Source: a candidate division TA06 bacterium B3_TA06 (GTDB lineage: Bacteria; Hydrothermota; Tepidihabitantia; B3-TA06). From it: 64,000 nucleotides of DNA. Shown here in pieces: positions 1 to 64,000 of this stretch (within the stretch, counting starts at the first letter, position 1; every line of letters starts with the position of its first letter). The stretch covers positions 1,836-65,835 of the forward strand of contig NJBO01000002.1 of NCBI GenBank assembly GCA_005223075.1. The letters run 5' to 3'. The translations under genes were made by a program, and so were the position numbers. The notes beneath the pieces were generated by a model. The model saw only the letters and a list, made by a program, of their open reading frames with translations. It made no database searches and was not told the origin of the DNA.

Positions 1-728
1 ATGGAGAAGAAGCTGGTGCGTTCGGCACCTCCGTTCAGCAAACCCCTGATGGCGGATACATAATCGCTGGGTTTAAGGCAATCCCCGAGCCGCCTGATCA
101 CTGGGTGAAGTATGATTTTTGGCTCCTCAAGACGGATGAGAATGGAGATACTTTGTGGACACGCATCTACGACTGGGAAGAATCGGATCAAGCCCAAAGC
201 CTTGATCAAACAATGGACGGAGGATACATCATTGTCGGGTGGAAAGGTAACGCATCACCAACTGGTCTTGCCTATATGTGGTTGGCTAAAACCGACGAAG
301 CAGGCGATACCCTTTGGACGCGCACCTTTGGGGAGCGCAATGGTTCAGGTCAATGCGTTCATCAGACCCTTGACGGTGGCTACATCATCACCGGGGTGCT
401 GGATGGGAATCTTTGCCTGATCAAGACCGACTCTCTGGGCGATACCACCGAGGTCCCTACGGTTTCCGAGAGCCTACCTCTTGAAACTGAGACCAACTGG
501 CATATCGTTTCCTCCATTGGCCGCAGCATCGTTCTTCAATACAAAGACCTGCCCCAAGGCTTCCACGCATCAGTATTCGACGCCACAGGCCGCAGGGTGG
601 ATGAGATACACTCAGGCCAAGCGTCCGGGATCATCGCCTGGGGCGGAGGATACGAGCCTGGTGTTTACTTCATCAAGGCGATTTCAGATAATCCAAGCAC
701 GACTCGAAAGGTAATTCTAATCCAGTAA
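1..728 (+). CDS. 5'-truncated secreted beta-propeller repeat protein with C-terminal T9SS-type sorting domain. The frame is open from position 3, so the window begins inside the gene.
   Basis: Frame 3 is open from nt 3. It carries repeated 'DGGYII.G...KTDE.GDTLWTR' blades. The C-terminal ~75 aa (HIVSSIGRSIVLQYKDLPQGFHAS.FDATGRRVDEI...GVYFIKA...KVILIQ) match the Por/T9SS CTD pattern seen in the other cargo genes here. Confidence 0.7.
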   Translation, partial: GEEAGAFGTSVQQTPDGGYIIAGFKAIPEPPDHWVKYDFWLLKTDENGDTLWTRIYDWEESDQAQSLDQTMDGGYIIVGWKGNASPTGLAYMWLAKTDEAGDTLWTRTFGERNGSGQCVHQTLDGGYIITGVLDGNLCLIKTDSLGDTTEVPTVSESLPLETETNWHIVSSIGRSIVLQYKDLPQGFHASVFDATGRRVDEIHSGQASGIIAWGGGYEPGVYFIKAISDNPSTTRKVILIQ

Positions 729-894
729 TAGGCGGGCCGACCTGAGGCGAAACGCGCGGTCAAGATCGCGAACGTCGGTCCCTACAGTTTCACTCTGCGA
801 TCTTTTACCCTAAAGGGCACAAGTGTCCGAAGGAGAAAAGAAGCATTTAACGGGGCGCTCACAGGGGACGTCATGGAAAGGTAGAATAGGAGGA

Positions 895-2436
895 ATGATG
901 AAAAGACTATCCGTGATTTTAACTCTCACGGCTGCGATGCTAGGTTTTATTCCTTCACACCTGGCCGCAGCAGACGATGTAGTAGATACCCTGGGGTTCA
1001 TAGTGAAGACTCAAAACGCTGAAGCGCTAGAGGTGCTTGTTGAGGATAAAGGGCTGGAAATCGGCCCGCTGATTACGTATCCGAACCCTTCAGATGAAGT
1101 TCTTGAGGTGTTCGGGTGCTACTTCATCGTGACCATCCCCCAGGAATTACACTCGATTCAGAACAGCATCGTTGATGAGCTTGAAACCCTGCCAGGGGTT
1201 GAGTACGTGGAGCCGAACCTAAGTATACCGGTTGAACTTCATGTTGAGCAAGGAACTATGCAAGAGTCCTTTCAAAACCCATTCAACATGCCAGACACGT
1301 TCGACGACCCTTACACACCGAACGATCCTATGTTCCCGAACCAATACGGCCCACAGATTACCAAGGTAGATTGGGCGTGGAACCTCTCAACCGGCGAGGG
1401 TGTGAAGATAGCCATACTTGATGCCGGTTTCGATGTACATCATGAAGACTTGATTGATAACTTGGATCTAGAGAACGCTTACGACTTTACAGACGACGAT
1501 ACTATCGTTGATGGATTGCAACATGGAACTTGGGTTACAGGAATTGCAGGAGCAAAAATAGACAACGGTATCGGAATAGCCGGTGTTGCAGGTAACTCTT
1601 CTATTCTGCCTTTGCGTGTTATAGGGGGTAGCGGACAGTTGCATCCTTACCTTGTAAAAGCAATTATCTATGCGGCGGATAAAGAGGCAAGGGTGATTAG
1701 TATGAGTATAGGAACCATCGTCCCTTCCCAGACGACCGAGGATGCAATAGATTACGTCTGGGAGCGAGGGGTATTCGTATGTGCCAGCGCCGGCAACTCA
1801 AACAAAGATGAGCTTCCGTATCCCGCGAGCTACGGACACGTAATGTCGGTTGGAGGCACGGATTCGGAAGATGAAAGATGGGATGATGGTGATCATGGTT
1901 CAAATTTCGGATCAAACGTTGATGTCTATGCTCCGGCAGACTCGATCTTTACAACCGATCTGGACGATAGCTATGGATATCCATCATTCCCTTCCGGTAC
2001 TTCCTTTTCAGCTCCTCACGTTGCGGGTTTAGCTGCCTTGATATGGGACGTACATCCTGATTGGACAAACCAGCAGGTCTGGGACAAGATAATTGAAAGT
2101 GCAGACACCATAACCATTGACAAGGGCAAGGTACTGCGCATGAACGCCTGCAAAGCGCTGGATATAGTTCCCGGAATCACCGAACACCCAGTGGCAGAAA
2201 CGGCGGAATGGAAGGTACTCTCCTCGATTGGTCAGCGGATCGTCCTCAAGTACCATGATCTCCCTCAAGGTTTCCACGCCTCAATCTTCGACGCCACAGG
2301 ACGTAAGGTTGACGAGATAGAATCCCCGGCTCAAAAAGGGGTTTTGACTTGGGGAGAAAATCACAGCCCTGGCGTTTACTTCATTGTGCTTGGCGACAAA
2401 GAGGTGTCAGTCCAAAAGGTTATCCTGATAGAGTAA
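895..2436 (+). CDS. S8 subtilisin-family serine protease, secreted, with C-terminal T9SS sorting domain
   Basis: Catalytic triad motifs AILDAGFD (Asp), HGTWVTGIAGA (His) and GTSFSAPHVAGLAAL (Ser). A signal peptide MMKRLSVILTLTAAMLGF follows the AGGAGG ribosome-binding site at 888-893. The C-terminal tail ...GRKVDEIESP...GVYFIVLG...KVILIE is a T9SS-type CTD. Confidence 0.9.
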   Translation: MMKRLSVILTLTAAMLGFIPSHLAAADDVVDTLGFIVKTQNAEALEVLVEDKGLEIGPLITYPNPSDEVLEVFGCYFIVTIPQELHSIQNSIVDELETLPGVEYVEPNLSIPVELHVEQGTMQESFQNPFNMPDTFDDPYTPNDPMFPNQYGPQITKVDWAWNLSTGEGVKIAILDAGFDVHHEDLIDNLDLENAYDFTDDDTIVDGLQHGTWVTGIAGAKIDNGIGIAGVAGNSSILPLRVIGGSGQLHPYLVKAIIYAADKEARVISMSIGTIVPSQTTEDAIDYVWERGVFVCASAGNSNKDELPYPASYGHVMSVGGTDSEDERWDDGDHGSNFGSNVDVYAPADSIFTTDLDDSYGYPSFPSGTSFSAPHVAGLAALIWDVHPDWTNQQVWDKIIESADTITIDKGKVLRMNACKALDIVPGITEHPVAETAEWKVLSSIGQRIVLKYHDLPQGFHASIFDATGRKVDEIESPAQKGVLTWGENHSPGVYFIVLGDKEVSVQKVILIE

Positions 2437-2649
2437 GAGATCAGCGAGCTGTGACAAAAGGGCAGGGGTATCCTTGAGAATCCAGGCACGGGAGTAATTC
2501 CAGGTGTTAAAATATCATTATATTCCCGGAGACAAAAACTGTGAATCAGGATGCCTTAACGGTCTTGGACAGTCTGCATTATACTCTTAATACCCTTGAC
2601 AGAATCTTTTATTGGACTATAATCCGTTACCAACCAAGGAGGAAGAATC

Positions 2650-3324
2650 GTGAAAAAATATCTTATCGCTCTAGCCCTTTTAATCCCCGTAATAGCCATG
2701 GCTGGCGAACTCAACATGGCTGTAACCGACGATTTCGTCAACTCGGTCAAGGCGGTTGAGGAGAATGTTGAGGAAGCCGGAGAGTTGTTGGACAACGCAG
2801 AGGAAACCTTCTACACCCTTGTCGACTTAATAGTAGAACTTCCCGAAATCAGCACTCCTAAAGAAGAAGTAATGGCGGTACTCGATAGCGCCACAAAGAA
2901 AAAGGACATAAAAGCCGCTGAGGAGCTTTACGAGAAGTACCTGGCGGAAACTGCGGCACGTGAAGAAGCATTCCTGGAACTGTGGAACAACAGCGAAACC
3001 AAACAAGGGATCGTAACCTACTTCAACAATCGCAAGGAGATAGCTCTTTCCATCAAGGAAGACGCACAGAAAGCCCTTGAGATAGATATACAGGCCTTCA
3101 AGGACCTCGCTGATCTACCAGAGAAATTCAAGGCTGCCTCAGAGGATATCGCCAACCAGGTCAAAGCAGATCCCACGGCCGCCTTTTCGGCCAAAAAGGT
3201 ACTCTCTGCGATAAAAGAAGCCAATGAATCCCTCAAAGCCACCAAGGAAAAGGCTACGCAACAGAAGGAAACCGCTGGGAAACTTCTGAACTGGCTGAAG
3301 GACCTGGTGAAGACGGAAGAATAG
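2650..3324 (+). CDS. secreted alpha-helical hypothetical protein (signal peptide plus coiled-coil)
   Basis: GTG start with an AGGAGG ribosome-binding site. Signal peptide MKKYLIALALLIPVIAMAG. The sequence is E/K/A-rich and helical, and a rho-independent terminator follows. Confidence 0.65.
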   Translation: MKKYLIALALLIPVIAMAGELNMAVTDDFVNSVKAVEENVEEAGELLDNAEETFYTLVDLIVELPEISTPKEEVMAVLDSATKKKDIKAAEELYEKYLAETAAREEAFLELWNNSETKQGIVTYFNNRKEIALSIKEDAQKALEIDIQAFKDLADLPEKFKAASEDIANQVKADPTAAFSAKKVLSAIKEANESLKATKEKATQQKETAGKLLNWLKDLVKTEE

Positions 3325-3350
3325 GGCCTTATCCGTTGAGAAAATCGAAA

Positions 3351-3380
3351 AGAGCGGGACTTTGGTCCCGCTTCTTCTTT
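3351..3380. terminator. rho-independent terminator (GCGGGAC-TTTG-GTCCCGC plus T-rich tail) between convergent genes
   Basis: Perfect 7-8 bp GC stem followed by TTCTTCTTT. It sits just downstream of the 2650..3324 stop. Confidence 0.6.
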
Positions 3381-3433
3381 AAGGATCTCATTTAAGATCA
3401 CCCCGCAGGGGGGCTATTGCTTGTTTCTAGGGT

Positions 3434-4765
3434 TTATGCGATCAAACCGCGCTCGCGCAGAAGCTTTGCAACCACCGCCTCAAGCTCGGGCAGCACCGCA
3501 TCGTCGAGATCGTAGTAGACCCGGGTTGAAGGCTTGGCGATCTCAATCACCTTCCGCAGATCAATCGGCGTACCGATAACCACCGTATCAGCAGGGACGG
3601 CGTCTATTGATGCCTTCATGTCATGAAGCTGTTCAGGACCGTAACCCAGGGCAGGCAGCAAGGGTGCTGTCTGGTTGTAGCGCTCAATCGTTTCCTTAAT
3701 CCGCCCCTTCGCGTAAGGGATGGGATCAACGATCTCAGCCGCCCCGAACTTCTTGGCGGCAATTGTTCCCGCACCTATCTTCATGCCGCCGTGGGTGAGC
3801 GTGGGGCCGTCCTCTACCACCACAACCCTCTTGCCGCGGATGAGACTCTCGTCCTCAACCTTAACCGGCGAGGCGGACCTGATGATTCTGGCCTTGGGGT
3901 TCAGGCGATTTGCCGCCTCTTCCACTTCCGCAATCTGTTCTGGTGTGGCGGAACCGATCTTGTTTATCAAAATCATATCAGCCATGCGGAAGTTCACCGC
4001 ACCCGGATAGTAGGTCTGCTCGTGACCGGCGCGCAAGGGATCGGCAAGCACGATGGCGAGATCAGGCCGATAGAAGGGGATGTCGTTGTTCCCGCCGTCC
4101 CAGATCACCAGCTGGAACTCCTTCTCGCACTCTGAAAGGATCGCGCCGTAGTCCACCCCAGCAAAAACGGTGCTGCCTGCCCGGATGTGCGGCTCGTACT
4201 CCTCGCGCTCCTCTACGGTGCAGTTGTGGCGGTCCATGTCCTCAATTGTATCAAAGCGCTGCACCGCCTGAGCGGCCAGATCACCGTAAGGCATGGGATG
4301 GCGCACCGCAGCGTAGCGGATCTCGTACTTGACAAGGATTTTGGCGACCGCACGCGAGGTTTGGGACTTGCCCGCACCGGTGCGCACAGCACACACAGAG
4401 ATCACCGGAAGCTTGGATGAGAGCATGGTGCTTTTCGGACCCATAAGCCTGAAGTCTGCACCTGCGGCAAGTACTGTAGATGCTCTATCCATCACATACT
4501 CGTGACTTACGTCGGAATAGGCAAACACAACCTCGTCCACATCATACTTCTTGATTAAATCAACCAACCTCTCCTCCGCCTCTATTCCTATCCCTTCAGG
4601 GTAAAGCGAACCTGCTAAACTCGAAGGATAACGACGGCCCTCGATCTCGGGAATCTGGGTTGCGGTGAACGCCACAACCTCGTAGTTCTCGTTGTTTCTG
4701 TAGCATACATTAAAGTTATGAAAGTCGCGTCCCGCAGCACCCATTATGATAACACGTTTGCGCAT
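3434..4765 (-). CDS. P-loop NTPase family protein (COG2403-like predicted GTPase / cyclic 2,3-diphosphoglycerate-synthetase-like)
   Basis: N-terminal Rossmann-like segment (VIIMGAAGRDF...) followed by a Walker-A-like VRTGAGKSQTS. Length 443 aa. The family name is assigned from memory, not from a search. Confidence 0.55.
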   Translation of the reverse strand: MRKRVIIMGAAGRDFHNFNVCYRNNENYEVVAFTATQIPEIEGRRYPSSLAGSLYPEGIGIEAEERLVDLIKKYDVDEVVFAYSDVSHEYVMDRASTVLAAGADFRLMGPKSTMLSSKLPVISVCAVRTGAGKSQTSRAVAKILVKYEIRYAAVRHPMPYGDLAAQAVQRFDTIEDMDRHNCTVEEREEYEPHIRAGSTVFAGVDYGAILSECEKEFQLVIWDGGNNDIPFYRPDLAIVLADPLRAGHEQTYYPGAVNFRMADMILINKIGSATPEQIAEVEEAANRLNPKARIIRSASPVKVEDESLIRGKRVVVVEDGPTLTHGGMKIGAGTIAAKKFGAAEIVDPIPYAKGRIKETIERYNQTAPLLPALGYGPEQLHDMKASIDAVPADTVVIGTPIDLRKVIEIAKPSTRVYYDLDDAVLPELEAVVAKLLRERGLIA

Positions 4766-4942
4766 GAAAACTCCTTTTTGAAATTCCAGAGATTGCCTGC
4801 TCGGATTCCAAGCATACGGATTAGAACCTGTTTGTCAACTCCTTGAGGAATTGTGGCCGTTTTTCCATTTAAGGACTTGAAAAATTGCCAAAACCGAGTA
4901 AGATTGTTGCAAGGAGCAATTCAAAGCAAAGAGAGGTGGTAA

Positions 4943-6328
4943 ATGGTATTATCGAGCCTTATACTGACATTAGTAGCAGGTGCAGGAAGCGGAGTGAGTT
5001 TCCATACTCAACTGCAGTATACACCTGCCCTACTGACCAAGGGGGAGGATTATGATCGAGACCCTTCCATTGAGGCGGTGATCAATCCCTACGACGCATA
5101 CTACTTCTCTCACAGGGTTTCAGCTAAGGTCGGTCTGGAGGCTTTCGGCGGGTGGGAGCTGCGGGCAATCGGATGTATCTCGCAGTCTATCATACCTCAT
5201 GCGTTTCATGTCGCGAGCTTTGACGATGGAACATACCCGCGGATTCCATACACGCTCTGGAGTTCCCGTGAGGTAAGCGTGGGCGGCGAGCTGGGACACG
5301 CCGTGCGATTCCGTAACGGAAAGGGGGATATTTACCTCGGCCTGGAGAGGGTTTGGACTGAGGTGCACGGCGAAGGGGTATTCTACCTGGATACAATAGT
5401 GGATACCTTCCCGATGTTTACCCACGGCAGCGGCATTCAAGGCCATATAGGCGTAAAGATCCCTCTGGTGACATTTGGTTGCTTTGCTCTTGGGATGAAT
5501 GCCCTGTTAATGGGAGGCAACATCCCTCAGATACCGGACAGCATCCCGGAAGGCTCGGTGTGGACAGGTGCTCACGGCCTTCCCAGGTGGGGATTCGGTG
5601 TGGGCTTAAGCCTTGGTTATGATTCCCGCAAGAATTTGGATTACCTGCCCGATTTAAGATTGAGACCTCATCTCAAGGACTCTTCTCGCCTGGTCCTGAA
5701 ACCGGCAAAGAGATGCTTTCTGCCTCCATGGATCATTCAGGGTGCTGCTTCCTGGGGCTGCGGGTTGGTGGGCGGCTCTCTGGCCAGCCTGGCTTCCCTG
5801 GCCTGGGGAGGAAACGGCATGGGGCTTGGGCTTAATATCTTCTCCTTGTGGACGGGCGACTATCCAGGCCAAAGGATCTCTGTTGCCGCCTGGAGCTACC
5901 TGGGGGTTCCTTGCGGGGCCATGCTGGGAACGGCCCTTGCCAGCAGAAGGGTTAAGCCGGGCGGCGACTGGCGGTGCGTTGCATTAGGAGCTCTAGCAGG
6001 TGACGTTCTCAGCTTTTCCATCGCCCAGGCCTATCTTCTTATCGCCGGCCCCCCTTGGCGCTACAGCCCTGAGGGAGCCCCTCCTCCCACAGGAAGAGGT
6101 AGTTCGACTTTCTACGGGGTGGTCTTGCCTTTGTGTTCTACCCTTCCGGCGATAGGCGCGGTTGTGGGTTATAACCTGAGTGTTCCCAAGGTCGAATCGC
6201 TGGAAGAAGACATGGGTTACCGACCCTCCTGGACCGAGCATTCAAGGGAGAGTTTTGTAAGTGAGTGGAATTCTTCACCTAGCAGCGAACCAACAATGAG
6301 GCTTACTTTACTGAGAGTGAGCTTCTAA
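4943..6328 (+). CDS. hypothetical Gly/Trp-rich putative outer-membrane protein
   Basis: GAGGTG ribosome-binding site 4 nt before the ATG. Hydrophobic N-terminus, many amphipathic beta-like segments, and a C-terminal ...LLRVSF ending in Phe (OMP-like). I cannot assign a family. The antisense ORFs overlapping it look spurious. Confidence 0.5.
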   Translation: MVLSSLILTLVAGAGSGVSFHTQLQYTPALLTKGEDYDRDPSIEAVINPYDAYYFSHRVSAKVGLEAFGGWELRAIGCISQSIIPHAFHVASFDDGTYPRIPYTLWSSREVSVGGELGHAVRFRNGKGDIYLGLERVWTEVHGEGVFYLDTIVDTFPMFTHGSGIQGHIGVKIPLVTFGCFALGMNALLMGGNIPQIPDSIPEGSVWTGAHGLPRWGFGVGLSLGYDSRKNLDYLPDLRLRPHLKDSSRLVLKPAKRCFLPPWIIQGAASWGCGLVGGSLASLASLAWGGNGMGLGLNIFSLWTGDYPGQRISVAAWSYLGVPCGAMLGTALASRRVKPGGDWRCVALGALAGDVLSFSIAQAYLLIAGPPWRYSPEGAPPPTGRGSSTFYGVVLPLCSTLPAIGAVVGYNLSVPKVESLEEDMGYRPSWTEHSRESFVSEWNSSPSSEPTMRLTLLRVSF

Positions 6329-6381
6329 AAACCATCAAAAGTAAGGGGGAAGTGATGCTCACAAAAGGGTGCATCTTGGGT

Positions 6382-6409
6382 TTGACAAGCTGTCAAAAAT
6401 GTGTAGATT
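6382..6409 (+). promoter_or_regulatory. sigma70-like promoter TTGACA-N16-TAGATT upstream of the TolB-like gene
   Basis: Match to the -35/-10 consensus with 16-nt spacing. It lies about 200 nt upstream of the start, so the assignment is tentative. Confidence 0.35.
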
Positions 6410-6618
6410 GTCATAAAGGGACATGACATGAATAGAAAGGTGTATATAGGAAGAGGTCCTCACACTCCCCGTTGTGATCTTTTAGTAGGATATACGTATA
6501 GGTGTATCGTGTTGGTGGGCAGTCCTTTGATAAAGAGTTTAACCCTAACCTGGAGGTGAACGGAACCTAAAACTGCAACTAAAAACCAATGTATAAACAA
6601 GCATGGAGGAGAAACAAA

Positions 6619-7803
6619 ATGTTTAGGAATAAACACCTCACAATCCTGAAGGCGCTTTGCGCCTTCCTCGTGCTCACTTTTTTCGTACCCGCGACACTTT
6701 ATGCCGCCGAAGGCGAGACCTGGATCGTCTTCGAGTGCAACCGACCCAACCCAGATGCGGAAGGCCGCACCTACTGGGATATCTGGAAGCTAGATCCGGA
6801 TGGAGATGGTTTACAATCAGACGATGGTCTCTTTGGTTTTGCATTAACTAATGACCCTAGCAACGAGTGGGATCCCACCTACTCGGTTGAGAATCAGACA
6901 GTGGTCTTCGTTTCTGATAGGAACGGCTGGCCCCATCTTTACAAGGTCAGCATAGACGGTGGATACTGGGAGGGATTTCTATTCGGGCAGTACTGCGCCG
7001 TTGACCCATGTTACAGCTTTGACGGCACCAGGATAGCCTACGCCTCCAACCAGAACGGTAACTGGGATATATACACAATGGATACGGACGGATACAATAA
7101 AACGCAGATTACCACAGACGCGGCGGATGACCGCAGCCCGTGTTTTTCCACTAATGGAAACAAGATATACTTCATCAGCAACCGGGATGCAGGGGCTATA
7201 GGCGACTGGGAGATATACGTGGTGAACAGCAGCGGGGGCACCGCAACCAAGGCGATAGTGAATGCTCAGGGCCAGCCGTTGCTTCTGGATTACACCGAAC
7301 ACGATCCCTGCTGCAGCCCTAATGATCCTGACATCATCGTCTTTGCCACTAACAAAGCCACGACAACTTACACTGAACCGGTGAACCGCATCAACTTCGA
7401 GTTGTTTAAGTATTCAATTTCCGGCAAAACTTTGATCCGCCTCACGGAAAGTTGGAATGATCCGGCTGGAGTATCAAAACAACTTTGGAACAGCTCTATG
7501 CCGTGCTTTTCGCCTGACGGCCAGCGCATCGCCTGGTCGGCTGATAACTGGACGAGACAAGGGTGGCAAGGTAATCTTCCTGAAAACCGTCCTTATAACA
7601 ACAGTTTCTGGAAACCTGATTTTGACCAAGGTTCTATTCACCAGATCTGGACATGCGAACTCGATCATATAAATAATGACCATTACTACTTTCCACCTTC
7701 ATTTTGGGGGTGGGAAAACGGACCTGTCGGCGTTGGATATGGTGATCATAAAGGTCATCAGCACCACAAGCACTACAACCCTTCTTGGGATAACCAACCA
7801 TAG
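6619..7803 (+). CDS. TolB-like PD40/WD40-like beta-propeller periplasmic protein with Trp/His-rich C-terminal tail
   Basis: GGAGGA ribosome-binding site and signal peptide (LTILKALCAFLVLTFFVPATLYA). Repeated TolB-type blades (SPDG.RIA..S.R.G, WDIY). The C-terminus is ...HQHHKHYNPSWDNQP. Confidence 0.8.
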   Translation: MFRNKHLTILKALCAFLVLTFFVPATLYAAEGETWIVFECNRPNPDAEGRTYWDIWKLDPDGDGLQSDDGLFGFALTNDPSNEWDPTYSVENQTVVFVSDRNGWPHLYKVSIDGGYWEGFLFGQYCAVDPCYSFDGTRIAYASNQNGNWDIYTMDTDGYNKTQITTDAADDRSPCFSTNGNKIYFISNRDAGAIGDWEIYVVNSSGGTATKAIVNAQGQPLLLDYTEHDPCCSPNDPDIIVFATNKATTTYTEPVNRINFELFKYSISGKTLIRLTESWNDPAGVSKQLWNSSMPCFSPDGQRIAWSADNWTRQGWQGNLPENRPYNNSFWKPDFDQGSIHQIWTCELDHINNDHYYFPPSFWGWENGPVGVGYGDHKGHQHHKHYNPSWDNQP

Positions 7804-7811
7804 GAGAAGAG

Positions 7812-9101
7812 ATGGTCAAACGTTTATTCTCATATCTTGCTCTGCTTGCAGTTTCATTAACTCCCTCAATTAGTTATGCTTCTTGGGAAATTCTTGACTT
7901 ACCTACCGACCGGGGTTTCGGCGCTATCTGGGCAATAGACGAGCAAACCATCTTTGTTTCGGGACATCAAGGACTCTGGAAGGCATTCGACGGCGCAACT
8001 TGGTCAATAGATAGCGGTTACCAGTCAAACATGATCTATTTTGTTGATGATACCTTGGGGTTCCTTAGTGGTAAGACCCTTACAACTGATGGCGGCAGAA
8101 CATGGCAGAAAGGTGATACAGTTAATGGTCATGGAATCCAACAAATCTTTTTCCCACCGGGGCAAAGTTCTTTGGGGTACGGTGTCCCTTACTTAGGGAA
8201 TATCCGGAAAACTGAAGATGGCGGCTGGCATTGGGAAGTCTTACCTACTTTTCCCGACATTTTTCCCACCAGCGATGAAGAAGTTCATACGTCACACATT
8301 TGTTTTCCAAGTGATCCCGATACCGGCTATTTAACCGCCGAGATATGGCAGATCATTTCTCTTGATCCATTTGAAGCAGAAACGTACCACAGCTACTTCA
8401 AAACCACGGACGGCGGGCAGAGCTGGGTTTTGAGCGGGGAAGGGCTTTGGAACGACGAATTCAAACCTTATCTCGTTGACTTTCCACAGAACCCAAGCAC
8501 AGGCTATATGGCTGGCTATGGTAAAGTATTCAAGACCACCGACGGCGGTGAAACCTGGGATACGATTTTCATAACCTCTGAAAGTTACCCTAACATCTAC
8601 GACATCTGCTTTCCTGAAACTGACCAGGTAGGCTATGTTCTGAACGACACGATGGTTCACAAAACCACTGATGGAGGTAAGGCCTGGCGAACGTTCGGGC
8701 TGGGCAAGGACACCGTTTTCCTGCGTTGTCATTTTCTCAACAACTTGGTAGGCTTCATCTCAGGCACCGGCACCACCGCCTACAATCTCCTTTACACCCC
8801 CGGCTTCGTCCTCAAGACCACCGATGGGCTTTTAGGGATAGCGGAAGAGGATTGGGTTGAGGTTGAACCTTCGGACATCAAGGTTATTTCCTCAATCGGT
8901 CACTCGATCGTCCTGTGTTACTCCAACTGTCCCCAGGGCTTCCACGCTTCCATCTACGACCCCTGTGGCCGCAAGGTTGACGAGTTGCACTCAAGTCTGA
9001 CTGAGGGCACCCTCACCTGGGGGGAAGGTGCGCCTTCCGGGGTTTACTTCATCCAGGCCAGTAGTGGCAATCCTGCTGTTCGAGTAGTAATCGTGCGATA
9101 G
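7812..9101 (+). CDS. BNR/Asp-box (Ycf48-like) beta-propeller protein with T9SS CTD
   Basis: Repeated K/TTDGG.(T/S)W motifs. Signal peptide present. The C-terminus ...VISSIGHSIVLCYSNCPQGFHASIYDPCGRKVDELHSS...GVYFIQ...VVIVR is a T9SS-type CTD. Confidence 0.8.
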   Translation: MVKRLFSYLALLAVSLTPSISYASWEILDLPTDRGFGAIWAIDEQTIFVSGHQGLWKAFDGATWSIDSGYQSNMIYFVDDTLGFLSGKTLTTDGGRTWQKGDTVNGHGIQQIFFPPGQSSLGYGVPYLGNIRKTEDGGWHWEVLPTFPDIFPTSDEEVHTSHICFPSDPDTGYLTAEIWQIISLDPFEAETYHSYFKTTDGGQSWVLSGEGLWNDEFKPYLVDFPQNPSTGYMAGYGKVFKTTDGGETWDTIFITSESYPNIYDICFPETDQVGYVLNDTMVHKTTDGGKAWRTFGLGKDTVFLRCHFLNNLVGFISGTGTTAYNLLYTPGFVLKTTDGLLGIAEEDWVEVEPSDIKVISSIGHSIVLCYSNCPQGFHASIYDPCGRKVDELHSSLTEGTLTWGEGAPSGVYFIQASSGNPAVRVVIVR

Positions 9102-9110
9102 GAGGAGGAT

Positions 9111-9437
9111 ATGCTTTGGAACAGTTCGATGCCGTGCTTTTCGCCTGACGGCCAGCGCATAGCATGGTCGGCTGATAACTGGACAAGACAAGGTTGGCAA
9201 TATGAGAAAAATCCCGATGGTTCCTATCCCAAGAGTTACTGGAAACCTGATGGGGGGCAAGGTTCTGTTCATCAAATCTGGACTCGAAGGCTGGACCAGC
9301 CTGATCACCACTATTGGTTCCCGCCTTCTTACTGGGGATGGAACGACGACGAACAGGAACCATGGCCTTGGGGGCCACCAGGGCCGGGCCATCAGCACCA
9401 CAAACATTACAACCCATCGTGGGATGAGCAGCCATAG
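9111..9437 (+). CDS. small Trp/His-rich protein, a duplicated copy of the C-terminal ~108 aa of the TolB-like protein (gene fragment or stand-alone domain)
   Basis: About 80% amino-acid identity to residues ~300-404 of 6619..7803 (LWNSSMPCFSPDGQRIAWSADNWTRQGWQ...HQHHKHYNPSWD.QP). It has its own GGAGGAGG ribosome-binding site and ATG. Confidence 0.6.
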   Translation: MLWNSSMPCFSPDGQRIAWSADNWTRQGWQYEKNPDGSYPKSYWKPDGGQGSVHQIWTRRLDQPDHHYWFPPSYWGWNDDEQEPWPWGPPGPGHQHHKHYNPSWDEQP

Positions 9438-9443
9438 GAGGAG

Positions 9444-10754
9444 ATGATGAAACACTTGTACTTAATCGCTTTGATGCTTACAGGTATAGTGAGTCCTTCG
9501 CTCGTGCAAGCCTCCTGGGAAATCCTAGATTTGCCAACGGATCGTGGTTTTACCGCAATCTGGGCCATTAATGAACAAACAATTTTTGTTATAGGCCATC
9601 AAGGACTATGGACTACTTTTGATGGAAAGGAGTGGGTTTTAGACAGCACCTATCAACCAAGCTATATCTACTTTGCAGATGATACGCTGGGTTTTCTTTG
9701 GGGCAGCATTCTAACCATAGATGGAGGACACACATGGCGAAAGGGCGATACAGTAAACGGCAATGTGGTTCCTGTTCATTTTGCTAGAGGTCAGAGCCTT
9801 GTCGGTTACGGCTTGGGTTACGATTACGCATGTAAAACCACGGACGGTGGTTGGCATTGGGATCAACTTCCCCCTCTACCAGACGTATATCCAGGTTTCG
9901 ATGAAATCATTTCGCCTGACGATATTTGTTTTCCAAAAGACCCTGACACAGGCTACCTGACTGTGACATGCATTAAGCAGTTATCTGATGGTGAGATAGA
10001 GTATCACAATAGCTACTTTAAGACCACGGACGGCGGCCAGACCTGGGTATTGAACGAGGAAGGACTTTGGAATGACGATTTCAACCCTCGCTATATCGAT
10101 TTTCCTCAAAACGCTAGTGTAGGCTACATGGCAGGCGGAGGCGGTAAGGTTTACAAGACCACCGACGGCGGAGCTACATGGGATACGGTGCTCAAGGATC
10201 GCCCTTATATCGTCAGCATGTGCTTCCCGGAAAGCGACCAGGTTGGCTATGTATTTGGTGATTCAGTAGCCCACAAGACTACCGATGGAGGCAAGACCTG
10301 GAAAGAAGCTGTGATTACACACGATTCTACTTTCTACAAATGCCACTTTATCAACGATAGTGTAGGGTTCGTTACGGGTCATAAGAATATGACTCTCTGC
10401 ATGCCCTACGACCCCGGCTTCGTTCTGAAGACCACTGACGGGCTGCTGGGGATAAGTGAGGATGACTGGGTAGATGTGGTGCCTGAGCTTGTGGAGCTAA
10501 GTGCCCCAGCCCTCTTCAGCCGCGAGCTTGCGTGTCGCTACCAGGCAAGGGAGTCGGGGCGTATACGATTGACACTTTTTGACGCCGCAGGCCGTGAGGT
10601 GCAATCTCTCGGCTGGTGCGAGGTAGGATGTGGAGAGGGTTCCTTAAGCTTTAACGGAGCCTTGCTCCCGACAGGAGTATATTTTATCCGGGTGGAGTTT
10701 AGTTCCGCTCAGGGAAGCCAAAATCAAAAACTGCGGGCCGTGAAGGTCCAATGA
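9444..10754 (+). CDS. BNR/Asp-box (Ycf48-like) beta-propeller protein, tandem paralog of 7812..9101, with a divergent T9SS CTD
   Basis: The N-terminal ~350 aa align with 7812..9101 (SWEILDLPTDRGF.AIWAI.EQTIFV.GHQGLW...). The C-terminus ...LTLFDAAGREV...GVYFIRVEF...KLRAVKVQ is CTD-like. Confidence 0.8.
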   Translation: MMKHLYLIALMLTGIVSPSLVQASWEILDLPTDRGFTAIWAINEQTIFVIGHQGLWTTFDGKEWVLDSTYQPSYIYFADDTLGFLWGSILTIDGGHTWRKGDTVNGNVVPVHFARGQSLVGYGLGYDYACKTTDGGWHWDQLPPLPDVYPGFDEIISPDDICFPKDPDTGYLTVTCIKQLSDGEIEYHNSYFKTTDGGQTWVLNEEGLWNDDFNPRYIDFPQNASVGYMAGGGGKVYKTTDGGATWDTVLKDRPYIVSMCFPESDQVGYVFGDSVAHKTTDGGKTWKEAVITHDSTFYKCHFINDSVGFVTGHKNMTLCMPYDPGFVLKTTDGLLGISEDDWVDVVPELVELSAPALFSRELACRYQARESGRIRLTLFDAAGREVQSLGWCEVGCGEGSLSFNGALLPTGVYFIRVEFSSAQGSQNQKLRAVKVQ

Positions 10755-10769
10755 TTTAAGGAGGGAAAG

Positions 10770-13700
10770 ATGATACACAAAACCTGTAACTGGAAAACTG
10801 CATGGTTAATAGTGTCCATGTTTCTGCTTACTTTTACTAGCAAGGTCGCGGGTGAAGAGTTCGATAACCGTTTTCTATTAGGGGTCTATAGTGACAAAAC
10901 CTATCACTCGTTAGATGAAACAAGACACGACGAACTACACTTGAATCTTCTTTTTGGGACGACCACAGGAGTTGGTACATACAGTAGTTACTGTAGTGAA
11001 GATCCTAGACCACAAAATGCTGTATTCTTTTATGCGGGTGAATCGGATCGTCTGGAACCGGCAGTAACCACACCAACAACTCTATCTGAATGGAAGAATG
11101 TAACTGTTGATGCTGCTTTGAGTAGATATCCGGGCAGTGGGACATTAATACACAGAATGTCTTGGCACTTGGGTGAGGAGCATCCTGAATTCTACGATCC
11201 CTTATTTTATGATGGCATGAATTTCCTAATCTCTGAGAAAATACCTGCTAATGAACTGGCCACTTTCTGTGCTACCTTTACTGTTCGGCCTGACATCTTT
11301 TTAGGTGTTGAGGGGCTGGACCTGGGTTGGTATTATTTCGAGCCATTCCTCACCATTTACAAAACAACGGACACTTACTATCAAGATTCCCTTCAGAAGT
11401 ATTGTGTAGATGTGTACGACTTGGTTGCAAAAAAAGTAAAGAATTACCGACAATGGGGATTCTGCCCGAATCTGCAATTAGGAGTGATTCTGCAGGGTTT
11501 CTATGATAGCGATGAAAACGGTGACCCCAGTGACCCTGATGGACATCGCCTACCCACTCCTGAAGAAATGAGCTTTGAAGGATGGCTCACTTTATCTCGG
11601 GGAGCTAAAGCCATGCTGTATTATCTTTATCATTACTCGGATGAAGGTACTCCTAGTTCTCAAATAGGTTTGATAAATTCAGATCGTTCACCGAATAGCA
11701 CTTTTGACCCAGCTGCTGATTTCTACGCGCAGATTAAAGCCATAGACGATAATCTAAAGGGCGCTCCCTACAACTACGCCAACGGACTCTACGAAGTTGA
11801 GCTTGCTAAGTACAAATCTATTCGTGGAGACATGTTGACCCCTGAGTTTTTCGTACGCGAAATCATTGTTGATCCGCCACCGGGTAAGACAAAAGATCAC
11901 GTTTACACTGAACTTAGCTTGCACTACTCCCCATATGGGCACAATTTCTTCCTTTTGCTTAATCGTTCCCTCCACCTTAGCGAACCGGTTGAATACGACA
12001 TAACACTGTTGTGGCAAGGGGAAGGAAGTCCCATCGTCATAGATCTTACTTCGGGAGAAACAATTACCCCTGGGGTTCCTGTGCAAGGTGATGAGTTTAT
12101 GATTCACGTGACCCTTGATCCAGGAGAGGCCGGTTTCTACATAATAACCAATAGCAGTGGAGGTGGGACCGAAAGGGAGCTCTACCTTTGTGGCGAATGG
12201 AGAAATCGCGGGGTTGCTCCCTGGGAGCAAATGAATCCGCAAGATCCCTCTGATCACGGGTACGCGCATTGCAGATGGGAGTGGCTTAAAGGCAAACCTT
12301 TAAACCTGACTGGAATGAGCACATGGAAACACCCCTGTGGCGTGGAAGATTGGGAGCCTGGCCCCTACGATTTTATTCGGTCCATCAATCTGAATTGGGG
12401 CTATTTCTACGATAGGATGGACGCGGACTGCATGAACTATGTGAAGGTAGGCGAACATTCCTACGGAGACGATCTCAGTGATATCGAAGATGGCTTGGTC
12501 GGGACTAAATCGAACGAGATCACGATACAAGAACCCGAAGGTCCCGAGCCTGGATGTCCAGAAGTTTACACCTTCGTTGAGCAAGATACTGCAACCTGCA
12601 CTTATTCGTTCATGGAAAACAACACAATATTGCCTTTTTCCGAAACGGCTGTGACTCTAGAAGAGATTCGTTTAGACCTCTTGAAGATTGATGTGCTTAA
12701 TATCCATACAGGACATTACTACCTCAACATCCGAGAAAACGACGACGAAGAAACCTATCTTTATGGTGCGACACTGTGGGTGGTGGACCATCCCGAGGGT
12801 ACGATAGTCGCTACCTCGTCAGATAGCAACATCTACGTCTACTCTGACGTAGCCAAGCCGCTCACGTGCGTGGATCAGAGTAGTATCGATCGCTATGAGG
12901 AGGTCGTCTATCGAGACGATCAGGCTTTCATCGGATCGGACAACTCTTATCTCACGGTTAGCTTCCCCAATACTAGCTGGATCAATAAAGGAATACTTAT
13001 ACTAACAGGTCTGCCTGACGGGATTGCGGAAATCGATTGGTCCAAGAACTACTACTGCCTGGTCCAAAAATCAAATGGTCAGGGCGGCTGGATTCCTTCA
13101 GGTGAGGCGTTTGCCCGCAAGAACCCGTCACTGTGGTTGGTAGATGTATCTGACGCTTCCGATACCACCTTCCGCATCGATTGCTTTGGTGATTCCTGCT
13201 GTATCAACTATGTAGCCCTGGTTAAACTGGAAGACAATGGCTGGACGCAAACCGAAGCCCCGATTGATTCCGCAATACTTTGGATTGTTGATCCGCCCGG
13301 TACAGCTCCTGTTGGAAGTAATGTTGAGGATTTAATTTCTGATCCCCAAACTGCTGGGATTATTTCACCATGCGGACAGTTGGCACTTTCCTTTACCGAG
13401 GTTCCGCCTGACACTACCTGTCAGCGCGATTTCGTCCTCCAAACATCCGGCTATTACATCCCAGGCATCGGTGGTGGAGATGGCGGCGAACAGAGTACCA
13501 CACCATCTTTGTGTTTCGATCTGGAGGTCCAGACGCTTCACGGTTTAAGGAAGGTCATGCTGATAAACTACGAGGTTCCGGTAGCCACCGACGTAAAGAT
13601 TGCTATCGTGGACGTTGCGGGGCGCGTGGTAGCAGAGCCTTTGAAAGAAGAGGTTACACCTGGCAGGCATCAACTGGAGTGGAACTGGTGCGACGACGCT

Positions 13701-13787
13701 GGGCGAAAGGTTGCTTCAGGGGTATACTTCGTCAAGATGGTTGCAGGTGAGTTCACGGAGGTGAACAAGGTTGTTTTGACAAAGTAA
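10770..13787 (+). CDS. large (1005 aa) secreted hypothetical protein with T9SS CTD
   Basis: Signal peptide. No motif I recognise in the body. The C-terminus ...KIAIVDVAGRVVAEP...GRHQLEWNW.DDAGRKVASGVYFVKMVAG...KVVLTK is CTD-like. AAGGAGG ribosome-binding site. Confidence 0.75.
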   Translation: MIHKTCNWKTAWLIVSMFLLTFTSKVAGEEFDNRFLLGVYSDKTYHSLDETRHDELHLNLLFGTTTGVGTYSSYCSEDPRPQNAVFFYAGESDRLEPAVTTPTTLSEWKNVTVDAALSRYPGSGTLIHRMSWHLGEEHPEFYDPLFYDGMNFLISEKIPANELATFCATFTVRPDIFLGVEGLDLGWYYFEPFLTIYKTTDTYYQDSLQKYCVDVYDLVAKKVKNYRQWGFCPNLQLGVILQGFYDSDENGDPSDPDGHRLPTPEEMSFEGWLTLSRGAKAMLYYLYHYSDEGTPSSQIGLINSDRSPNSTFDPAADFYAQIKAIDDNLKGAPYNYANGLYEVELAKYKSIRGDMLTPEFFVREIIVDPPPGKTKDHVYTELSLHYSPYGHNFFLLLNRSLHLSEPVEYDITLLWQGEGSPIVIDLTSGETITPGVPVQGDEFMIHVTLDPGEAGFYIITNSSGGGTERELYLCGEWRNRGVAPWEQMNPQDPSDHGYAHCRWEWLKGKPLNLTGMSTWKHPCGVEDWEPGPYDFIRSINLNWGYFYDRMDADCMNYVKVGEHSYGDDLSDIEDGLVGTKSNEITIQEPEGPEPGCPEVYTFVEQDTATCTYSFMENNTILPFSETAVTLEEIRLDLLKIDVLNIHTGHYYLNIRENDDEETYLYGATLWVVDHPEGTIVATSSDSNIYVYSDVAKPLTCVDQSSIDRYEEVVYRDDQAFIGSDNSYLTVSFPNTSWINKGILILTGLPDGIAEIDWSKNYYCLVQKSNGQGGWIPSGEAFARKNPSLWLVDVSDASDTTFRIDCFGDSCCINYVALVKLEDNGWTQTEAPIDSAILWIVDPPGTAPVGSNVEDLISDPQTAGIISPCGQLALSFTEVPPDTTCQRDFVLQTSGYYIPGIGGGDGGEQSTTPSLCFDLEVQTLHGLRKVMLINYEVPVATDVKIAIVDVAGRVVAEPLKEEVTPGRHQLEWNWCDDAGRKVASGVYFVKMVAGEFTEVNKVVLTK

Positions 13788-13797
13788 AACTGCTCTA

Positions 13798-13825
13798 TTG
13801 ACTTGGAGTATTTAAAAGATAGACT
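13798..13825 (+). promoter_or_regulatory. sigma70-like promoter TTGACT-N16-TAGACT for 13880..15499
   Basis: Consensus spacing, about 55 nt upstream of the start codon. Confidence 0.4.
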
Positions 13826-13879
13826 TGCGGGATGAGAGATAGCCTTTCTTTCCGTATTTAGTTAAGTAAAGAGGACATA

Positions 13880-15499
13880 ATGGTGAATTTTGTTTTTTGG
13901 CTGAGTGCTATTTGTTTCGCCGCACAGCCTATTGTTTCTTGGCAGAAGGTGATTGATAATGGTGATGAAGATAGGTTCCATGGCTTGGACCTTTACAATG
14001 GGGACGTATATGCCGGTGGTGAAAGATACTTTGGTGAGAGCTTTGAGTACGATCTGTGCTTCTTTGTATTCGATAGCGAGGGTAGTGAAAAGCAGAGAAC
14101 CTTCTATTGGGAACGCAATGGGCGAGATGAGTGGGGGAACGATGTTGCCGTGTTATTTTCGGGTAATGTCGTGGTTGTGGGAACTTATGAGACAACCGGA
14201 CAACCCGGTTGGTATACGGTATGGTTCTCGCCTACAGGTGAATTTCTTCACTACGATTCAACTTATGCGGAAGCGAACTATTCATACAACGCAACGTGCA
14301 TTGCAGTATCGTTGGACGATACTTGTTACGTAAGTGGCTGGAGTAGTAAGGACTTAAAAAATGTACGAATGGTTAAATACAGTCCCGAAGGAACCAGGAT
14401 ATGGCGAGAATACTTCCATGGACCAGATATAGGCGACGCTGTGAGTATCGCGCTTGACTCACGAGGATCGGTTTTCGCGTTGTGTAAATCTTTATGTTTG
14501 TGGGGCGGCTGGACAAAAAAAGGGGATTCCTTAGATTTCGTTAATAAATACAGCACCAACGCGGCAGAAGGAGCGGCTATACGGATTAACTCAGCGGATC
14601 ACGTATTTATAGCCGGAGACGTGGAGGGTTCAGACAGGGACTTCATGCTTCTTAAGTATCGAACCGATGGAGAGCAGCTATGGTATACCCACAAGGCTTA
14701 CGATCTTGGCGGAGAGGAAGAATGCCGGGACATGGCATTAGACCCCATATCCGACTGCTATCTTGCAGGTTGGCAGCTAAGAGGCGAGGATGAGGATATA
14801 GCCCTGGTCAAGACCGACTCGGCAGGCAAGATGCTGTGGTCATGGGTGGATACTGTCGAGGGTAAGCAGGAGATCGAGGCCATAGAGGTTGACGAAGAAG
14901 GCTACATCTACCTTGCAGGTTCGCATCACAACGGCGATAACTGGGACATGCTGGTTATGAAACTCCGCCAGCCCTTAACCATCTCCGGCAGAGTCACAGA
15001 CTCGGCAGGCAAGCCCATGGAGGACATACCTGTCGCCCTCACCGGTGACACCACGGTTGAGGTCTTAACCGACACCGGGGGTTATTATACCATAGAGGTC
15101 TACAACGGCGGTGAATATACGGTATCTCCCAACCTCCCTGGCTGGACGTTTGAGCCCTCCTCCCATACTTACTCGCCGCTTGCGCACAGAGAATTCGATC
15201 AGGACTTTGCCGACGGCAAATGGACAGGGGTAGGTGAGCAGTCCATAGAGCGATCGCCTTCCTGGAAACTTATATCTTCCTGCGGAAAGGAGGTGGTTCT
15301 TAAGTATTCCAACTATCCGGAAGACTTCCGTGCTGGCATCTACGATGCTTCAGGCCGCAAGGTGGACGAAATTCACGCCTCCGCTGGCGCGTCGTCCGGT
15401 ACTATCACGTGGGGTGAACATTACGGGCCAGGGGTGTATTTCATCTACGGCCAGTCTAAGCGTTCCTCAATCATCCAGAAGGTGATTCTGATCCGATAG
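13880..15499 (+). CDS. secreted beta-propeller-like repeat protein with carboxypeptidase-regulatory-like domain and T9SS CTD
   Basis: Signal peptide. Repeats resemble those of the first ORF. The TISGRVTDSAGKPMEDIPVAL...GGYYTIEVYNGGEYTVSP segment is typical of the CarboxypepD_reg fold. The CTD is ...LISSCGKEVVLKYSNYPEDFRAGIYDASGRKVDEI...GVYFIYG...KVILIR. Confidence 0.75.
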   Translation: MVNFVFWLSAICFAAQPIVSWQKVIDNGDEDRFHGLDLYNGDVYAGGERYFGESFEYDLCFFVFDSEGSEKQRTFYWERNGRDEWGNDVAVLFSGNVVVVGTYETTGQPGWYTVWFSPTGEFLHYDSTYAEANYSYNATCIAVSLDDTCYVSGWSSKDLKNVRMVKYSPEGTRIWREYFHGPDIGDAVSIALDSRGSVFALCKSLCLWGGWTKKGDSLDFVNKYSTNAAEGAAIRINSADHVFIAGDVEGSDRDFMLLKYRTDGEQLWYTHKAYDLGGEEECRDMALDPISDCYLAGWQLRGEDEDIALVKTDSAGKMLWSWVDTVEGKQEIEAIEVDEEGYIYLAGSHHNGDNWDMLVMKLRQPLTISGRVTDSAGKPMEDIPVALTGDTTVEVLTDTGGYYTIEVYNGGEYTVSPNLPGWTFEPSSHTYSPLAHREFDQDFADGKWTGVGEQSIERSPSWKLISSCGKEVVLKYSNYPEDFRAGIYDASGRKVDEIHASAGASSGTITWGEHYGPGVYFIYGQSKRSSIIQKVILIR

Positions 15500-15658
15500 A
15501 CAAGGGCAAGGGGTTTAAACCCCTTGTCAACCCTATGCGCGTCCCAGGGGTATGTTATGGGTTGACATACCCCTAAAATCAGTTAAAATTAGTAAGGATT
15601 TTACTTGCCGAGTTATGGTTTTGGATAAGTAGAGAAAAATGTCCCTCAAGGAGGGAGA

Positions 15659-16354
15659 ATGCAGAGATCGAGAGTTATCTTTGCCGTACTTATGCTGCTG
15701 GCGTTGCCGGGATTAGGAGTAAGTACAGCAGCCGCCGACAGCCTTGACATAACCCCTTACGAGATAATCTCGCCGGAGAGAGTCCAGCAAGATCCTTTCA
15801 GGCCTCGGGCGTGGTTCGCTGAACGCGGAGGCGTAGAAGTCCAGGAGCCGTCTTTGATTTGCCTTATTGTAGATCTGAGCTCTCAAGACTCGGTATACAT
15901 AGACTCCATCCCTCTGTGGAGAGTGAAACCTTATGACACCATAAAAGCAACGTTTGACGAGACTGATCCCGCGCCCAACATCTACGAGATCACCTTCTGG
16001 GCGGAGAATGATTGGCCCACAAATATCAGCTACCCGCCGCTTGTGGACACCTTCTACTACAAAGTAGGTATAACGGAAACCCCTGTCCCCGGCGAGTTCA
16101 ATCTGGACCCAGTCTCCCCCGATCCGACTACACGCTCTGTTACTGTGAGTTTCTCTCTAGGGCACCCTACCGAGATCACCCTTTCCGTCTATGACTTAAC
16201 CGGTAAGATTGTAACCACGCTTGCGTCCGGAACATGGAACCAAGGCAGACACTCTGTGCGTTGGTATCCTTCGAACGCGCCGCCTGGCGTTTACTTTCTG
16301 CGACTTAGGACACCTGGGTTCTCAGCATCCCGCAAGGTGGTACTGCTGAACTAG
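15659..16354 (+). CDS. small secreted protein with T9SS CTD
   Basis: Signal peptide MQRSRVIFAVLMLLALPGLGVSTAAA. The CTD is ...ITLSVYDLTGKIVTTLASG.W..GRHSVRW.....PGVYFLRL.....RKVVLLN. AAGGAGGG ribosome-binding site. Confidence 0.75.
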   Translation: MQRSRVIFAVLMLLALPGLGVSTAAADSLDITPYEIISPERVQQDPFRPRAWFAERGGVEVQEPSLICLIVDLSSQDSVYIDSIPLWRVKPYDTIKATFDETDPAPNIYEITFWAENDWPTNISYPPLVDTFYYKVGITETPVPGEFNLDPVSPDPTTRSVTVSFSLGHPTEITLSVYDLTGKIVTTLASGTWNQGRHSVRWYPSNAPPGVYFLRLRTPGFSASRKVVLLN

Positions 16355-16406
16355 ATTTTTTACAACTCAGAATAAGTGTCTGCGCAGGGTTCAGGGTATA
16401 AAAAAC

Positions 16407-16434
16407 TTGACGTGCACCTATAGATAATTATAAT
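16407..16434 (+). promoter_or_regulatory. sigma70-like promoter TTGACG-N16-TATAAT for the C10 peptidase gene
   Basis: Near-consensus -35 and a perfect -10 with 16 nt spacing. An AGGAG ribosome-binding site and the ATG at 16462 follow. Confidence 0.5.
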
Positions 16435-16461
16435 CGGGCAATCTGGTAAAAGGAGATCACA

Positions 16462-18048
16462 ATGTTGCAGATAAATCTCTGGGCAAGGAGGACGCTTGCC
16501 GCTACGGTTTCCCTTTTTGTAATCTTGGCAGGCTGGCTTCCGGCTGCAACGGTTACCCCCCAGGAGGCTACAAAAGCGGCAATGACCCACATCCAATCCA
16601 TGACCAACGTATGGAGCCAACTCCCATACCTTGAGAATCAAACCATCACCGTAGACAAACTCAAAGAGCTGTGTGAAACTGAATCAAACCAGCTTCTGGG
16701 TTACGTCGCCGAGCTAACACCAAGAGGATTCGTGGTACTTTCTGGAAATACCCAGCTCGCCCCGATAATTGCCTATTCGTATCGCTGCAACTTCCCATGG
16801 GAAGGGAATGCGGATAATATCCTGCGTTGTATGCTAAAAACCGACCTCGCTTTAAGAGAAAAAGCCGTCTCTATAACGGACGCAAACATCTTAAGTGCGA
16901 ACAACTCTTCATGGGAGAACTACCTTGCGGGCGAAGTATTGCTTGAGCTAACCGGGCAGTGGCCCTCTCCAGGTTCCACCCACACGGGTGGATGGGTTGA
17001 AACCACCTGGCGTCAAACTTACCCTTACAATGCCTACTGCCCCAAAGATCCGGGAACAGGCAAGCGATGCGTGGTGGGGTGCGTTGCCACGGCGATGTCC
17101 CAGATCGTAGACTATCATTCCGATAGAAGAAACTACATGAGCGACATTCAACTCTACCGCTATGACAGATATGTCTCAATGATGACAAGTCCATATATAC
17201 GCATTGACCAGGATTCCTCTACATACGACTTCCCCTCGTTCAACGCCCTGAATGGATACCTGGAAGATTTGAGGAATATTTACCTTGCAGATTCCACCCC
17301 GGGTTATTACGATGTTGCCGCGCTTGCCTTCACCTGCGGCATCTTTGTCAAGATGCACTACTCAAGCAGTGGGTCGGGAACCAACGTAGATCGCGTTTCA
17401 TTCGCCTTGATGTTCAAATTTGGATACCCATCGGCGATGAATGTGGACAAAAACACAGCGTGGTTCTACGACACCTTAAGCCAGAACATGAAAGATGCCC
17501 TGCCTGCAGAGCTTGGTATACACTATCCGGACGGTTCATACGGCCATGCGATCGTCTGCGACGGACTGCGTGAGATTGAAGGCGAGGACGACCAGTACCA
17601 TCTGAATTTTGGATGGGGACCCGACAGCCCTGGTCCGATCACAACCGCATGGTACGTCCTACCTCAAGGGATGCCTCTCGGATACAGGGTGATATCAGGC
17701 GGAGTACTATCCATCAGACCCCCTGAAGGCTCCTACGTAGCGGAGCGCGCAGAACCACATCCTTGCCGGTTCTTTATTGAACAACTCTCCCCTACCCTGC
17801 AGATCGCTCCGGCTGCACTCACCTTATCTTACGGACTCCCCTGCCCTGCAAGGGTGCGTTTGAAGATATACGACATCAACGGCCGGATGATCAAGACCCT
17901 CCTGGACGAAGATATGCCTGCCGGTTACCATCAAACAGAATGGGACACGCGAGACAGAGAGGGCCGCGAGGTCGCGTCCGGGATCTATTTCTGCGTGCTC
18001 GAAACAAAGGAAGGAATTTACAAGACAAAAGCCGTCGTAATACGATAA
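16462..18048 (+). CDS. C10-family (streptopain/SpeB-like) cysteine peptidase with pro-region and T9SS CTD
   Basis: Catalytic Cys context GCVATAMSQIVDYH, as in SpeB/fragipain. The His is in YGHAIVCDGL. Signal peptide. The CTD is ...VRLKIYDINGRMIKTLLDED...EVASGIYFCVLETK...KAVVIR. Confidence 0.85.
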   Translation: MLQINLWARRTLAATVSLFVILAGWLPAATVTPQEATKAAMTHIQSMTNVWSQLPYLENQTITVDKLKELCETESNQLLGYVAELTPRGFVVLSGNTQLAPIIAYSYRCNFPWEGNADNILRCMLKTDLALREKAVSITDANILSANNSSWENYLAGEVLLELTGQWPSPGSTHTGGWVETTWRQTYPYNAYCPKDPGTGKRCVVGCVATAMSQIVDYHSDRRNYMSDIQLYRYDRYVSMMTSPYIRIDQDSSTYDFPSFNALNGYLEDLRNIYLADSTPGYYDVAALAFTCGIFVKMHYSSSGSGTNVDRVSFALMFKFGYPSAMNVDKNTAWFYDTLSQNMKDALPAELGIHYPDGSYGHAIVCDGLREIEGEDDQYHLNFGWGPDSPGPITTAWYVLPQGMPLGYRVISGGVLSIRPPEGSYVAERAEPHPCRFFIEQLSPTLQIAPAALTLSYGLPCPARVRLKIYDINGRMIKTLLDEDMPAGYHQTEWDTRDREGREVASGIYFCVLETKEGIYKTKAVVIR

Positions 18049-18123
18049 GAGCTTCTTCGGGCTAGGATAGTCACTAACTCCGCTGAGTTGGTGATGACGT
18101 AAACTGCTCCTTCCTCTCCATGG

Positions 18124-18360
18124 TTGATACATCTTCCAGCAGCACAGGCTCAGCGTGCCCCAGTCGGGTGCTCCAGTCTGTACTATTGTATCCGAACGGA
18201 CGCTTCTATTTTCGACATCATAGGCCGCAAGGTTGATGAGATACGCGCCTTCGGCCAAAGCGAGACGGTAACTTGGGGCAAGAACCACAATCCGGGGGTC
18301 TACTTCATAGTGCCGAGTGAGGGTAAGGCGTCGGCACAGAAAGTCATCTTGATAAAATAA
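18124..18360 (+). pseudogene. orphan T9SS C-terminal-domain remnant (gene fragment)
   Basis: A 78-aa ORF whose last ~50 aa (IFDIIGRKVDEIRAFGQSETVTWGKNHNPGVYFIVPSEG...KVILIK) are a complete copy of the conserved CTD subfamily. No signal peptide or cargo domain is attached. Confidence 0.55.
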
Positions 18361-18735
18361 CCCCCTTCCCCTAACCCCTACCCGACGGCCCCAGACGGTG
18401 GGATTAACAGGGCACACTGTCCCACCAGGGGAGGGGAATTAGATAGTAAGCGGGCCGACCTGATACCCTATGGGGCACTCAGTACCCCAAGGGGCACGCT
18501 GAGGTCGGCCCCTACATTCTCAGGCGAAAGGGAGCATTAAAGATCGCCACCATCCCTTCGGTCGCGATGACTAAGATGGTGTGTTACGGGTACGGGTGTG
18601 TTACGGGTGTTATTTCCTTGTGAACGGAGCGTAAGCTCCGAATAATTATGAGAATGCCCCGAAGGGGTACGGGTACGGGTTGACAGAGGGGTTATTTTCG
18701 GATAAGCTTACGGGCTAGAGCTATTGTAGGAGGAA
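18361..18735. repeat. composite intergenic repeat block. It contains a C-rich motif (CCCCTTCCCCTAACCCCTACC), a REP-like hairpin (CGGGCCGACCT...AGGTCGGCCCCTAC at 18451-18515), the GATCGCCACC.TCCCTTCGGTCGCGATGAC motif, a GTGTTACGG tandem array (18589-18620) and an ~80-bp terminal segment.
   Basis: Each sub-element recurs elsewhere in the window: 36262-36767, 52620-52850, 23878-23962 and others. No coding potential. Confidence 0.7.
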
Positions 18736-18739
18736 GTCC

Positions 18740-19378
18740 ATGTGGGAGAAAAAACCACGTTACGAACGACAGTTGATGCCGGGTGAAGTGCTTTTCCATG
18801 AAGGGGATACAGGCGAGGTGATGTACTTCATCCGCAAGGGCAAGATCAAAATCTCCGTAGGTGAGGAGGATCAGGAAAAGGTGTTTGCGGTGCTTAAGGA
18901 AGGTGATTTCTTCGGCGAGATGGCGGTGATTGACGGCAGCCCGCGATCCGCCAGCGCCACCGCAATAGAGGAAACGGACCTCATAATTATCGACAAGGAG
19001 TCGTTCATCTCCAAGATCAACGAGAATCCGTTGGTCGCTTACGTCATCGAAACACTTACAAAGCGGATTCGCATCCTTGATGAGCAACTCAAGTATCTTA
19101 CCATCAAAAGCGACGAGGAGCGTATCATCCACTTCATCCTGGCTCGCGCCAAGCAACAGGGTACGCCGATGGATGAAGGGGTAAGCCTTGATGAGATCTC
19201 CACTGAGACTATCGCCCATATCACCGGCGTTGACATCAAAAAGGTAGCAGAATACCTGAAGCGCCTGGAAGATGTGGAGCTTATCAAGGTAGGCGACGAT
19301 GAGATCATCGTGCGCAGCATCCCGGACCTGGATGAATACATCCGCTACCTCAAGCTGCGCGATAAGTTCAAGAAATAG
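18740..19378 (+). CDS. Crp/Fnr-family transcriptional regulator (cNMP-binding domain plus C-terminal HTH)
   Basis: Cyclic-nucleotide-binding fold signature (GDFFGEMAVIDG...RSASA) followed by an HTH region. Confidence 0.85.
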   Translation: MWEKKPRYERQLMPGEVLFHEGDTGEVMYFIRKGKIKISVGEEDQEKVFAVLKEGDFFGEMAVIDGSPRSASATAIEETDLIIIDKESFISKINENPLVAYVIETLTKRIRILDEQLKYLTIKSDEERIIHFILARAKQQGTPMDEGVSLDEISTETIAHITGVDIKKVAEYLKRLEDVELIKVGDDEIIVRSIPDLDEYIRYLKLRDKFKK

Positions 19379-19470
19379 CGAACGAGAAAAAGAAAGCCGA
19401 TGACGAATGCTAAGATTTAATCATAGTGGTGTATCTCATTCACAGGTTCCCTCCTAGTTAAAGACCGCTT

Positions 19471-20589
19471 ATGAGTAACGCAAACTCCGAGGCAAAAGGC
19501 AGGTCAAATGCATTAAGGCTTCTTGAGCGTCTTGCCCCTGTTGTTGAGGAGAAGAAAGAACTTGAGGCCAAGCTGGCCGATCAGGCAGTGATCTCCAATC
19601 CAAAAGAACTGAAAAACCTCTCCTACCGGTATAAGAGATGCGGGCAGATACTCTCCGTCGGAGAGCATCTGCAAAGCACCCTCAAGGAGCTAGCGGCCGC
19701 AGAGGAGATGCTTTCTGCAGGAGAAGAAGATGAAGGCTTTCTGGATACCATTCGGGCGGAGATTGCTAATCTTGAGAGAAAAAGGGATCGGCTGACAAGC
19801 GAGCTGCGTGCCTTGCTGATCCCGCCCGACGAGCGCTGGCAGCGCAACTGCATCATGGAGATACGAGCTGCCGCCGGTGGAGATGAGGCAGGTCTCTTTG
19901 CCGGTGACCTTTACCGCATGTACACACGTTATCTCGAACGCCGGAGATGGAGCCAAGAGGTGCTTTCTTCAAACACCACAGGGATAGGCGGCTTCAAGGA
20001 AATCGTCTTTCTTGTTAAAGGGGAAGAAGCCTTCCGTTACATGCGATTTGAATCCGGCGTGCACCGTGTTCAGCGCGTGCCTGAGACCGAGGCCTCGGGC
20101 CGCATCCATACATCAACCGTAACCGTGGCAGTGCTCCCTGAAGCCGAGGAGCAGGATCTGGCTATCGATCCCAAAGATCTTGTGATAGAAACCTTCCGCG
20201 CATCGGGCCGTGGCGGACAGCACGTGAACGTCACCGACTCGGCGGTACGCATCAGGCACAAACCAACAGGTCTGGTGGCAAGCTGCCAGGACGAGCGATC
20301 ACAACATCAAAACCGCGCGAGGGCCATGCGCATCCTTCGGGCAAGGTTGCAGGATCTCATGCGCTCAAAGGAGGAGGCACGAGAGGGAGCCGAACGCAGG
20401 GGGCAGATCGGAACAGGCGAGAGGAGCGAGAAGATAAGAACCTATAACTTCCCTCAGAACCGGGTGACCGATCACCGCATCAAGGCGAGTCTCTACAAGC
20501 TTGGTGAGATACTTGCAGGCGACCTGGCAGAGTTTCACTCCCTCCTTCTTGAAGAGGAGGCACGGCGTTATGTCCAGAACGGCGATTGA
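19471..20589 (+). CDS. prfA: peptide chain release factor 1
   Basis: GGQ motif (SGRGGQHVN). Domain order is RF1-type. It is followed by prmC in the classic arrangement. Confidence 0.9.
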   Translation: MSNANSEAKGRSNALRLLERLAPVVEEKKELEAKLADQAVISNPKELKNLSYRYKRCGQILSVGEHLQSTLKELAAAEEMLSAGEEDEGFLDTIRAEIANLERKRDRLTSELRALLIPPDERWQRNCIMEIRAAAGGDEAGLFAGDLYRMYTRYLERRRWSQEVLSSNTTGIGGFKEIVFLVKGEEAFRYMRFESGVHRVQRVPETEASGRIHTSTVTVAVLPEAEEQDLAIDPKDLVIETFRASGRGGQHVNVTDSAVRIRHKPTGLVASCQDERSQHQNRARAMRILRARLQDLMRSKEEAREGAERRGQIGTGERSEKIRTYNFPQNRVTDHRIKASLYKLGEILAGDLAEFHSLLLEEEARRYVQNGD

Positions 20590-21397
20590 GGAAGCCAGAC
20601 AGGCTTCAGCAAAAATTCCCTGGCAGGAGAGGCTCTTGTTATTAGAACACGTCGCCGCAAGATCGCTGCCCGAGCTGGTGGTTGATCGAGCATACCTTAC
20701 CCATGAACAGAAGGAGCAATTGATTGATCTGGTGAAGAGGCGGGAGGAGGGTACGCCTCTCGAGATTCTGGTTGGAACCGCCTCCTTCCTCGATTTCGAG
20801 TTGGAAGTCAGACCAGGGGTTTTCATACCAAGACCGGAGACGGCTGAGCTGGTAGAACGAACAGTGGATGAATTAGGCAAAGCTCCCAAGGTGATCCTCG
20901 AGCTTGGCACAGGCACCGGCGCAATCGCAATAGCCCTGGCGCGAAGCTTCCCAGAAGCCAGCCTGATCGCAACCGACATCTCCCCTATTGCCCTGAGGTT
21001 AGCTGAGCGAAACGCAGAAAGACTGAAGGAGCATATTCAATTCGTCATGGGCAATCTCTTTGAGTTTGAGGGTGCCTTAAAGCTTGAAGGAAGACTGGAT
21101 CTTTTGATCTCCAATCCTCCCTATATACCCACCGATCTCCTTGCCTGGCTGCCTGGAGAGGTGCGCAACTTCGATCCTCTCATAGCGCTTGACGGAGGGT
21201 CTGACGGCTTCAGGGTAGTAGAAAGGATCCTTGATAAAGCGGAAAGGTTCCTTGCTCCTAAAGGGCTTGCAGCCATTGAGATAGACCCACTGCTTGAGGA
21301 GCCCCTTGAGCGCTACGCCGAAACCTCACCCCTGCAGTTTAAGAAGGTGGTTGACAGTTACGGGAATCTGCGTTTTCTATTTGTGAGGAGATCATGA
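20570..21397 (+). CDS. prmC: release factor glutamine N5-methyltransferase PrmC/HemK
   Basis: SAM-methyltransferase motifs and the NPPY motif (LISNPPYIP). It overlaps the prfA stop by 20 nt. Confidence 0.88.
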   Translation: MSRTAIEEARQASAKIPWQERLLLLEHVAARSLPELVVDRAYLTHEQKEQLIDLVKRREEGTPLEILVGTASFLDFELEVRPGVFIPRPETAELVERTVDELGKAPKVILELGTGTGAIAIALARSFPEASLIATDISPIALRLAERNAERLKEHIQFVMGNLFEFEGALKLEGRLDLLISNPPYIPTDLLAWLPGEVRNFDPLIALDGGSDGFRVVERILDKAERFLAPKGLAAIEIDPLLEEPLERYAETSPLQFKKVVDSYGNLRFLFVRRS

Positions 21398-22194
21398 AGA
21401 TAGCGGTGGTTTACAACAAGAAAAAGCCCAACGCTACTGAGATCATCAAACGTATCGAGGGGTGGGCTAAAGAGAAGGGGCACAAACTTCTGATCTCCGC
21501 CCCACTTGATGAATCCGTAGATTTTCTTCTCGCGCTTGGAGGCGACGGAACGATGCTTCGGGCGGTCCGCGAGGCGGAAGAACTCCAGGTGCCCATAATG
21601 GGCATAAACCTGGGCGGCCTCGGTTTCCTTACCGCGTTCCCCTCCTCAGAACTGGAAACAGCCCTCGAGGACCTGGGGCAAAAGCGGGTTCGGATTGAGG
21701 AACGGATGCTTATTCGCGTGAGGTGGAGAAAAGAGGAGTTCTTCGCCCTCAACGACGCCACCTTCAACATGAGCTCGGACGCGCGCGTGATCGAGCTCTC
21801 GACCTACGTGAACGGTGAGTTCCTGACCCGCTTTACGGGCGACGGCTTGATTGTTTCTACGCCTACCGGTTCGACCGCCTACTCACTTGCCGCGGGCGGG
21901 CCTATACTCGATCCACGGCTTGAGGCGATGATCCTCACCCCTATCTGTCCACACGCCCTATCGGCAAGGCCGATGCTGGTCCCGCCCAACTACACGGTTA
22001 CAGTAGAGGTAGGCTCCAAGAACCCTCCGGTGATCCTCACAATCGACGGACAGGAAAGACGCCAGTTAGAGACAGGCGAGAATGTTGCCTTCTGTAGGGC
22101 CGAACGTCACGCCCGGATCGTAATGCCCCAGGATGTTTCATTCTTCCAGATCCTTCGCCGAAAGATGCGCTGGGGAGGCATGCGCGATGCTTGA
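21394..22194 (+). CDS. nadK: NAD+ kinase
   Basis: GGDGTML and NLGGLGFL motifs. 266 aa. Confidence 0.9.
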   Translation: MKIAVVYNKKKPNATEIIKRIEGWAKEKGHKLLISAPLDESVDFLLALGGDGTMLRAVREAEELQVPIMGINLGGLGFLTAFPSSELETALEDLGQKRVRIEERMLIRVRWRKEEFFALNDATFNMSSDARVIELSTYVNGEFLTRFTGDGLIVSTPTGSTAYSLAAGGPILDPRLEAMILTPICPHALSARPMLVPPNYTVTVEVGSKNPPVILTIDGQERRQLETGENVAFCRAERHARIVMPQDVSFFQILRRKMRWGGMRDA

Positions 22195-23875
22195 GCGGCT
22201 GCGTATCCGAAACTTCGCTTTAATCGATGCGGTGGAGCTCAATCTATCAAAGGGACTCAACGTACTCACAGGGGAAACCGGCACAGGAAAATCAATACTT
22301 CTAGGCGCGCTGTCGGTCGTGCTCGGTGAGCGTATAACGGATGAACTTTTTCGATCGGATAAAGACCCGCTTGAGGTGGAGGCGTCGTTCAGCGTCGATG
22401 ATCTCAAGCTTCCCGACTGGGTAGGCGCCGATCAGGAAGGCGTGCTTCTTATCCTTCGCAGCGCCCTCAAAGGCAAGCGTGCTGCCAACTTCGTCAACCA
22501 GCGTCAGACCACCCAATCAGCACTCTCGAAACTGGGCGACGATCTCGTTGACATCCACGGCCAGCATCAGCACCAGCTTCTCCTGAAACCGGCCACCCAC
22601 GGAAGATTCTTCGATGCCTACGGAGAGCTTGAAGAACTCAAGGAACGGTACGCCGCAAAGTTCAACGATTATCATAAGCTGCTTGATGGGATCAAGAGAC
22701 TGAAACGCGATCTTGCCCAGCGCCGCGAGCAGCGTGACTTTCTTGCCTTCCAGCTTTCAGAGATCGCAAAGCTCGATCCCAAGCCTGGTGAGGTTGCAGA
22801 ACTCAAGAGAGAGCAGGAGCTTTTGGCCTCGGCCGAACGCAGGGAAAAGATGGCAAGTCGGTTGATTGAACTCGTCTCCGAGAAGGAGGCTTCCATACTT
22901 GAAGGGCTGGCGCTTGCAACCCAGATGCTTAAGGATCTGGCAGCACTGGATCCATCACTTCAGGAGACGCTCAAAACCCTGACAGAGGCCGAGGTGGCAA
23001 CAGACGAGGTGTGGCGAACACTGGTGCGCTACCGCTCCTCAATCGAGTACTCACCCCAGCGGCTGGAGGAGATAAACGAACGGTTGTTCGCCTTCGAGAA
23101 GCTCTGGCGCAAGCATAACGTCGACGAGCAGGGACTCGTCAGACTGAGGGCTGATCTGGAGACCAAGCTTTCCTCTATCGAGCTGGACGCCGAGGAGATT
23201 GCCGAACTTGAAAAGGAAGAAGCCAGGCTCCGCGCTGAGGTTGTGGGGCTTGCACGCGAACTCTCCGAGGCAAGAGAAAAGACCAGGGAGGAGTTCCAGC
23301 GTGCTGTGGAAAACCAGCTTGAAGGGTTCGCCATGCCCAAGGCCCGGCTGGCTGTTGAGTTTCCGCGGTCCAATGACCCCGACGGTTTGTATGAAGAGAA
23401 TGGGGTTCGCTACCGGCTCGCTGAGAACGGCCTTGAGGAGACGCAGTTCCTGTTCTCCGCCAACCCGGGGGAGACGCCGAAGCCATTGGCGCGGATAGCC
23501 TCGGGCGGCGAGCTCTCGCGCATCATGCTCGCTTTAAAGACGGTCCTTGTAGACTCAGACCAAGTACCGGTGCTGGTCTTCGATGAGATTGACGTGGGGA
23601 TAGGTGGAAGAACAGCGGAGACGGTGGGCAAACGCCTCAAGGAGCTCGGCAAGAGAAAACAGATCCTTCTCGTGACCCACCTTCCACAGATCGCGCGCTA
23701 CGCCGATCGTCACTTCCGGGTGACCAAGGAGGTCAGGAAAGGAAGAACCCTCACCCGCATCAAAGCGCTGGACAGGAAAGGACGTGTGGAGGAACTTGCC
23801 CGGATGCTGGGTGGAGAGGAGATCACCGATACAGTGCGCGCGCACGCAAAAGAACTCATTGAGGGCACCGAATGA
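22187..23875 (+). CDS. recN: DNA repair protein RecN
   Basis: N-terminal LTGETGTGKSIL Walker A. Long coiled-coil middle. C-terminal SMC-like signature (LSGGELSRIMLAL...VFDEID). Confidence 0.9.
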   Translation: MLERLRIRNFALIDAVELNLSKGLNVLTGETGTGKSILLGALSVVLGERITDELFRSDKDPLEVEASFSVDDLKLPDWVGADQEGVLLILRSALKGKRAANFVNQRQTTQSALSKLGDDLVDIHGQHQHQLLLKPATHGRFFDAYGELEELKERYAAKFNDYHKLLDGIKRLKRDLAQRREQRDFLAFQLSEIAKLDPKPGEVAELKREQELLASAERREKMASRLIELVSEKEASILEGLALATQMLKDLAALDPSLQETLKTLTEAEVATDEVWRTLVRYRSSIEYSPQRLEEINERLFAFEKLWRKHNVDEQGLVRLRADLETKLSSIELDAEEIAELEKEEARLRAEVVGLARELSEAREKTREEFQRAVENQLEGFAMPKARLAVEFPRSNDPDGLYEENGVRYRLAENGLEETQFLFSANPGETPKPLARIASGGELSRIMLALKTVLVDSDQVPVLVFDEIDVGIGGRTAETVGKRLKELGKRKQILLVTHLPQIARYADRHFRVTKEVRKGRTLTRIKALDRKGRVEELARMLGGEEITDTVRAHAKELIEGTE

Positions 23876-23877
23876 CA

Positions 23878-23962
23878 CGTACCCGTAACACCCCCCGTAC
23901 CCCTTCGGGGCATTCTCATAATTATTCGGAGCTTACGCTCCGCTCACAAGGAAATAACACCC
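23878..23962. repeat. inverted copy of the 18606-18685 repeat segment (includes CCGTAACAC units and a CGGAGC-GTAA-GCTCCG hairpin)
   Basis: The reverse complement is nearly identical to 18606-18685. The two copies flank the crp/fnr-prfA-prmC-nadK-recN block in inverted orientation. Confidence 0.8.
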
Positions 23963-23997
23963 CCCGCAACACATCCCCTGACACCCTCCCGGATGCA

Positions 23998-24558
23998 ATG
24001 CCACAGGTGGTTAAAAACCCATGGCGTTTCTGGACGGTCCCCAATATCCTTTCCCTTATTCGACTCGCTATGCTTGCACCAACGGTCTGGGCGCTGGTTA
24101 CCCAACGCAACCTGTTGGCCTTCATCCTGTTCGTGGTCTCCTCTGCTACCGATGCAGTGGACGGGTGGATCGCCCGTCGCTTACATCAGGAAAGCGAGTG
24201 GGGAAAGGTACTCGATCCCCTCGCCGACAAACTCACCCTGAACACACTTGCCATGATCATGGCATTCCAGGGAAGGATACCGCTCTTTCTCGCTCTCATA
24301 GTACTGATAAGGGATGCAATTATCTTGGGAGGTGGCCTGGTGCTCTTGACCTCAAGAACCTTCGTGCCTCAATCCAACTGGCCGGGCAAGATCACCGGCG
24401 TTGCGTTCTTTGCTATGCTTTGCGCCGGCTTACTTGATGCCCGCTGGCTGCTTCGTGGATTCCTTGTCCCGCTGGTAACCGTCCTGGTGTTCATAACCGT
24501 TGTCGTATATACCCACACCTTTTTTCAACGCCTGAATCAAAAGTCCAAGGAGGGATAA
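23998..24558 (+). CDS. CDP-alcohol phosphatidyltransferase family protein (PgsA-like)
   Basis: Signature D-G-x2-A-R-x8-G-x3-D-x3-D (DAVDGWIARRLHQESEWGKVLDPLADK). Multiple transmembrane segments. Confidence 0.85.
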   Translation: MPQVVKNPWRFWTVPNILSLIRLAMLAPTVWALVTQRNLLAFILFVVSSATDAVDGWIARRLHQESEWGKVLDPLADKLTLNTLAMIMAFQGRIPLFLALIVLIRDAIILGGGLVLLTSRTFVPQSNWPGKITGVAFFAMLCAGLLDARWLLRGFLVPLVTVLVFITVVVYTHTFFQRLNQKSKEG

Positions 24559-24560
24559 GT

Positions 24561-25190
24561 ATGCTGGTACTTGTCGTAAGCGATCTACATGGCCATTCTG
24601 TAGAGCCTTTAGTAGAGATTGAAGGTGTGGATCTTCTGTTGATGCTTGGAGATGTAACAACGGGTGCCGGTCTTGAAAAAACCAAGGAGCGGATTCAGAC
24701 CCTGCGAGGAGCCTATCCCGCACTTTATGTGATCTCCGGGAACTGGGAACGGCCCCAATCCGCAGCGTGGTTTCAAGCCGAAGGCCTCAGCCTTGATGGA
24801 CGTGCAGAAAGGTTTAATGGACTACTTCTCTTCGGTTTAGGTGGCTCAATTCCCACACCGTTCAACACCCCGAACGAGTTCACGGAGGATGAGTTGGCCG
24901 ATAAACTGACATCCTGTCCTGAGCCAGAAGAGGATGAGCGGCTCGTGATCTGCTCGCACAATCCCCCATACGGGGCCTGCGACAGGGTGTTTTTAGGCAA
25001 GCGTGTGGGATCGAAATCCTTACGGGTTTTTATAGAGAAGCGTAAACCTGACCTCGTGTTATGCGGGCACATCCACGAGGCAAGAGGAATCGAAAACATA
25101 GAATCAACGATTGTTCTAAATCCAGGCAGCGCCCCAAAGCACTACGCCCTGATCCGAATAGAAAAAGATATCTCCGTCAACCTCTATTGA
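24561..25190 (+). CDS. calcineurin-like metallophosphoesterase
   Basis: Motifs VSDLHG, GDV, GNWE and CGHIHE. Confidence 0.85.
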   Translation: MLVLVVSDLHGHSVEPLVEIEGVDLLLMLGDVTTGAGLEKTKERIQTLRGAYPALYVISGNWERPQSAAWFQAEGLSLDGRAERFNGLLLFGLGGSIPTPFNTPNEFTEDELADKLTSCPEPEEDERLVICSHNPPYGACDRVFLGKRVGSKSLRVFIEKRKPDLVLCGHIHEARGIENIESTIVLNPGSAPKHYALIRIEKDISVNLY

Positions 25191-25266
25191 GAAAAACGAA
25201 GGTCGACCGGAATCACTCTGAATATCTTTTCTCTTGCGATCTTTTGCCTGCAGGGCAAAAGGAGCA

Positions 25267-25455
25267 CTATTTATTCCGACAACGGATAAAGAAGGCTATC
25301 GACCGGTTGTAGGTTTTCTCCTCTTCCAGGGTGAAGTAACAAGCCGGCAGCTCTCCTTTGTCACGATGGTAGGCTACGCACTCGCAGCAGCGCCCCTTGC
25401 GCGGGCATGGCTCGTAGGTGCAGGTGCACTCAACATCATTATCGCACTCGCTCAT
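25267..25455 (-). CDS. small Cys-rich protein (62 aa; C-x-C...[14 protein letters not shown]...PACYF)
   Basis: Good AAGGAAG ribosome-binding site 6 nt before the ATG. Nine Cys. The [14 protein letters not shown] motif resembles a conserved small-protein family that I recall from Firmicutes, but I cannot verify this. Confidence 0.5.
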
Positions 25456-25559
25456 CTGCTTCTTCCTTTGGCTTAGATCATATCCTTTAAGGAGGGTAGT
25501 GTCAACCCTTGAACTGACTCAAGACTTGCTTATACTCCGGCAATCATTGGAGGTCTTAG

Positions 25560-27206
25560 ATGCATATTCTTTGTTTGCTAAGTGTATTCCTGCTTGGGGG
25601 AGTCGAACTTGACACCGAACCGGCGTGGAAATCCAACGACAACGACTACTCCACCGGCGGGATACTGGCCGATATTGACTCAGACGGTGATCTTGATCTG
25701 GTAACCGGCAACGGCAACGACATGGCCCGAAATCCAAATAAAGTTTATTACAATGAAGACAACATCCTTGAAGAAACGGCATCATGGATCTCAGCCGATT
25801 GGAGCTACAATGGACATATATCGCTTGGAGATATGGATGCCGATGGGGATCTTGACTTGGCGGTGGCAGGCTTTGCCTATTACATAAGTTGGCAATCCGA
25901 TCCTTCGCGTGTTTATTTGAACGAAGAAGGTACATTTACTTCGAACCCTGTCTGGTTAGGCGGCAACACTTTGCAGGCGTTTTCCTGCGACTGGGGCGAT
26001 GCGGACGCAGACGGCGACCTTGACCTTGCAGTGGCTGCAGGTAACAGTTATATCCCGAAGAAACAAAAGATAGTGATCTTCAAGAATACGGACGGCGTGC
26101 TCTCGGCTGAACCGATGTGGGAATCAGCGGATTCTGACTACAACATGGACGTATGCTGGGTTGACGTGGACGCAGACGGCGATCTTGACCTGGCTGTGGG
26201 AGGATATGAAACGAACCGGATATACTTCACCGAAGAGGGCACCCTTAACACAGAGGCTGAGTGGGTATCGGCTGATGCCCATCACACCATCCAGATCGCT
26301 TTTGGTGATTTCGACGCAGATGGTGACATGGATATGGCTACCGCAGACAACAACCAGATGATGGACGACGAAAGCCGGGTACGCATCTACCTTAACCATA
26401 ACGGAACGCTGGATACACTGCCATTTTGGGAGTCGAAGCTGTGGCAATATCAATCCTGCGTGGCCTGGGGAGATGTTGATGCAGACGGCGATCTTGATCT
26501 GGCCGCAGGCGGCTGGTGGGAACCGGTAACGGTATACGAAAACAACGATAACTCATTCGATTCTCTGCCGAGCTGGTCGTGGAGCCCTTTCCCGAATGAG
26601 AATCTCGTCTGTGAGCAGGTAATCTGGGGCGAGGTCGACAACGACAACTGGAAGGAGACCACCGAGAACTTCGGGACTATATCTGCAGGTCATGCAATCT
26701 ACCCCTCCCACTTCCCGGCGTTGGATATCGTTGAGGTTAAGATCAATGGATCGGCTGCATCTCCAGGTGGGTTTTGCTGGAATCCGGCCGACGGTTGGAT
26801 TCAGATAAACCAAGAGGGTTGGGTAGAGGTAACCTACCGCTATTCTAAGTATCCTGATCTTCTGGTAACCAACTGGAATCCCCCTACAGGAAACTTCCTC
26901 TTCCTCAACACAGCCGAGGATACAAATGCAGTTGCCGAACTGCCTCCTCCTGAACTTCCTGTCCAGCTTGAAAAGACAATACTGATCCGAGGAGAACCCA
27001 TCAGGCTTATGGCTTCCACTCCTCAAAGGATAGAAGAAATCTCCCTCTACGACGTGACAGGCAGATGGCTTTCCAGCTTTGCTCCAGGGGATTGTCGTGA
27101 GTTAATTGCCCTTCCCTTCGAGACCTCAAGACTTCCTCGCGGGGTGTATTTCCTCCACGTCCTAATCAGGCAGAAACCAATCACCCTGCGCTTCCAGATT
27201 GTGTGA
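25560..27206 (+). CDS. FG-GAP/VCBS-repeat (integrin-alpha-like) secreted protein with T9SS CTD
   Basis: About 8 repeats of D.D.DGDLDL(A/V)(V/A)G. GGAGG ribosome-binding site. The CTD is ...ISLYDVTGRWLSSF...LPRGVYFLHVLI...LRFQIV. Confidence 0.85.
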   Translation: MHILCLLSVFLLGGVELDTEPAWKSNDNDYSTGGILADIDSDGDLDLVTGNGNDMARNPNKVYYNEDNILEETASWISADWSYNGHISLGDMDADGDLDLAVAGFAYYISWQSDPSRVYLNEEGTFTSNPVWLGGNTLQAFSCDWGDADADGDLDLAVAAGNSYIPKKQKIVIFKNTDGVLSAEPMWESADSDYNMDVCWVDVDADGDLDLAVGGYETNRIYFTEEGTLNTEAEWVSADAHHTIQIAFGDFDADGDMDMATADNNQMMDDESRVRIYLNHNGTLDTLPFWESKLWQYQSCVAWGDVDADGDLDLAAGGWWEPVTVYENNDNSFDSLPSWSWSPFPNENLVCEQVIWGEVDNDNWKETTENFGTISAGHAIYPSHFPALDIVEVKINGSAASPGGFCWNPADGWIQINQEGWVEVTYRYSKYPDLLVTNWNPPTGNFLFLNTAEDTNAVAELPPPELPVQLEKTILIRGEPIRLMASTPQRIEEISLYDVTGRWLSSFAPGDCRELIALPFETSRLPRGVYFLHVLIRQKPITLRFQIV

Positions 27207-27268
27207 GCATTAACAAGGCTGCCTTGTGATCAGCCATGTTCGCTTTTAGCCGAGATTACGTAAGAACC

Positions 27269-30200
27269 CTAAGGCTGTAACAAAGCGGCCTTGGTTATCC
27301 GCTGGGCCGTAGAAAATTCCTCTGATTCCTCGTCCGTTCGCCGCTCACGCCACCCCAGTGTGTAGATATAAACACCAGGCGCTGGACGGTGACCACTTTC
27401 CGTCAAACCGTCCCAGTGAGCCTCAAAGATGCCGCCGAACTCATAGAAAACCTCGTCTATCAGTGTACGGATGTGCTCGCCGGCTCGGTTGTAGATGCGA
27501 AGCGTCACCAGTCCCGCACGAGGGATGCTGAACGCAAACGTCGTTGAGCCGCTGAACGGGTTCGGGTAGTTGTGGATATCCAATACAGGCTCGAAGCGCG
27601 TCATGATAAGAACGCTGTCGTTCACCAGAGTAGGATCGTCGGTGTAGTAAGTCCGGATCCACACTATCCTGTGTTCGGTTACCGTGGTGTCGAACGCACC
27701 TGCTATACTGCCAAGCTCCTCGTGAGGCCTCACAACCAGACGCGCCACTACCATCTTGGCAGAATCCACAGATCCCAGATCAGGAACGCCGTCATTATCC
27801 TCGTCCAGGAGAGGGGTTCCGTCCTCAAAGCTCAGGGTATGGCTCCAACCCAGATCAGGTGCCGCGTAGCTGCCGATGTCGATAATGTCATACGTGCTGC
27901 CGAGATTGGTTACCCGAAGCAGGTATACCGCCTCCTCGCCAGGACCGATTATCGTGCCCGTGTCCGGCTCGATATCCAGCGCCACTATGTTTCGCGTGCG
28001 TGTTACCACTATCGCGCTGTCGTATACCGTATCGCTGATCGAGGAGCGAGCGTAGACTATGGTTGAATCGAAAAGACCCGGAAGCGCCCAGTAGGGCGGC
28101 GTCACGTCAAGATACAGCATATCAAATCCAGGAACACCCCCGACAAGACCGGCCAAGGTGTCCAGATCAGGGATGTCGTCACCATCGGTGTCCGCAAGAT
28201 CGTTGATCCCGTCCTTGTCAACAAGCCGGTGAACCCAATCCGATTGACCAGGTTCAAAGGTAATGTCCGGAACGTCAGGACCGTTGCCGTAATTGGAAAC
28301 CTTTAAAGGATAGCGAATCGTCTGACCTGAAGGAACCGAATCCAACGTGTCGGGGATGATAAGTAGATCTGGAACAGCGTTAACCGTCACGATCAGAACC
28401 GCGGTGTCGGCAACCAGCTCCACAGGGTAAAGACGCGAGGGGTAGTTCACTGAGGCCCCAGCGAGGTGGATAACAGCGCTGTCACCAGCCATAGCTGTAT
28501 CAGGAACATCAACACGAACCTGGAAGGGAGCCGGTATCTCCTCAGGAAGAACATTCGGGACGTCAGGGTTGCCGTCACCATCACTATCACTAAGACCGAC
28601 CAACTCAACCGGCCACGTAACAGGATCCTTGTTAGAGCTCCAGGTAAGATTGACCGTATCCTCGCGGTAAAGGCTCGTGTTTAGCGCATACACCGAGAAT
28701 ACCGCCGACTCATCAGGATAGGCGGACTCACGCACCGTATCCGGACCTACCTCAATACTCACCTCGAGGATAGTAGTCACAAGAAACGCTGTATCCAGTC
28801 TGGTAGTATCCCGCATGGATACGACGCTGAAGAAACAGGTATCCATAGCTCCGAAAGGCACGGTATCCGAGGGGGTCACGTCGGCTAGCACAAGAACGTT
28901 CCCGCCCTTAGGCAAGGTGTCGGTATCGGGGTTGCCGTCGCCGTCAACGTCAGGCAGGGTGCGGCCCAGCTCGTCGGAAAGGGAGGTGCTGAAGTTTAAA
29001 GAATCGCTGTTCTCTGTGAAGATGTTGATAACGTCCCATATGTTGCCGTTGTTCTCGACGTAGACCTCGTAGGCGCCGTCATCTGTTTGGCTGGTGGAAA
29101 CCAGACATTCGGTATCCTTAAACTGATCCGGGTAGGCGGCAACAGCCGGGTGTATCGCAAACCAGAGAGGCAAGAAGTCTGACCCTTGACGATCAAGGCA
29201 GCTTCCCATAGTCGCCACCCCTTCAGAAGTAGTCACATGGTAGATTGCAACTGCATCGGCATCGTCCAGCGGACAGGAGTAACGGTAGAACTCGCCCCTG
29301 TCAAGGGTTCCCTCGTAGATGGTCGTCTCCTCGTTCCCTCCAGACTTTGGGGTTCTTGTTACCTTTACATCGGTACTGTCGGAGAATGCAATAACGTGAA
29401 GCCGGGAGTAAATAAGCCCAATATCAGACCATGAAACGGAGGCCTGAAGCGGAATATAGAACTCCTTTCCAAGCCCTAAACCGTCGCGGTCAATCCCTCG
29501 AACCATGTAAAAAGCAACGTGGTGTATTCCGAAGCTTGTCCATTCGGTCTGTGAAACAGAGATATCCTTGTCCGCGTGGATGTAAAGCGGCCTGCCCCCC
29601 GTAGGTAATGGAACTGCAAATCCCTTAATCTTGCCTCTCTTCTCACAGAATATCCTTCGAATTGTATCGGCAGGATTATTAAGATCAGTAACCGTTACCC
29701 ATGTTTCGTCTTCCCAGGGAACGAATTGAATATCCTGGGGGGCAGTTCCCCACATATGTTGGTAGGTCATGAAATCCCGGCCAGTGAAAGTTCCGTTGAA
29801 CGCAGGTACGTACATCCCGTTAACGCCGCAGGAGGTCATAGTTGATACAGGACGTGTGGCCTCTACTGAGTAAACTATGGGAGGAACATCTCCCCCCTCA
29901 CGCAAGTAGTACTCGGCACTGTCAAGATCACCCTCCCAGATAACCGTTTGGTTTTCCATATTCCGGACAACCACATGGGTATTATTGTGATAGGCAAAAA
30001 CAGCCAGGATCGCTTCATTAGCTGGGATCCCAGTCGACTTCGGACCTACGGACAACAACTTCGTACTGAGCGGACGACTATTCTGATCCACCGCATACCA
30101 GGTGCCTAACCCCCTCACGAAGGGATCGCCGCTGAGAACCGAGAACTCTTTGCTACCCAGAACCTCATATACTCCCCACGGTATGTCCTTGACAAGGACA

Positions 30201-30535
30201 TATTCTTCGTTCATGAGAACGCCGGACCAAACTGAGTCGCCAGCGTCATTAAGAATCCTACAGTAGTTACTGTCCCCGTAGGAGAATATAACAATATCGC
30301 CGTAGGTGTAGGCAAAGGTAGCAAAGGTATCTTCCTCCTGGGGAATCATCGGAAGATCAAGTTTCCCTACGTAATGGGTTTGCTCCACAGTTCCCTCAAA
30401 TAAAGGTGCTGGTCGGGTAGTATCCCTTTCCACATAGTCTTGCACCAATACATCGCTCGGCTCAACCGCCTGAGCCAGCCCGATTTGCACCCCCCCTAAG
30501 AGCAATATGCTCACTATTACAACAACACGCCGCAT
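27269..30535 (-). CDS. large (1088 aa) secreted multi-domain protein with canonical T9SS CTD (NYPNPF...)
   Basis: Signal peptide. The N-terminal ~500 aa are ~90% identical to 32114..34033, and an internal ~240 aa segment is paralogous to 31359..32087. The C-terminus has the NYPNPFSGSTTFAFSIP...LRIYNRAGEHIRTL...GVYIYTL motif. AGGAGG ribosome-binding site. Confidence 0.85.
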   Translation of the reverse strand: MRRVVVIVSILLLGGVQIGLAQAVEPSDVLVQDYVERDTTRPAPLFEGTVEQTHYVGKLDLPMIPQEEDTFATFAYTYGDIVIFSYGDSNYCRILNDAGDSVWSGVLMNEEYVLVKDIPWGVYEVLGSKEFSVLSGDPFVRGLGTWYAVDQNSRPLSTKLLSVGPKSTGIPANEAILAVFAYHNNTHVVVRNMENQTVIWEGDLDSAEYYLREGGDVPPIVYSVEATRPVSTMTSCGVNGMYVPAFNGTFTGRDFMTYQHMWGTAPQDIQFVPWEDETWVTVTDLNNPADTIRRIFCEKRGKIKGFAVPLPTGGRPLYIHADKDISVSQTEWTSFGIHHVAFYMVRGIDRDGLGLGKEFYIPLQASVSWSDIGLIYSRLHVIAFSDSTDVKVTRTPKSGGNEETTIYEGTLDRGEFYRYSCPLDDADAVAIYHVTTSEGVATMGSCLDRQGSDFLPLWFAIHPAVAAYPDQFKDTECLVSTSQTDDGAYEVYVENNGNIWDVINIFTENSDSLNFSTSLSDELGRTLPDVDGDGNPDTDTLPKGGNVLVLADVTPSDTVPFGAMDTCFFSVVSMRDTTRLDTAFLVTTILEVSIEVGPDTVRESAYPDESAVFSVYALNTSLYREDTVNLTWSSNKDPVTWPVELVGLSDSDGDGNPDVPNVLPEEIPAPFQVRVDVPDTAMAGDSAVIHLAGASVNYPSRLYPVELVADTAVLIVTVNAVPDLLIIPDTLDSVPSGQTIRYPLKVSNYGNGPDVPDITFEPGQSDWVHRLVDKDGINDLADTDGDDIPDLDTLAGLVGGVPGFDMLYLDVTPPYWALPGLFDSTIVYARSSISDTVYDSAIVVTRTRNIVALDIEPDTGTIIGPGEEAVYLLRVTNLGSTYDIIDIGSYAAPDLGWSHTLSFEDGTPLLDEDNDGVPDLGSVDSAKMVVARLVVRPHEELGSIAGAFDTTVTEHRIVWIRTYYTDDPTLVNDSVLIMTRFEPVLDIHNYPNPFSGSTTFAFSIPRAGLVTLRIYNRAGEHIRTLIDEVFYEFGGIFEAHWDGLTESGHRPAPGVYIYTLGWRERRTDEESEEFSTAQRITKAALLQP

Positions 30536-30600
30536 TGCTTCCTCCTAACTAAGGTTTAATTACCATAAGGATACCCCCCCAAAGGGAATTGTCAAGCCCC

Positions 30601-30628
30601 TTGACAGAATTCCAATCAGGCATAGAGT
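30601..30628 (+). promoter_or_regulatory. sigma70-like promoter TTGACA-N16-TAGAGT; the ATG is 6 nt downstream, suggesting a leaderless transcript
   Basis: Consensus -35. The -10 ends 6 nt before the ATG at 30634. Confidence 0.4.
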
Positions 30629-30633
30629 TGGGC

Positions 30634-31362
30634 ATGCCCGCACCCGTAACACCCGTAACACCCGTAACACGCACACCCTTAACTCTCAGGAAGGATCGGG
30701 AAGGAATCCCAAGGATTTGTGTAAAAACCCACACCCTCTCCCCTGCTGACGAGATCGGCGAGGTGGTCGAGCGCTACGCGGCTAGGTATCTAAAGCCGGG
30801 CGACATCGTGGTGCTTGCCGAATCGCCTCTGGCCATCACCCAGGGCAGGGCGATACCAGTAAAGCAGATGCATCCCAGACTTTCGGCAAGGATACTGTGG
30901 CGGTTCGTGCGCAAGGTTCCCTACGGTGTGGGCCTACGCAATCCTTTCTCAATGGAAGCTGCAATTGAAGAGTGTGGTGTGTTACGGGTATGGTTCGCGG
31001 CGATCCTAGGTGGATTCTTGAGGATGCTGGGACGGAGAGGCGATTTCTACAGGATTGCGGGAATCCAGGCGCGGATGATTGATGCGGCAGGAACATCACC
31101 TGTCAAGCCCTACGACGAGTGCGTGCTCAAAGGGCCTAAAGAACCCTACGAGGTGGTCAAGGGATTAAAGAACCGCTTCGGGGTTGAGTTCGCGATAATG
31201 GACATAAACGACATCGGCGGCTCCTGGGCGGTTGCTGCGACTTCGAGGATCAACCGAGCGGCACTTGAGGAGCTGATGCGCGACAACCCCATGGGTCAGG
31301 GCACCCAGCTGACGCCGATTACGATCGTGAGAGCAAGAGGAACCGAGCTGCTCTTAGACTAG
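30634..31362 (+). CDS. CofE-like (F420-0:gamma-glutamyl ligase family) protein whose N-terminus contains (PVT)3 encoded by a CCCGTAACA tandem repeat
   Basis: IPRICVKTHTL.P.DEIGEVVERYAARYLKPGDIVVLAESPLAITQGRAIPV resembles the CofE/F420-ligase N-terminal fold. The family call is from memory. The start is chosen at the first canonical ATG; no other in-frame start exists before the conserved region. Confidence 0.5.
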   Translation: MPAPVTPVTPVTRTPLTLRKDREGIPRICVKTHTLSPADEIGEVVERYAARYLKPGDIVVLAESPLAITQGRAIPVKQMHPRLSARILWRFVRKVPYGVGLRNPFSMEAAIEECGVLRVWFAAILGGFLRMLGRRGDFYRIAGIQARMIDAAGTSPVKPYDECVLKGPKEPYEVVKGLKNRFGVEFAIMDINDIGGSWAVAATSRINRAALEELMRDNPMGQGTQLTPITIVRARGTELLLD

Positions 31363-32087
31363 CGGATAATCACCTTCCTTCGCAGCCTTTGACTTCCTCC
31401 TTCCCGGACAGAAACGAAGTAGACCCCTTGAGACAGATGGGATAGATCGATCTCCGCACGAGGTTCCTCTATGATCTCGGACAGAACCCTGCGGCCAAGA
31501 GCGTCGAAGATGCTAATAGAAACATCATCTCCACTAGTATCACCAAACGATAGGTAAAGTGTGTTACAGGCAAAATTCGAGTGTAGCTCCAAGGCCCCTT
31601 CCTCCTCCAGATGCTCTTCAACAAAAGTCCCACGCACAATCGTAACTACAGTGGCCGAATCGTAAACCGTATCGTTGATCGAGGAGCGAGCGTAGACTAT
31701 GGTTGAATCGAAAGAACCCGGAAGCGCCCAGTAGGGTGGAGTCACGTCAAGATAGAACGTATCAAATCCCGGAACGCCCTCAACAAGACCGGCCAGGGTG
31801 TCCAGATCAGGGATGCCGTCACCATCGGTGTCCGCGAGATCGCTGATGCCGTCCTTCGAAACAAGACGGTGAACCCAATCCGGTTCGCTTGAGGTAAAGG
31901 TGATGTCAGGTACATCGGGATCATCCCCAAAATTGAGAACCTCAAGAGGATAACGAATGGTTTGCCCCGCAGGAACCGAATCCAACGTGTCAGGAACGAT
32001 AAGAAGCCCAGCAACAGGTAATGGCAACGCGTATATTCCGGAAGCCATTACTAATAAGCACACCCCCATCAACACAAAGCGCTTCAT
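31359..32087 (-). CDS. small secreted protein with T9SS CTD, paralogous to an internal domain of 27269..30535
   Basis: Signal peptide and AAGGAGG ribosome-binding site. LLIVPDTLDSVPAGQTIRYPLEVLNFGDDPDVPDITF...TIVYARSSINDTVYDSATVVT matches residues ~690-870 of the 1088-aa protein. It has its own CTD (...ISIFDALGRRVLSE...GVYFVSVREG...RKVIIR). Confidence 0.8.
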   Translation of the reverse strand: MKRFVLMGVCLLVMASGIYALPLPVAGLLIVPDTLDSVPAGQTIRYPLEVLNFGDDPDVPDITFTSSEPDWVHRLVSKDGISDLADTDGDGIPDLDTLAGLVEGVPGFDTFYLDVTPPYWALPGSFDSTIVYARSSINDTVYDSATVVTIVRGTFVEEHLEEEGALELHSNFACNTLYLSFGDTSGDDVSISIFDALGRRVLSEIIEEPRAEIDLSHLSQGVYFVSVREGGSQRLRRKVIIR

Positions 32088-32113
32088 CGCTCCTCCTTTA
32101 TACTCAGAGTTCT

Positions 32114-34033
32114 TTACTTACAAACGACCACCTTACGGGTGATGCGCCCGCTCTGCCCTCTCTTAGCTGAGATAAAGTAAACACCCCGGGGAAAGCCTGA
32201 CACATCTATACTTGCCTGCGATTCCTGGATAGTCCTGGATAAAACCCTGCGGCCTGTTACATCGAATATATCAAGCTGGAGTTCTTCTCTAGCAGGATTC
32301 AAAACGTATACCACATCCTGCCCAAAGGCGAACCTAAGCTCGAAATGAGCCCCCACAAAAGGTTTCTCGCTCACGGAGCCGGGAATAATCCTGGTTATAA
32401 GAAATGCCGTATCACACTTGGTCGTATCACGGGAAGAGACCACTCTGAAGTAACAGGTATCAACAGTCCCAACCGGCACAGTATCCGAAGGGATGACGTC
32501 AACAAGCACAAGGGCGCTTCCGCGTCTAGGCAAGGTATCGGTGTCAGGATTGCCGTCGCCGTCAACGTCAGGCAGTGTGCGGCCCAGCTCGTCGGAAAGT
32601 TCGGTTACAAAATCAGGATCCAGGCTGTTCTCTGTGAAGATGTTGATAATGTCCCATACGTTGCCGTTGTTCTCGACACAGACTTCGTAGCAACCCTGGT
32701 CGGTCTCAGAAACAGGAACCCCGGGGTAAGTCTCTCTAAACTGATCAGGATAGGCGGCAACAGCCGGATGGATCCCAAACCAGAGAGGCAAGAAGTCGGA
32801 GCCCTGGCGATCAAGGCAGCTTCCCATAGTCGCCACCCCTTCAGAAGTAGTCACATGGTAGATTGCAACTGCATCCTCATCGTCCATCGGACAGGTATAA
32901 CGATAGAATTCACCTCTGTCAAGGGTCCCTTCATAGATACCTGTTTCGTCCCCACCGTCTCTTGGAATCCTGGTCACTTTTATATCGGTGTTGTCAGAAA
33001 AAGCTATAACGTGAAGACGAGAATAAACGGGCCCAATAGCAGCCCATGAAACGGAGGCCTGAAGAGGGATATAGAACTCCTTTCCAAGTCCCAAACCATC
33101 GCGGTCAATCCCTCGAACCATGTAAAAAGAAACGTAGTCTGTGCCGAAGCTTATCCATTCGGTTTGGGAAACAGATATGTCCTTGTCCGCGTGGATGTAA
33201 AGTGGCCTGCCCCCCGTAGGTAATGGAACTGCAAATCCCTTAATTTCCCCTCTTTTCTCACAGAATACGTGCCAGATCGTATCTGTCGGATCACCCAGCC
33301 GGGTAACGGTCACCCGTGTTTCGTCTTCCCAGGGAACGAATTGAATATCCTGGGGGGTAGTTCCCCACATATGTTGGTAGGTCATGAAGTCCCGGCCAGT
33401 GAAAGTTCCGTTGAACGCAGGTACGTACATCCCGTTAACGCCGCAGGCGGTCATAGTTGATACAGGACGTGTGGCCTCTACTGAGTAAACTATGGGAGGA
33501 ACATCTCCCCCCTCACTCAAGTAGTACTCGGCACTGTCAAGATCACCCTCCCAGATAACCACCTGGTTTTCCATATTCCGGACAACCACATGGGTATTAT
33601 CATTATAGGCAAAAACAACCAGGATCGCCTCAAGATCTGGGCTAAAAGTTGACTTCGGACCTACGGACAACAACTTCGTACTGAGCGGGCGACTATTCTG
33701 ATCCACCGCATACCAGCAGCCTAACCCTCTACCAAAAGGGTCACCGCTGAGAACCGAGAATTCTTTGCTGCCCAGAACCTCATATACTCCCCACGGTATG
33801 TCCTTGACAAGGACATATTCTTCGTTCATGAGAACGCCGGACCAAACTGAGTCGCCAGCGTCATTAAGAATCTCACAGTAGTTAATGTCTGAGTAAGAAA
33901 ATATCACGATATCCCCAAAGGTATAGGCGTAGGTGGCAAAGGTATCTTCACTTTGAGCGGTATATCCCCATTGGGATACCTGGGGATTTGAAACCATCCC
34001 CAGGAGACTAAAGATGATAAAAAAGCACATCAT
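32114..34033 (-). CDS. secreted protein with T9SS CTD, N-terminal paralog of 27269..30535
   Basis: About 90% amino-acid identity and near-identical DNA stretches (e.g. 29461-29640 vs 33081-33260). It has its own CTD (...LDIFDVTGRRVLSRT...GVYFISAKRG...RKVVVCK). AAGGAGG ribosome-binding site. Confidence 0.85.
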   Translation of the reverse strand: MMCFFIIFSLLGMVSNPQVSQWGYTAQSEDTFATYAYTFGDIVIFSYSDINYCEILNDAGDSVWSGVLMNEEYVLVKDIPWGVYEVLGSKEFSVLSGDPFGRGLGCWYAVDQNSRPLSTKLLSVGPKSTFSPDLEAILVVFAYNDNTHVVVRNMENQVVIWEGDLDSAEYYLSEGGDVPPIVYSVEATRPVSTMTACGVNGMYVPAFNGTFTGRDFMTYQHMWGTTPQDIQFVPWEDETRVTVTRLGDPTDTIWHVFCEKRGEIKGFAVPLPTGGRPLYIHADKDISVSQTEWISFGTDYVSFYMVRGIDRDGLGLGKEFYIPLQASVSWAAIGPVYSRLHVIAFSDNTDIKVTRIPRDGGDETGIYEGTLDRGEFYRYTCPMDDEDAVAIYHVTTSEGVATMGSCLDRQGSDFLPLWFGIHPAVAAYPDQFRETYPGVPVSETDQGCYEVCVENNGNVWDIINIFTENSLDPDFVTELSDELGRTLPDVDGDGNPDTDTLPRRGSALVLVDVIPSDTVPVGTVDTCYFRVVSSRDTTKCDTAFLITRIIPGSVSEKPFVGAHFELRFAFGQDVVYVLNPAREELQLDIFDVTGRRVLSRTIQESQASIDVSGFPRGVYFISAKRGQSGRITRKVVVCK

Positions 34034-34094
34034 CCCTCCTTGGTTTTGTTTATTGAAAATACTACGAGTTAATTGAGGATTGTCAAGCCTTGGA

Positions 34095-34475
34095 CTAGTA
34101 GATTATGACCCTGCGTATGACGCGCTGGCTCTCCACTATCCGGGCGGAGAGGAAGTAAACGCCCGGTTGAAAATGCGAGACGTCAATCAGGGTCCGAGGA
34201 CCGTCAAAAACCTCTTTATAGATACTGCATCCCAGGACGTCGAAAAGCTCCAGGTGAACCTCCCCCCCAAACGAATAGTTGAGCGCCACGAAAAGCACGT
34301 CGTGCGCAGGCTGCGGATAGACCTCCAGGCAATCTGCAAAAGTGGTGTCGCTTCCTTGAACATCTTCGTCAAAGACCTGCTCACTTGCCTCACTAACCCC
34401 AACCCACTCCTCGGAGGTAACCTCCCCTCCATCACCCCCTGAGATGTTAAGCATCGCCAAAAGGATCAAAAATTT
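34095..34475 (-). CDS. minimal secreted protein: signal peptide plus short linker plus T9SS CTD
   Basis: MKFLILLAMLNISGG... then ...LELFDVLGCSIYKEVFDG...GVYFLSARI...RRVIIY. Only ~126 aa. Confidence 0.6.
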   Translation of the reverse strand, partial: KFLILLAMLNISGGDGGEVTSEEWVGVSEASEQVFDEDVQGSDTTFADCLEVYPQPAHDVLFVALNYSFGGEVHLELFDVLGCSIYKEVFDGPRTLIDVSHFQPGVYFLSARIVESQRVIRRVIIY

Positions 34476-34637
34476 CATCTCTACCTCCATACCCTTTTCA
34501 TATACTAAGATAAGCAATAATCGTGCCAAGCCCTCCTGAAAAATAAGTTCAACAGATACTTGACTTATCGAAAAAGAGGATGTTACGATGTAGCACAGAA
34601 TGTCACAGAATTACATAAAAAGATAATTCCTTCCTCG

Positions 34638-34665
34638 TTGACATAGACTTTCTTGCGACTAGAAT
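34638..34665 (+). promoter_or_regulatory. sigma70-like promoter TTGACA-N16-TAGAAT with the ATG of lipB 6 nt downstream (leaderless-type)
   Basis: Consensus elements. There is no ribosome-binding site between the -10 and the ATG at 34672. Confidence 0.45.
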
Positions 34666-34671
34666 CTCCCA

Positions 34672-35355
34672 ATGGAGAAAGGATTCTTCGCCGACCTGGG
34701 CAGGATGCGGTATAAGCCAGCCTGGAATTTCCAGCTGAAGCTGTGGCAGATGCGTGCCGATGAGCAGATTCCCAACACCTTGATCTTTGTGGAGCATGAG
34801 CACGTGATAACCAGAGGCAAGTCGGCTGATGATAAGAATCTGCTGTATTCAGAGGAGGAGTTGGCAAAGCGTGGAGTTGATCTTCATTCAGTAGAACGCG
34901 GCGGCGACTTTACCTATCACGGCCCGGGTCAGCTTGTTGGATACCCTATTTTTCACATAAAAAAGGGCCTAGCCGGTATCCGGCCATTGGTGAGGAATGT
35001 TGAGAACGCCGTATCCCAGGCGATGGAGACGTTCGGGATCACCTCAAAGGGCTCGATGGAGATACCTGAGAAGTATCCGGTGGGCGTCTGGGTTGGCTGT
35101 GAGAAGCTGGCGGCGATCGGCATCGCGGTGAAGAAATGGGTTTCATTCCACGGATTTGCATTAAACGTATCCACCGATCTGGATATGTTTAAATTGATTA
35201 TACCTTGCGGATTGACCAATAAAGTGGTCACCTCGATGGAGAAGATTTTAGGGCAAAAACCGGGCTTTAAAAGGGTCAAAAACGAGGTAAAAAAAGCGTT
35301 TTCCGAGACCTTCGAGATCGAATTTGAGGAAAGGAAGATGGAGGATTTTGCATGA
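34672..35355 (+). CDS. lipB: octanoyltransferase (lipoate-protein ligase B)
   Basis: Motifs VEHEHVIT.G and RGGDFTYHGPGQLVGYP. It is followed by lipA with a 4-nt overlap. Confidence 0.9.
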   Translation: MEKGFFADLGRMRYKPAWNFQLKLWQMRADEQIPNTLIFVEHEHVITRGKSADDKNLLYSEEELAKRGVDLHSVERGGDFTYHGPGQLVGYPIFHIKKGLAGIRPLVRNVENAVSQAMETFGITSKGSMEIPEKYPVGVWVGCEKLAAIGIAVKKWVSFHGFALNVSTDLDMFKLIIPCGLTNKVVTSMEKILGQKPGFKRVKNEVKKAFSETFEIEFEERKMEDFA

Positions 35356-36260
35356 TGCGCAAACCAGACTGGCTCAGGGTGAAGCTGCCAGGCCATGGCG
35401 AGTACAGGGATGTTGATAAGATATTGAAAGATCTGGACTTACACACCGTTTGCCGCTCGGCGCGCTGCCCCAACATCGCCGACTGCTGGGGGAAAAGAAC
35501 GGTAACGATTATGATCTTAGGGGATGTGTGTACCAGATCCTGCAGGTTCTGCGCGGTAACCCCAGGTAATCCAGGGGGTTATGTAGACGAAACCGAGCCT
35601 GGCCGCGTGGCCGAGGCGGTTAAACGAATGGGATTGCGGTATGTGGTGCTGACCTCGGTTGACCGGGACGATCTTGCCGATGGCGGCACGGAGCATTTTG
35701 CACGCACTATCCAGCTGATCAAGGAGCAGGACCCGAACGTTCTGGTGGAACCCTTGATCCCTGATTTCGGTGTAGGGGCACGGCATGCCGTGCCCTCCCG
35801 TCTCAAAAAGATAATTGACGCGAAACCTGACGTTATCGCCCACAACCTTGAGACAGTGGAGCGGTTGACGCCTCATGTAAGGGATCGCAGGTCAAGTTAC
35901 ACATTATCGTTAGATGTATTGAAAACCTTGAAAGAACTTGAACGTGGTACCATGACCAAATCAGGAATAATGGTAGGATTGGGCGAGACCGACGATGAAG
36001 TCTACCAGGCGCTTCAGGATATGCGGGGAGTAGGGGTAGAGATCGTAACCATCGGCCAGTACCTGCAGCCTACCAAGAGGCATCTGGAGGTTCAAAGATT
36101 CGTCACTCCGGAGCAGTTCGCCGAGTATGAGCGGAGAGCGTTGGAGATGGGCTTTTTATCTGCAGCCTGCGCGCCCCTGGTTCGTTCCTCCTATCATGCT
36201 GCAGAAGCTGCCTCAATCATACGAAATCGCAAGAGGATAAGGGATGAAAAACCTACTTAA
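35352..36260 (+). CDS. lipA: lipoyl synthase (radical SAM)
   Basis: Motifs CPNIADCW and ILGDVCTRSCRFCAV. Confidence 0.92.
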   Translation: MMRKPDWLRVKLPGHGEYRDVDKILKDLDLHTVCRSARCPNIADCWGKRTVTIMILGDVCTRSCRFCAVTPGNPGGYVDETEPGRVAEAVKRMGLRYVVLTSVDRDDLADGGTEHFARTIQLIKEQDPNVLVEPLIPDFGVGARHAVPSRLKKIIDAKPDVIAHNLETVERLTPHVRDRRSSYTLSLDVLKTLKELERGTMTKSGIMVGLGETDDEVYQALQDMRGVGVEIVTIGQYLQPTKRHLEVQRFVTPEQFAEYERRALEMGFLSAACAPLVRSSYHAAEAASIIRNRKRIRDEKPT

Positions 36261-36271
36261 TTATTCTTCTT

Positions 36272-36309
36272 GGGGTCCCCGCGACGGTGCAAAGCAACGG
36301 CGTGGGGTG
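36272..36309 (+). repeat. covarying hairpin repeat, copy A (GGGGTCCCC-stem-AAAG-stem'-GGGGTG)
   Basis: GGGGTCCCCGCGACGGTGCAAAGCAACGGCGTGGGGTG. Same architecture as copies at 40958, 41016 and 44978, with compensatory stem changes. Confidence 0.7.
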
Positions 36310-36410
36310 AATTCATCATATCATGCAGCGGATGTTGCCGTTCTTATAAGGAATCGTAGTTCTCGTAGGGGCCGGTCTTTAGACCGGCCCGGATATGGAG
36401 ATTAATATAG

Positions 36411-36438
36411 CGGGCCGACCTGAAGGTCGGCCCCTACG
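36411..36438. repeat. REP-like palindromic element (CGGGCCGACCTGAAGGTCGGCCCCTACG)
   Basis: Family with copies at 18451, 36729, 41334, 41779, 44796, 52782, 58499 (inverted) and 51281 (diverged). Confidence 0.75.
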
Positions 36439-36728
36439 TTCTCCACTCAGGTAGGTGGGTGATAACCGCATAACCACCACACTCAAGATTATGCCCCATA
36501 TGAGATCGCCCCCCTCCCTTTGGTCGCTTGCACCCCCTTCGGGTGGTCGCGATGACAATTAGGCGGGCTTTCTTTTTCCCCTCCCCCTACCCCCTCCACC
36601 AAGGGAGGGGGATTTTATTCCTCCCCCTTGATGGCGTCAGTGCCCCCGTCGGGTAGGGAGGTGACCTCTGCGAAACAGAGGTCGGAGGAGGTGAATAAAA
36701 TGCGGGCTACTCGCAATGACAAACAAAA

Positions 36729-36758
36729 CGGGCCGACCTTCAGGTCGGCCCCTACGAG
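36729..36758. repeat. REP-like palindromic element (CGGGCCGACCTTCAGGTCGGCCCCTACG)
   Basis: Same family as the copy at 36411. Confidence 0.75.
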
Positions 36759-37036
36759 CTTGTACTCCTAGTCGGATTGACCTTTCCCAGGTGGACACAG
36801 CTCGTTAAATATCCAACCAAGGTCCATTACGTCAAGCTCTCCGCTCAGGTCAAGGTCGGTGCTGTCCAGGGTGCCTCGACATTCGTGGCATTCATAGACG
36901 AGCTTCAGGAACTTGCCCCCCACCAGTCGGGGAACCTCGTTTCGCCTTTCTTTACCATACCAAGTGAATACATCCCGGCCACCTTTAGCACTATTGCACC
37001 TTCGGCAACACAAAACAAGGTTATGTATTTCGTGAG

Positions 37037-38127
37037 TTCAATAATGAAGTGCAACACCTTGGAAAGCGAGAGGGATTTCGTTATTCTGAGGATGTATGCA
37101 CTCAATCTACCGACATCTTGGACTGGAGGAGCGTGAGGTGACAGCGTGCCCCTTGAGCGCTTTATGCGCTCATAGGGTATAGAGAATATGCTTAGAGATG
37201 GGCGATCCATACGCGAGATGGCGCAGGTTTTAGGAAGGAACGCCTCCAGCATCTCGCGGGAGCTACGGCGCAACCGCTCACCAGTCCACGCGAGTTACCT
37301 TGATCATCGCGCCCAGGAGCGTGCGGATAGACGCAGGTCAAACGCAAGCCGCAGGATGCGATTGAAGAGTGATAAGATCAGGGATTACGTGGTGTCCAAG
37401 CTCAACCAAGACTCCTCGCCAGAGCAGATAGCTGGAAGGATCGAGATAGATTGGCCTGGTCTATCTATCAGCCACGAGGCTATCTATCAATACGTCTACC
37501 ATCCTTCCACCCCCAACCGAGGAGAGCTCATCGGTTGTCTGAGGCGTTCTCACAAGAGACGCAAGAGGAAGGGTAGGGCACCAGACAAGCATAGGTCTAA
37601 GATAACGGGTAGGGTGGGCATAGAACAAAGACCATTTGAAGTCGAGACCAGAGCCAGGTTTGGGGACTGGGAGGCAGACACCTTGATCTCACGCCGGAGC
37701 AGGGCGGCTATATTAACCATGGTAGAACGCTCAAGCAGGTTGGTTCAGCTTGAAAAGTTGGATGCTAAGACCTCTACTCTGACATCTCAAGCTATCATCA
37801 GCCGCCTGCTGTGCTTTCCCAGAGACTCCAGGCATACTATCACCTTCGACAATGGCCCGGAGAATGCTGAGCATGAAGGAGTCTCCCAATCCACAGGCAT
37901 AAGCTGCTTCTTCTGCGAACCTTACTCTTCGTGGCAGCGAGGAACCAATGAGCACACCAACGGACTGGTAAGGCAATACTTGCCAAAGAAGACCGACTTC
38001 GCTATAATCAGTAGTGAGGAAATCAAGTTGATAGAGTCAAGGTTAAACAACAGGCCCAGGAAATGCCTGGGCTTTAAAACCCCACTCGAAGTCGCTAACA
38101 TATGTGTTGCACTTCAACGTTGAATGT
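37037..38127 (+). mobile_element. IS30-family insertion sequence (~1.09 kb) with ~22-bp imperfect terminal inverted repeats (GTTCAATAATGAAGTGCAACAC / ATTCAACGTTGAAGTGCAACAC)
   Basis: The terminal inverted repeats flank a single transposase ORF. The element interrupts an HNH endonuclease reading frame. Confidence 0.85.
37188..38123 (+). CDS. IS30-family DDE transposase
   Basis: N-terminal HTH (SIREMAQVLGRNASSISREL). DDE region (GDWEADT...ITFDNGPE...NGLVRQYLPKKTDF) typical of IS30/IS1655-like transposases. Confidence 0.88.
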   Translation: MLRDGRSIREMAQVLGRNASSISRELRRNRSPVHASYLDHRAQERADRRRSNASRRMRLKSDKIRDYVVSKLNQDSSPEQIAGRIEIDWPGLSISHEAIYQYVYHPSTPNRGELIGCLRRSHKRRKRKGRAPDKHRSKITGRVGIEQRPFEVETRARFGDWEADTLISRRSRAAILTMVERSSRLVQLEKLDAKTSTLTSQAIISRLLCFPRDSRHTITFDNGPENAEHEGVSQSTGISCFFCEPYSSWQRGTNEHTNGLVRQYLPKKTDFAIISSEEIKLIESRLNNRPRKCLGFKTPLEVANICVALQR

Positions 38128-38573
38128 AGGTTTCATTAATTTTGCAATCCGGAGGAGCATTAATCTTCTGTGGAATTATATGATCCCAAGTTAAATCCTC
38201 GGTGGCGTCGCAGTAAGAACACCTTTTTTCTTCAAACATCTTCTGATCTTCCCGAACGACATCCGACCACTTCTTCCGCCCCATTTGCAAGTCCTTGAAT
38301 GTTTTCATGATAAACCCGTATTGCCCTTCCATCCCAGCAGATCGAGCGATCAACTTCGCATACTGCCAGAAGATAAGATCCCGGACAGTCTTTACAGCTT
38401 TAGGCGGCATAGATTCCTCCTCGTGACATACCACTATATCCGCAACCGCAAGCTTGTCAACTCTTCTTCTCCCCCCCTCTTCCCTGAAAGGCTTCAAGCA
38501 CCTTGACCAATCCACACAAAGCCCTATAATTCAGAACGTGGGACAAGCTGAATCCCATGTAAGGAGGAGTTAA

Positions 38574-39038
38574 ATGAGTAACACCTTTGGCTCAACCGAT
38601 GAGCTGCTCGATTTTGCGATCGCTAAGGAAGAAGAGGCCAACCAATTCTATACCAACCTGGCGACACGGGTAGAGAAATCCCCCATGCGCGAGGTATTCG
38701 AACGCTTCGCCGCCGAAGAGCTCAAACACAAGGCCAGGCTGGAGGCGATCAAACATGGTAAGCTGCTCTTATCCGCAGAACAAAAGGTTGCCAATCTCAA
38801 GATCGCCGACTATCTTGTGGAGATCAAGCCAGAACCCGACGAAACCCTTGACTATCAGAAAACCCTGATGATCGCGATGCAACGCGAAAAGGCATCATTC
38901 AAACTCTATACCGACCTGGCCGCGATAACCGACAACGCGGAACTGCAGGAGACGCTCTTGGGCCTTGCGCAGGAGGAGGCAAAACATAAGTTGCGCTTTG
39001 AGATCGAATACGACGAGCACATCCTGACCGAGAACTAA
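38574..39038 (+). CDS. ferritin-like / rubrerythrin-family diiron protein (no rubredoxin domain)
   Basis: Paired E..H helices (EEEANQFY...EELKHKARLE ... QREKASFKLY...EEAKHK). Confidence 0.65.
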   Translation: MSNTFGSTDELLDFAIAKEEEANQFYTNLATRVEKSPMREVFERFAAEELKHKARLEAIKHGKLLLSAEQKVANLKIADYLVEIKPEPDETLDYQKTLMIAMQREKASFKLYTDLAAITDNAELQETLLGLAQEEAKHKLRFEIEYDEHILTEN

Positions 39039-39112
39039 CGCTTCAGGTTATCTCTCGTATGTAGGAGACAGGAGGATAGGAGAGGCAAAAAACCTCAAAT
39101 CCAAGGAGGATT

Positions 39113-39295
39113 TTGATGGCAGACAACGAAACGAAGGTAATTGAAGCCTTTAAGAAAGCAGGCGAACCCTTAAAGGCCGGACAGGTGGTAGAGGCCACAG
39201 ACATCGATGCCAAGGAAGTGGGCAAGATCATCAAGAAACTCGCAAAGGAAGGCAAGCTTATCTCCCCGAAGCGCTGTTACTACGGACTCCCCTGA
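39113..39295 (+). CDS. small (60 aa) putative winged-helix DNA-binding protein
   Basis: A ribosome-binding site is present. Helix-turn-helix-like VIEAFKKAGEPLKAGQVVEATDIDAKEVGKIIKKLAKEGKL. It sits between two rubrerythrin-family genes. Confidence 0.45.
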   Translation: MMADNETKVIEAFKKAGEPLKAGQVVEATDIDAKEVGKIIKKLAKEGKLISPKRCYYGLP

Positions 39296-39391
39296 TGCTG
39301 CTTGTAAAATTATCAGGCACGCTGAAGCGCCCTCTTTACCTTTTACTTCCCCAGACCCGCCGTTAAAGGAGTGGAAAGGAAAATAGAGCAA

Positions 39392-39967
39392 ATGGCAAGC
39401 ATAAATGGAACAAAAACCGAACGCAATCTCTTGACCGCGTTTGCCGGCGAGTCGCAGGCCCGCAACCGATACACCTACTTTGCGAGCAAGGCACGCAAGG
39501 AAGGCTATGTTCAGATAGCCGACATCTTTGCCGAAACCGCCAATCAGGAACGCGAACACGCCAAACGTCTCTTCAAGTTCCTCGAGGGCGGCGAGGTGGA
39601 GATAGCCGCAGCATTTCCCGCAGGCGTAATCGGGACGACGCCTGAGAACCTTAAGGCCGCAGCCGCAGGCGAGAACTACGAGTGGACCGAGATGTACCCC
39701 GGTTTCGCCAAGCTGGCCCGCGAGGAAGGCTTTGAGGGGATCGCAGCGGTTTTCGAGGCGATCTCGGTTGCCGAAAAACAGCACGAGAAGCGCTACAATG
39801 ACCTTCTGGCCAACATCGAGGCGGGCAGGGTCTTCAAACGAGATAAACCGGTGATCTGGCGGTGCCGCAACTGCGGCTACCTGCACGAAGGCACCGAAGC
39901 CCCACAAGAATGTCCAGCCTGCGCCCATCCCCAGGCCCACTTCGAGATACTTGGTGAAAACTGGTAA
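39392..39967 (+). CDS. rbr: rubrerythrin (diiron domain plus C-terminal rubredoxin-like C-x2-C...C-x2-C)
   Basis: N-terminal [22 protein letters not shown]-terminal WRCRNCGY...CPACAHP. Confidence 0.9.
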
Positions 39968-40117
39968 CCCGTAACACCGTAACACGCCTCCACTCCCACG
40001 GGGATTTCGCTTCTAACAAAACCATAGTATCAAGGGTGCATTGATGGTGCGCCCTTCCTTTTTGTTACCTTGACAACCCACCACTCTGAGGTTATCCTGA
40101 GCAAACAAGGAGGCAGC

Positions 40118-40795
40118 ATGCGTAAGATAATTATTCTGATCCTTCTAGGAGCGGCTATAGCCGCCGCCGATCCATTCAACACCGTCACCGCCTACACCCT
40201 ACCCCCTCAGATTGGCTACATCGGGCCGAACGTGCCGGTTACGATACCCCTAGAAGAAGGAGGAGACATCTCCATCGCCCCGGTCCTTTGGGCAGGCTAT
40301 GGAATCTTCCCTCGGTTCGATATGACCTTGATGATCCCGGCCAGTATCTACGAGGGCGAGTTCAATCTGGGCGACGCAATGCTTGAGTGGCGTTACGAGC
40401 TGATCTCCTATGAGATGTTAAGCGTCTCGCCGGTGTTCGATGTATTCATACCCATGTATTCCGGTGGTTCGTTGAGCTTTGGCCCAGGGGTGATGGCAAG
40501 CGCTGGGTTTCCCGCCCTGCAGTTACATGCGAATCTCTTCTACACTACTGACTTCAAGGGTTCGGCAGGCGAACTGGCTTTTCTTACTGCTTCTGAATAC
40601 TGGCTATACGAAAGCTTCTCACTCTATACAGAACTTAACCTCTATTACTCGCTGGACGCAAAGGAAGGCACAGTTGAGTTCTGGCCCGGTGTAAGCTGGT
40701 ATCCTACCAACTGGTTGAACATAAATGCCGCCCTTGGTATCCCCACTACCCTGGGCTATCTCTCCCCCGGCCTGGCGGCGTACGTGAGTTTTTAA
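40118..40795 (+). CDS. putative outer-membrane beta-barrel protein
   Basis: AAGGAGG ribosome-binding site. Signal peptide MRKIIILILLGAAIAAA. Alternating amphipathic strands. C-terminal ...AAYVSF. Confidence 0.6.
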   Translation: MRKIIILILLGAAIAAADPFNTVTAYTLPPQIGYIGPNVPVTIPLEEGGDISIAPVLWAGYGIFPRFDMTLMIPASIYEGEFNLGDAMLEWRYELISYEMLSVSPVFDVFIPMYSGGSLSFGPGVMASAGFPALQLHANLFYTTDFKGSAGELAFLTASEYWLYESFSLYTELNLYYSLDAKEGTVEFWPGVSWYPTNWLNINAALGIPTTLGYLSPGLAAYVSF

Positions 40796-40874
40796 GAAAA
40801 ACCTGAGATTAAAAGAGGTTTGTGTTACGAATCTTTGCAGACGTGCCACAAACTCGTCAGAGTTATATCGCACT

Positions 40875-40950
40875 CGTCACAAAAAAGCTGGTCAAAAGCT
40901 GGACAAAAGCTCCCCAAAAGCTGGTCAAAAAGTGGACAAATCAAGGACAA
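40875..40950 (+). repeat. iteron-like array of ~6 degenerate 11-13 bp direct repeats (AAAGCTGGTCAAA / AAGCTGGACAA / AAGTGGACAAA)
   Basis: Direct repeats adjacent to an AT-rich stretch (41090-41140) and the hairpin repeats. Non-coding. Confidence 0.6.
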
Positions 40951-40957
40951 TTTTCCC

Positions 40958-41052
40958 GGGTCCCCATAAAGCTACGAAGTAGATTTACGGGGTAAAAAAA
41001 GCTGGTCAAAACCCCGGGGTCCCCGCAAAAGCGCGAAGCGATTTTGTGGGGT
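40958..41052 (+). repeat. two tandem covarying hairpin repeats (copies D 40958-40993 and C 41016-41052) separated by AAAAAAGCTGGTCAAAA
   Basis: GGGTCCCCATAAAGCTAC-GAAG-TAGATTTACGGGGT and GGGGTCCCCGCAAAAGCGC-GAAG-CGATTTTGTGGGGT. The stems differ in sequence but keep their pairing. Confidence 0.7.
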
Positions 41053-41277
41053 AGAAAAAGGTGGACAGGGACGCGACTGCGTCGCGATTGCAAATATCAA
41101 ATTGCAAAATGCAAATTTTAAAATGATGGTGCGGCTGCGGAGCAGACGTCTGGGGTTAAAAATTCGGGTAATTTCGGGTTGATTTATTATAGGGGAAGCG
41201 GTTTCCCCGCTCCCTTTATCCCCTTATTCATCTCAGCCCGCTTTTTTAATCGGGCCTTTTACCCTCACTCTTCAGAA

Positions 41278-41392
41278 CACCTTGAGGAGATTCGTAGGGG
41301 CGTACCTTTAGGTGCGCCCGCATGATTTAATCGGGCCGACTTGACGCGTAGCGGCGTCTGATCGCCAAAGTCGGCCCCTACGAGCTTACTTA
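41278..41392. repeat. MITE-like element (ACACCTTGAGGAGATTCGTAGGGGCGTACCT..AGGTGCGCCCGCATGATTTAATCGGGCCGAC...GTCGGCCCCTACGAGC)
   Basis: Copies at 41741-41815 and 44702-44835. The last carries a nested insert of a second repeat. Confidence 0.75.
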
Positions 41393-41538
41393 TTCCTTTT
41401 GATCATCTTCTCCGAACGGTTTTCTTTCGGGTTCCGTGAGTATTTATGAACATCATCTCCATTAGGATTAGGTCTTGGAGTTGGCACGGGCTGTTTGTGT
41501 TTTTGAGAACCATTCTCAGATTTTTCTTTTTCTGGCAT
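41386..41538 (-). CDS. small Pro/Lys-rich protein (50 aa), tandem paralog of 41543..41701
   Basis: MPEKEKSENGSQKHKQPVPTPRPNPNGDDVHKY... Its start lies 1 nt after the stop of the upstream small ORF (GGTTAAAATG), which indicates translational coupling. Confidence 0.4.
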   Translation of the reverse strand: MPEKEKSENGSQKHKQPVPTPRPNPNGDDVHKYSRNPKENRSEKMIKRNK

Positions 41539-41542
41539 TTTA

Positions 41543-41701
41543 ACCTTCTTTCGTATGGTTAGGTGTCGAAGAAGAGGATTGCTCAGATGGTGGCTCGGGA
41601 CGTCTCGAAGTAGGATTATCAGCATCCGGATTGGGCTTAGGAGTTGGCAAAGGTTTATCCGGCTTACCTGATGGCTTTTTAGGCCTGTCTTGATCAGGCA
41701 T
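41543..41701 (-). CDS. small Pro/Lys-rich protein (53 aa); missed by the ORF track because it is below the length cutoff
   Basis: AGGAGG ribosome-binding site 6 nt before the ATG. MPDQDRPKKPSGKPDKPLPTPKPNPDADNPTSRRPEPPSEQ... shares M-P-[DE]...(L/V)PTP(K/R)PNP with the downstream ORF. Confidence 0.4.
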
Positions 41702-41740
41702 TAAAACCTCCTACTAAAGAAAATACAATTAATACAAGAT

Positions 41741-41815
41741 TCGTAGGGGCGTACCTTTAGGTGCGCCCGCATGATTTAATCGGGCCGACTTTCAAGTCGG
41801 CCCCTCTCTCCGTGC
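41741..41815. repeat. MITE-like element copy (includes the REP hairpin CGGGCCGACTTTCAAGTCGGCCCC)
   Basis: Near-identical to 41281-41345 and 44765-44830. Confidence 0.75.
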
Positions 41816-43218
41816 CAACGAAAAGCACGGCGGAAACCAAGGTCTTCGGCCTCTTTGATAGTCCATACATATGTCTCTCCTCTTTCCCTCTCAACCTTAG
41901 TCCTGTCGTATTGCTGATCAAAAGGAAGATGATAAATCTTTTCACCCGTCTGACGATTCACATTGCATTTGACTAAGGGATAATCCTCAAGTTTGAAATT
42001 TTCTATGACTTCCACTCCAAGAACCTCGGCAAACCTATGAGCTACAGGCGAAAGTTCGGTGGTTGTCATAAAAACAGACTTCACTTTTAACTTCTTTTGA
42101 AACAGCTCTAAATTCTGGGGACGTTGTTTTCGTTCTTGCTCTACTCTATACATCATGGTAGTCCCATATAGCTGAGCGATGTGCTTTTCATATATTGTTC
42201 GCCATCTAGCCCAACATTTGCATTGAACGATGTGAACCTCTTTGCCTTTCTGGGCAATAACATCCCGACCTAAATCTTCTTCTCTATACAAGACTCCAGA
42301 TGGCAATACCTTATATCCTTTCTCCCAATACCACCATGCCACATATCTCTCGTAATCTCTTCCTATTTGCCACCTACTTTTATGAGGACGCCGACGCCAA
42401 TTATCAAGAGCACGTTGAAGGCGCTCTTGATGGGAAAGTTCTTCCTTAACCGCCTCCCCCTGCCAAAAAACTGCCGGATCAACACCTTCTTCAATCTCCT
42501 CTTCTTCTGGAAGGTTCAAGGTAGTAGCAATCATTTCGTCAATTGTTTCGCCTTCAAAGTCGAAAAGATGCGGAAGGATACTCTGCCAGTAACGAAGTAA
42601 GTATTTAGCCCGACGCCATCTCTTTTCTGCCTCCCGTCGTTTATTTGCAATGTCTCGAATTTCTTCCGCAGCCCTAGGTGCCGGATGCGATTTGTTTTCT
42701 AAATAATCTGCTCTACGTAAATCTTGAAGGTAAAAATAATCTGCGAATACTTCCCCGAGCCAAGGCATCCCTCTTTTGCTTTCTTCAATTATCCTCTGAA
42801 CTTCCTCTTGCTTCCTATTTATCTCTGCTTCCTTTTGTTCTATTGTCACTTTCATCCTAGACCTTCGCTCACTAATCTCCTTTTTCTCTTCCTCCATCAT
42901 CTGTTTAATCTCCTCTTCTCTCTGCTCCATCATTTTTCCCATCCTAAACTTCTCATCGGCTACAAGTCTTTCCCTTTGTTCAATCTCCATCTTTAGCTTC
43001 TCCATATTCGAACGGAGTTCTTTAATCTCTGCCAATTTGCTTACCAGTTGTCTCCTCTGGCGATCTATAGTTGCAGAGAGTTCTCTATTTCGATTTTCCA
43101 AATCAGTAAGTCGCCTTTTTCGTCTTTTAACACTTCGGATTATCGATGATATACCCCATATCAAAAGACCTAAAGCAACTAAAATCAGTAAAACCCAACA
43201 AATTGGTCCCTCAAACAT
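41776..43218 (-). CDS. membrane-anchored coiled-coil protein with C-terminal Mrr-like (PD-(D/E)xK restriction-endonuclease-fold) domain
   Basis: N-terminal transmembrane helix (ICWVLLILVALGLLIWGISSII). An ~130-aa E/K/R-rich coiled coil follows. The Mrr_cat-like core is IGRDYERYVAWWYWEKGYKVLPSG...EEDLGRDVIAQKGKEVHIVQCKCW....HIAQLYG....VFMTTTELSPVAHRFAE. The C-terminal K.YHLP...Y...EAE.LGFR resembles a Cys-less topoisomerase-type zinc-ribbon. Confidence 0.7.
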   Translation of the reverse strand: MFEGPICWVLLILVALGLLIWGISSIIRSVKRRKRRLTDLENRNRELSATIDRQRRQLVSKLAEIKELRSNMEKLKMEIEQRERLVADEKFRMGKMMEQREEEIKQMMEEEKKEISERRSRMKVTIEQKEAEINRKQEEVQRIIEESKRGMPWLGEVFADYFYLQDLRRADYLENKSHPAPRAAEEIRDIANKRREAEKRWRRAKYLLRYWQSILPHLFDFEGETIDEMIATTLNLPEEEEIEEGVDPAVFWQGEAVKEELSHQERLQRALDNWRRRPHKSRWQIGRDYERYVAWWYWEKGYKVLPSGVLYREEDLGRDVIAQKGKEVHIVQCKCWARWRTIYEKHIAQLYGTTMMYRVEQERKQRPQNLELFQKKLKVKSVFMTTTELSPVAHRFAEVLGVEVIENFKLEDYPLVKCNVNRQTGEKIYHLPFDQQYDRTKVERERGETYVWTIKEAEDLGFRRAFRWHGERGRLESRPD

Positions 43219-43276
43219 CTTTCGACTCCTGCTAGAATTCTTCTAGCCCAGAACTCCCACCTGAACATATCAGCCC

Positions 43277-43375
43277 TCTAATCATAAAATTATCTTATAC
43301 TCGGATACATCTTTGTCAAGTGGATTTAAAGCCTCGCTGGCGAACCTTAAGGTTCGCACTACATGGATAGAGAGG
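43277..43375. repeat. ~100-bp repeat carrying a sigma70-like promoter on the minus strand (TTGACA-N16-TAAGAT), a GCGAACC-TTAA-GGTTCGC hairpin and an AGAGAGGGC-CGAA-GCCCTCTCT hairpin; second copy at 44830-44940
   Basis: AATCATAAAATTATCTTATACTCGGATACATCTTTGTCAAGTGGATTTAAAGC...CTCGCTGGCGAACCTTAAGGTTCGCACTACATGG occurs twice, each upstream of one of the two minus-strand genes. Confidence 0.7.
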
Positions 43376-43408
43376 GCCGAAGCCCTCTCTGCTTTTCTTA
43401 AAAGGCTC

Positions 43409-44506
43409 CTACCTTGTCCTTATGTTTCCTGAGTTCCTGTTGTCATGGCGATACTTGGGCCATGACGATGAAGCCAATCCCTTGGATTTGCTGGTAATCG
43501 CGTAGAGATTCTTGTCATCCGCCCCGAAGTAGATCGTTCCGTCGTCAGCGAGCGCGAGTGAAGAATATATCTCTCCGTCGGCTTCATATGTCCACTTAAG
43601 CTTACCTGAGGGATCAAGCGCATAGACGTTGTGATCGGGCGAGCCGAAGTAGATTGTCCCGTCCAAGCCGATTGTCGGGCCGATGTTTACGTCACCCTTT
43701 GTCTCGTATTGCCACTTGACTTCCCCCTCCGGGGTGAGCGCGTAGAGGTTGTTGTCAGCCGACCCGAAGTAGACGGTGCCGTCTTTGGCCACCGCACAGG
43801 AAGACCATATCTCATAGTCGGTCTTGAACTTCCACTTGAGCTCGCCTGAAGGGCTAAGTGCGTAAAGGTAGCCGTCCCTGGACCCGCAGTAGATGGTTCC
43901 GTCCATGCCAATCGCAGGGGAGGCCCGCACCCAGTTCCTGGTCCAGTATCTCCACTTACGCTTGCCGTCCGGGGTAAGGGCATAGATGCAATTGTCCTCC
44001 GAGCTGACGTAAATCGTCCCATCTACACCGATCGCAGGGGTAGTCGCTATGAAATCGCCGGTCCTGTACTTCCACTTGAGTTCGCCTTTGGGGGTAAGCG
44101 CATAAAGGTAACGGTCAAACGAGCCGAAGTAAATCGTCCCGTCTGAACCGAACGCAGGGGTTAACGCCCTTCCCTTGGTCTTGAACTTCCACTTTAGCTC
44201 GCCTTTGGAGGTAAACGCATATAGGTTCTTGTCGTTCGCCGCAACGTAGATCGTCCCCTTGGCATCGATTGCCGGTGCATGCACACCATACTCGATCTTG
44301 TATTTCCATTTGACCTTCCCTGAACGGGAGATGGCGTAAAGGAAGTTGTCTATAGCGGTAACGTAGATCGTCCCGTCTTTACCGATCACCGGGGTTCCTA
44401 CCTCATCACCAAGCTCGCATTGCCACTTGAGCTTGCCCGGTCTCTGACAGGTAAGCAGCCCCAGAGCGAGCGCTGTGCCTAACAGAATAAGCAGTGCTTT
44501 TTTCAT
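43409..44506 (-). CDS. PQQ-repeat (8-bladed beta-propeller) lipoprotein, BamB-like
   Basis: Lipoprotein signal MKKALLILLGTALALGLLTC. Eight repeats of DGTIY.(G/S)..D..LYA......KWK. Confidence 0.8.
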   Translation of the reverse strand: MKKALLILLGTALALGLLTCQRPGKLKWQCELGDEVGTPVIGKDGTIYVTAIDNFLYAISRSGKVKWKYKIEYGVHAPAIDAKGTIYVAANDKNLYAFTSKGELKWKFKTKGRALTPAFGSDGTIYFGSFDRYLYALTPKGELKWKYRTGDFIATTPAIGVDGTIYVSSEDNCIYALTPDGKRKWRYWTRNWVRASPAIGMDGTIYCGSRDGYLYALSPSGELKWKFKTDYEIWSSCAVAKDGTVYFGSADNNLYALTPEGEVKWQYETKGDVNIGPTIGLDGTIYFGSPDHNVYALDPSGKLKWTYEADGEIYSSLALADDGTIYFGADDKNLYAITSKSKGLASSSWPKYRHDNRNSGNIRTR

Positions 44507-44701
44507 CTTTCCTCCTCATTGTGTTGGTGTTGAAGGATTTTTATCAAAGCCCTGGCAGGGCGGACTGCTAACGCAACCATCAAGTTTCCTCCTTGATACT
44601 GTCTTATGTTGAGTGTAATCGGAAACACGGACGTTGTCAAGTAAAAGGAAACAAATAGACTCTTATGAGAGAAAGCCCCAGCCGCGTATGTGAACTTCTC
44701 T

Positions 44702-44940
44702 TAAGAACACCTTGAGGAGATTCGTAGGGGCGTACCTCAGCGTGCCCCTTGGGATACCGTGTATCCCATAGGGTATTAGGTCCGCCCGCATGATTTAATC
44801 GGGCCGACTTTCAAGTCGGCCCCTACGAGCTTTAATCATAAAATTATCTTATACTCGGATACATCTTTGTCAAGTGGATTTAAAGCGTGTAGCGCGAGGC
44901 TTCAGCCTCGCTGGCGAACCTTAAGGTTCGCACTACATGA
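44702..44940. repeat. MITE-like element (with nested insert) followed by the second copy of the promoter-bearing repeat
   Basis: See 41278 and 43277. Confidence 0.7.
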
Positions 44941-44977
44941 ATAGCCCGTAACACAAGGCGCGCCCTTAATCTCTTCC

Positions 44978-45015
44978 GGGGTCCCCGCGACGTTGCAAGG
45001 CAACGGCGTGGGGTG
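44978..45015 (+). repeat. covarying hairpin repeat, copy B
   Basis: GGGGTCCCCGCGACGTTGCAAGGCAACGGCGTGGGGTG. Confidence 0.7.
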
Positions 45016-45017
45016 CA

Positions 45018-45632
45018 TCAGTGGGTGATGGTGATGCGGCGGATGGTGTCCGGAGGAATACCCTCGTCTTCATTACCGTTGCGCAACTGCATCACCACGT
45101 CCATGCCTTCGATCACTCGACCGAATACGCAGTAGTTGCCGTCAAGGTCAAGCGCCGGCTCAAGGCAGATGTAGAACTGACAAGACGCGGAGTTCCGGGC
45201 AGCGCCGCGTGCCATGCCAACCGCACCCTTAATATGCGATCGGCCGCTTTCCTCGTAGTCTATGGTGTAACCTGCGCTGCCCTGACCGGTGCCCAGAGGG
45301 TCGCCGCCCTGAATCACAAAGCCGCCGACGTAGCGATGCCAGATAAGGCCGTCGTAGAAGCCCGCATCTGCAAGCCTGATGAAGTTGCGCACAGTGTTCG
45401 GCGCCTCCATTGAATAGAGCTTGAACGTAAAGCTTCCCTTGTTGGTCTCAACCACAGCGCACTCGTTCCCGGTGAGCTTGACCGGATTGCTTTTCACGCG
45501 AAGCGCAAGCCCCACCCTCTCCTTGGCAGAAAGGTTGTAGGTATCGGGTATCGAAGGCTGAACCGCCTTAACACACGCAAGTCCTGCAAGCAGAACCAGG
45601 GACGTGAATCCGGCGAGGCGAACAAGCTTCAT
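45018..45632 (-). CDS. cyclophilin-type peptidyl-prolyl cis-trans isomerase, secreted/lipoprotein
   Basis: FYDGLIWHRYVGGFVIQGGDP...GAVGMARG...CQFYICL..LDGNYCVFG.VIEGMDVV. Signal peptide ending LACVKA. Confidence 0.88.
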   Translation of the reverse strand: MKLVRLAGFTSLVLLAGLACVKAVQPSIPDTYNLSAKERVGLALRVKSNPVKLTGNECAVVETNKGSFTFKLYSMEAPNTVRNFIRLADAGFYDGLIWHRYVGGFVIQGGDPLGTGQGSAGYTIDYEESGRSHIKGAVGMARGAARNSASCQFYICLEPALDLDGNYCVFGRVIEGMDVVMQLRNGNEDEGIPPDTIRRITITH

Positions 45633-45636
45633 GACC

Positions 45637-46302
45637 TCAGTCCCTTGAGATCGTTATCTTTACGATCTTGTCGCCGCGGCGGAGTTCATTGACCACATCC
45701 ATGCCTTCGACGGTCTTTGCGAAAACCACGTAGTTGCCGTCAAGCCCGGGCTGGGGTGCCAGGCAGAAGTAAAACTGACAACCTGCCGAGTTGAGGTCTT
45801 GACCGCGAGCCATACCCACGGCACCGAGTTCGTGCTTGCGGTTGTTGTGTTCGAAGGCAATATTGTACCCGGGGTTACCCGAACCACTGTTAAGCGGATC
45901 GCCGCCCTGCAGTACAAAACCCGGTTCGTAACGGAAAAAGATCAAACCATCATAGAATCCTGATTCGGACAGCCGGATGAAGTTGCGAACCGTGTTCGGG
46001 GCATCCTTCGAGTAAAGCTTAACCACAATCGTTCCCTTGTTCGTCTCGATAGTGGCCTTCTCATTACCCTGAAGCTCGATATCCTCATCCTTAACGGCAA
46101 GTGCAACCTTAATGCGATCCTGCGGGGTAGCCGTAGAATCCCACAGGTGGCGCGTGATCCCGAAAGGACCGGGCTCCGCTTTAGTAACGGTTGGTGGCGG
46201 CAACGGTTCCTGTTTGGGCTCCTCCTTTTTCTCCGCCTTGCTACAATAGATCATGGCAGCGGCAAGAATACCCATCAGTAAAACACCGATTGTCTTCTTC
46301 AT
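45637..46302 (-). CDS. cyclophilin-type peptidyl-prolyl cis-trans isomerase, lipoprotein (tandem paralog)
   Basis: Same motifs (FYDGLIFFRYEPGFVLQGGDP...). Signal peptide MKKTIGVLLMGILAAAMIYC. AAGGAGG ribosome-binding site. Confidence 0.88.
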   Translation of the reverse strand: MKKTIGVLLMGILAAAMIYCSKAEKKEEPKQEPLPPPTVTKAEPGPFGITRHLWDSTATPQDRIKVALAVKDEDIELQGNEKATIETNKGTIVVKLYSKDAPNTVRNFIRLSESGFYDGLIFFRYEPGFVLQGGDPLNSGSGNPGYNIAFEHNNRKHELGAVGMARGQDLNSAGCQFYFCLAPQPGLDGNYVVFAKTVEGMDVVNELRRGDKIVKITISRD

Positions 46303-46370
46303 AGAGCCTCCTTTGGTTTGGTGATGATACATAGGAACCCCAAAAGGTCAAGTCATTAAACCTCATTAGC

Positions 46371-46398
46371 TTGACACTCCAGAAGCACACTGTATAAT
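46371..46398 (+). promoter_or_regulatory. sigma70 promoter TTGACA-N16-TATAAT for the V-type ATPase genes
   Basis: Perfect -35 and -10 with 16 nt spacing, ~12 nt upstream of the first ORF. Confidence 0.55.
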
Positions 46399-46409
46399 TC
46401 GCGCAGGAG

Positions 46410-46745
46410 TTGACCTTGAAACAGGATCTCTTAAAGGAAATCCGCCAAGCTGAAAAGGAAGCGGCCAGGATGATTGCGGACGCAGAGGAGCAGGGGCAAA
46501 AGGAACTTGCAGAACTTGCCGCAAAGCACGAGAAGGAAAGCGCAAAGCTCGCTCTAAAGCGAGAAGAAACCCTGGCTCAAACGAGGGAGCGCGCTCGCGA
46601 GGAAGCACTTAAAGAAGCCAAGACAATAGGGGCTGAGGCAAAGAAACAAGCAGAGAGCTTGCGCAAAAAGGCAGCACCCAAGATTAACAAAGCGGCAGAC
46701 CACGCCCGGAAGAAAGTCCTGGAACTGTGGGAACAGCAAGGGTAG
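46410..46745 (+). CDS. V/A-type ATPase peripheral-stalk subunit (G/H-like coiled-coil subunit)
   Basis: 111 aa, wholly helical and E/K/A-rich. It sits immediately upstream of subunit I. The start may instead be the TTG at 46416. Confidence 0.6.
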   Translation: MTLKQDLLKEIRQAEKEAARMIADAEEQGQKELAELAAKHEKESAKLALKREETLAQTRERAREEALKEAKTIGAEAKKQAESLRKKAAPKINKAADHARKKVLELWEQQG

Positions 46746-49009
46746 AAAAAATACTCATAGCGACCCATCTTGATGAAAGGGATGAGTTGCTCCGCAGACT
46801 GCAGGAGGAGGGGATTCTTCACATCTCGAAGTTTGAAGAAGAAAGGCCAGATAAAAAACAACCCGAGACCGTTGTCCCTGATGCCGGCGAGGCAGAGCTC
46901 AAGCAAACCCTCGTTGGTCTGAATCAGGCTATAGGCTTCCTTTCAGGATACGCACAGAAGCGCAAGGGCGGAGTTTTTGCGGGCAAGCCTTCACTTCCTG
47001 CAGAAGAGTTCCGCCGCCGGGTTGATGAGTTGGATCTTCCGATCAAGCTGAAGCGAGCCTCCCAATTAAGCCAAGCCGCCTCCCGGCTGGAGACCGAGGA
47101 ACGACAGCTCCACGCAGAGCTTGAAACTCTTACCCCATGGAGACCCATGAAGCACCCGCCTTGTGAATATACGAACCTGAAACAAACCCACGCTCGTTTC
47201 GTCTTCGTATCCAGCAAGGAGGAGAAAGAAGCGTTCGCTAAATCGCTTAAGCCTCTAACGGCAAACTATGAGACCGTAAGGCGGGAGGGCGAGACCGAGT
47301 ACGCGGTGATACTTTTCCCAACCAACGAAGAAGAAGCCGTCGAGGATACGCTCAAGGCAACCGGCGTCAAGATGATCCAGCTTTCAGGGTTCGCAAAACC
47401 CCCGACCGAGGAAATCAAAGTAAGAAGGAAACTTCTGGCAAAGATAGGCTCAGATAGGGAAAAATTGACATCCCAGGCTCGCGAGATGAGCGCCGAGCTT
47501 TCAGGACTCCAAACAGCACTCGACCTCTACGGAAACGAGGGTTTGATACGCGAGCAGCACGAAAAGATGCTTGCCACCGAGAAGGCAGGGCTTATCGAAG
47601 GCTGGATACGCAGCTCTGATCGCAAGAGACTTAAAGAGATTGTGGCAGGTTTCGAGGCGAGTGAGGTTCGCAGCATCAAAGCGAGGAAGGGCGAGCGGGT
47701 GCCCGTAGCCCTGCGCAATCCGCCCTGGTTAAAACCCTTCGAGCTGATCTTAAACATGTACGGCACCCCTAACGGACGCGAAGCCGATCCCACACCACTC
47801 ATGGCTCCATTCTTCGCCCTCTTCTTCGCTTTGTGCATTAGCGACGCAGGATACGGGATAGTAATAGCCGCGGTAACCGCGTGGCTTATCTGGGGTCGCA
47901 GGATTCGAAACAACCTTATCTGGATACTCTTCTACGGAGGGGTGCTGACAATATTTACCGGTGCGGCCATGGGTTCGTGGTTCGGCAACATGCCCGATAT
48001 GCTCGAGATCCCATGGCTCGTGGGCTTCCGCGACGCGCTTACCTGGTTCGACCCCTTAAAGAACCCCATGCCGTTCTTCTACATATCGCTTGGACTTGGC
48101 TACTTCCAGATGATGTTCGGAATGGCGGTTGACGTAATAGACGGTCTGCGAACCGGTGAATACGGGTCGGCGTTGTTTGAGACCATGCCCTGGTTCCTTA
48201 TCTATCTCGGCATCCCATTGATGATTGCGACCTCCATGAGCATCTTGCCCAAGATTCTTTTCACACCGCTATTGATCGTCGTGATTGCAAGTCTGGCTGT
48301 CTCGTTTGTTCTATCCAATCGTCCTGGCCCGACCTCTGTAACAAGCGCCATACTTCTGTGGGCGGCGATGACCGCAGCATTTCTTGCCGCAGCAAAGGTC
48401 TTCGGTTTGCTTGCGCTTCCGGGAATAATCCTCAAGGCGCTTCTCATTGGAACCATCGCCGCACTCTGGCTCTACACTGTCTTCAAGGGACTCTCGGAGA
48501 AGACCCTGCGCGCCGCAGGCGTTATATTCGGCGTGCTCGGACTCGCGGCAATTATTCTATACGTAGCCGGGGTGATTCAGGCTAACCTATTCCTGGCCGC
48601 TGTATTCGTCCTCAACCTGATCTTCACATTCTCAGTTCTCAAGGGCTGGGCATCGCGTATCGTATGGGGCGCTTACAGCCTCTACTCCAACACAACCGGT
48701 GTGCTGGGGATCATCCTCTCCTACGTTCGCCTAATGGCCTTGGGGATGGTAACCGCCGGAATCGCAATGGCCTTCAACCAGATCGCCTGGATGCTTGGGG
48801 GAATCCCTGTGGTATCTGTTATTCTCATGCTCATCGTGCTTGTTATCGGTCACGTCTACAACCTCGCGATAAGCGGCTTGAGCGGATTTGTGCATACCCT
48901 TCGTCTACAGTATGTGGAGTATTTCCCCCGCTTCTTTGCAGGCGGAGGGGCAAGATTTGAACCATTTGAGTTGAAAACCCGCTACGTAAAAGTTACAAGG
49001 AGGACTTAG
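46727..49009 (+). CDS. V/A-type ATPase subunit I (116-kDa/a subunit)
   Basis: N-terminal soluble coiled-coil half plus C-terminal half with ~7-8 transmembrane helices. The position before the proteolipid is conserved. GTG start. Confidence 0.8.
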   Translation: MGTARVEKILIATHLDERDELLRRLQEEGILHISKFEEERPDKKQPETVVPDAGEAELKQTLVGLNQAIGFLSGYAQKRKGGVFAGKPSLPAEEFRRRVDELDLPIKLKRASQLSQAASRLETEERQLHAELETLTPWRPMKHPPCEYTNLKQTHARFVFVSSKEEKEAFAKSLKPLTANYETVRREGETEYAVILFPTNEEEAVEDTLKATGVKMIQLSGFAKPPTEEIKVRRKLLAKIGSDREKLTSQAREMSAELSGLQTALDLYGNEGLIREQHEKMLATEKAGLIEGWIRSSDRKRLKEIVAGFEASEVRSIKARKGERVPVALRNPPWLKPFELILNMYGTPNGREADPTPLMAPFFALFFALCISDAGYGIVIAAVTAWLIWGRRIRNNLIWILFYGGVLTIFTGAAMGSWFGNMPDMLEIPWLVGFRDALTWFDPLKNPMPFFYISLGLGYFQMMFGMAVDVIDGLRTGEYGSALFETMPWFLIYLGIPLMIATSMSILPKILFTPLLIVVIASLAVSFVLSNRPGPTSVTSAILLWAAMTAAFLAAAKVFGLLALPGIILKALLIGTIAALWLYTVFKGLSEKTLRAAGVIFGVLGLAAIILYVAGVIQANLFLAAVFVLNLIFTFSVLKGWASRIVWGAYSLYSNTTGVLGIILSYVRLMALGMVTAGIAMAFNQIAWMLGGIPVVSVILMLIVLVIGHVYNLAISGLSGFVHTLRLQYVEYFPRFFAGGGARFEPFELKTRYVKVTRRT

Positions 49010-49486
<477 letters not shown>

Positions 49487-49489
49487 CCC

Positions 49490-50062
49490 ATGCCTCGCGA
49501 CAAGGTAAGCGCCAAGATAGAAGCTGACGCAAAGGCACGCGTTAAAGAGATCCAGGCCGAGTTTGCCGAACGCTGCAAGAAGCTGGAGACAGAGCATGAA
49601 GGACGCAAGAAGGCCTGTAGAGAAGAGACCAAAAGGCTTGCCGCGGCTGAAGAAGAACGTCTCAAGAGGGAGATACTCTCAGAGGCACGACTGACGGCAA
49701 GGAGGGAGATACTTGCAGCAAAGCACCAGCTGATAGAAGAGACCCTGAAGCGAGCGGCAGAAAAGTTCACCAAATCCAGGAACTATCCAGCCCTGCTTGC
49801 GAGGATCGTTGCAGAACAAGGCAGCCGAACCCAGGTGCTGCTCTCTGCGAGTGACTGCAAGCGTTTTGCAAAATCTGTCTGGGCAAAGAGGGCGGATGAG
49901 GCACCGATCAAGGGCGGCGTAATCCTGCGGACATCGGCAAGAGACCTGAACTTCAGCATAGATGCCGCGTTCGAAGCGCTGGGCGAGCAGCTCAGCCTTG
50001 AGGTATCCGATCTCCTGTTCCCGGATTCCGTCTGTAGCAAAAAACTCTCCAAAAAGAAATAG
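49490..50062 (+). CDS. V/A-type ATPase subunit E
   Basis: Long N-terminal helix (KIEADAKARVKEIQAEFAERCKK...) plus a C-terminal globular part. A terminator follows. Confidence 0.75.
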   Translation: MPRDKVSAKIEADAKARVKEIQAEFAERCKKLETEHEGRKKACREETKRLAAAEEERLKREILSEARLTARREILAAKHQLIEETLKRAAEKFTKSRNYPALLARIVAEQGSRTQVLLSASDCKRFAKSVWAKRADEAPIKGGVILRTSARDLNFSIDAAFEALGEQLSLEVSDLLFPDSVCSKKLSKKK

Positions 50063-50078
50063 CCCCACTGAATGTTTA

Positions 50079-50110
50079 AAGGCCCCGCTCAGGCGGGGCC
50101 TTTTGATTTA
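50079..50110 (+). terminator. rho-independent terminator (GGCCCCGC-TCAG-GCGGGGCC plus TTTTGATTT)
   Basis: Perfect 8-bp GC stem and a T-run directly after the subunit E stop. Confidence 0.7.
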
Positions 50111-50123
50111 TGAGAATAGACTC

Positions 50124-51141
50124 TTAACGCTTACGCCTTTTGCGGAACCGCAGCCTGGAGCGAAGGGCCAGGCCGGCCACGAAGGCGAAAGGCAATATGG
50201 GGAAGATAATCAGGGCAGAATAGTACTGATTGTGACTTTCTGCATCGTCTTCAGCATAGGTGAAAACCAGATCCGAATCTATATCCCCCGGATCGTAGTA
50301 ATAGGAACCCAGTCTGGTTATAAAATCGCCTTCCTTGCATACCTCGGCGACAAAAGGATAGTTCTCCTTTACCGCTTCGTACTCGCGACCGTTCAACTTG
50401 TTTGCGTAGTAATACTCGAGATTAATGCCGGCGTTCTGCTCCAGCTTGACACGGTGCTCGGCGATTACGTGGATGAGCAACCCGTAATCGTAACGGTAAT
50501 CGTAATCCGGATTGACGCTCAGGGAGGTAATCCTCATCGGATAAACTATCTGCGACGAGGTAAAGGTAAACTTGACCGGCTGCACGTTTATGCTGTTGTC
50601 GCGAGGGATATCCTGAACGCTGAAGGCAACGAAAACCCAGTCCCGCTCTATATAGTCTCTAAACACCTCGCGAGCCTTAACCGTGTCCGAGGAGTCGGCA
50701 ACCCAGTAGTCGTTTTCCGCAAGCCAGGTAAAAAGGGTGTCGGGATCGTCGGCCTTGATGATTTCGTATGAAAGCACCCCCACGCTTCCTTCCTCGATTA
50801 TCCTAACGCCGTAACCGTCGTAGTAACCACCATCGTAGATAACACCGCAACCAAAACCTCCGTAACTGGGTCTGCACATCTCCTCGATCTGCTCAAAAAC
50901 CGCGATCGTGTCTTCTTCAATCGCAGGCCTGGAGGGGAATGGAACTATCCATCCGAAAGAGCCCGCGTCGCTTGCAACATTGATCAGAAGGTGCAGAATC
51001 TCCTGACTCCCTTCATACTCAATTATAGCGTACTGGTAAGGCTCTCCGACATAAATCCCTGGGGGAGGAAAGATGCCCCCCATCCGCCCAAAGCGTCACT
51101 GCAAACGCACTGACCACCGAAAGAATCAAAACCCGTTTCAT
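50124..51141 (-). pseudogene. secreted protein gene with C-terminal transmembrane anchor (RKRRKR) interrupted by a +1 frameshift in a G6 homopolymer (plus-strand C-run 51076-51082)
   Basis: An ATG at 51141 with an AGGAG ribosome-binding site encodes the signal peptide MKRVLILSVVSAFAVTLWADGG in one frame. The 319-aa body (GIFPPPGIYVGEPYQY...) is in the frame +1 relative to it. Removing one G restores a single ORF. Confidence 0.6.
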
Positions 51142-51369
51142 AACCTCTCCTTGGTTGAGTTTCTCTGACAATACTCAAAAACACCCTGCCTGTCAAGTCA
51201 TCAACTTCCAATCGTTGGAAGAATACACCCACATAGTGGAACAGTTAGATTGCTGAGTTTAAGTATATTGAGGGAGAAAGTAGGGGCCGGCCTAAAGGTC
51301 TACCCCTGCTTAAAGAATCCATTAAATCCAGCAACGCATGTCTGGCAAAAGACGACGGCACTTCACGAC

Positions 51370-51397
51370 TTGACATAAGTCTCAAAATAACTATAAT
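51370..51397 (+). promoter_or_regulatory. sigma70 promoter TTGACA-N16-TATAAT for the RRM protein gene
   Basis: Perfect consensus hexamers. Confidence 0.55.
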
Positions 51398-51443
51398 TAT
51401 ATGTTCGTTGCCACAAATGGCAGCGAGACAGGAGAAAAACTAC

Positions 51444-51746
51444 ATGCGTTTATTCATAGGAAACCTTCCCCATTCTTATAATGAGGAGAAGGTACGTGAG
51501 ATCTTTGCCGAGCATGGCGAAGTATCCAAAGTAGCGGTTCCAACGGATCGTTACACCAATGCGCCTCGCGGCTTTGCTTTTGTAGACATGCCGAATGACG
51601 AGGAAGCCAACGCGGCCATAAGTGCCGTTAATGGAACAGAGCACGATGGTCGTGAACTCAGAGTAGAAGAAGCCCGTCCCCCGCGCGAGGGTGGTGGTCG
51701 AGGTGGCTACAACCGCGGCGGCGGCGGAAACCGCAACCGCTGGTAA
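51444..51746 (+). CDS. RNA-binding protein with RRM domain and Gly/Arg-rich tail
   Basis: RNP-2 (LFIGNL) and RNP-1 (RGFAFVDM). C-terminal GGGRGGYNRGGGGNRNRW. Confidence 0.88.
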   Translation: MRLFIGNLPHSYNEEKVREIFAEHGEVSKVAVPTDRYTNAPRGFAFVDMPNDEEANAAISAVNGTEHDGRELRVEEARPPREGGGRGGYNRGGGGNRNRW

Positions 51747-51806
51747 ACCAACAAAATACCTTTCTCGTCATTCTTGACAGTTAGTTGATCGAGATCGAGG
51801 GAAAGT

Positions 51807-51847
51807 AAAAGCGCCAGTCTTTGGACTGGCGCTTTTCTTTTTTATTC
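51807..51847 (+). terminator. rho-independent terminator (AAAGCGCCAGTC-TTTG-GACTGGCGCTTT plus TCTTTTTTATT)
   Basis: 12-bp stem plus a U-run after the RRM gene. Confidence 0.7.
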
Positions 51848-51903
51848 AACTTCTTCTCACTCAACCTTCAGGAGGGTGTGGAGCAGATAATGACCCGAAT
51901 ATT

Positions 51904-52566
51904 TCAACTAATCTGGAATTCCTGAGCCAAAAATCCCCTGATTCCCTCAATCATTGATTTAACTTGTTTCTCATCGAAATCATTGAAATCTCCGTGAGCG
52001 GCAGAATTTCCAATAGCAAGCCATGATTGGATTTGACTCCTCATTGGTTCACCATACCGACCCATTTTTTTAAGCTCGTCGTTTATCTTTGAAGCTTTCT
52101 GCGAATCATCGATGGTTTCCTGTCTTGCAATTCGTCTCAAGGTATCCTCAAGCGCAACTCTTGCCAAAACTGCTGCTGGATCCTTGAATCCCTTTTCATT
52201 AAGGTATTGGGATTGATCCAACACAGAGCTAAAGATTTCGCCTGCCACAATGAACTCTTGTCTGATTAGAAACCCTCCTTTCAGATCACTCAAAGCCCCT
52301 TGAAGCACAGCTTCAACTGTTTCAAGTACATCGAATAATTTAAAATCACTATCTATAGGTTCATTTCGAGATAATCCTTCCAGTTCCTTATAATAATCAC
52401 TAGCCTGCCCACATGTTATCTTAATAATATTTTTAGTTTTCAATTTCAAGGCATTTACTTTTGGAGTCTCAATGCCACCTCCTTTACGAGATTCCAATAT
52501 CTGTTGAACTTCTTCTAAAAGTTGTTCCAACCTATTTACATAACGTTGGTGGTTAGGATTTAACAT
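51904..52566 (-). CDS. hypothetical protein with C-terminal DUF4145/HEPN-like motif (AIGNSAAHG)
   Basis: GGAGGA ribosome-binding site. Helical protein. The conserved-looking ...WLAIGNSAAHGDFNDFDEKQV... motif matches this family only from memory, so the call is low-confidence. Confidence 0.45.
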   Translation of the reverse strand: MLNPNHQRYVNRLEQLLEEVQQILESRKGGGIETPKVNALKLKTKNIIKITCGQASDYYKELEGLSRNEPIDSDFKLFDVLETVEAVLQGALSDLKGGFLIRQEFIVAGEIFSSVLDQSQYLNEKGFKDPAAVLARVALEDTLRRIARQETIDDSQKASKINDELKKMGRYGEPMRSQIQSWLAIGNSAAHGDFNDFDEKQVKSMIEGIRGFLAQEFQIS

Positions 52567-52619
52567 AGCCATTCCTCCATCTATCAATAATACCCTTGAC
52601 CGAGTCTTTGTCAAATGGT

Positions 52620-52850
52620 TTCTTCCCCCGAAAAAAATCGTCATCGCGACCGATCGAAGGGAGGGTGGCGATCTCATGGCACTTTGTTGAAAACACAATG
52701 GAATGTGCTATGGGATTGCCACGCAAGCCTTCGGCTTGCTCGCAATGACAGTAATAGAAAGCCCGCGTTATCGATCTTATTCGGGCCGACCTAATACCCT
52801 ACGGATGTATAAACATCCGAGGGGCACGCTGAGGTCGGCCCCTACGTTAT
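52620..52850. repeat. composite repeat block in inverted orientation (GTCATCGCGACCGATCGAAGGGAGGGTGGCGATC motif plus REP-like hairpin with nested insert at 52782-52847)
   Basis: Reverse-complement matches to 18535-18580 and to the 18451-18515 REP variant. Confidence 0.7.
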
Positions 52851-52859
52851 TACAGGACA

Positions 52860-53777
52860 CTACTTCTTTTTCTTTGCCCTCTTCTTCTTTGCCGGGCGGA
52901 AGCGGCCGATCTTCAAAATCTTGCCCAGGTTGGCGTTGGAATCAACCTTGGGGACGATCAGAGGCTTAGCGCACGAGATAAGGGTGGTCACTCCGGGTCC
53001 GTGGCCGGCAAGCAGACAGTCGGAATGGATCACGATGCCGACGGTCACCGCTCCCTTGCGCCAGCTGCGGCCGAAAACGTTGTCGTGATCCGTGATCGCA
53101 ACGAAGTCGCCGAAACGAAGCTTGTCAAGACCGAGCTCGGCGATCTCTTCGCGGTCGGTGGTCATGATGTCGTAGTCGCCTGTTCCCATCGAGGTGGAAC
53201 CCACACCTGAACCCATGAGATGGCCGGGCACTATCGCTACAACCGGGACCTGGATCTTGCCGCCTTTAAGTTCACGGATGCCCATCTTCTTCAAAAGACC
53301 GGGATCCAGGTTGGTAACGTGGATGTCAGGGTACTCCAAAAGCTTAAGTCCCTGCCCCCAGGCGCGGACAAGGAACTTGTCGTCCATGTTGAGCTTGGCA
53401 AGCACGTCGTCGGCAAAATCTATCATAACGTGCTCTGCCCCGCCGTGATGTCCGGTAACTATACCTTTTTTGCCCTTGGCGTCGCCTGAGACAACAATCG
53501 CCTCGTTGCCAACGCAGGAGTAGAAATGATATGAGGTGTTGGGAGGATCGTAGCGCTTCTCGGCGTCCACCAAGGTGGAGACGCCGGGTTCAATGTGGTC
53601 ACCTGCCCAGCCGAAGGCCGTATCACCAATCTTCACGTTGTAGCTGATACCGCCGATACTGGGCAAAAGGAAGGCCTTCCCCTCCGCATCTACCGAGTGA
53701 CCTCTTCTACCCGAAGGATAAGACACCTTACCCTGCACCGAGAGCTTAACCACACGATCCGCGTTCGTTCGCAGCAT
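52860..53777 (-). CDS. conserved hypothetical protein with Lys-rich C-terminal tail (KKKRAKKKK), possibly DUF4438-like
   Basis: 305-aa ORF with no recognisable catalytic motif. The family assignment is a guess. Confidence 0.45.
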   Translation of the reverse strand: MLRTNADRVVKLSVQGKVSYPSGRRGHSVDAEGKAFLLPSIGGISYNVKIGDTAFGWAGDHIEPGVSTLVDAEKRYDPPNTSYHFYSCVGNEAIVVSGDAKGKKGIVTGHHGGAEHVMIDFADDVLAKLNMDDKFLVRAWGQGLKLLEYPDIHVTNLDPGLLKKMGIRELKGGKIQVPVVAIVPGHLMGSGVGSTSMGTGDYDIMTTDREEIAELGLDKLRFGDFVAITDHDNVFGRSWRKGAVTVGIVIHSDCLLAGHGPGVTTLISCAKPLIVPKVDSNANLGKILKIGRFRPAKKKRAKKKK

Positions 53778-53923
53778 AAGTCCTCCTTGGAGTCTAGAGT
53801 TTAGATTGAGAATTATATTAATAACTCCGGGGAGGTCAAACCTGCCCTCACCCGAGGCAGCACTTTCCGGGGCACCTTATTATCACCCTAGTCAGAAGCC
53901 TTGCACGCGACCTCATGAGATGC

Positions 53924-53952
53924 TTGACAAACCCCGTTGTTTGCCGTAGACT
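53924..53952 (+). promoter_or_regulatory. sigma70 promoter TTGACA-N17-TAGACT for acpP-fabF
   Basis: Consensus spacing, ~30 nt upstream of the AAGGAGG ribosome-binding site. Confidence 0.5.
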
Positions 53953-53983
53953 TTGGTCTCAAAGTCATCTAAGGAGGATGCAA

Positions 53984-54223
53984 ATGGCTCTTTTCGACGA
54001 AGTGAAAAACCTGATCGTGGAGCAGCTCCACGTACCGGCTGAGAAGGTAACACCTGAAGCCAAGTTCATCGACGATCTCGGTGCCGACTCCCTGGACACG
54101 GTCGAGCTTATCATGGCCTTTGAAGAGAAGTTCGAGATCGAGATACCTGACGAAGAGGCCCAGAAGCTGGAGACGGTCGGCAAGGTGATGGAATACCTGG
54201 AGTCCAAGCTCAAGGAAAAGTGA
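53984..54223 (+). CDS. acpP: acyl carrier protein
   Basis: [15 protein letters not shown] phosphopantetheine-attachment motif. 79 aa. AAGGAGG ribosome-binding site. Confidence 0.92.
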
Positions 54224-54250
54224 TCCGGCGCCCCGGCGAAAGGATTTGCA

Positions 54251-55492
54251 ATGGATCGCCGAGTCGTAGTAACGGGCGTCGGGCTTCTGACCTCACTGGG
54301 TCACGACGTCCCTGCCACCTGGGAGAAGTTGCTCGCGGGTGAAAACGGCATCCGCCGGATCAGAGGTTTTGATCCGTCGGACCTTGATGCCCAGATCGCG
54401 GCCGAAGTCTTGGACTTCGATCCTGTAAAACGCATAGATTTCAAGCAAGCCAGACGCATGGACCGATTCAGCCAGTTCGCCTTGTGGACAGCAAAGGAGG
54501 CGGTTCCCGATTCAGGGATAGAGTTCGGCAAGGAAAATCCTGAACGCTGCGGTGCACTCATCGGCGTCGGTATGGGTGGGATAATCGTGTGGGAAACCGA
54601 ACACGAAAAGTTCCTGGAACGCGGTCCTAAACGAGTCTCCCCTTTTCTGATCCCAATGATGATCCCGGATATGGCCTCAGGGCTTATCTCCATAGAGTAC
54701 GGCATCCGTGGCCCCAACTTCTGTACGGTATCGGCATGTGCATCAGGTGCACACGCGCTGGGTGAATCTTTCGAGCTAATCAAGCAAGACAAGGCCGAGG
54801 TGATGATCACAGGCGGCACAGAAGCAGCAATCACCCGATTCTCCGTCGCCGGCTTTACAAACATGAGGGCGATCTCCAGACGCAACGACGAACCTGAACG
54901 CGCCTCAAGACCATTTGATGCTGACCGTGACGGTTTCGTGATAGCAGAGGGAGCAGGAATCCTCGTGTTGGAGGAACTGGAGCATGCCCGCAAACGCAGC
55001 GCCAAGATCTATGCAGAACTTGCAGGATACGGGCTTTCAGGCGATGCCTTTCACATGACCGCCCCTGATCCTGAGGGCAAGGGACCGCAACTTGCGATGC
55101 GTATGGCCCTTGACGAAGCCGAGCTTAATCTTCAGGATGTAGACTACATCAACGCCCACGGAACCTCGACAGAATTAAACGACCGAATGGAAACCAGGGC
55201 AATTCGGAGTGTTTTCGGCAATCATGCGGACAAGCTATGGGTCTCCTCATCCAAGTCGATGATCGGACATCTTCTGGGCGGCGCAGGCGGAGCTGAAGCG
55301 GTGATAACTGCACTCACCGTAAAAGAAGGCAAGGTTCACCCTACCCGCAACCTTGAGAGACCGGGCGAGGGCTGTGATCTTGACTACATACCAAAACAAG
55401 CGCGGGAAAAGGAAATCAAGGTAGCCTTATCCAACTCGTTCGGTTTCGGGGGCCACAACGTAACGTTGGCGTTCAAGAAGTTCGAAGAATGA
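54251..55492 (+). CDS. fabF: 3-oxoacyl-[ACP] synthase II
   Basis: Condensing-enzyme fold with active-site Cys (TVSACASG) and His/His (...HGTST..., ...GHLLGGAG...). Confidence 0.92.
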   Translation: MDRRVVVTGVGLLTSLGHDVPATWEKLLAGENGIRRIRGFDPSDLDAQIAAEVLDFDPVKRIDFKQARRMDRFSQFALWTAKEAVPDSGIEFGKENPERCGALIGVGMGGIIVWETEHEKFLERGPKRVSPFLIPMMIPDMASGLISIEYGIRGPNFCTVSACASGAHALGESFELIKQDKAEVMITGGTEAAITRFSVAGFTNMRAISRRNDEPERASRPFDADRDGFVIAEGAGILVLEELEHARKRSAKIYAELAGYGLSGDAFHMTAPDPEGKGPQLAMRMALDEAELNLQDVDYINAHGTSTELNDRMETRAIRSVFGNHADKLWVSSSKSMIGHLLGGAGGAEAVITALTVKEGKVHPTRNLERPGEGCDLDYIPKQAREKEIKVALSNSFGFGGHNVTLAFKKFEE

Positions 55493-56283
55493 GATTCATA
55501 GTCTGCATCAAACAGGTGCCTGATACTACCGAAGTGCGGGTCAACCCTGAAACGAACACCCTGATCCGTGAAGGCGTTCCAGCAACAGTTAACCCCTTTG
55601 ACCTGTACGCGGTCGAGGAAGCCTTGCTTCTAAAGGAGAAGTTCGGCGGTGAGGTTATTGCCATCTCCATGGGACCTCCTCAGGCCGAGGAAGCGTTGCG
55701 CGAGGTGATCTCCATGGGAGTTGACAAGACCATTCTGATCTCCGATTCCAAGTTCGCCGGGGCCGATACATGGGCAACCTCGCTGACCCTCGCCGCTGCC
55801 ATCCGTAAGATCGGTGATTACAACATCATCTTCACAGGAAAGCAAGCCGCAGATGGCGACACCGCACAGGTAGGGCCGGGTATCGCAGAGTTCCTCGACA
55901 TCCCTCAAGCTACGTTCGTAAGAAAGGTGGATGAGCTGAACCCTGATAAACAGACTATAAGATTGCAGTCGATGTGGGAGGAGGGATCTGAACGCTTAGA
56001 GCTTCCCCTCCCCTGCCTTATTACGACGGTCAAGGAACTTAACGAACCGCGTCTACCCAGCCTGCGCGGCAAACTTACGGCAAAGAAGGCCGAGATCCCG
56101 CTCTGGAGCTTTGATGAGCTTGCGGTTGAGAAAAAACACGTGGGCCTTGCAGGTTCTCCCACCCAGGTAATCAAGGTCTTCCCACCTCCACCTCGCGCTG
56201 AAGGAGAACTCTTCGCAGACGCAGACCCGGACGAAGCTGCACGCATCATTGCGGATAAATTAACCGAGAAGGGGCTGCTCTGA
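55489..56283 (+). CDS. etfB: electron transfer flavoprotein beta subunit
   Basis: MRFIVCIKQVPDTTEVRVNPETNTL. 264 aa. The 4-nt overlap with fabF suggests an operon. Confidence 0.9.
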   Translation: MRFIVCIKQVPDTTEVRVNPETNTLIREGVPATVNPFDLYAVEEALLLKEKFGGEVIAISMGPPQAEEALREVISMGVDKTILISDSKFAGADTWATSLTLAAAIRKIGDYNIIFTGKQAADGDTAQVGPGIAEFLDIPQATFVRKVDELNPDKQTIRLQSMWEEGSERLELPLPCLITTVKELNEPRLPSLRGKLTAKKAEIPLWSFDELAVEKKHVGLAGSPTQVIKVFPPPPRAEGELFADADPDEAARIIADKLTEKGLL

Positions 56284-57470
56284 TACCATTACGTATTGAC
56301 TACGATCGCTGCACCCTTTGCGGCGAGTGCCTGCCCGCATGTCCGTTTGGTGCCCTGAGGATTCGAGATGATCGCCTATATGTGCTTGAGACCTGCAACT
56401 TGTGTGGGGCGTGCGTACCTGTCTGCCCGGAGGATGCCTTATCAATAGAGGAAGTTAAACGAACTAAAGAGATCGATCCCAGTGAGTGGCGCGGCGTGTG
56501 GGCCTTTGCAGAGCAGCGGCGGGGCGAGATTCAATCCTCGACTTACGAGCTTTTGGGATCGGCCAGGGGGCTGGCTGGAAAGCTCAACGTGCCGGTAACC
56601 GCAATATTGCTCGGAAACGAAGTGAAGGGACCTCGCTCGCTCCTTGCGGCCGGGGCCGACGAGGTGCTCTACGTTAAGAATGAGACCCTGGATCACTTCG
56701 GGGTTGAGCCTTACTCGAAGGCTATCGCCGACCTCATTTCCGAGCGCAAGCCAGAGATCGTTCTCGGTGCTGCGACCTTCATCGGGCGTTCGCTTCTTCC
56801 GCGCATCGCGGTGAGAGTGCATGCCGGGCTGACCGCGGACTGCACCGGGCTTGATGTCGACACCGAGAAGCGGCTCCTGCTTCAGACCCGCCCTGCGTTC
56901 GGCGGAAACATCATGGCCACCATCATCTGCCCCCAGCACCGACCACAGATGGCCACCGTGCGCCCTAAGGTAATGAAACCTCTGGAAGAACCCTACAACT
57001 CAAAGGGCAAAGTCTCTGAAATCTCGGTGGATTCGGCATCCAACCGTGTTCGCTTCCTTGAGTTCGTGGCCGACGACACCTCTCAGATCAACATCGCCGA
57101 GGCCGATATTATCGTCACCGGTGGAAGGGGGCTGCAGGATCCGAAGAACTTTGCCCTCATCGAGGAGCTTGCCGGTCTCCTCGGTAGTGCGGTTGGCGCA
57201 TCACGTGCCGCAGTAGACGCGGGCTGGATCAACTACTCACACCAGGTCGGTCAGACAGGCCGCACCGTCTCGCCCAAACTCTACATCGCAGTAGGGGTGT
57301 CAGGCGCCATCCAGCACCTTGTGGGGATGCAGTCATCGGACTACATCATCGCTGTTAACAAGGACCCAAACGCACCTATCTTCAAGGTGGCTGACGTAGG
57401 CATAGTGGGCGATCTGTTCGAGGTCGTTCCGAAGCTGATCGAGGAGATCAAACGCCGCAAGGGGGAATAA
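56283..57470 (+). CDS. etfA: electron transfer flavoprotein alpha subunit fused to an N-terminal 2x[4Fe-4S] ferredoxin domain; the 5' end is uncertain (first canonical start GTG 56382, but the conserved Fd motif begins upstream)
   Basis: The frame is open from 56259. It encodes CTLCGECLPACP (cluster 1) before the first GTG (56382), then CNLCGACVPVCP (cluster 2). The EtfA core follows (...IAVGVSGAIQHLVGM...). Confidence 0.8.
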   Translation: MPLRIDYDRCTLCGECLPACPFGALRIRDDRLYVLETCNLCGACVPVCPEDALSIEEVKRTKEIDPSEWRGVWAFAEQRRGEIQSSTYELLGSARGLAGKLNVPVTAILLGNEVKGPRSLLAAGADEVLYVKNETLDHFGVEPYSKAIADLISERKPEIVLGAATFIGRSLLPRIAVRVHAGLTADCTGLDVDTEKRLLLQTRPAFGGNIMATIICPQHRPQMATVRPKVMKPLEEPYNSKGKVSEISVDSASNRVRFLEFVADDTSQINIAEADIIVTGGRGLQDPKNFALIEELAGLLGSAVGASRAAVDAGWINYSHQVGQTGRTVSPKLYIAVGVSGAIQHLVGMQSSDYIIAVNKDPNAPIFKVADVGIVGDLFEVVPKLIEEIKRRKGE

Positions 57471-57622
57471 CATTCCCTAAAGCCACTATGCAGGGCACTA
57501 TCTCAAAAGTAACCCTGAATCCGCTTGATTCCAGCGATGTTGTCTATCGAGAGGTGCTGTATCCTTATAACCGAAGCTATGGCTCCAGATAATGACAAGA
57601 ATCCCCAGAAAGGATGTGGTGC

Positions 57623-57682
57623 GTGTTACGAGGTATTACGGGGTGTTACGGGGTGTTACGAGGTGTTACGGGGTGTTACGGG
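57623..57682 (+). repeat. tandem array (~6.5 copies) of the 9-bp unit GTGTTACGG/GTGTTACGA, overlapping the coaE start
   Basis: gtgttacgaggtattacggggtgttacggggtgttacgaggtgttacggggtgttacgg. Related arrays at 18589-18620, 23878-23905 (revcomp), 30643-30678 (revcomp) and 39965-39985 (revcomp). Confidence 0.8.
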
Positions 57683-58266
57683 TAGGTGTAACCGGTCGGG
57701 CAGGCTCAGGCAAGTCAACCTTTGCCCGGATGCTTGCCGAAAACCGAGCCAGCATCCTGGATGCAGACAAGATCGCATGGAAACTATACTCCAATCCTAC
57801 TGTCCGCAAGAACCTCGCCGAAGCGTTCGGCAGGAAGATCTTCAACAAAGAGGGGGCCGTTGATCGAAAAAGCCTGGGGGAAATCGTCTTCACGAACCCG
57901 GAAAAGCTAAAGCGACTGAACGCCATCATCCACCCTCTGCTTGTGGGCGAACTCAAACATCGGATAACCCGATCCTCTCAAAAAGTGGTAATCATAGACG
58001 CAGCCCTTCTACTTGACTGGCCTCTGGCTCGTGAATGCGATCTTCTGATAGCCGTCCTCGCCCAGGAAGATATCTCGGTTGCCAGATTAACAAAGAAAGG
58101 GACAAGCCCAAACCGAACCAGGGCAATACTGGCAACCCAACGCCCAGAGCAAGAGTTTCGCACACTCTGTCATGTGGTAGTAGAAAACAACAAGGATTTG
58201 AGTGAACTAAAACTCAAGGCCGATAAGATTTGGCAAGAAAGGATTAAACCTTTACTCGACACTTAG
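57673..58266 (+). CDS. coaE: dephospho-CoA kinase
   Basis: A GTG start gives MLRVGVTGRAGSGKST (P-loop) ...ILDADKIAW. The start codon lies inside the last repeat unit. Confidence 0.85.
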   Translation: MLRVGVTGRAGSGKSTFARMLAENRASILDADKIAWKLYSNPTVRKNLAEAFGRKIFNKEGAVDRKSLGEIVFTNPEKLKRLNAIIHPLLVGELKHRITRSSQKVVIIDAALLLDWPLARECDLLIAVLAQEDISVARLTKKGTSPNRTRAILATQRPEQEFRTLCHVVVENNKDLSELKLKADKIWQERIKPLLDT

Positions 58267-58310
58267 CGTCCCAGACGGAATCACAATTTGATATTAGGAT
58301 AGTGTTCCGG

Positions 58311-58450
58311 ATTACCTACATTCAACGTTGAAGTGCAACACCGAGGTTAGCGACTTCGAGGGAAGTTTTAAAGCCCAGGACACTTTGCTCCGTGTCCATC
58401 GCCCTTTGGTCTGAGTCTGTTGTTTAGCCTTGATTGCTCCGTATACGTCG
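58311..58450 (-). mobile_element. degraded solo end (~110-140 bp) of an IS30-family element
   Basis: Reverse-complement similarity to 38020-38127 (right TIR plus the 3' end of the transposase gene): 28 bp identical (ACCTACATTCAACGTTGAAGTGCAACAC), then diverged. Confidence 0.65.
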
Positions 58451-58696
58451 CCCTCCGGTCTATCAACTTGATTTCCTCGCCACTGATTTTAGCGAAGTAG
58501 CGTAGGGGCCGACCTTCAGGTCGGCCCGCTTTTATGATTTGGATGACTCGCAGACAAAGGATTAATGAAGGTAACCATACAGTTCGTTAAGGAGGCTTAG
58601 ACTCCTTGAGTGATATGACCACCTCCTTGCGAAGCCGTCATACGATACCTTCTTTCAAACATTTCGAGTAGATTTCCGGTAAGGCAATGCGAACAC

Positions 58697-58724
58697 TTGA
58701 CAAGTTACAGAAATCGGATAAACT
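58697..58724 (+). promoter_or_regulatory. sigma70-like promoter TTGACA-N16-TAAACT for the lipoprotein gene
   Basis: Consensus -35, ~20 nt upstream of the ribosome-binding site. Confidence 0.4.
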
Positions 58725-58744
58725 TCTCCATCAAAGGAGGATGC

Positions 58745-59131
58745 ATGAAAAAGTTGCTCTTGCTTATCCCTCTCGTTGCAATGATTGCGCTCAGCGGATG
58801 CGCGTGGCAAGCCGTTTCTAAGGTCCCCCCACCGAAAGACGTATTCATGACAACCGGCGACATGAAGGACGGCGACTACGAACCAGTAGGAATGGTTAGT
58901 GCGATGCGCATCGAACTGGCATTCAGCTGTCTCGGTATCCTGCCCCCTCTCTATCCCATGATAGGGCCACAGGCACAAGACTTGCTTTTTGAGCAGCTGG
59001 CCAAGGAAGCCAAGAGGATGGGTGCCAACGCCGTAATCAATATAAGAACCTCTGTCATACCTGCCCCGATCATCCCAGGGCTTATCTGGATACCTGTGGT
59101 TAACATGAGCGGCATGGCGATCAAGATGTAG
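58745..59131 (+). CDS. small lipoprotein with YbjQ/DUF74-like (heavy-metal-binding-like) domain
   Basis: AAGGAGG ribosome-binding site. Lipobox LSGC. C-terminal GANAVINIRT...MSGMAIKM resembles the YbjQ family. Confidence 0.55.
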   Translation: MKKLLLLIPLVAMIALSGCAWQAVSKVPPPKDVFMTTGDMKDGDYEPVGMVSAMRIELAFSCLGILPPLYPMIGPQAQDLLFEQLAKEAKRMGANAVINIRTSVIPAPIIPGLIWIPVVNMSGMAIKM

Positions 59132-59146
59132 GCTTTCAAAGATTCA

Positions 59147-59178
59147 AAGAGGGTGCCCAGGCACCCTCTTTTTTCTTA
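59147..59178 (+). terminator. rho-independent terminator (AGAGGGTGCC-CAG-GCACCCTCT plus TTTTTTCTT)
   Basis: Textbook stem-loop plus a U-run right after the lipoprotein gene stop. Confidence 0.8.
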
Positions 59179-59345
59179 CCCCACTCGGTCGCTTCACGAC
59201 CGAGCGGGGACCCCTGAACTATTTAGACCTGGCAATCCGAAGATATAACCTTGCGAAATACAAGTTATGCATTATCAGGTCTTACAAGGATCAACATAAC
59301 CTCCAGACCCGTTGACAATCCGCACTTTCTGATTAATATCAACGA

Positions 59346-60803
59346 ATGGAGCTTTCGTTTGATCTCTCAAAATCCACTCGCAGGGCGTTCCGCTTCAGCG
59401 AACTGGATGTCCCTGAAAGGAAGATATCGGAGTTCATACCTGAGCGCTATATTCGCAAACAAGATGCCTTGCTACCCGAGGTTGCCGAACCCGAGCTGGC
59501 CAGACATTTTGTGCACCTTTCCACCCTCAACCACCATATGGACAAGGGCTTCTACCCCCTGGGCTCGTGCACCATGAAGTACAACCCAAAGATCAACGAG
59601 GATGTTGCCCGTCTTGCGGGATTCGCAGACCTTCATCCCCTGGCACCGGTGAGTATAACTCAGGGAGCGCTTCAGTTGATGTATGAGTTGGAGAAACTTC
59701 TTTCCGAGATCTCGGGATTCGATGCGGTAACCCTCCAGCCCTCGGCAGGCGCGCAGGGGGAGCTTTGCGCAAACCTTATCACCCGTGCCTACTTCAAACA
59801 CAAGAACGAGAATCGAACCAAGGCCATTATACCCGACTCGGCACACGGCACCAACCCTGCAAGCGTAATACTTTCAGGCTTCGAGTCCGTAACCGTGCGT
59901 TCAAATCCTCAAGGCCTTATTGATCTTGAGGATCTTGAGAGCAAGCTCTCGCCGGATACAGCACTCATCATGATCACCAACCCCAACACCCTTGGACTCT
60001 TCGAGCCCGATATCTCCAAGGTGATCGAGAAGGTGCACTCGGCAGGTGCCCTTGCCTACCTTGATGGAGCCAACCTCAACGCACTCATGGGGATAGTCAA
60101 GCCGGTCGAGATGGGCTTTGATCTCATGCACTTCAATCTGCACAAGACCTTTTCCACGCCGCACGGCGGCGGAGGACCGGGATCAGGCCCGGTTGGAATG
60201 ACCAAGGAGCTTGAGGCATTCCGACCCGTACCGGTAACGGAAAAGCATGGTGAAACCTACCGCCTGAACTATGAACGGCCGCTCTCCATCGGCAAACTAC
60301 AGGCCTTCTACGGCAACTTTCTGGTGATGGTCAAAGCCTACACCTACATCCGGATACTCGGTGCTTCCGGGATAGCCGATGTGTCCAGAAACGCAATCCT
60401 CAACGCGAACTATGTAAAAAGCCTTATTGAGGATGTTCTAGAGGTGCCACATCCCCAACACTGCATGCACGAGTTTGTAGCATCGGGCAAGGCACTGCGC
60501 AAATTTAATTTAAAAACCACCGATCTGGCGAAGCGTCTTTTGGACTACGGCTATCATGCACCTACCATCTACTTCCCCCTGATCGTCTCCGAGGCGTTGA
60601 TGGTTGAGCCGACCGAAACCGAGACCGTAGAAACCCTTGAGGGCTTTGCCGAGGCTATCCATCAGATAATGCAAGAATCCAAAATCAACCCCGAGATGCT
60701 GCGTCAAGCACCTCACACCACCCCGGTGGGACGACTTGATGAGGTGCGAGCAGTCAAGGAACTAGATGTTTGCTTCAGACCTGACCGAGAAACGCAAGGC
60801 TGA
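59346..60803 (+). CDS. gcvPB: glycine dehydrogenase (decarboxylating) subunit 2 (P-protein C-terminal subunit)
   Basis: YPLGSCTMKYNP. The PLP-lysine region is HFNLHKTFSTPHGGGGPG. Confidence 0.92.
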   Translation: MELSFDLSKSTRRAFRFSELDVPERKISEFIPERYIRKQDALLPEVAEPELARHFVHLSTLNHHMDKGFYPLGSCTMKYNPKINEDVARLAGFADLHPLAPVSITQGALQLMYELEKLLSEISGFDAVTLQPSAGAQGELCANLITRAYFKHKNENRTKAIIPDSAHGTNPASVILSGFESVTVRSNPQGLIDLEDLESKLSPDTALIMITNPNTLGLFEPDISKVIEKVHSAGALAYLDGANLNALMGIVKPVEMGFDLMHFNLHKTFSTPHGGGGPGSGPVGMTKELEAFRPVPVTEKHGETYRLNYERPLSIGKLQAFYGNFLVMVKAYTYIRILGASGIADVSRNAILNANYVKSLIEDVLEVPHPQHCMHEFVASGKALRKFNLKTTDLAKRLLDYGYHAPTIYFPLIVSEALMVEPTETETVETLEGFAEAIHQIMQESKINPEMLRQAPHTTPVGRLDEVRAVKELDVCFRPDRETQG

Positions 60804-61113
60804 ACTCTGCACGAAGATTGCCGAGAAGGTCGTGCGGTTTCGCCTTTCGCCCTTGGCGATTCTTATGATTGAGTCTGTCAAACCGCTGAGCTTTTTGGGG
60901 AACCAGCTCATGGTCTTCTTCGCGCCTATGGTGGGTGCATTTACATCCAGCCCTGTATATGAGGAGATGACCGCGTTCCTCGAGGAACGCTCAAACCTCG
61001 AGATGCTGATCCAGAAAATCGAAGAGATGGAGAACGAATGGGTGAAGAAAGAAAAAGAAACCAAGGAAGCGAGGAGGAAAGCAAGGAGGGAAAAGCGTGG
61101 CAAAAGCAAGTAA
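60766..61113 (+). CDS. hypothetical small membrane/coiled-coil protein
   Basis: Fills the gap between gcvPB and the next gene. One hydrophobic segment and a K/E/R-rich tail. Weak support. Confidence 0.3.
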   Translation: MFASDLTEKRKAELCTKIAEKVVRFRLSPLAILMIESVKPLSFLGNQLMVFFAPMVGAFTSSPVYEEMTAFLEERSNLEMLIQKIEEMENEWVKKEKETKEARRKARREKRGKSK

Positions 61114-62941
61114 AAAATTTAAAGAAATAGAAACAATCCTGGCTACGGATTGTGGGTCTACCACCACCAAGGCTATTTTAATCAAGAAGCAAGGTGATGA
61201 ATACCGGCTGGTGGTGCGGGGTGAGGCACCCACGACGGTAGAAGCTCCTTTTGAGGACGTAACCCGTGGGGCCTTAAACTCCATAAGGGAGGTGGAGGAG
61301 CTCACCGGGGAAAAGATACTCGACGGTGAAAGGATAATCAAGCCGGCCCGGTCGAAGAAGGAAGGGGTGGACGTTTATATCTCTACGTCATCGGCGGGCG
61401 GAGGCCTGCAGATGATGGTCGCAGGGGTTGTTCTGACCATGACCGGTGAGAGTGCGGCACGTGCTGCACTTGGAGCCGGCGCAATCGTGATGGACGTTAT
61501 CGCCTCCAACGACGGCAGGCTGCCCCACCAGAAGATCGAACGCATCAGGCACCTTCGGCCTGACATGATACTCCTCTCAGGCGGCGTGGACGGCGGAACC
61601 ATCTCACATGTGGCCGAGTTAGCAGAGTTGATCCGTGCAGCCGATCCGAGACCGCGTTTCGGCACCACCTACAGCCTGCCAGTGATATATGCGGGCAACA
61701 AGGACGCCCGTAAGATAATCCTCGATACACTTAAGGAAGCCACTGAGCTTGTGGTTGTCGAAAACCTACGACCCGTACTTGAACGTGAAAACCTGGGGCC
61801 GGCCCGCGACAAGATCCATGATCTCTTCATGGAACACGTGATGGCTCACGCACCCGGCTATAAGAAACTCATGGCCTGGACAGACGTACCCATCATGCCG
61901 ACACCTGGTGCAGTGGGACTTCTTATCGAAAGAATAGGCAAGCGGCAGGGAATCGACGTGCTGGGCGTTGACATAGGGGGAGCGACAACGGACATATTCA
62001 GCGTATTTCAGGATAAGTCTACAGAGGTAGAAAACCCTGAGCGAGTCTTCAACCGCACGGTAAGCGCCAACCTTGGGATGAGCTACTCGATCTCCAACGT
62101 GCTGCTGGAGGCGGGGAACGAGAACATCCTGCGATGGATCCCTTTCGAGGTTGACGTTACTGAGCTTAGAAACCGCATCCGCAACAAGATGATCCGTCCA
62201 ACCACCATCCCGGCGACACTCGAGGATTTAAAGATGGAACACGCGGTGGCCAGGGAAGCCTTAAGGCTGGCACTCAAACAGCATAGGAGCATGGCTGTAG
62301 GACTTAAGGGCATTCAGCAGGAACGCTCAATCGCCGACGCCTTCTCCCAGAAAATCTCAGGCGAGACGTTGGTCGACATGATGTCGCTTTCTCAGATTGT
62401 TGGATCAGGCGGCGCACTTTCTCACTCCCCGCGTCGAGCTCAGGCCGCGATACTGATGCTCGATGCCTTCCAGCCCGAAGGAATAACCCGCATGGCTGTG
62501 GACTCCATCTTTATGATGCCCCATCTCGGAGTCCTCACCGAGGTCAACGAAAAAGCGGCACAAGAGGTGTTTGAAAAAGACTGCCTTATCCCTCTGGGAA
62601 CAGCCATCGCCCCTGCAGGAGAAGGCAAGAAAGGCGCTGCTTGCTTGAAGGTCATCTTCAAACCCCAAAAGGGGAAGCTTCAGGAACTAACCCTCAGGTA
62701 TGGGGATCTTGTAAAGCTACCGGTGGGCGTGGACGAGAAAGCAAAAGTAGAACTCTATCCCGAACGCGGCTTCGACGTAGGAGAAGGCTCGGGCAAGAGC
62801 CTTGAGGCTCTGGTCACCGGCGGCCAGGTTGGAGTCATCATTGACTGCCGCGGCAGACCTCTCCGGCTGCCGGAGGATAAGAATGAACGCATAAATGCGC
62901 TTCGGCGATGGACCGAAGCTATGGAAATGTATCCTGCATGA
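61097..62941 (+). CDS. ASKHA-fold (actin/Hsp70/sugar-kinase-like) protein, glutamate-mutase-accessory GlmL/MutL-like family
   Basis: N-terminal phosphate-1 motif LATDCGSTTTKAIL. A second Gly-rich motif LLSGGVDGGT. 614 aa. The family call is tentative. Confidence 0.5.
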   Translation: MAKASKKFKEIETILATDCGSTTTKAILIKKQGDEYRLVVRGEAPTTVEAPFEDVTRGALNSIREVEELTGEKILDGERIIKPARSKKEGVDVYISTSSAGGGLQMMVAGVVLTMTGESAARAALGAGAIVMDVIASNDGRLPHQKIERIRHLRPDMILLSGGVDGGTISHVAELAELIRAADPRPRFGTTYSLPVIYAGNKDARKIILDTLKEATELVVVENLRPVLERENLGPARDKIHDLFMEHVMAHAPGYKKLMAWTDVPIMPTPGAVGLLIERIGKRQGIDVLGVDIGGATTDIFSVFQDKSTEVENPERVFNRTVSANLGMSYSISNVLLEAGNENILRWIPFEVDVTELRNRIRNKMIRPTTIPATLEDLKMEHAVAREALRLALKQHRSMAVGLKGIQQERSIADAFSQKISGETLVDMMSLSQIVGSGGALSHSPRRAQAAILMLDAFQPEGITRMAVDSIFMMPHLGVLTEVNEKAAQEVFEKDCLIPLGTAIAPAGEGKKGAACLKVIFKPQKGKLQELTLRYGDLVKLPVGVDEKAKVELYPERGFDVGEGSGKSLEALVTGGQVGVIIDCRGRPLRLPEDKNERINALRRWTEAMEMYPA

Positions 62942-64000
62942 ACGTAATCATCCTTCTTCTTCTAACGCAGATAGGCAGACCGTTCCTAGCACGAACGGCG
63001 ATTGAACCTTACGAGAACGCACATCTGGTGATGCTTCTTTCAGAAACCATAGATACCCGCACCACCCCCACCATAGCTGAGGGCTCCGGTAGTCGGTTCA
63101 TCGTCAAGTTTGACAGCCCTCCTACCAACGCTGAGCGATCTCTTCTAAAAACAGCCGGATTCACCATCGAAGGCTACATTCCCCACTACGCGTATCTTGT
63201 AAGCGGGGAAACTCAAGCTGTCCAGGAGCTGTTGGACGCACAAACCATCTCCTGGGCTTCAACCTACGAGCCGAGATGGAAGCTGGCTCCAGGGCTTGCG
63301 TCAGGTGAAGATCACACCGATACCCTTCACGTTTTGTTGTTTGCCGACGCTGACCTTGCGGCCACTGTCCCTCTGGTGGAGGATTTAAGCGGGGTGGTTC
63401 ACTCTGCCCACGACGGCGTCAACAAAACCCTTATGATCTCGGTAGATAAGGATCGCCTCCTGGAGATCGCGGCTCTTGACGCGGTACGCTGGATCGAGCC
63501 CTTCTACGCACCCCGCTTCCACAACAACCAGGCCCAGTGGGTTCTTCAGAGCTGGCAGGCGGAGATCCGCAGCCTTTGGGACAGGGGTCTGGACGGTGAA
63601 GGCGTGGTGCTAAGCACCGGTGATTCCGGTATAAACACCGGGCACGTGGCGTACCGTGACTCTACCATTGAGATTACCGACTGGGGGAATTTCCCCACCC
63701 ACCGCAAGATCATCGCCTATCAGCCATCGGCCCCTGGGGCAACATTCGGTGATACACCCGCTACAGAATACCACGGGACCCATACCGGGTGCACGGTGTG
63801 CGGAGACGACTCCTACTGGGGCAAAGAGGCTCCTTACGACGGTATGGCTCCCAAAGCCAAACTCTACTTTGTAGATGTGGGAGGCCCATCGGGAGCACCA
63901 GCTTACCCCTCGGACTATAACGACATGTACGAACTGCCCTGGAGCGGCAACGAGGGAGGCAAAGCCAAACTCATGTCCAACAGCTGGGGCTCGGGCGGCG
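62938..64000 (+). CDS. 3'-truncated S8 subtilase with N-terminal propeptide (runs off the window end)
   Basis: Signal-like N-terminus. Asp motif VVLSTGDSGI. His motif EYHGTHTGCTV. The frame is open to the end of the window. The start overlaps the upstream stop (ATGA). Confidence 0.75.
   Translation, partial: MNVIILLLLTQIGRPFLARTAIEPYENAHLVMLLSETIDTRTTPTIAEGSGSRFIVKFDSPPTNAERSLLKTAGFTIEGYIPHYAYLVSGETQAVQELLDAQTISWASTYEPRWKLAPGLASGEDHTDTLHVLLFADADLAATVPLVEDLSGVVHSAHDGVNKTLMISVDKDRLLEIAALDAVRWIEPFYAPRFHNNQAQWVLQSWQAEIRSLWDRGLDGEGVVLSTGDSGINTGHVAYRDSTIEITDWGNFPTHRKIIAYQPSAPGATFGDTPATEYHGTHTGCTVCGDDSYWGKEAPYDGMAPKAKLYFVDVGGPSGAPAYPSDYNDMYELPWSGNEGGKAKLMSNSWGSGG

Follow-up and report, generated by a model that had tools for sequence, protein, structure and literature searches.

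The described systems closest to the nuclease reported here are Mrr and the other type IV restriction endonucleases, AF1548 (PDB 1y88), and the Pfam family Mrr_cat (PF04471). A membrane-associated member of this group is Epona, in which Mrr_cat is fused to a 2-TM holin-like domain; it is encoded in a Vibrio chromosomal-integron cassette and has been reported to act against phage (bioRxiv 10.1101/2024.07.02.601686). As for the surroundings of the gene, REP and REPIN elements, mobilised by RAYT/TnpA_REP, are GC-rich imperfect palindromes, 18-22 bp long and tagged with GTAG/CTAC (PMC3733652, PMC8266576), and in defence hot spots (P2/P4) and integron cassette arrays a fixed site between conserved genes receives alternative small defence-like cargo by strain, with a resident outward-facing promoter and structured repeats between (PMC9122126). 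We analysed 64,000 nucleotides of the chromosomal contig NJBO01000002.1 of candidate division TA06 bacterium B3_TA06 (hereafter the window; features in Table 1). We consider it probable that its segment at 41.2-44.9 kb lies in a recombination hot spot rich in REPs and forms an accessory islet that varies between strains and is built from three independent modules, one of them a membrane-proximal enzyme likely directed against phage or other foreign DNA.

Table 1. Features of the islet and its borders, in window coordinates
Feature	Position	Strand	Remarks
Predicted 480-aa membrane-anchored coiled-coil Mrr-type PD-(D/E)xK nuclease, CEE36_01715	41776-43218	-	
Nuclease TM helix, residues 5-27	43138-43206		
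Nuclease stalk, up to residue ~148			
Nuclease helical domain, residues 152-285			
Nuclease core, residues 286-405	about 42004-42363		
Nuclease conserved C-terminal beta domain, residues 413-470	41809-41982		
Micro-ORF m1, 53 aa	41540-41701	-	MPDQDRPKKP...PTPKPNPDADNPTSRRP...; AGGAGG Shine-Dalgarno site
Micro-ORF m2, 50 aa from internal ATG	41386-41538	-	MPEKEK...PTPRPNP...KRNK
REP doublet 1 (REPIN-like)	41268-41390	no strand	22-bp extension, GTAG-hairpin, spacer, hairpin-CTAC; DNA fold -27.4 kcal/mol, z -4.9
REP doublet 2	41737-41813	no strand	overlaps 3' end of nuclease ORF
REP doublet 3	44698-44829	no strand	22-bp extension; 45-nt insertion in first hairpin; z -5.5
PQQ-repeat / BamB-like beta-propeller lipoprotein, 365 aa	43409-44506	-	lipobox-like N-terminus
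GC-rich hairpin	43368-43391	no strand	directly 3' of PQQ stop codon; terminator-like, T-run on + strand only
GC-rich hairpin repeat, different class from REPs	44978-45018	no strand	directly after PPIase stop codon
Promoter module copy 1	43276-43375	-	GTAG-tagged REP 43340-43357; TTGACA 43319-43314, 16 nt, TAAGAT 43297-43292
Promoter module copy 2	44830-44945	-	REP doublet 44894-44931; TTGACA 44873-44868, 16 nt, TAAGAT 44851-44846
PQQ-proximal promoter-like site	44612-44640	-	TTGACA-17 nt-TACACT
11-bp tandem array, AAAAGCTGGWCA-like, ~5 units	40883-40940	no strand	TRF period 11, 4.4-5.2 copies

A membrane-anchored Mrr-type nuclease and its family

The first-pass annotation, made from the window sequence, had proposed a 480-aa protein with an N-terminal transmembrane helix, a long coiled coil and a C-terminal Mrr core, and these, like every other feature that it listed, were recovered at the positions it gave and go beyond chance expectation: Pfam Mrr_cat matches residues 286-360 (E-value 2.5e-9; score 37.7 bits, cut-off 21 bits), and in the AlphaFold2 model the membrane helix and stalk (residues 5-148) form a single unbroken helix. 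The conservation of the catalytic residues, suggested as a check, also bears the proposal out, as E290, D315, D319, Q332, C333 and K334, which include E290, D319 and Q332-x-K334 of the putative site, are invariant across 70 homologues. From its sequence, the protein is predicted to be a true Mrr-type PD-(D/E)xK nuclease with an intact E...D...QxK site. Since the N-terminal hydrophobic helix is followed by an Arg/Lys block, a charge pattern that suggests the orientation, the nuclease domain would be on the cytoplasmic side, carried at the tip of a helical stalk of ~120 residues. The gene has a GC content of 0.43 versus 0.52 for the window; in five relatives it is 0.426-0.443, and in three of those the flanks are at 0.54-0.63. 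The Lys/Glu-rich stalk could be a partial cause of the low value.

More than 3,700 members of the family were detected in many phyla, some of them annotated as 'restriction endonuclease', and the earlier statement that nothing like it is annotated was therefore wrong for the nuclease. The family occurs in 441 of 185,579 species genomes, spanning many bacterial phyla and archaea at 40-50% identity, with hardly any members on plasmids and none in phages. Membrane tethering, regarded at first as atypical of Mrr enzymes, proves to be a conserved family trait: the membrane helix is fused to the nuclease in 33 loci and encoded by a small gene directly abutting it upstream in 35, never both, the upstream partner ending in a DNA-binding zinc ribbon (PF01396, topoisomerase-type) in 22 loci and being another small protein in 13. 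Epona and the B3_TA06 nuclease are alike in being single-gene, membrane-associated Mrr_cat proteins on a small accessory cassette (bioRxiv 10.1101/2024.07.02.601686). By description, however, the membrane module is a 2-TM holin-like domain in Epona and one helix plus a coiled coil here, and the family, unlike Epona, also has the split form in which a partner carries the membrane helix and zinc ribbon.

Elsewhere, the immediate neighbours of family genes are housekeeping genes in most cases. A minority of loci have defence or toxin-antitoxin neighbours (AbiEii, SoFic, PsyrT, DpnI, ToxN) or integrases, BrxC, MzaA and MADS genes are found at a distance of a few kb from some loci, and in Hymenobacter plasmids a DUF4238 gene adjoins the family gene. 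No defence-island enrichment was seen, as a distal control set gave a similar share of defence-like matches, and PADLOC models gave no match to the family beyond coiled-coil noise. No methyltransferase accompanies the nuclease, and no conserved methylase, PQQ or micro-ORF partner of the family was found.

RmuC, a DNA recombination protein, has the same general design of an N-terminal anchor, a coiled coil and a C-terminal PD-(D/E)xK nuclease, and a housekeeping role in membrane-associated DNA repair, recombination or DNA uptake, rather than in defence, would suit this resemblance, the many family genes lying among housekeeping genes, and the family's lack of phage members and near lack of plasmid members. 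However, RmuC belongs to a different Pfam family, with no RmuC match in our Pfam scan, and it is broadly and vertically conserved, whereas the present family is patchy and strain-variable. We regard such a role as unlikely, given that the presence of the nuclease differs between strains ~95% identical (next section), that so few species genomes harbor the family while it reaches many phyla at the identity given above, that its composition is atypical for the host, and that integrases, toxin-antitoxin and abortive-infection genes lie near it in some loci.

Alternative arrangements at one chromosomal site

Related metagenome contigs share ~90-96% DNA identity with the window where sequence is shared, and in them the same flanking genes, namely, a conserved 241-aa gene on one side and two cyclophilin genes on the other, enclose at least five arrangements. 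The site is empty in contig L088, which is syntenic with window positions 38432-40940 and 44776-51840 at 94-96% identity (flanks ~95%), and from which the whole of ~41163-44775 is missing, with breakpoints inside repeat elements; since positions 41163-41287 are missing too, a simple REP x REP deletion from the window arrangement does not account for L088. L098 has the nuclease only, in the order PPIase, promoter, nuclease, half REP doublet, backbone. The B3_TA06 window has the nuclease, micro-ORFs and PQQ gene; in L090, L091, L093 and L095 a 61-aa micro-ORF comes after a PycTM-like gene; and in L089 m1 and m2 precede a 352-aa orphan gene flanked by REPs, with a PycTM-like remnant retained beside m1/m2. 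The cargo of L090-L095, which the B3_TA06 window lacks, resembles the Pycsar effector PycTM (PADLOC match over almost full length, E-value 1e-6), but no cyclase gene adjoins it, and its identity as PycTM was not borne out by a local Pfam scan.

The presence/absence polymorphism looked for in the first-pass annotation is thus found between strains, and its idea of a mobile or formerly mobile module holds for the accessory status of the segment, but not for a single module. As an accessory islet the segment is real, yet it is made up of independent modules rather than forming one system. These would be a stand-alone, compositionally foreign Mrr-type nuclease with a membrane anchor, a pair of orphan Pro/Lys-rich micro-ORFs, and a host-like PQQ-repeat lipoprotein gene, with GTAG-tagged REP doublets as the putative separators. 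The PQQ lipoprotein gene is present as annotated, with seven detected internal repeats of 117-120 nt and a host-like GC content of 0.537. Like P2/P4 hot spots and integron arrays, the islet occupies a constant position flanked by conserved genes, has a resident promoter facing outward, and carries small defence-like cargo that changes with the strain and is separated by structured repeats (PMC9122126); it differs from them in having neither an integrase nor attC-type sites, in being chromosomal rather than phage- or satellite-borne, and in its PQQ cargo, which is not defence-like.

The two micro-ORFs are present as described earlier, Pro/Lys-rich, paralogous (37% identical peptides, BLASTP E-value 6e-10) and translationally coupled through a TAAAATG junction in which m2 starts 1 nt past the m1 stop; the m2 stop codon abuts a REP (AAG TAA GCTCGTAG). 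Among relatives they are kept in L089, where m1 is 96% identical and the m2 orthologue (P0121) was called as a gene, and in L095, where the 61-aa variant matches m1 at 59% identity over its N-terminal half. Beyond this lineage, however, no homologue was found in 5.8 billion clusters or 1.84 billion representatives. They are probably translated, and these searches mark them as putative lineage-restricted orphans.

As no separate promoter for m1/m2 is predicted in the window, they may plausibly be transcribed together with the nuclease across REP doublet 2, and one may imagine a two-part module of a membrane-associated effector and a small Pro-rich partner, paralleled by the PycTM-like gene, to which the 61-aa micro-ORF is translationally coupled in L090-L095 (GGAGGTTAACATG) and of which L089 keeps the remnant. 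We find this pairing doubtful, since L098 has the nuclease without micro-ORFs, these have no homologue outside the lineage in the collections just named, and they always lie at the same hot-spot edge, as fits a resident gene rather than cargo.

Still further from the data is the original proposal that micro-ORFs, nuclease and PQQ lipoprotein cooperate as one mobile defence or DNA-sensing system. All the genes lie on one strand, the segment is missing from L088 as a block, and direct copies of the extended REP doublet stand at both bounds, but L098 has the nuclease by itself at this site, the micro-ORFs occur without it in L089 and L090-L095, and each gene has a separate promoter-like site. Moreover, the GC content is host-like in the PQQ gene and not in the nuclease, four close relatives (P0003, P0004, P0005, P0007) all have different neighbours, and no PQQ or micro-ORF cluster recurs beside the nuclease across 80 genomes (80 loci). 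A single system is accordingly very improbable, and the proposal is largely refuted.

Repeats and promoters

The repeats at 41278, 41741 and 44702, taken at first for MITE-like copies, do subdivide the region where reported, but are of REP type and not MITEs, because a target-site duplication is missing and the GTAG/CTAC tag is present. Further copies lie at 36.4, 36.7 and 58.5 kb of the window. Altogether, there are 11 distinct GTAG/CTAC-flanked hairpins, all except two intergenic (raw count, nested loop variants included, 22 versus 0.9 in shuffled sequence), and the predicted folds of the islet copies are Y-shaped or long hairpins (z = -4.9 to -5.7); the second loop of doublet 1 contains a 23-nt insertion. 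Doublet 2 encodes the nuclease tail (G)ERGRLESRPD and stop codon; homologues stop 4-6 residues past RWHGE, the REP-encoded tail is also found in P0002/L098, and a REP lies immediately 3' of the nuclease stop codon in close relatives L001-L003. Like known GTAG REP/REPIN elements, those of the window are tagged, GC-rich and imperfectly palindromic (18-22 bp), are mostly intergenic, are often inverted pairs forming long hairpins, lack target-site duplications and tolerate loop insertions (PMC3733652, PMC8266576). They differ in that no RAYT gene was seen in the window ORFs scanned, several sequence classes lie side by side, and, at a single hot spot, each structural variant has these elements at its junctions. 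The hairpin class of 44978-45018 has other copies at 36272 and 41016.

A ~100-bp repeat with a sigma70-like promoter had been placed before each minus-strand gene, at 43277 and 44830. Both copies and their promoters stand, sharing an identical 44-nt core that is absent elsewhere in the window (0 expected), but the placement does not hold for the PQQ gene: copy 2 lies ~340 bp upstream of its start with a REP doublet intervening, and a closer site exists at 44640-44612. Copy 1 is predicted to drive the nuclease gene, whose 5'UTR has an AGGAG Shine-Dalgarno site, and L098 has the same promoter directly before the nuclease. Copy 2 is the resident copy, adjoining the PPIase gene and present in the empty-site L088; beside the cyclophilin gene, it would point into the hot spot. 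Insertion of the PQQ gene apparently separated the nuclease from the resident promoter and left the promoter module in two copies.

The iteron-like 11-13-bp direct repeats annotated earlier do exist as an 11-bp array, with extra units at 40998-41008 and 41057-41067 (5 occurrences of the unit within 185 bp; 8 matches in the window versus 2 expected). The same array, unit variants included, is found in L087 and the empty-site L088; since the latter has it too, it is conserved backbone, not islet and not a replicon remnant. Although a phased array followed by TTGCAAA repeats by an AT-rich stretch might recall the iterons of an integrated replicon, this origin can practically be discarded, as every arrangement covering that stretch has the array, which lies between convergent genes and downstream of one that belongs to the backbone, genes for Rep, Par or a relaxase are missing from the region, GC skew has no inflection beyond gene-strand effects, and the nuclease family is nearly absent from plasmids and absent from phages.

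Proposed role of the nuclease

Within the composite islet, the enzyme would cut DNA near the inner face of the membrane, its likely target being invading phage or other foreign DNA, as a type IV-like or effector-type defence nuclease. A role in defence is plausible. Judged by its sequences, the family would represent a large, unstudied set of membrane-anchored DNA-cutting enzymes, which may have an anti-phage role.

Arrangements of a chromosomal hot spot

The nuclease ORF in the window is 100% identical to CEE36_01715 of the candidate division TA06 bacterium B3_TA06, on a 265.5-kb contig, and the genes around the islet are ordinary chromosomal genes (see Table). Exact look-ups of the protein P0001, the PPIase, the micro-ORFs, the PQQ protein and the 241-aa protein returned no match. 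We collected contigs of relatives by searching with the flanking 241-aa protein and by looking up exact matches to the V-ATPase c subunit, and reached further contigs through homologues of the nuclease and the micro-ORFs. The repeats, the ~100-bp duplication, the array, the micro-ORFs, the nuclease and the PQQ gene listed in the first-pass annotation were all recovered where it had placed them, and exceed chance expectation where testable. The comparison showed that, in this uncultured phylum, the interval from the 241-aa gene to the cyclophilin PPIase genes is a hot spot delimited by REPs and has at least five arrangements (H0 to H5). Every junction among the arrangements lies in or beside REP elements, and the segment is therefore a real accessory islet. 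The presence/absence polymorphism that the first-pass annotation proposed to check does exist, since window ~41163-44775 is missing from the relatives' locus L088, with junctions in or beside REPs.

Coordinates of features at the hot spot and of its arrangements in relatives (window positions unless a relative's locus, L###, is named)
Feature	Location	Content
lipB, lipA	34.7-36.3 kb	
IS30-like transposase	37188-38123	HTH_38 + rve
Two rubrerythrins		among chromosomal genes near the islet
241-aa gene	40070-40795	no family match
REP doublet 1	41268-41390	
Micro-ORF m2	41386-41538 (-)	50 aa, Pro/Lys-rich
Micro-ORF m1	41540-41701 (-)	53 aa, Pro/Lys-rich
REP doublet 2	41737-41813	
Nuclease	41776-43218 (-)	480 aa
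Promoter module, copy 1	43276-43375	before nuclease
PQQ gene	43409-44506 (-)	365 aa
REP doublet 3	44698-44829	
Promoter module, copy 2	44830-44945	beside PPIase
Two cyclophilin PPIases	45018-46332	
V-type ATPase operon	starting 46.4 kb	beyond: fabF, etfBA, coaE, others
REP copies	36.37, 36.41, 36.73, 41.3, 41.75, 43.34, 44.8, 44.9, 58.5 kb	almost all intergenic
Tagged elements named in the scan	36369-36433 (a clean inverted doublet), 36730, 43340, 44894-44931, 58506	
Second GC-rich hairpin class	36272-36312, 41016-41056, 44978-45018	weaker copy at ~40953-40995
PycTM-like gene	L090/L091 5104-5625; L093 4187-4708; L095 224-745	174 aa
H0, empty	L088 (155-kb contig)	94-96% identity to window 38432-40940 and 44776-51840; interval with only the 11-bp array, some unique sequence, one REP doublet, promoter module
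H1, nuclease only	L098	PPIase end, hairpin, promoter, nuclease P0002, half REP doublet, backbone (window 41199-41141)
H2	this window	nuclease + micro-ORFs + PQQ
H3	L087, L090, L091, L093, L095	backbone, half REP, 61-aa Pro-rich micro-ORF, 174-aa membrane protein, variant promoter, PPIase
H4	L089	m1 + m2 (97% DNA identity), REP doublet, 352-aa orphan gene (other strand), REP doublet, backbone
H5	L094	REP directly beside PPIase hairpin, at contig end

The first-pass annotation had read the nuclease, the micro-ORFs and the PQQ protein as one module, perhaps a defence or DNA-sensing system. A single co-functional cassette does not hold, since the nuclease occurs with neither the PQQ gene nor the micro-ORFs in H1, where P0002 is 81% identical overall to the window nuclease, while micro-ORFs occur without the nuclease in H4 and H3. 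The three are independent modules, combined differently among strains. What survives of the mobile-module reading is that the segment is accessory, is bounded by repeats and plausibly has to do with defence; what falls, with the nuclease alone in L098, is its unity. The ~100-bp repeat does carry the sigma70-like promoter ascribed to it (TTGACA-16 nt-TAAGAT on the minus strand in both copies). In H1 the resident promoter directly precedes the nuclease, and in the window the PQQ gene, its proximal promoter and REP doublet 3 lie between the two copies of the module, a duplication consistent with independent modules. We considered whether L088 could be a simple deletion of the window arrangement between REP doublets 1 and 3; since 41163-41287 is also absent there, it is no simple recombination product of that arrangement. 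At L088 11266-11293 the resident sigma70-like promoter faces a REP doublet and then the 11-bp array; no ORF follows, and the promoter may drive a transcript that is non-coding or antisense.

The repeats at the junctions, first described as MITE-like, have the layout GTAG, GC-rich palindrome, ~13-nt spacer, second palindrome, CTAC. Two copies have a 22-bp left extension, and two have insertions in a hairpin loop, of 23 nt (41343-41365) and of ~45 nt (44.7-kb copy). As single-stranded DNA they fold far better than shuffled sequence (z -4.9 to -5.7): the copies at 41.3, 41.7 and 44.7 kb form two hairpins, with the copy ends paired by a closing stem CGTAGG/CCTACG in all but the degenerate copy at 41737-41815, and the segment 36365-36440 forms a single long hairpin. 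Scanning for perfect stems of at least 7 bp with GTAG or CTAC alongside, we found 11 distinct tagged hairpins in the window (a raw count of 22, nested loop variants included, versus 0.9 in shuffles). The relatives' loci L001-L003 and L087-L089 also carry REPs. On its right-hand side the promoter repeat itself consists of a REP in copy 1 and of a REP doublet in copy 2. Imperfect GC-rich palindromes with a GTAG (CTAC) tag, dispersed, mostly extragenic copies and inverted hairpin doublets are in agreement with the GTAG-tagged REPs and REP doublets defined in the literature (PMC3733652, PMC8266576). No cognate RAYT (Y1 transposase) was found among the 28 window ORFs scanned. A MITE would account for the 9-bp terminal inverted repeats, but the sequences outside the copies are constant (..GAT / GCTT..), so there is no target-site duplication, and we rejected this assignment in favour of REPs. 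An integron was dismissed as well, since the ORFs scanned at 30-50 kb include no tyrosine recombinase, the sole transposase being IS30-like, and the repeats end in CGTAGG/CCTACG instead of the GTTRRRY cores of attC sites.

REP doublet 2 (41737-41813) overlaps the nuclease ORF and encodes its terminal residues (G)ERGRLESRPD and the stop codon; homologues terminate 4-6 residues past RWHGE. A second class of GC-rich hairpins (GGGGTCCCCGCG...CGTGGGG) has no GTAG tag, and its members may act as terminators, since two copies directly follow the lipA and PPIase stop codons. L088 has ~630 bp in place of window 36762-38431 (~1.7 kb), which holds the IS30-family transposase gene; this insertion is therefore strain-specific, and it adjoins the REP cluster at 36.27-36.8 kb.

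The 11-bp repeats had been read as iteron-like, perhaps part of a replicon remnant. The array, whose units vary (GCTGG or GGTGG), follows closely on the 241-aa backbone gene, in a convergent region, and is found in H0, H2 and H3, including the empty site L088 and L087, with no replication gene nearby. It therefore belongs to the backbone, and we rejected a plasmid iteron origin or other origin of replication. Its AAAA tracts recur every 11 bp, so phased DNA bending and a protein-binding array are both possible. Searches of Rfam (full window at gathering thresholds; 40.7-45.1 kb at E <= 1) returned no RNA family, and none for tRNA or tmRNA in the window gave a match, so there is no tRNA-linked island.

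The 10-bp unit GTGTTACGRG occurs six times in tandem (57623-57682) within the 5' end of a CoaE-domain ORF (57592-58266), the real start codon of which may lie downstream of the array. Stretches at 27269-30535 and 31359-34033, 78-93% identical and offset by ~3.6 kb, connect a 1088-aa ORF with two ORFs having type IX secretion C-terminal sorting domains, which suggests a recent duplication of a secreted-protein gene. A conserved segment of ~41 nt (565-605, 2276-2316, 8944-8984, 15330-15370, 18200-18240) is found in or near the 3' parts of five plus-strand ORFs and may encode a common, putative C-terminal sorting signal.

A family of membrane-tethered Mrr-like nucleases

The Mrr-type assignment of the nuclease was borne out, as Pfam Mrr_cat (PF04471) matches residues 286-360 with 37.7 bits (cut-off 21). 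The catalytic residues E290, D319, Q332 and K334 are invariant in alignments of 26 and of 70 homologues; in the latter the invariants also include D315 and C333, with a conserved core at residues ~146-470. The AlphaFold2 model (pLDDT 81) has the alpha/beta fold of restriction endonucleases and consists of one helix (5-148), a helical domain (152-299), the PD-(D/E)xK core (303-405) and, at the C-terminus, a small domain rich in beta structure (416-459). The hydrophobic helix at residues 5-27 is followed by RSVKRRKRR, and the positive-inside rule would accordingly place the stalk and the nuclease in the cytoplasm. The Mrr-like type IV enzyme of E. coli has an N-terminal Mrr_N winged helix, whereas this protein has no such Pfam match and bears a membrane helix and a coiled coil instead. 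A PDB sequence search with the family profile gave no match, and we found no literature on the 'sunset domain' that NCBIfam weakly matches at residues 416-464.

More than 3,738 homologues were detected in the protein database at E <= 0.001, and two strict peptide patterns located the family in 441 of 185,579 species genomes, with 34-52% identity, in taxa including Clostridia, Zixibacteria, Aquificota, Chloroflexota, Planctomycetota, Patescibacteria, Cyanobacteria, Proteobacteria, Chlamydiia and archaea. No homologue was found in the phage genomes searched, and plasmids yielded only four, on non-mobilizable Hymenobacter plasmids. Compared with L098, the window nuclease has an identical membrane helix and a core that is ~96% identical, while the stalk (window 42775-43137, residues ~28-148) is hypervariable, with a 36-residue indel and much lower identity. 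The GC content of the nuclease gene is 0.43 in all five close relatives, and that of the flanks is 0.54-0.63 in three of these.

We clustered the ORFs of 80 nuclease loci. No methyltransferase, ATPase, PQQ protein or micro-ORF recurs beside the nuclease in these loci. The only recurring neighbour is a small gene abutting or overlapping the nuclease start (21 of the 80 loci by clustering, 22 by tabulation), whose product carries a membrane helix at the N-terminus and, at the other end, a topoisomerase-type zinc ribbon (PF01396). A fused helix is found at 33 loci, the zinc-ribbon partner at 22, and both at none; among the other 24, 13 have a different small ORF that abuts the nuclease upstream and encodes a membrane helix at its N-terminus, and four are at contig edges. 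Membrane anchoring is therefore near-universal in the family. Proteins with a helix, a coiled coil and Zn_ribbon_Top1 lie directly upstream of helix-less nuclease homologues at L014, L015, L022, L046, L049, L050, L063, L066, L073, L075, L077, L080, L082 and other loci. Such a pair is a split version of the window's fused architecture. That the helix resides in the same protein or in a small upstream gene, and never in both, argues that membrane localisation is essential to function. This large, uncharacterised family of membrane-tethered Mrr-like nucleases, fused or split, is the main product of our analysis.

Micro-ORFs and other cargo of the hot spot

The two coupled, paralogous Pro/Lys-rich micro-ORFs that had been predicted are present. 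m1 has an AGGAGG Shine-Dalgarno site, m2 starts at an internal ATG at 41538, one base past the m1 stop (TAAAATG), and both peptides have the motif PTP(K/R)PNP. In L089 both are intact, have ribosome-binding sites and were called by the gene caller. Over 34 residues the 61-aa variant of H3 shares 59% identity with m1, and it contains PxPxPNP(D/H)A(D/V)N twice. The motif proline codons of m1, m2 and the L087 variant differ at third positions only. An indel-free comparison of m1 with the 61-aa variant shows differences at 36 of 108 bases (seven synonymous and 16 non-synonymous codon differences); the three synonymous and four non-synonymous differences between window and L089 are too few for dN/dS. 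The micro-ORFs are probably translated and fast-evolving. A profile search of 5.8 billion clusters and 1.84 billion representatives retrieved only their own orthologue, P0121, and no homologue outside the lineage. Among the occupants of the hot-spot edge, the micro-ORFs are the most persistent.

Translational coupling (GGAGGTTAACATG) links the H3 micro-ORF to the 174-aa membrane protein. Nearly the whole of that protein matches PADLOC PycTM (E 1e-6); the precomputed PycTM match was reproduced by PADLOC but not by a local Pfam scan. The gene has a GC content of 0.40 and no adjacent cyclase. In L089 an inverted remnant of a PycTM-like gene lies upstream of m1. At L089 1-240, beside m1/m2, 48-bp inverted-repeat arms flank ~144 bp encoding a truncated PycTM-like fragment on the opposite strand, either an inversion remnant or an assembly fold-back.

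The PQQ protein is a 365-aa lipoprotein with a lipoprotein signal at its N-terminus (MKKALLILLGTALALGLLTC) and beta-propeller repeats with PQQ-like blades (PF13570, E 4e-51; PF13360, E 1e-34). With 134.8 bits it falls below the BamB equivalog cut-off of 285, and thus is not BamB itself. Its gene has a host-like GC content and a promoter-like site of its own, and a hairpin follows the stop codon; nothing links the protein functionally to the nuclease.

A possible role in defence

Defence is the likeliest role of the nuclease, with odds that are about even. In its favour are the patchy distribution, strain-variable presence, foreign composition and the hot spot in common with a PycTM-like gene. 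In some genomes integrases, serine recombinases, AbiEii, SoFic, PsyrT, ToxN and DpnI are found near the nuclease, and BrxC, MzaA or MADS genes a few kb away; a DUF4238 gene adjoins it on the Hymenobacter plasmids. Epona, likewise an Mrr_cat with a membrane domain (2-TM), is reported to be anti-phage (bioRxiv 10.1101/2024.07.02.601686). Counting against defence, most neighbours are housekeeping genes, and PADLOC v2.0.0 gave no defence-model match, only coiled-coil matches to LmuB and JetC (residues 28-209); the alternative is an RmuC-like housekeeping enzyme. Immediate neighbours matched 113 PADLOC models versus 30 for distal ORFs, the models being redundant, and defence-like proteins make up roughly 8-10% of both sets, so enrichment in defence islands is not demonstrated.

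If defence is the role, the nuclease, fused or split with a helix and zinc-ribbon partner, would be an anti-phage or anti-plasmid system in which position separates self from non-self: DNA would be cut only where it lies at the membrane's inner face, the entry point of foreign DNA. In TA06, a promoter-equipped hot spot would trade small defence cassettes through REP doublets, as an integrase-free analogue of an integron, and the fast-evolving Pro-rich micro-proteins would be resident partners of membrane-linked effectors. We consider it rather unlikely that both parts hold jointly, namely, that the anchored family is a new widespread defence system and that the TA06 hot spot swaps cassettes via REP doublets.

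The locus is a clear natural case, from an uncultured phylum, of a gene-flux hot spot whose junctions are all marked by REP doublets and, if confirmed, would bear on how REP elements shape accessory genomes; it also cautions that a block bounded by repeats may have been pieced together from unrelated insertions. The nuclease family, with thousands of members in bacterial and archaeal phyla, has no characterised member or solved structure and, if it serves defence, would represent a compact system of one or two genes that follows an unusual logic, spatial restriction.
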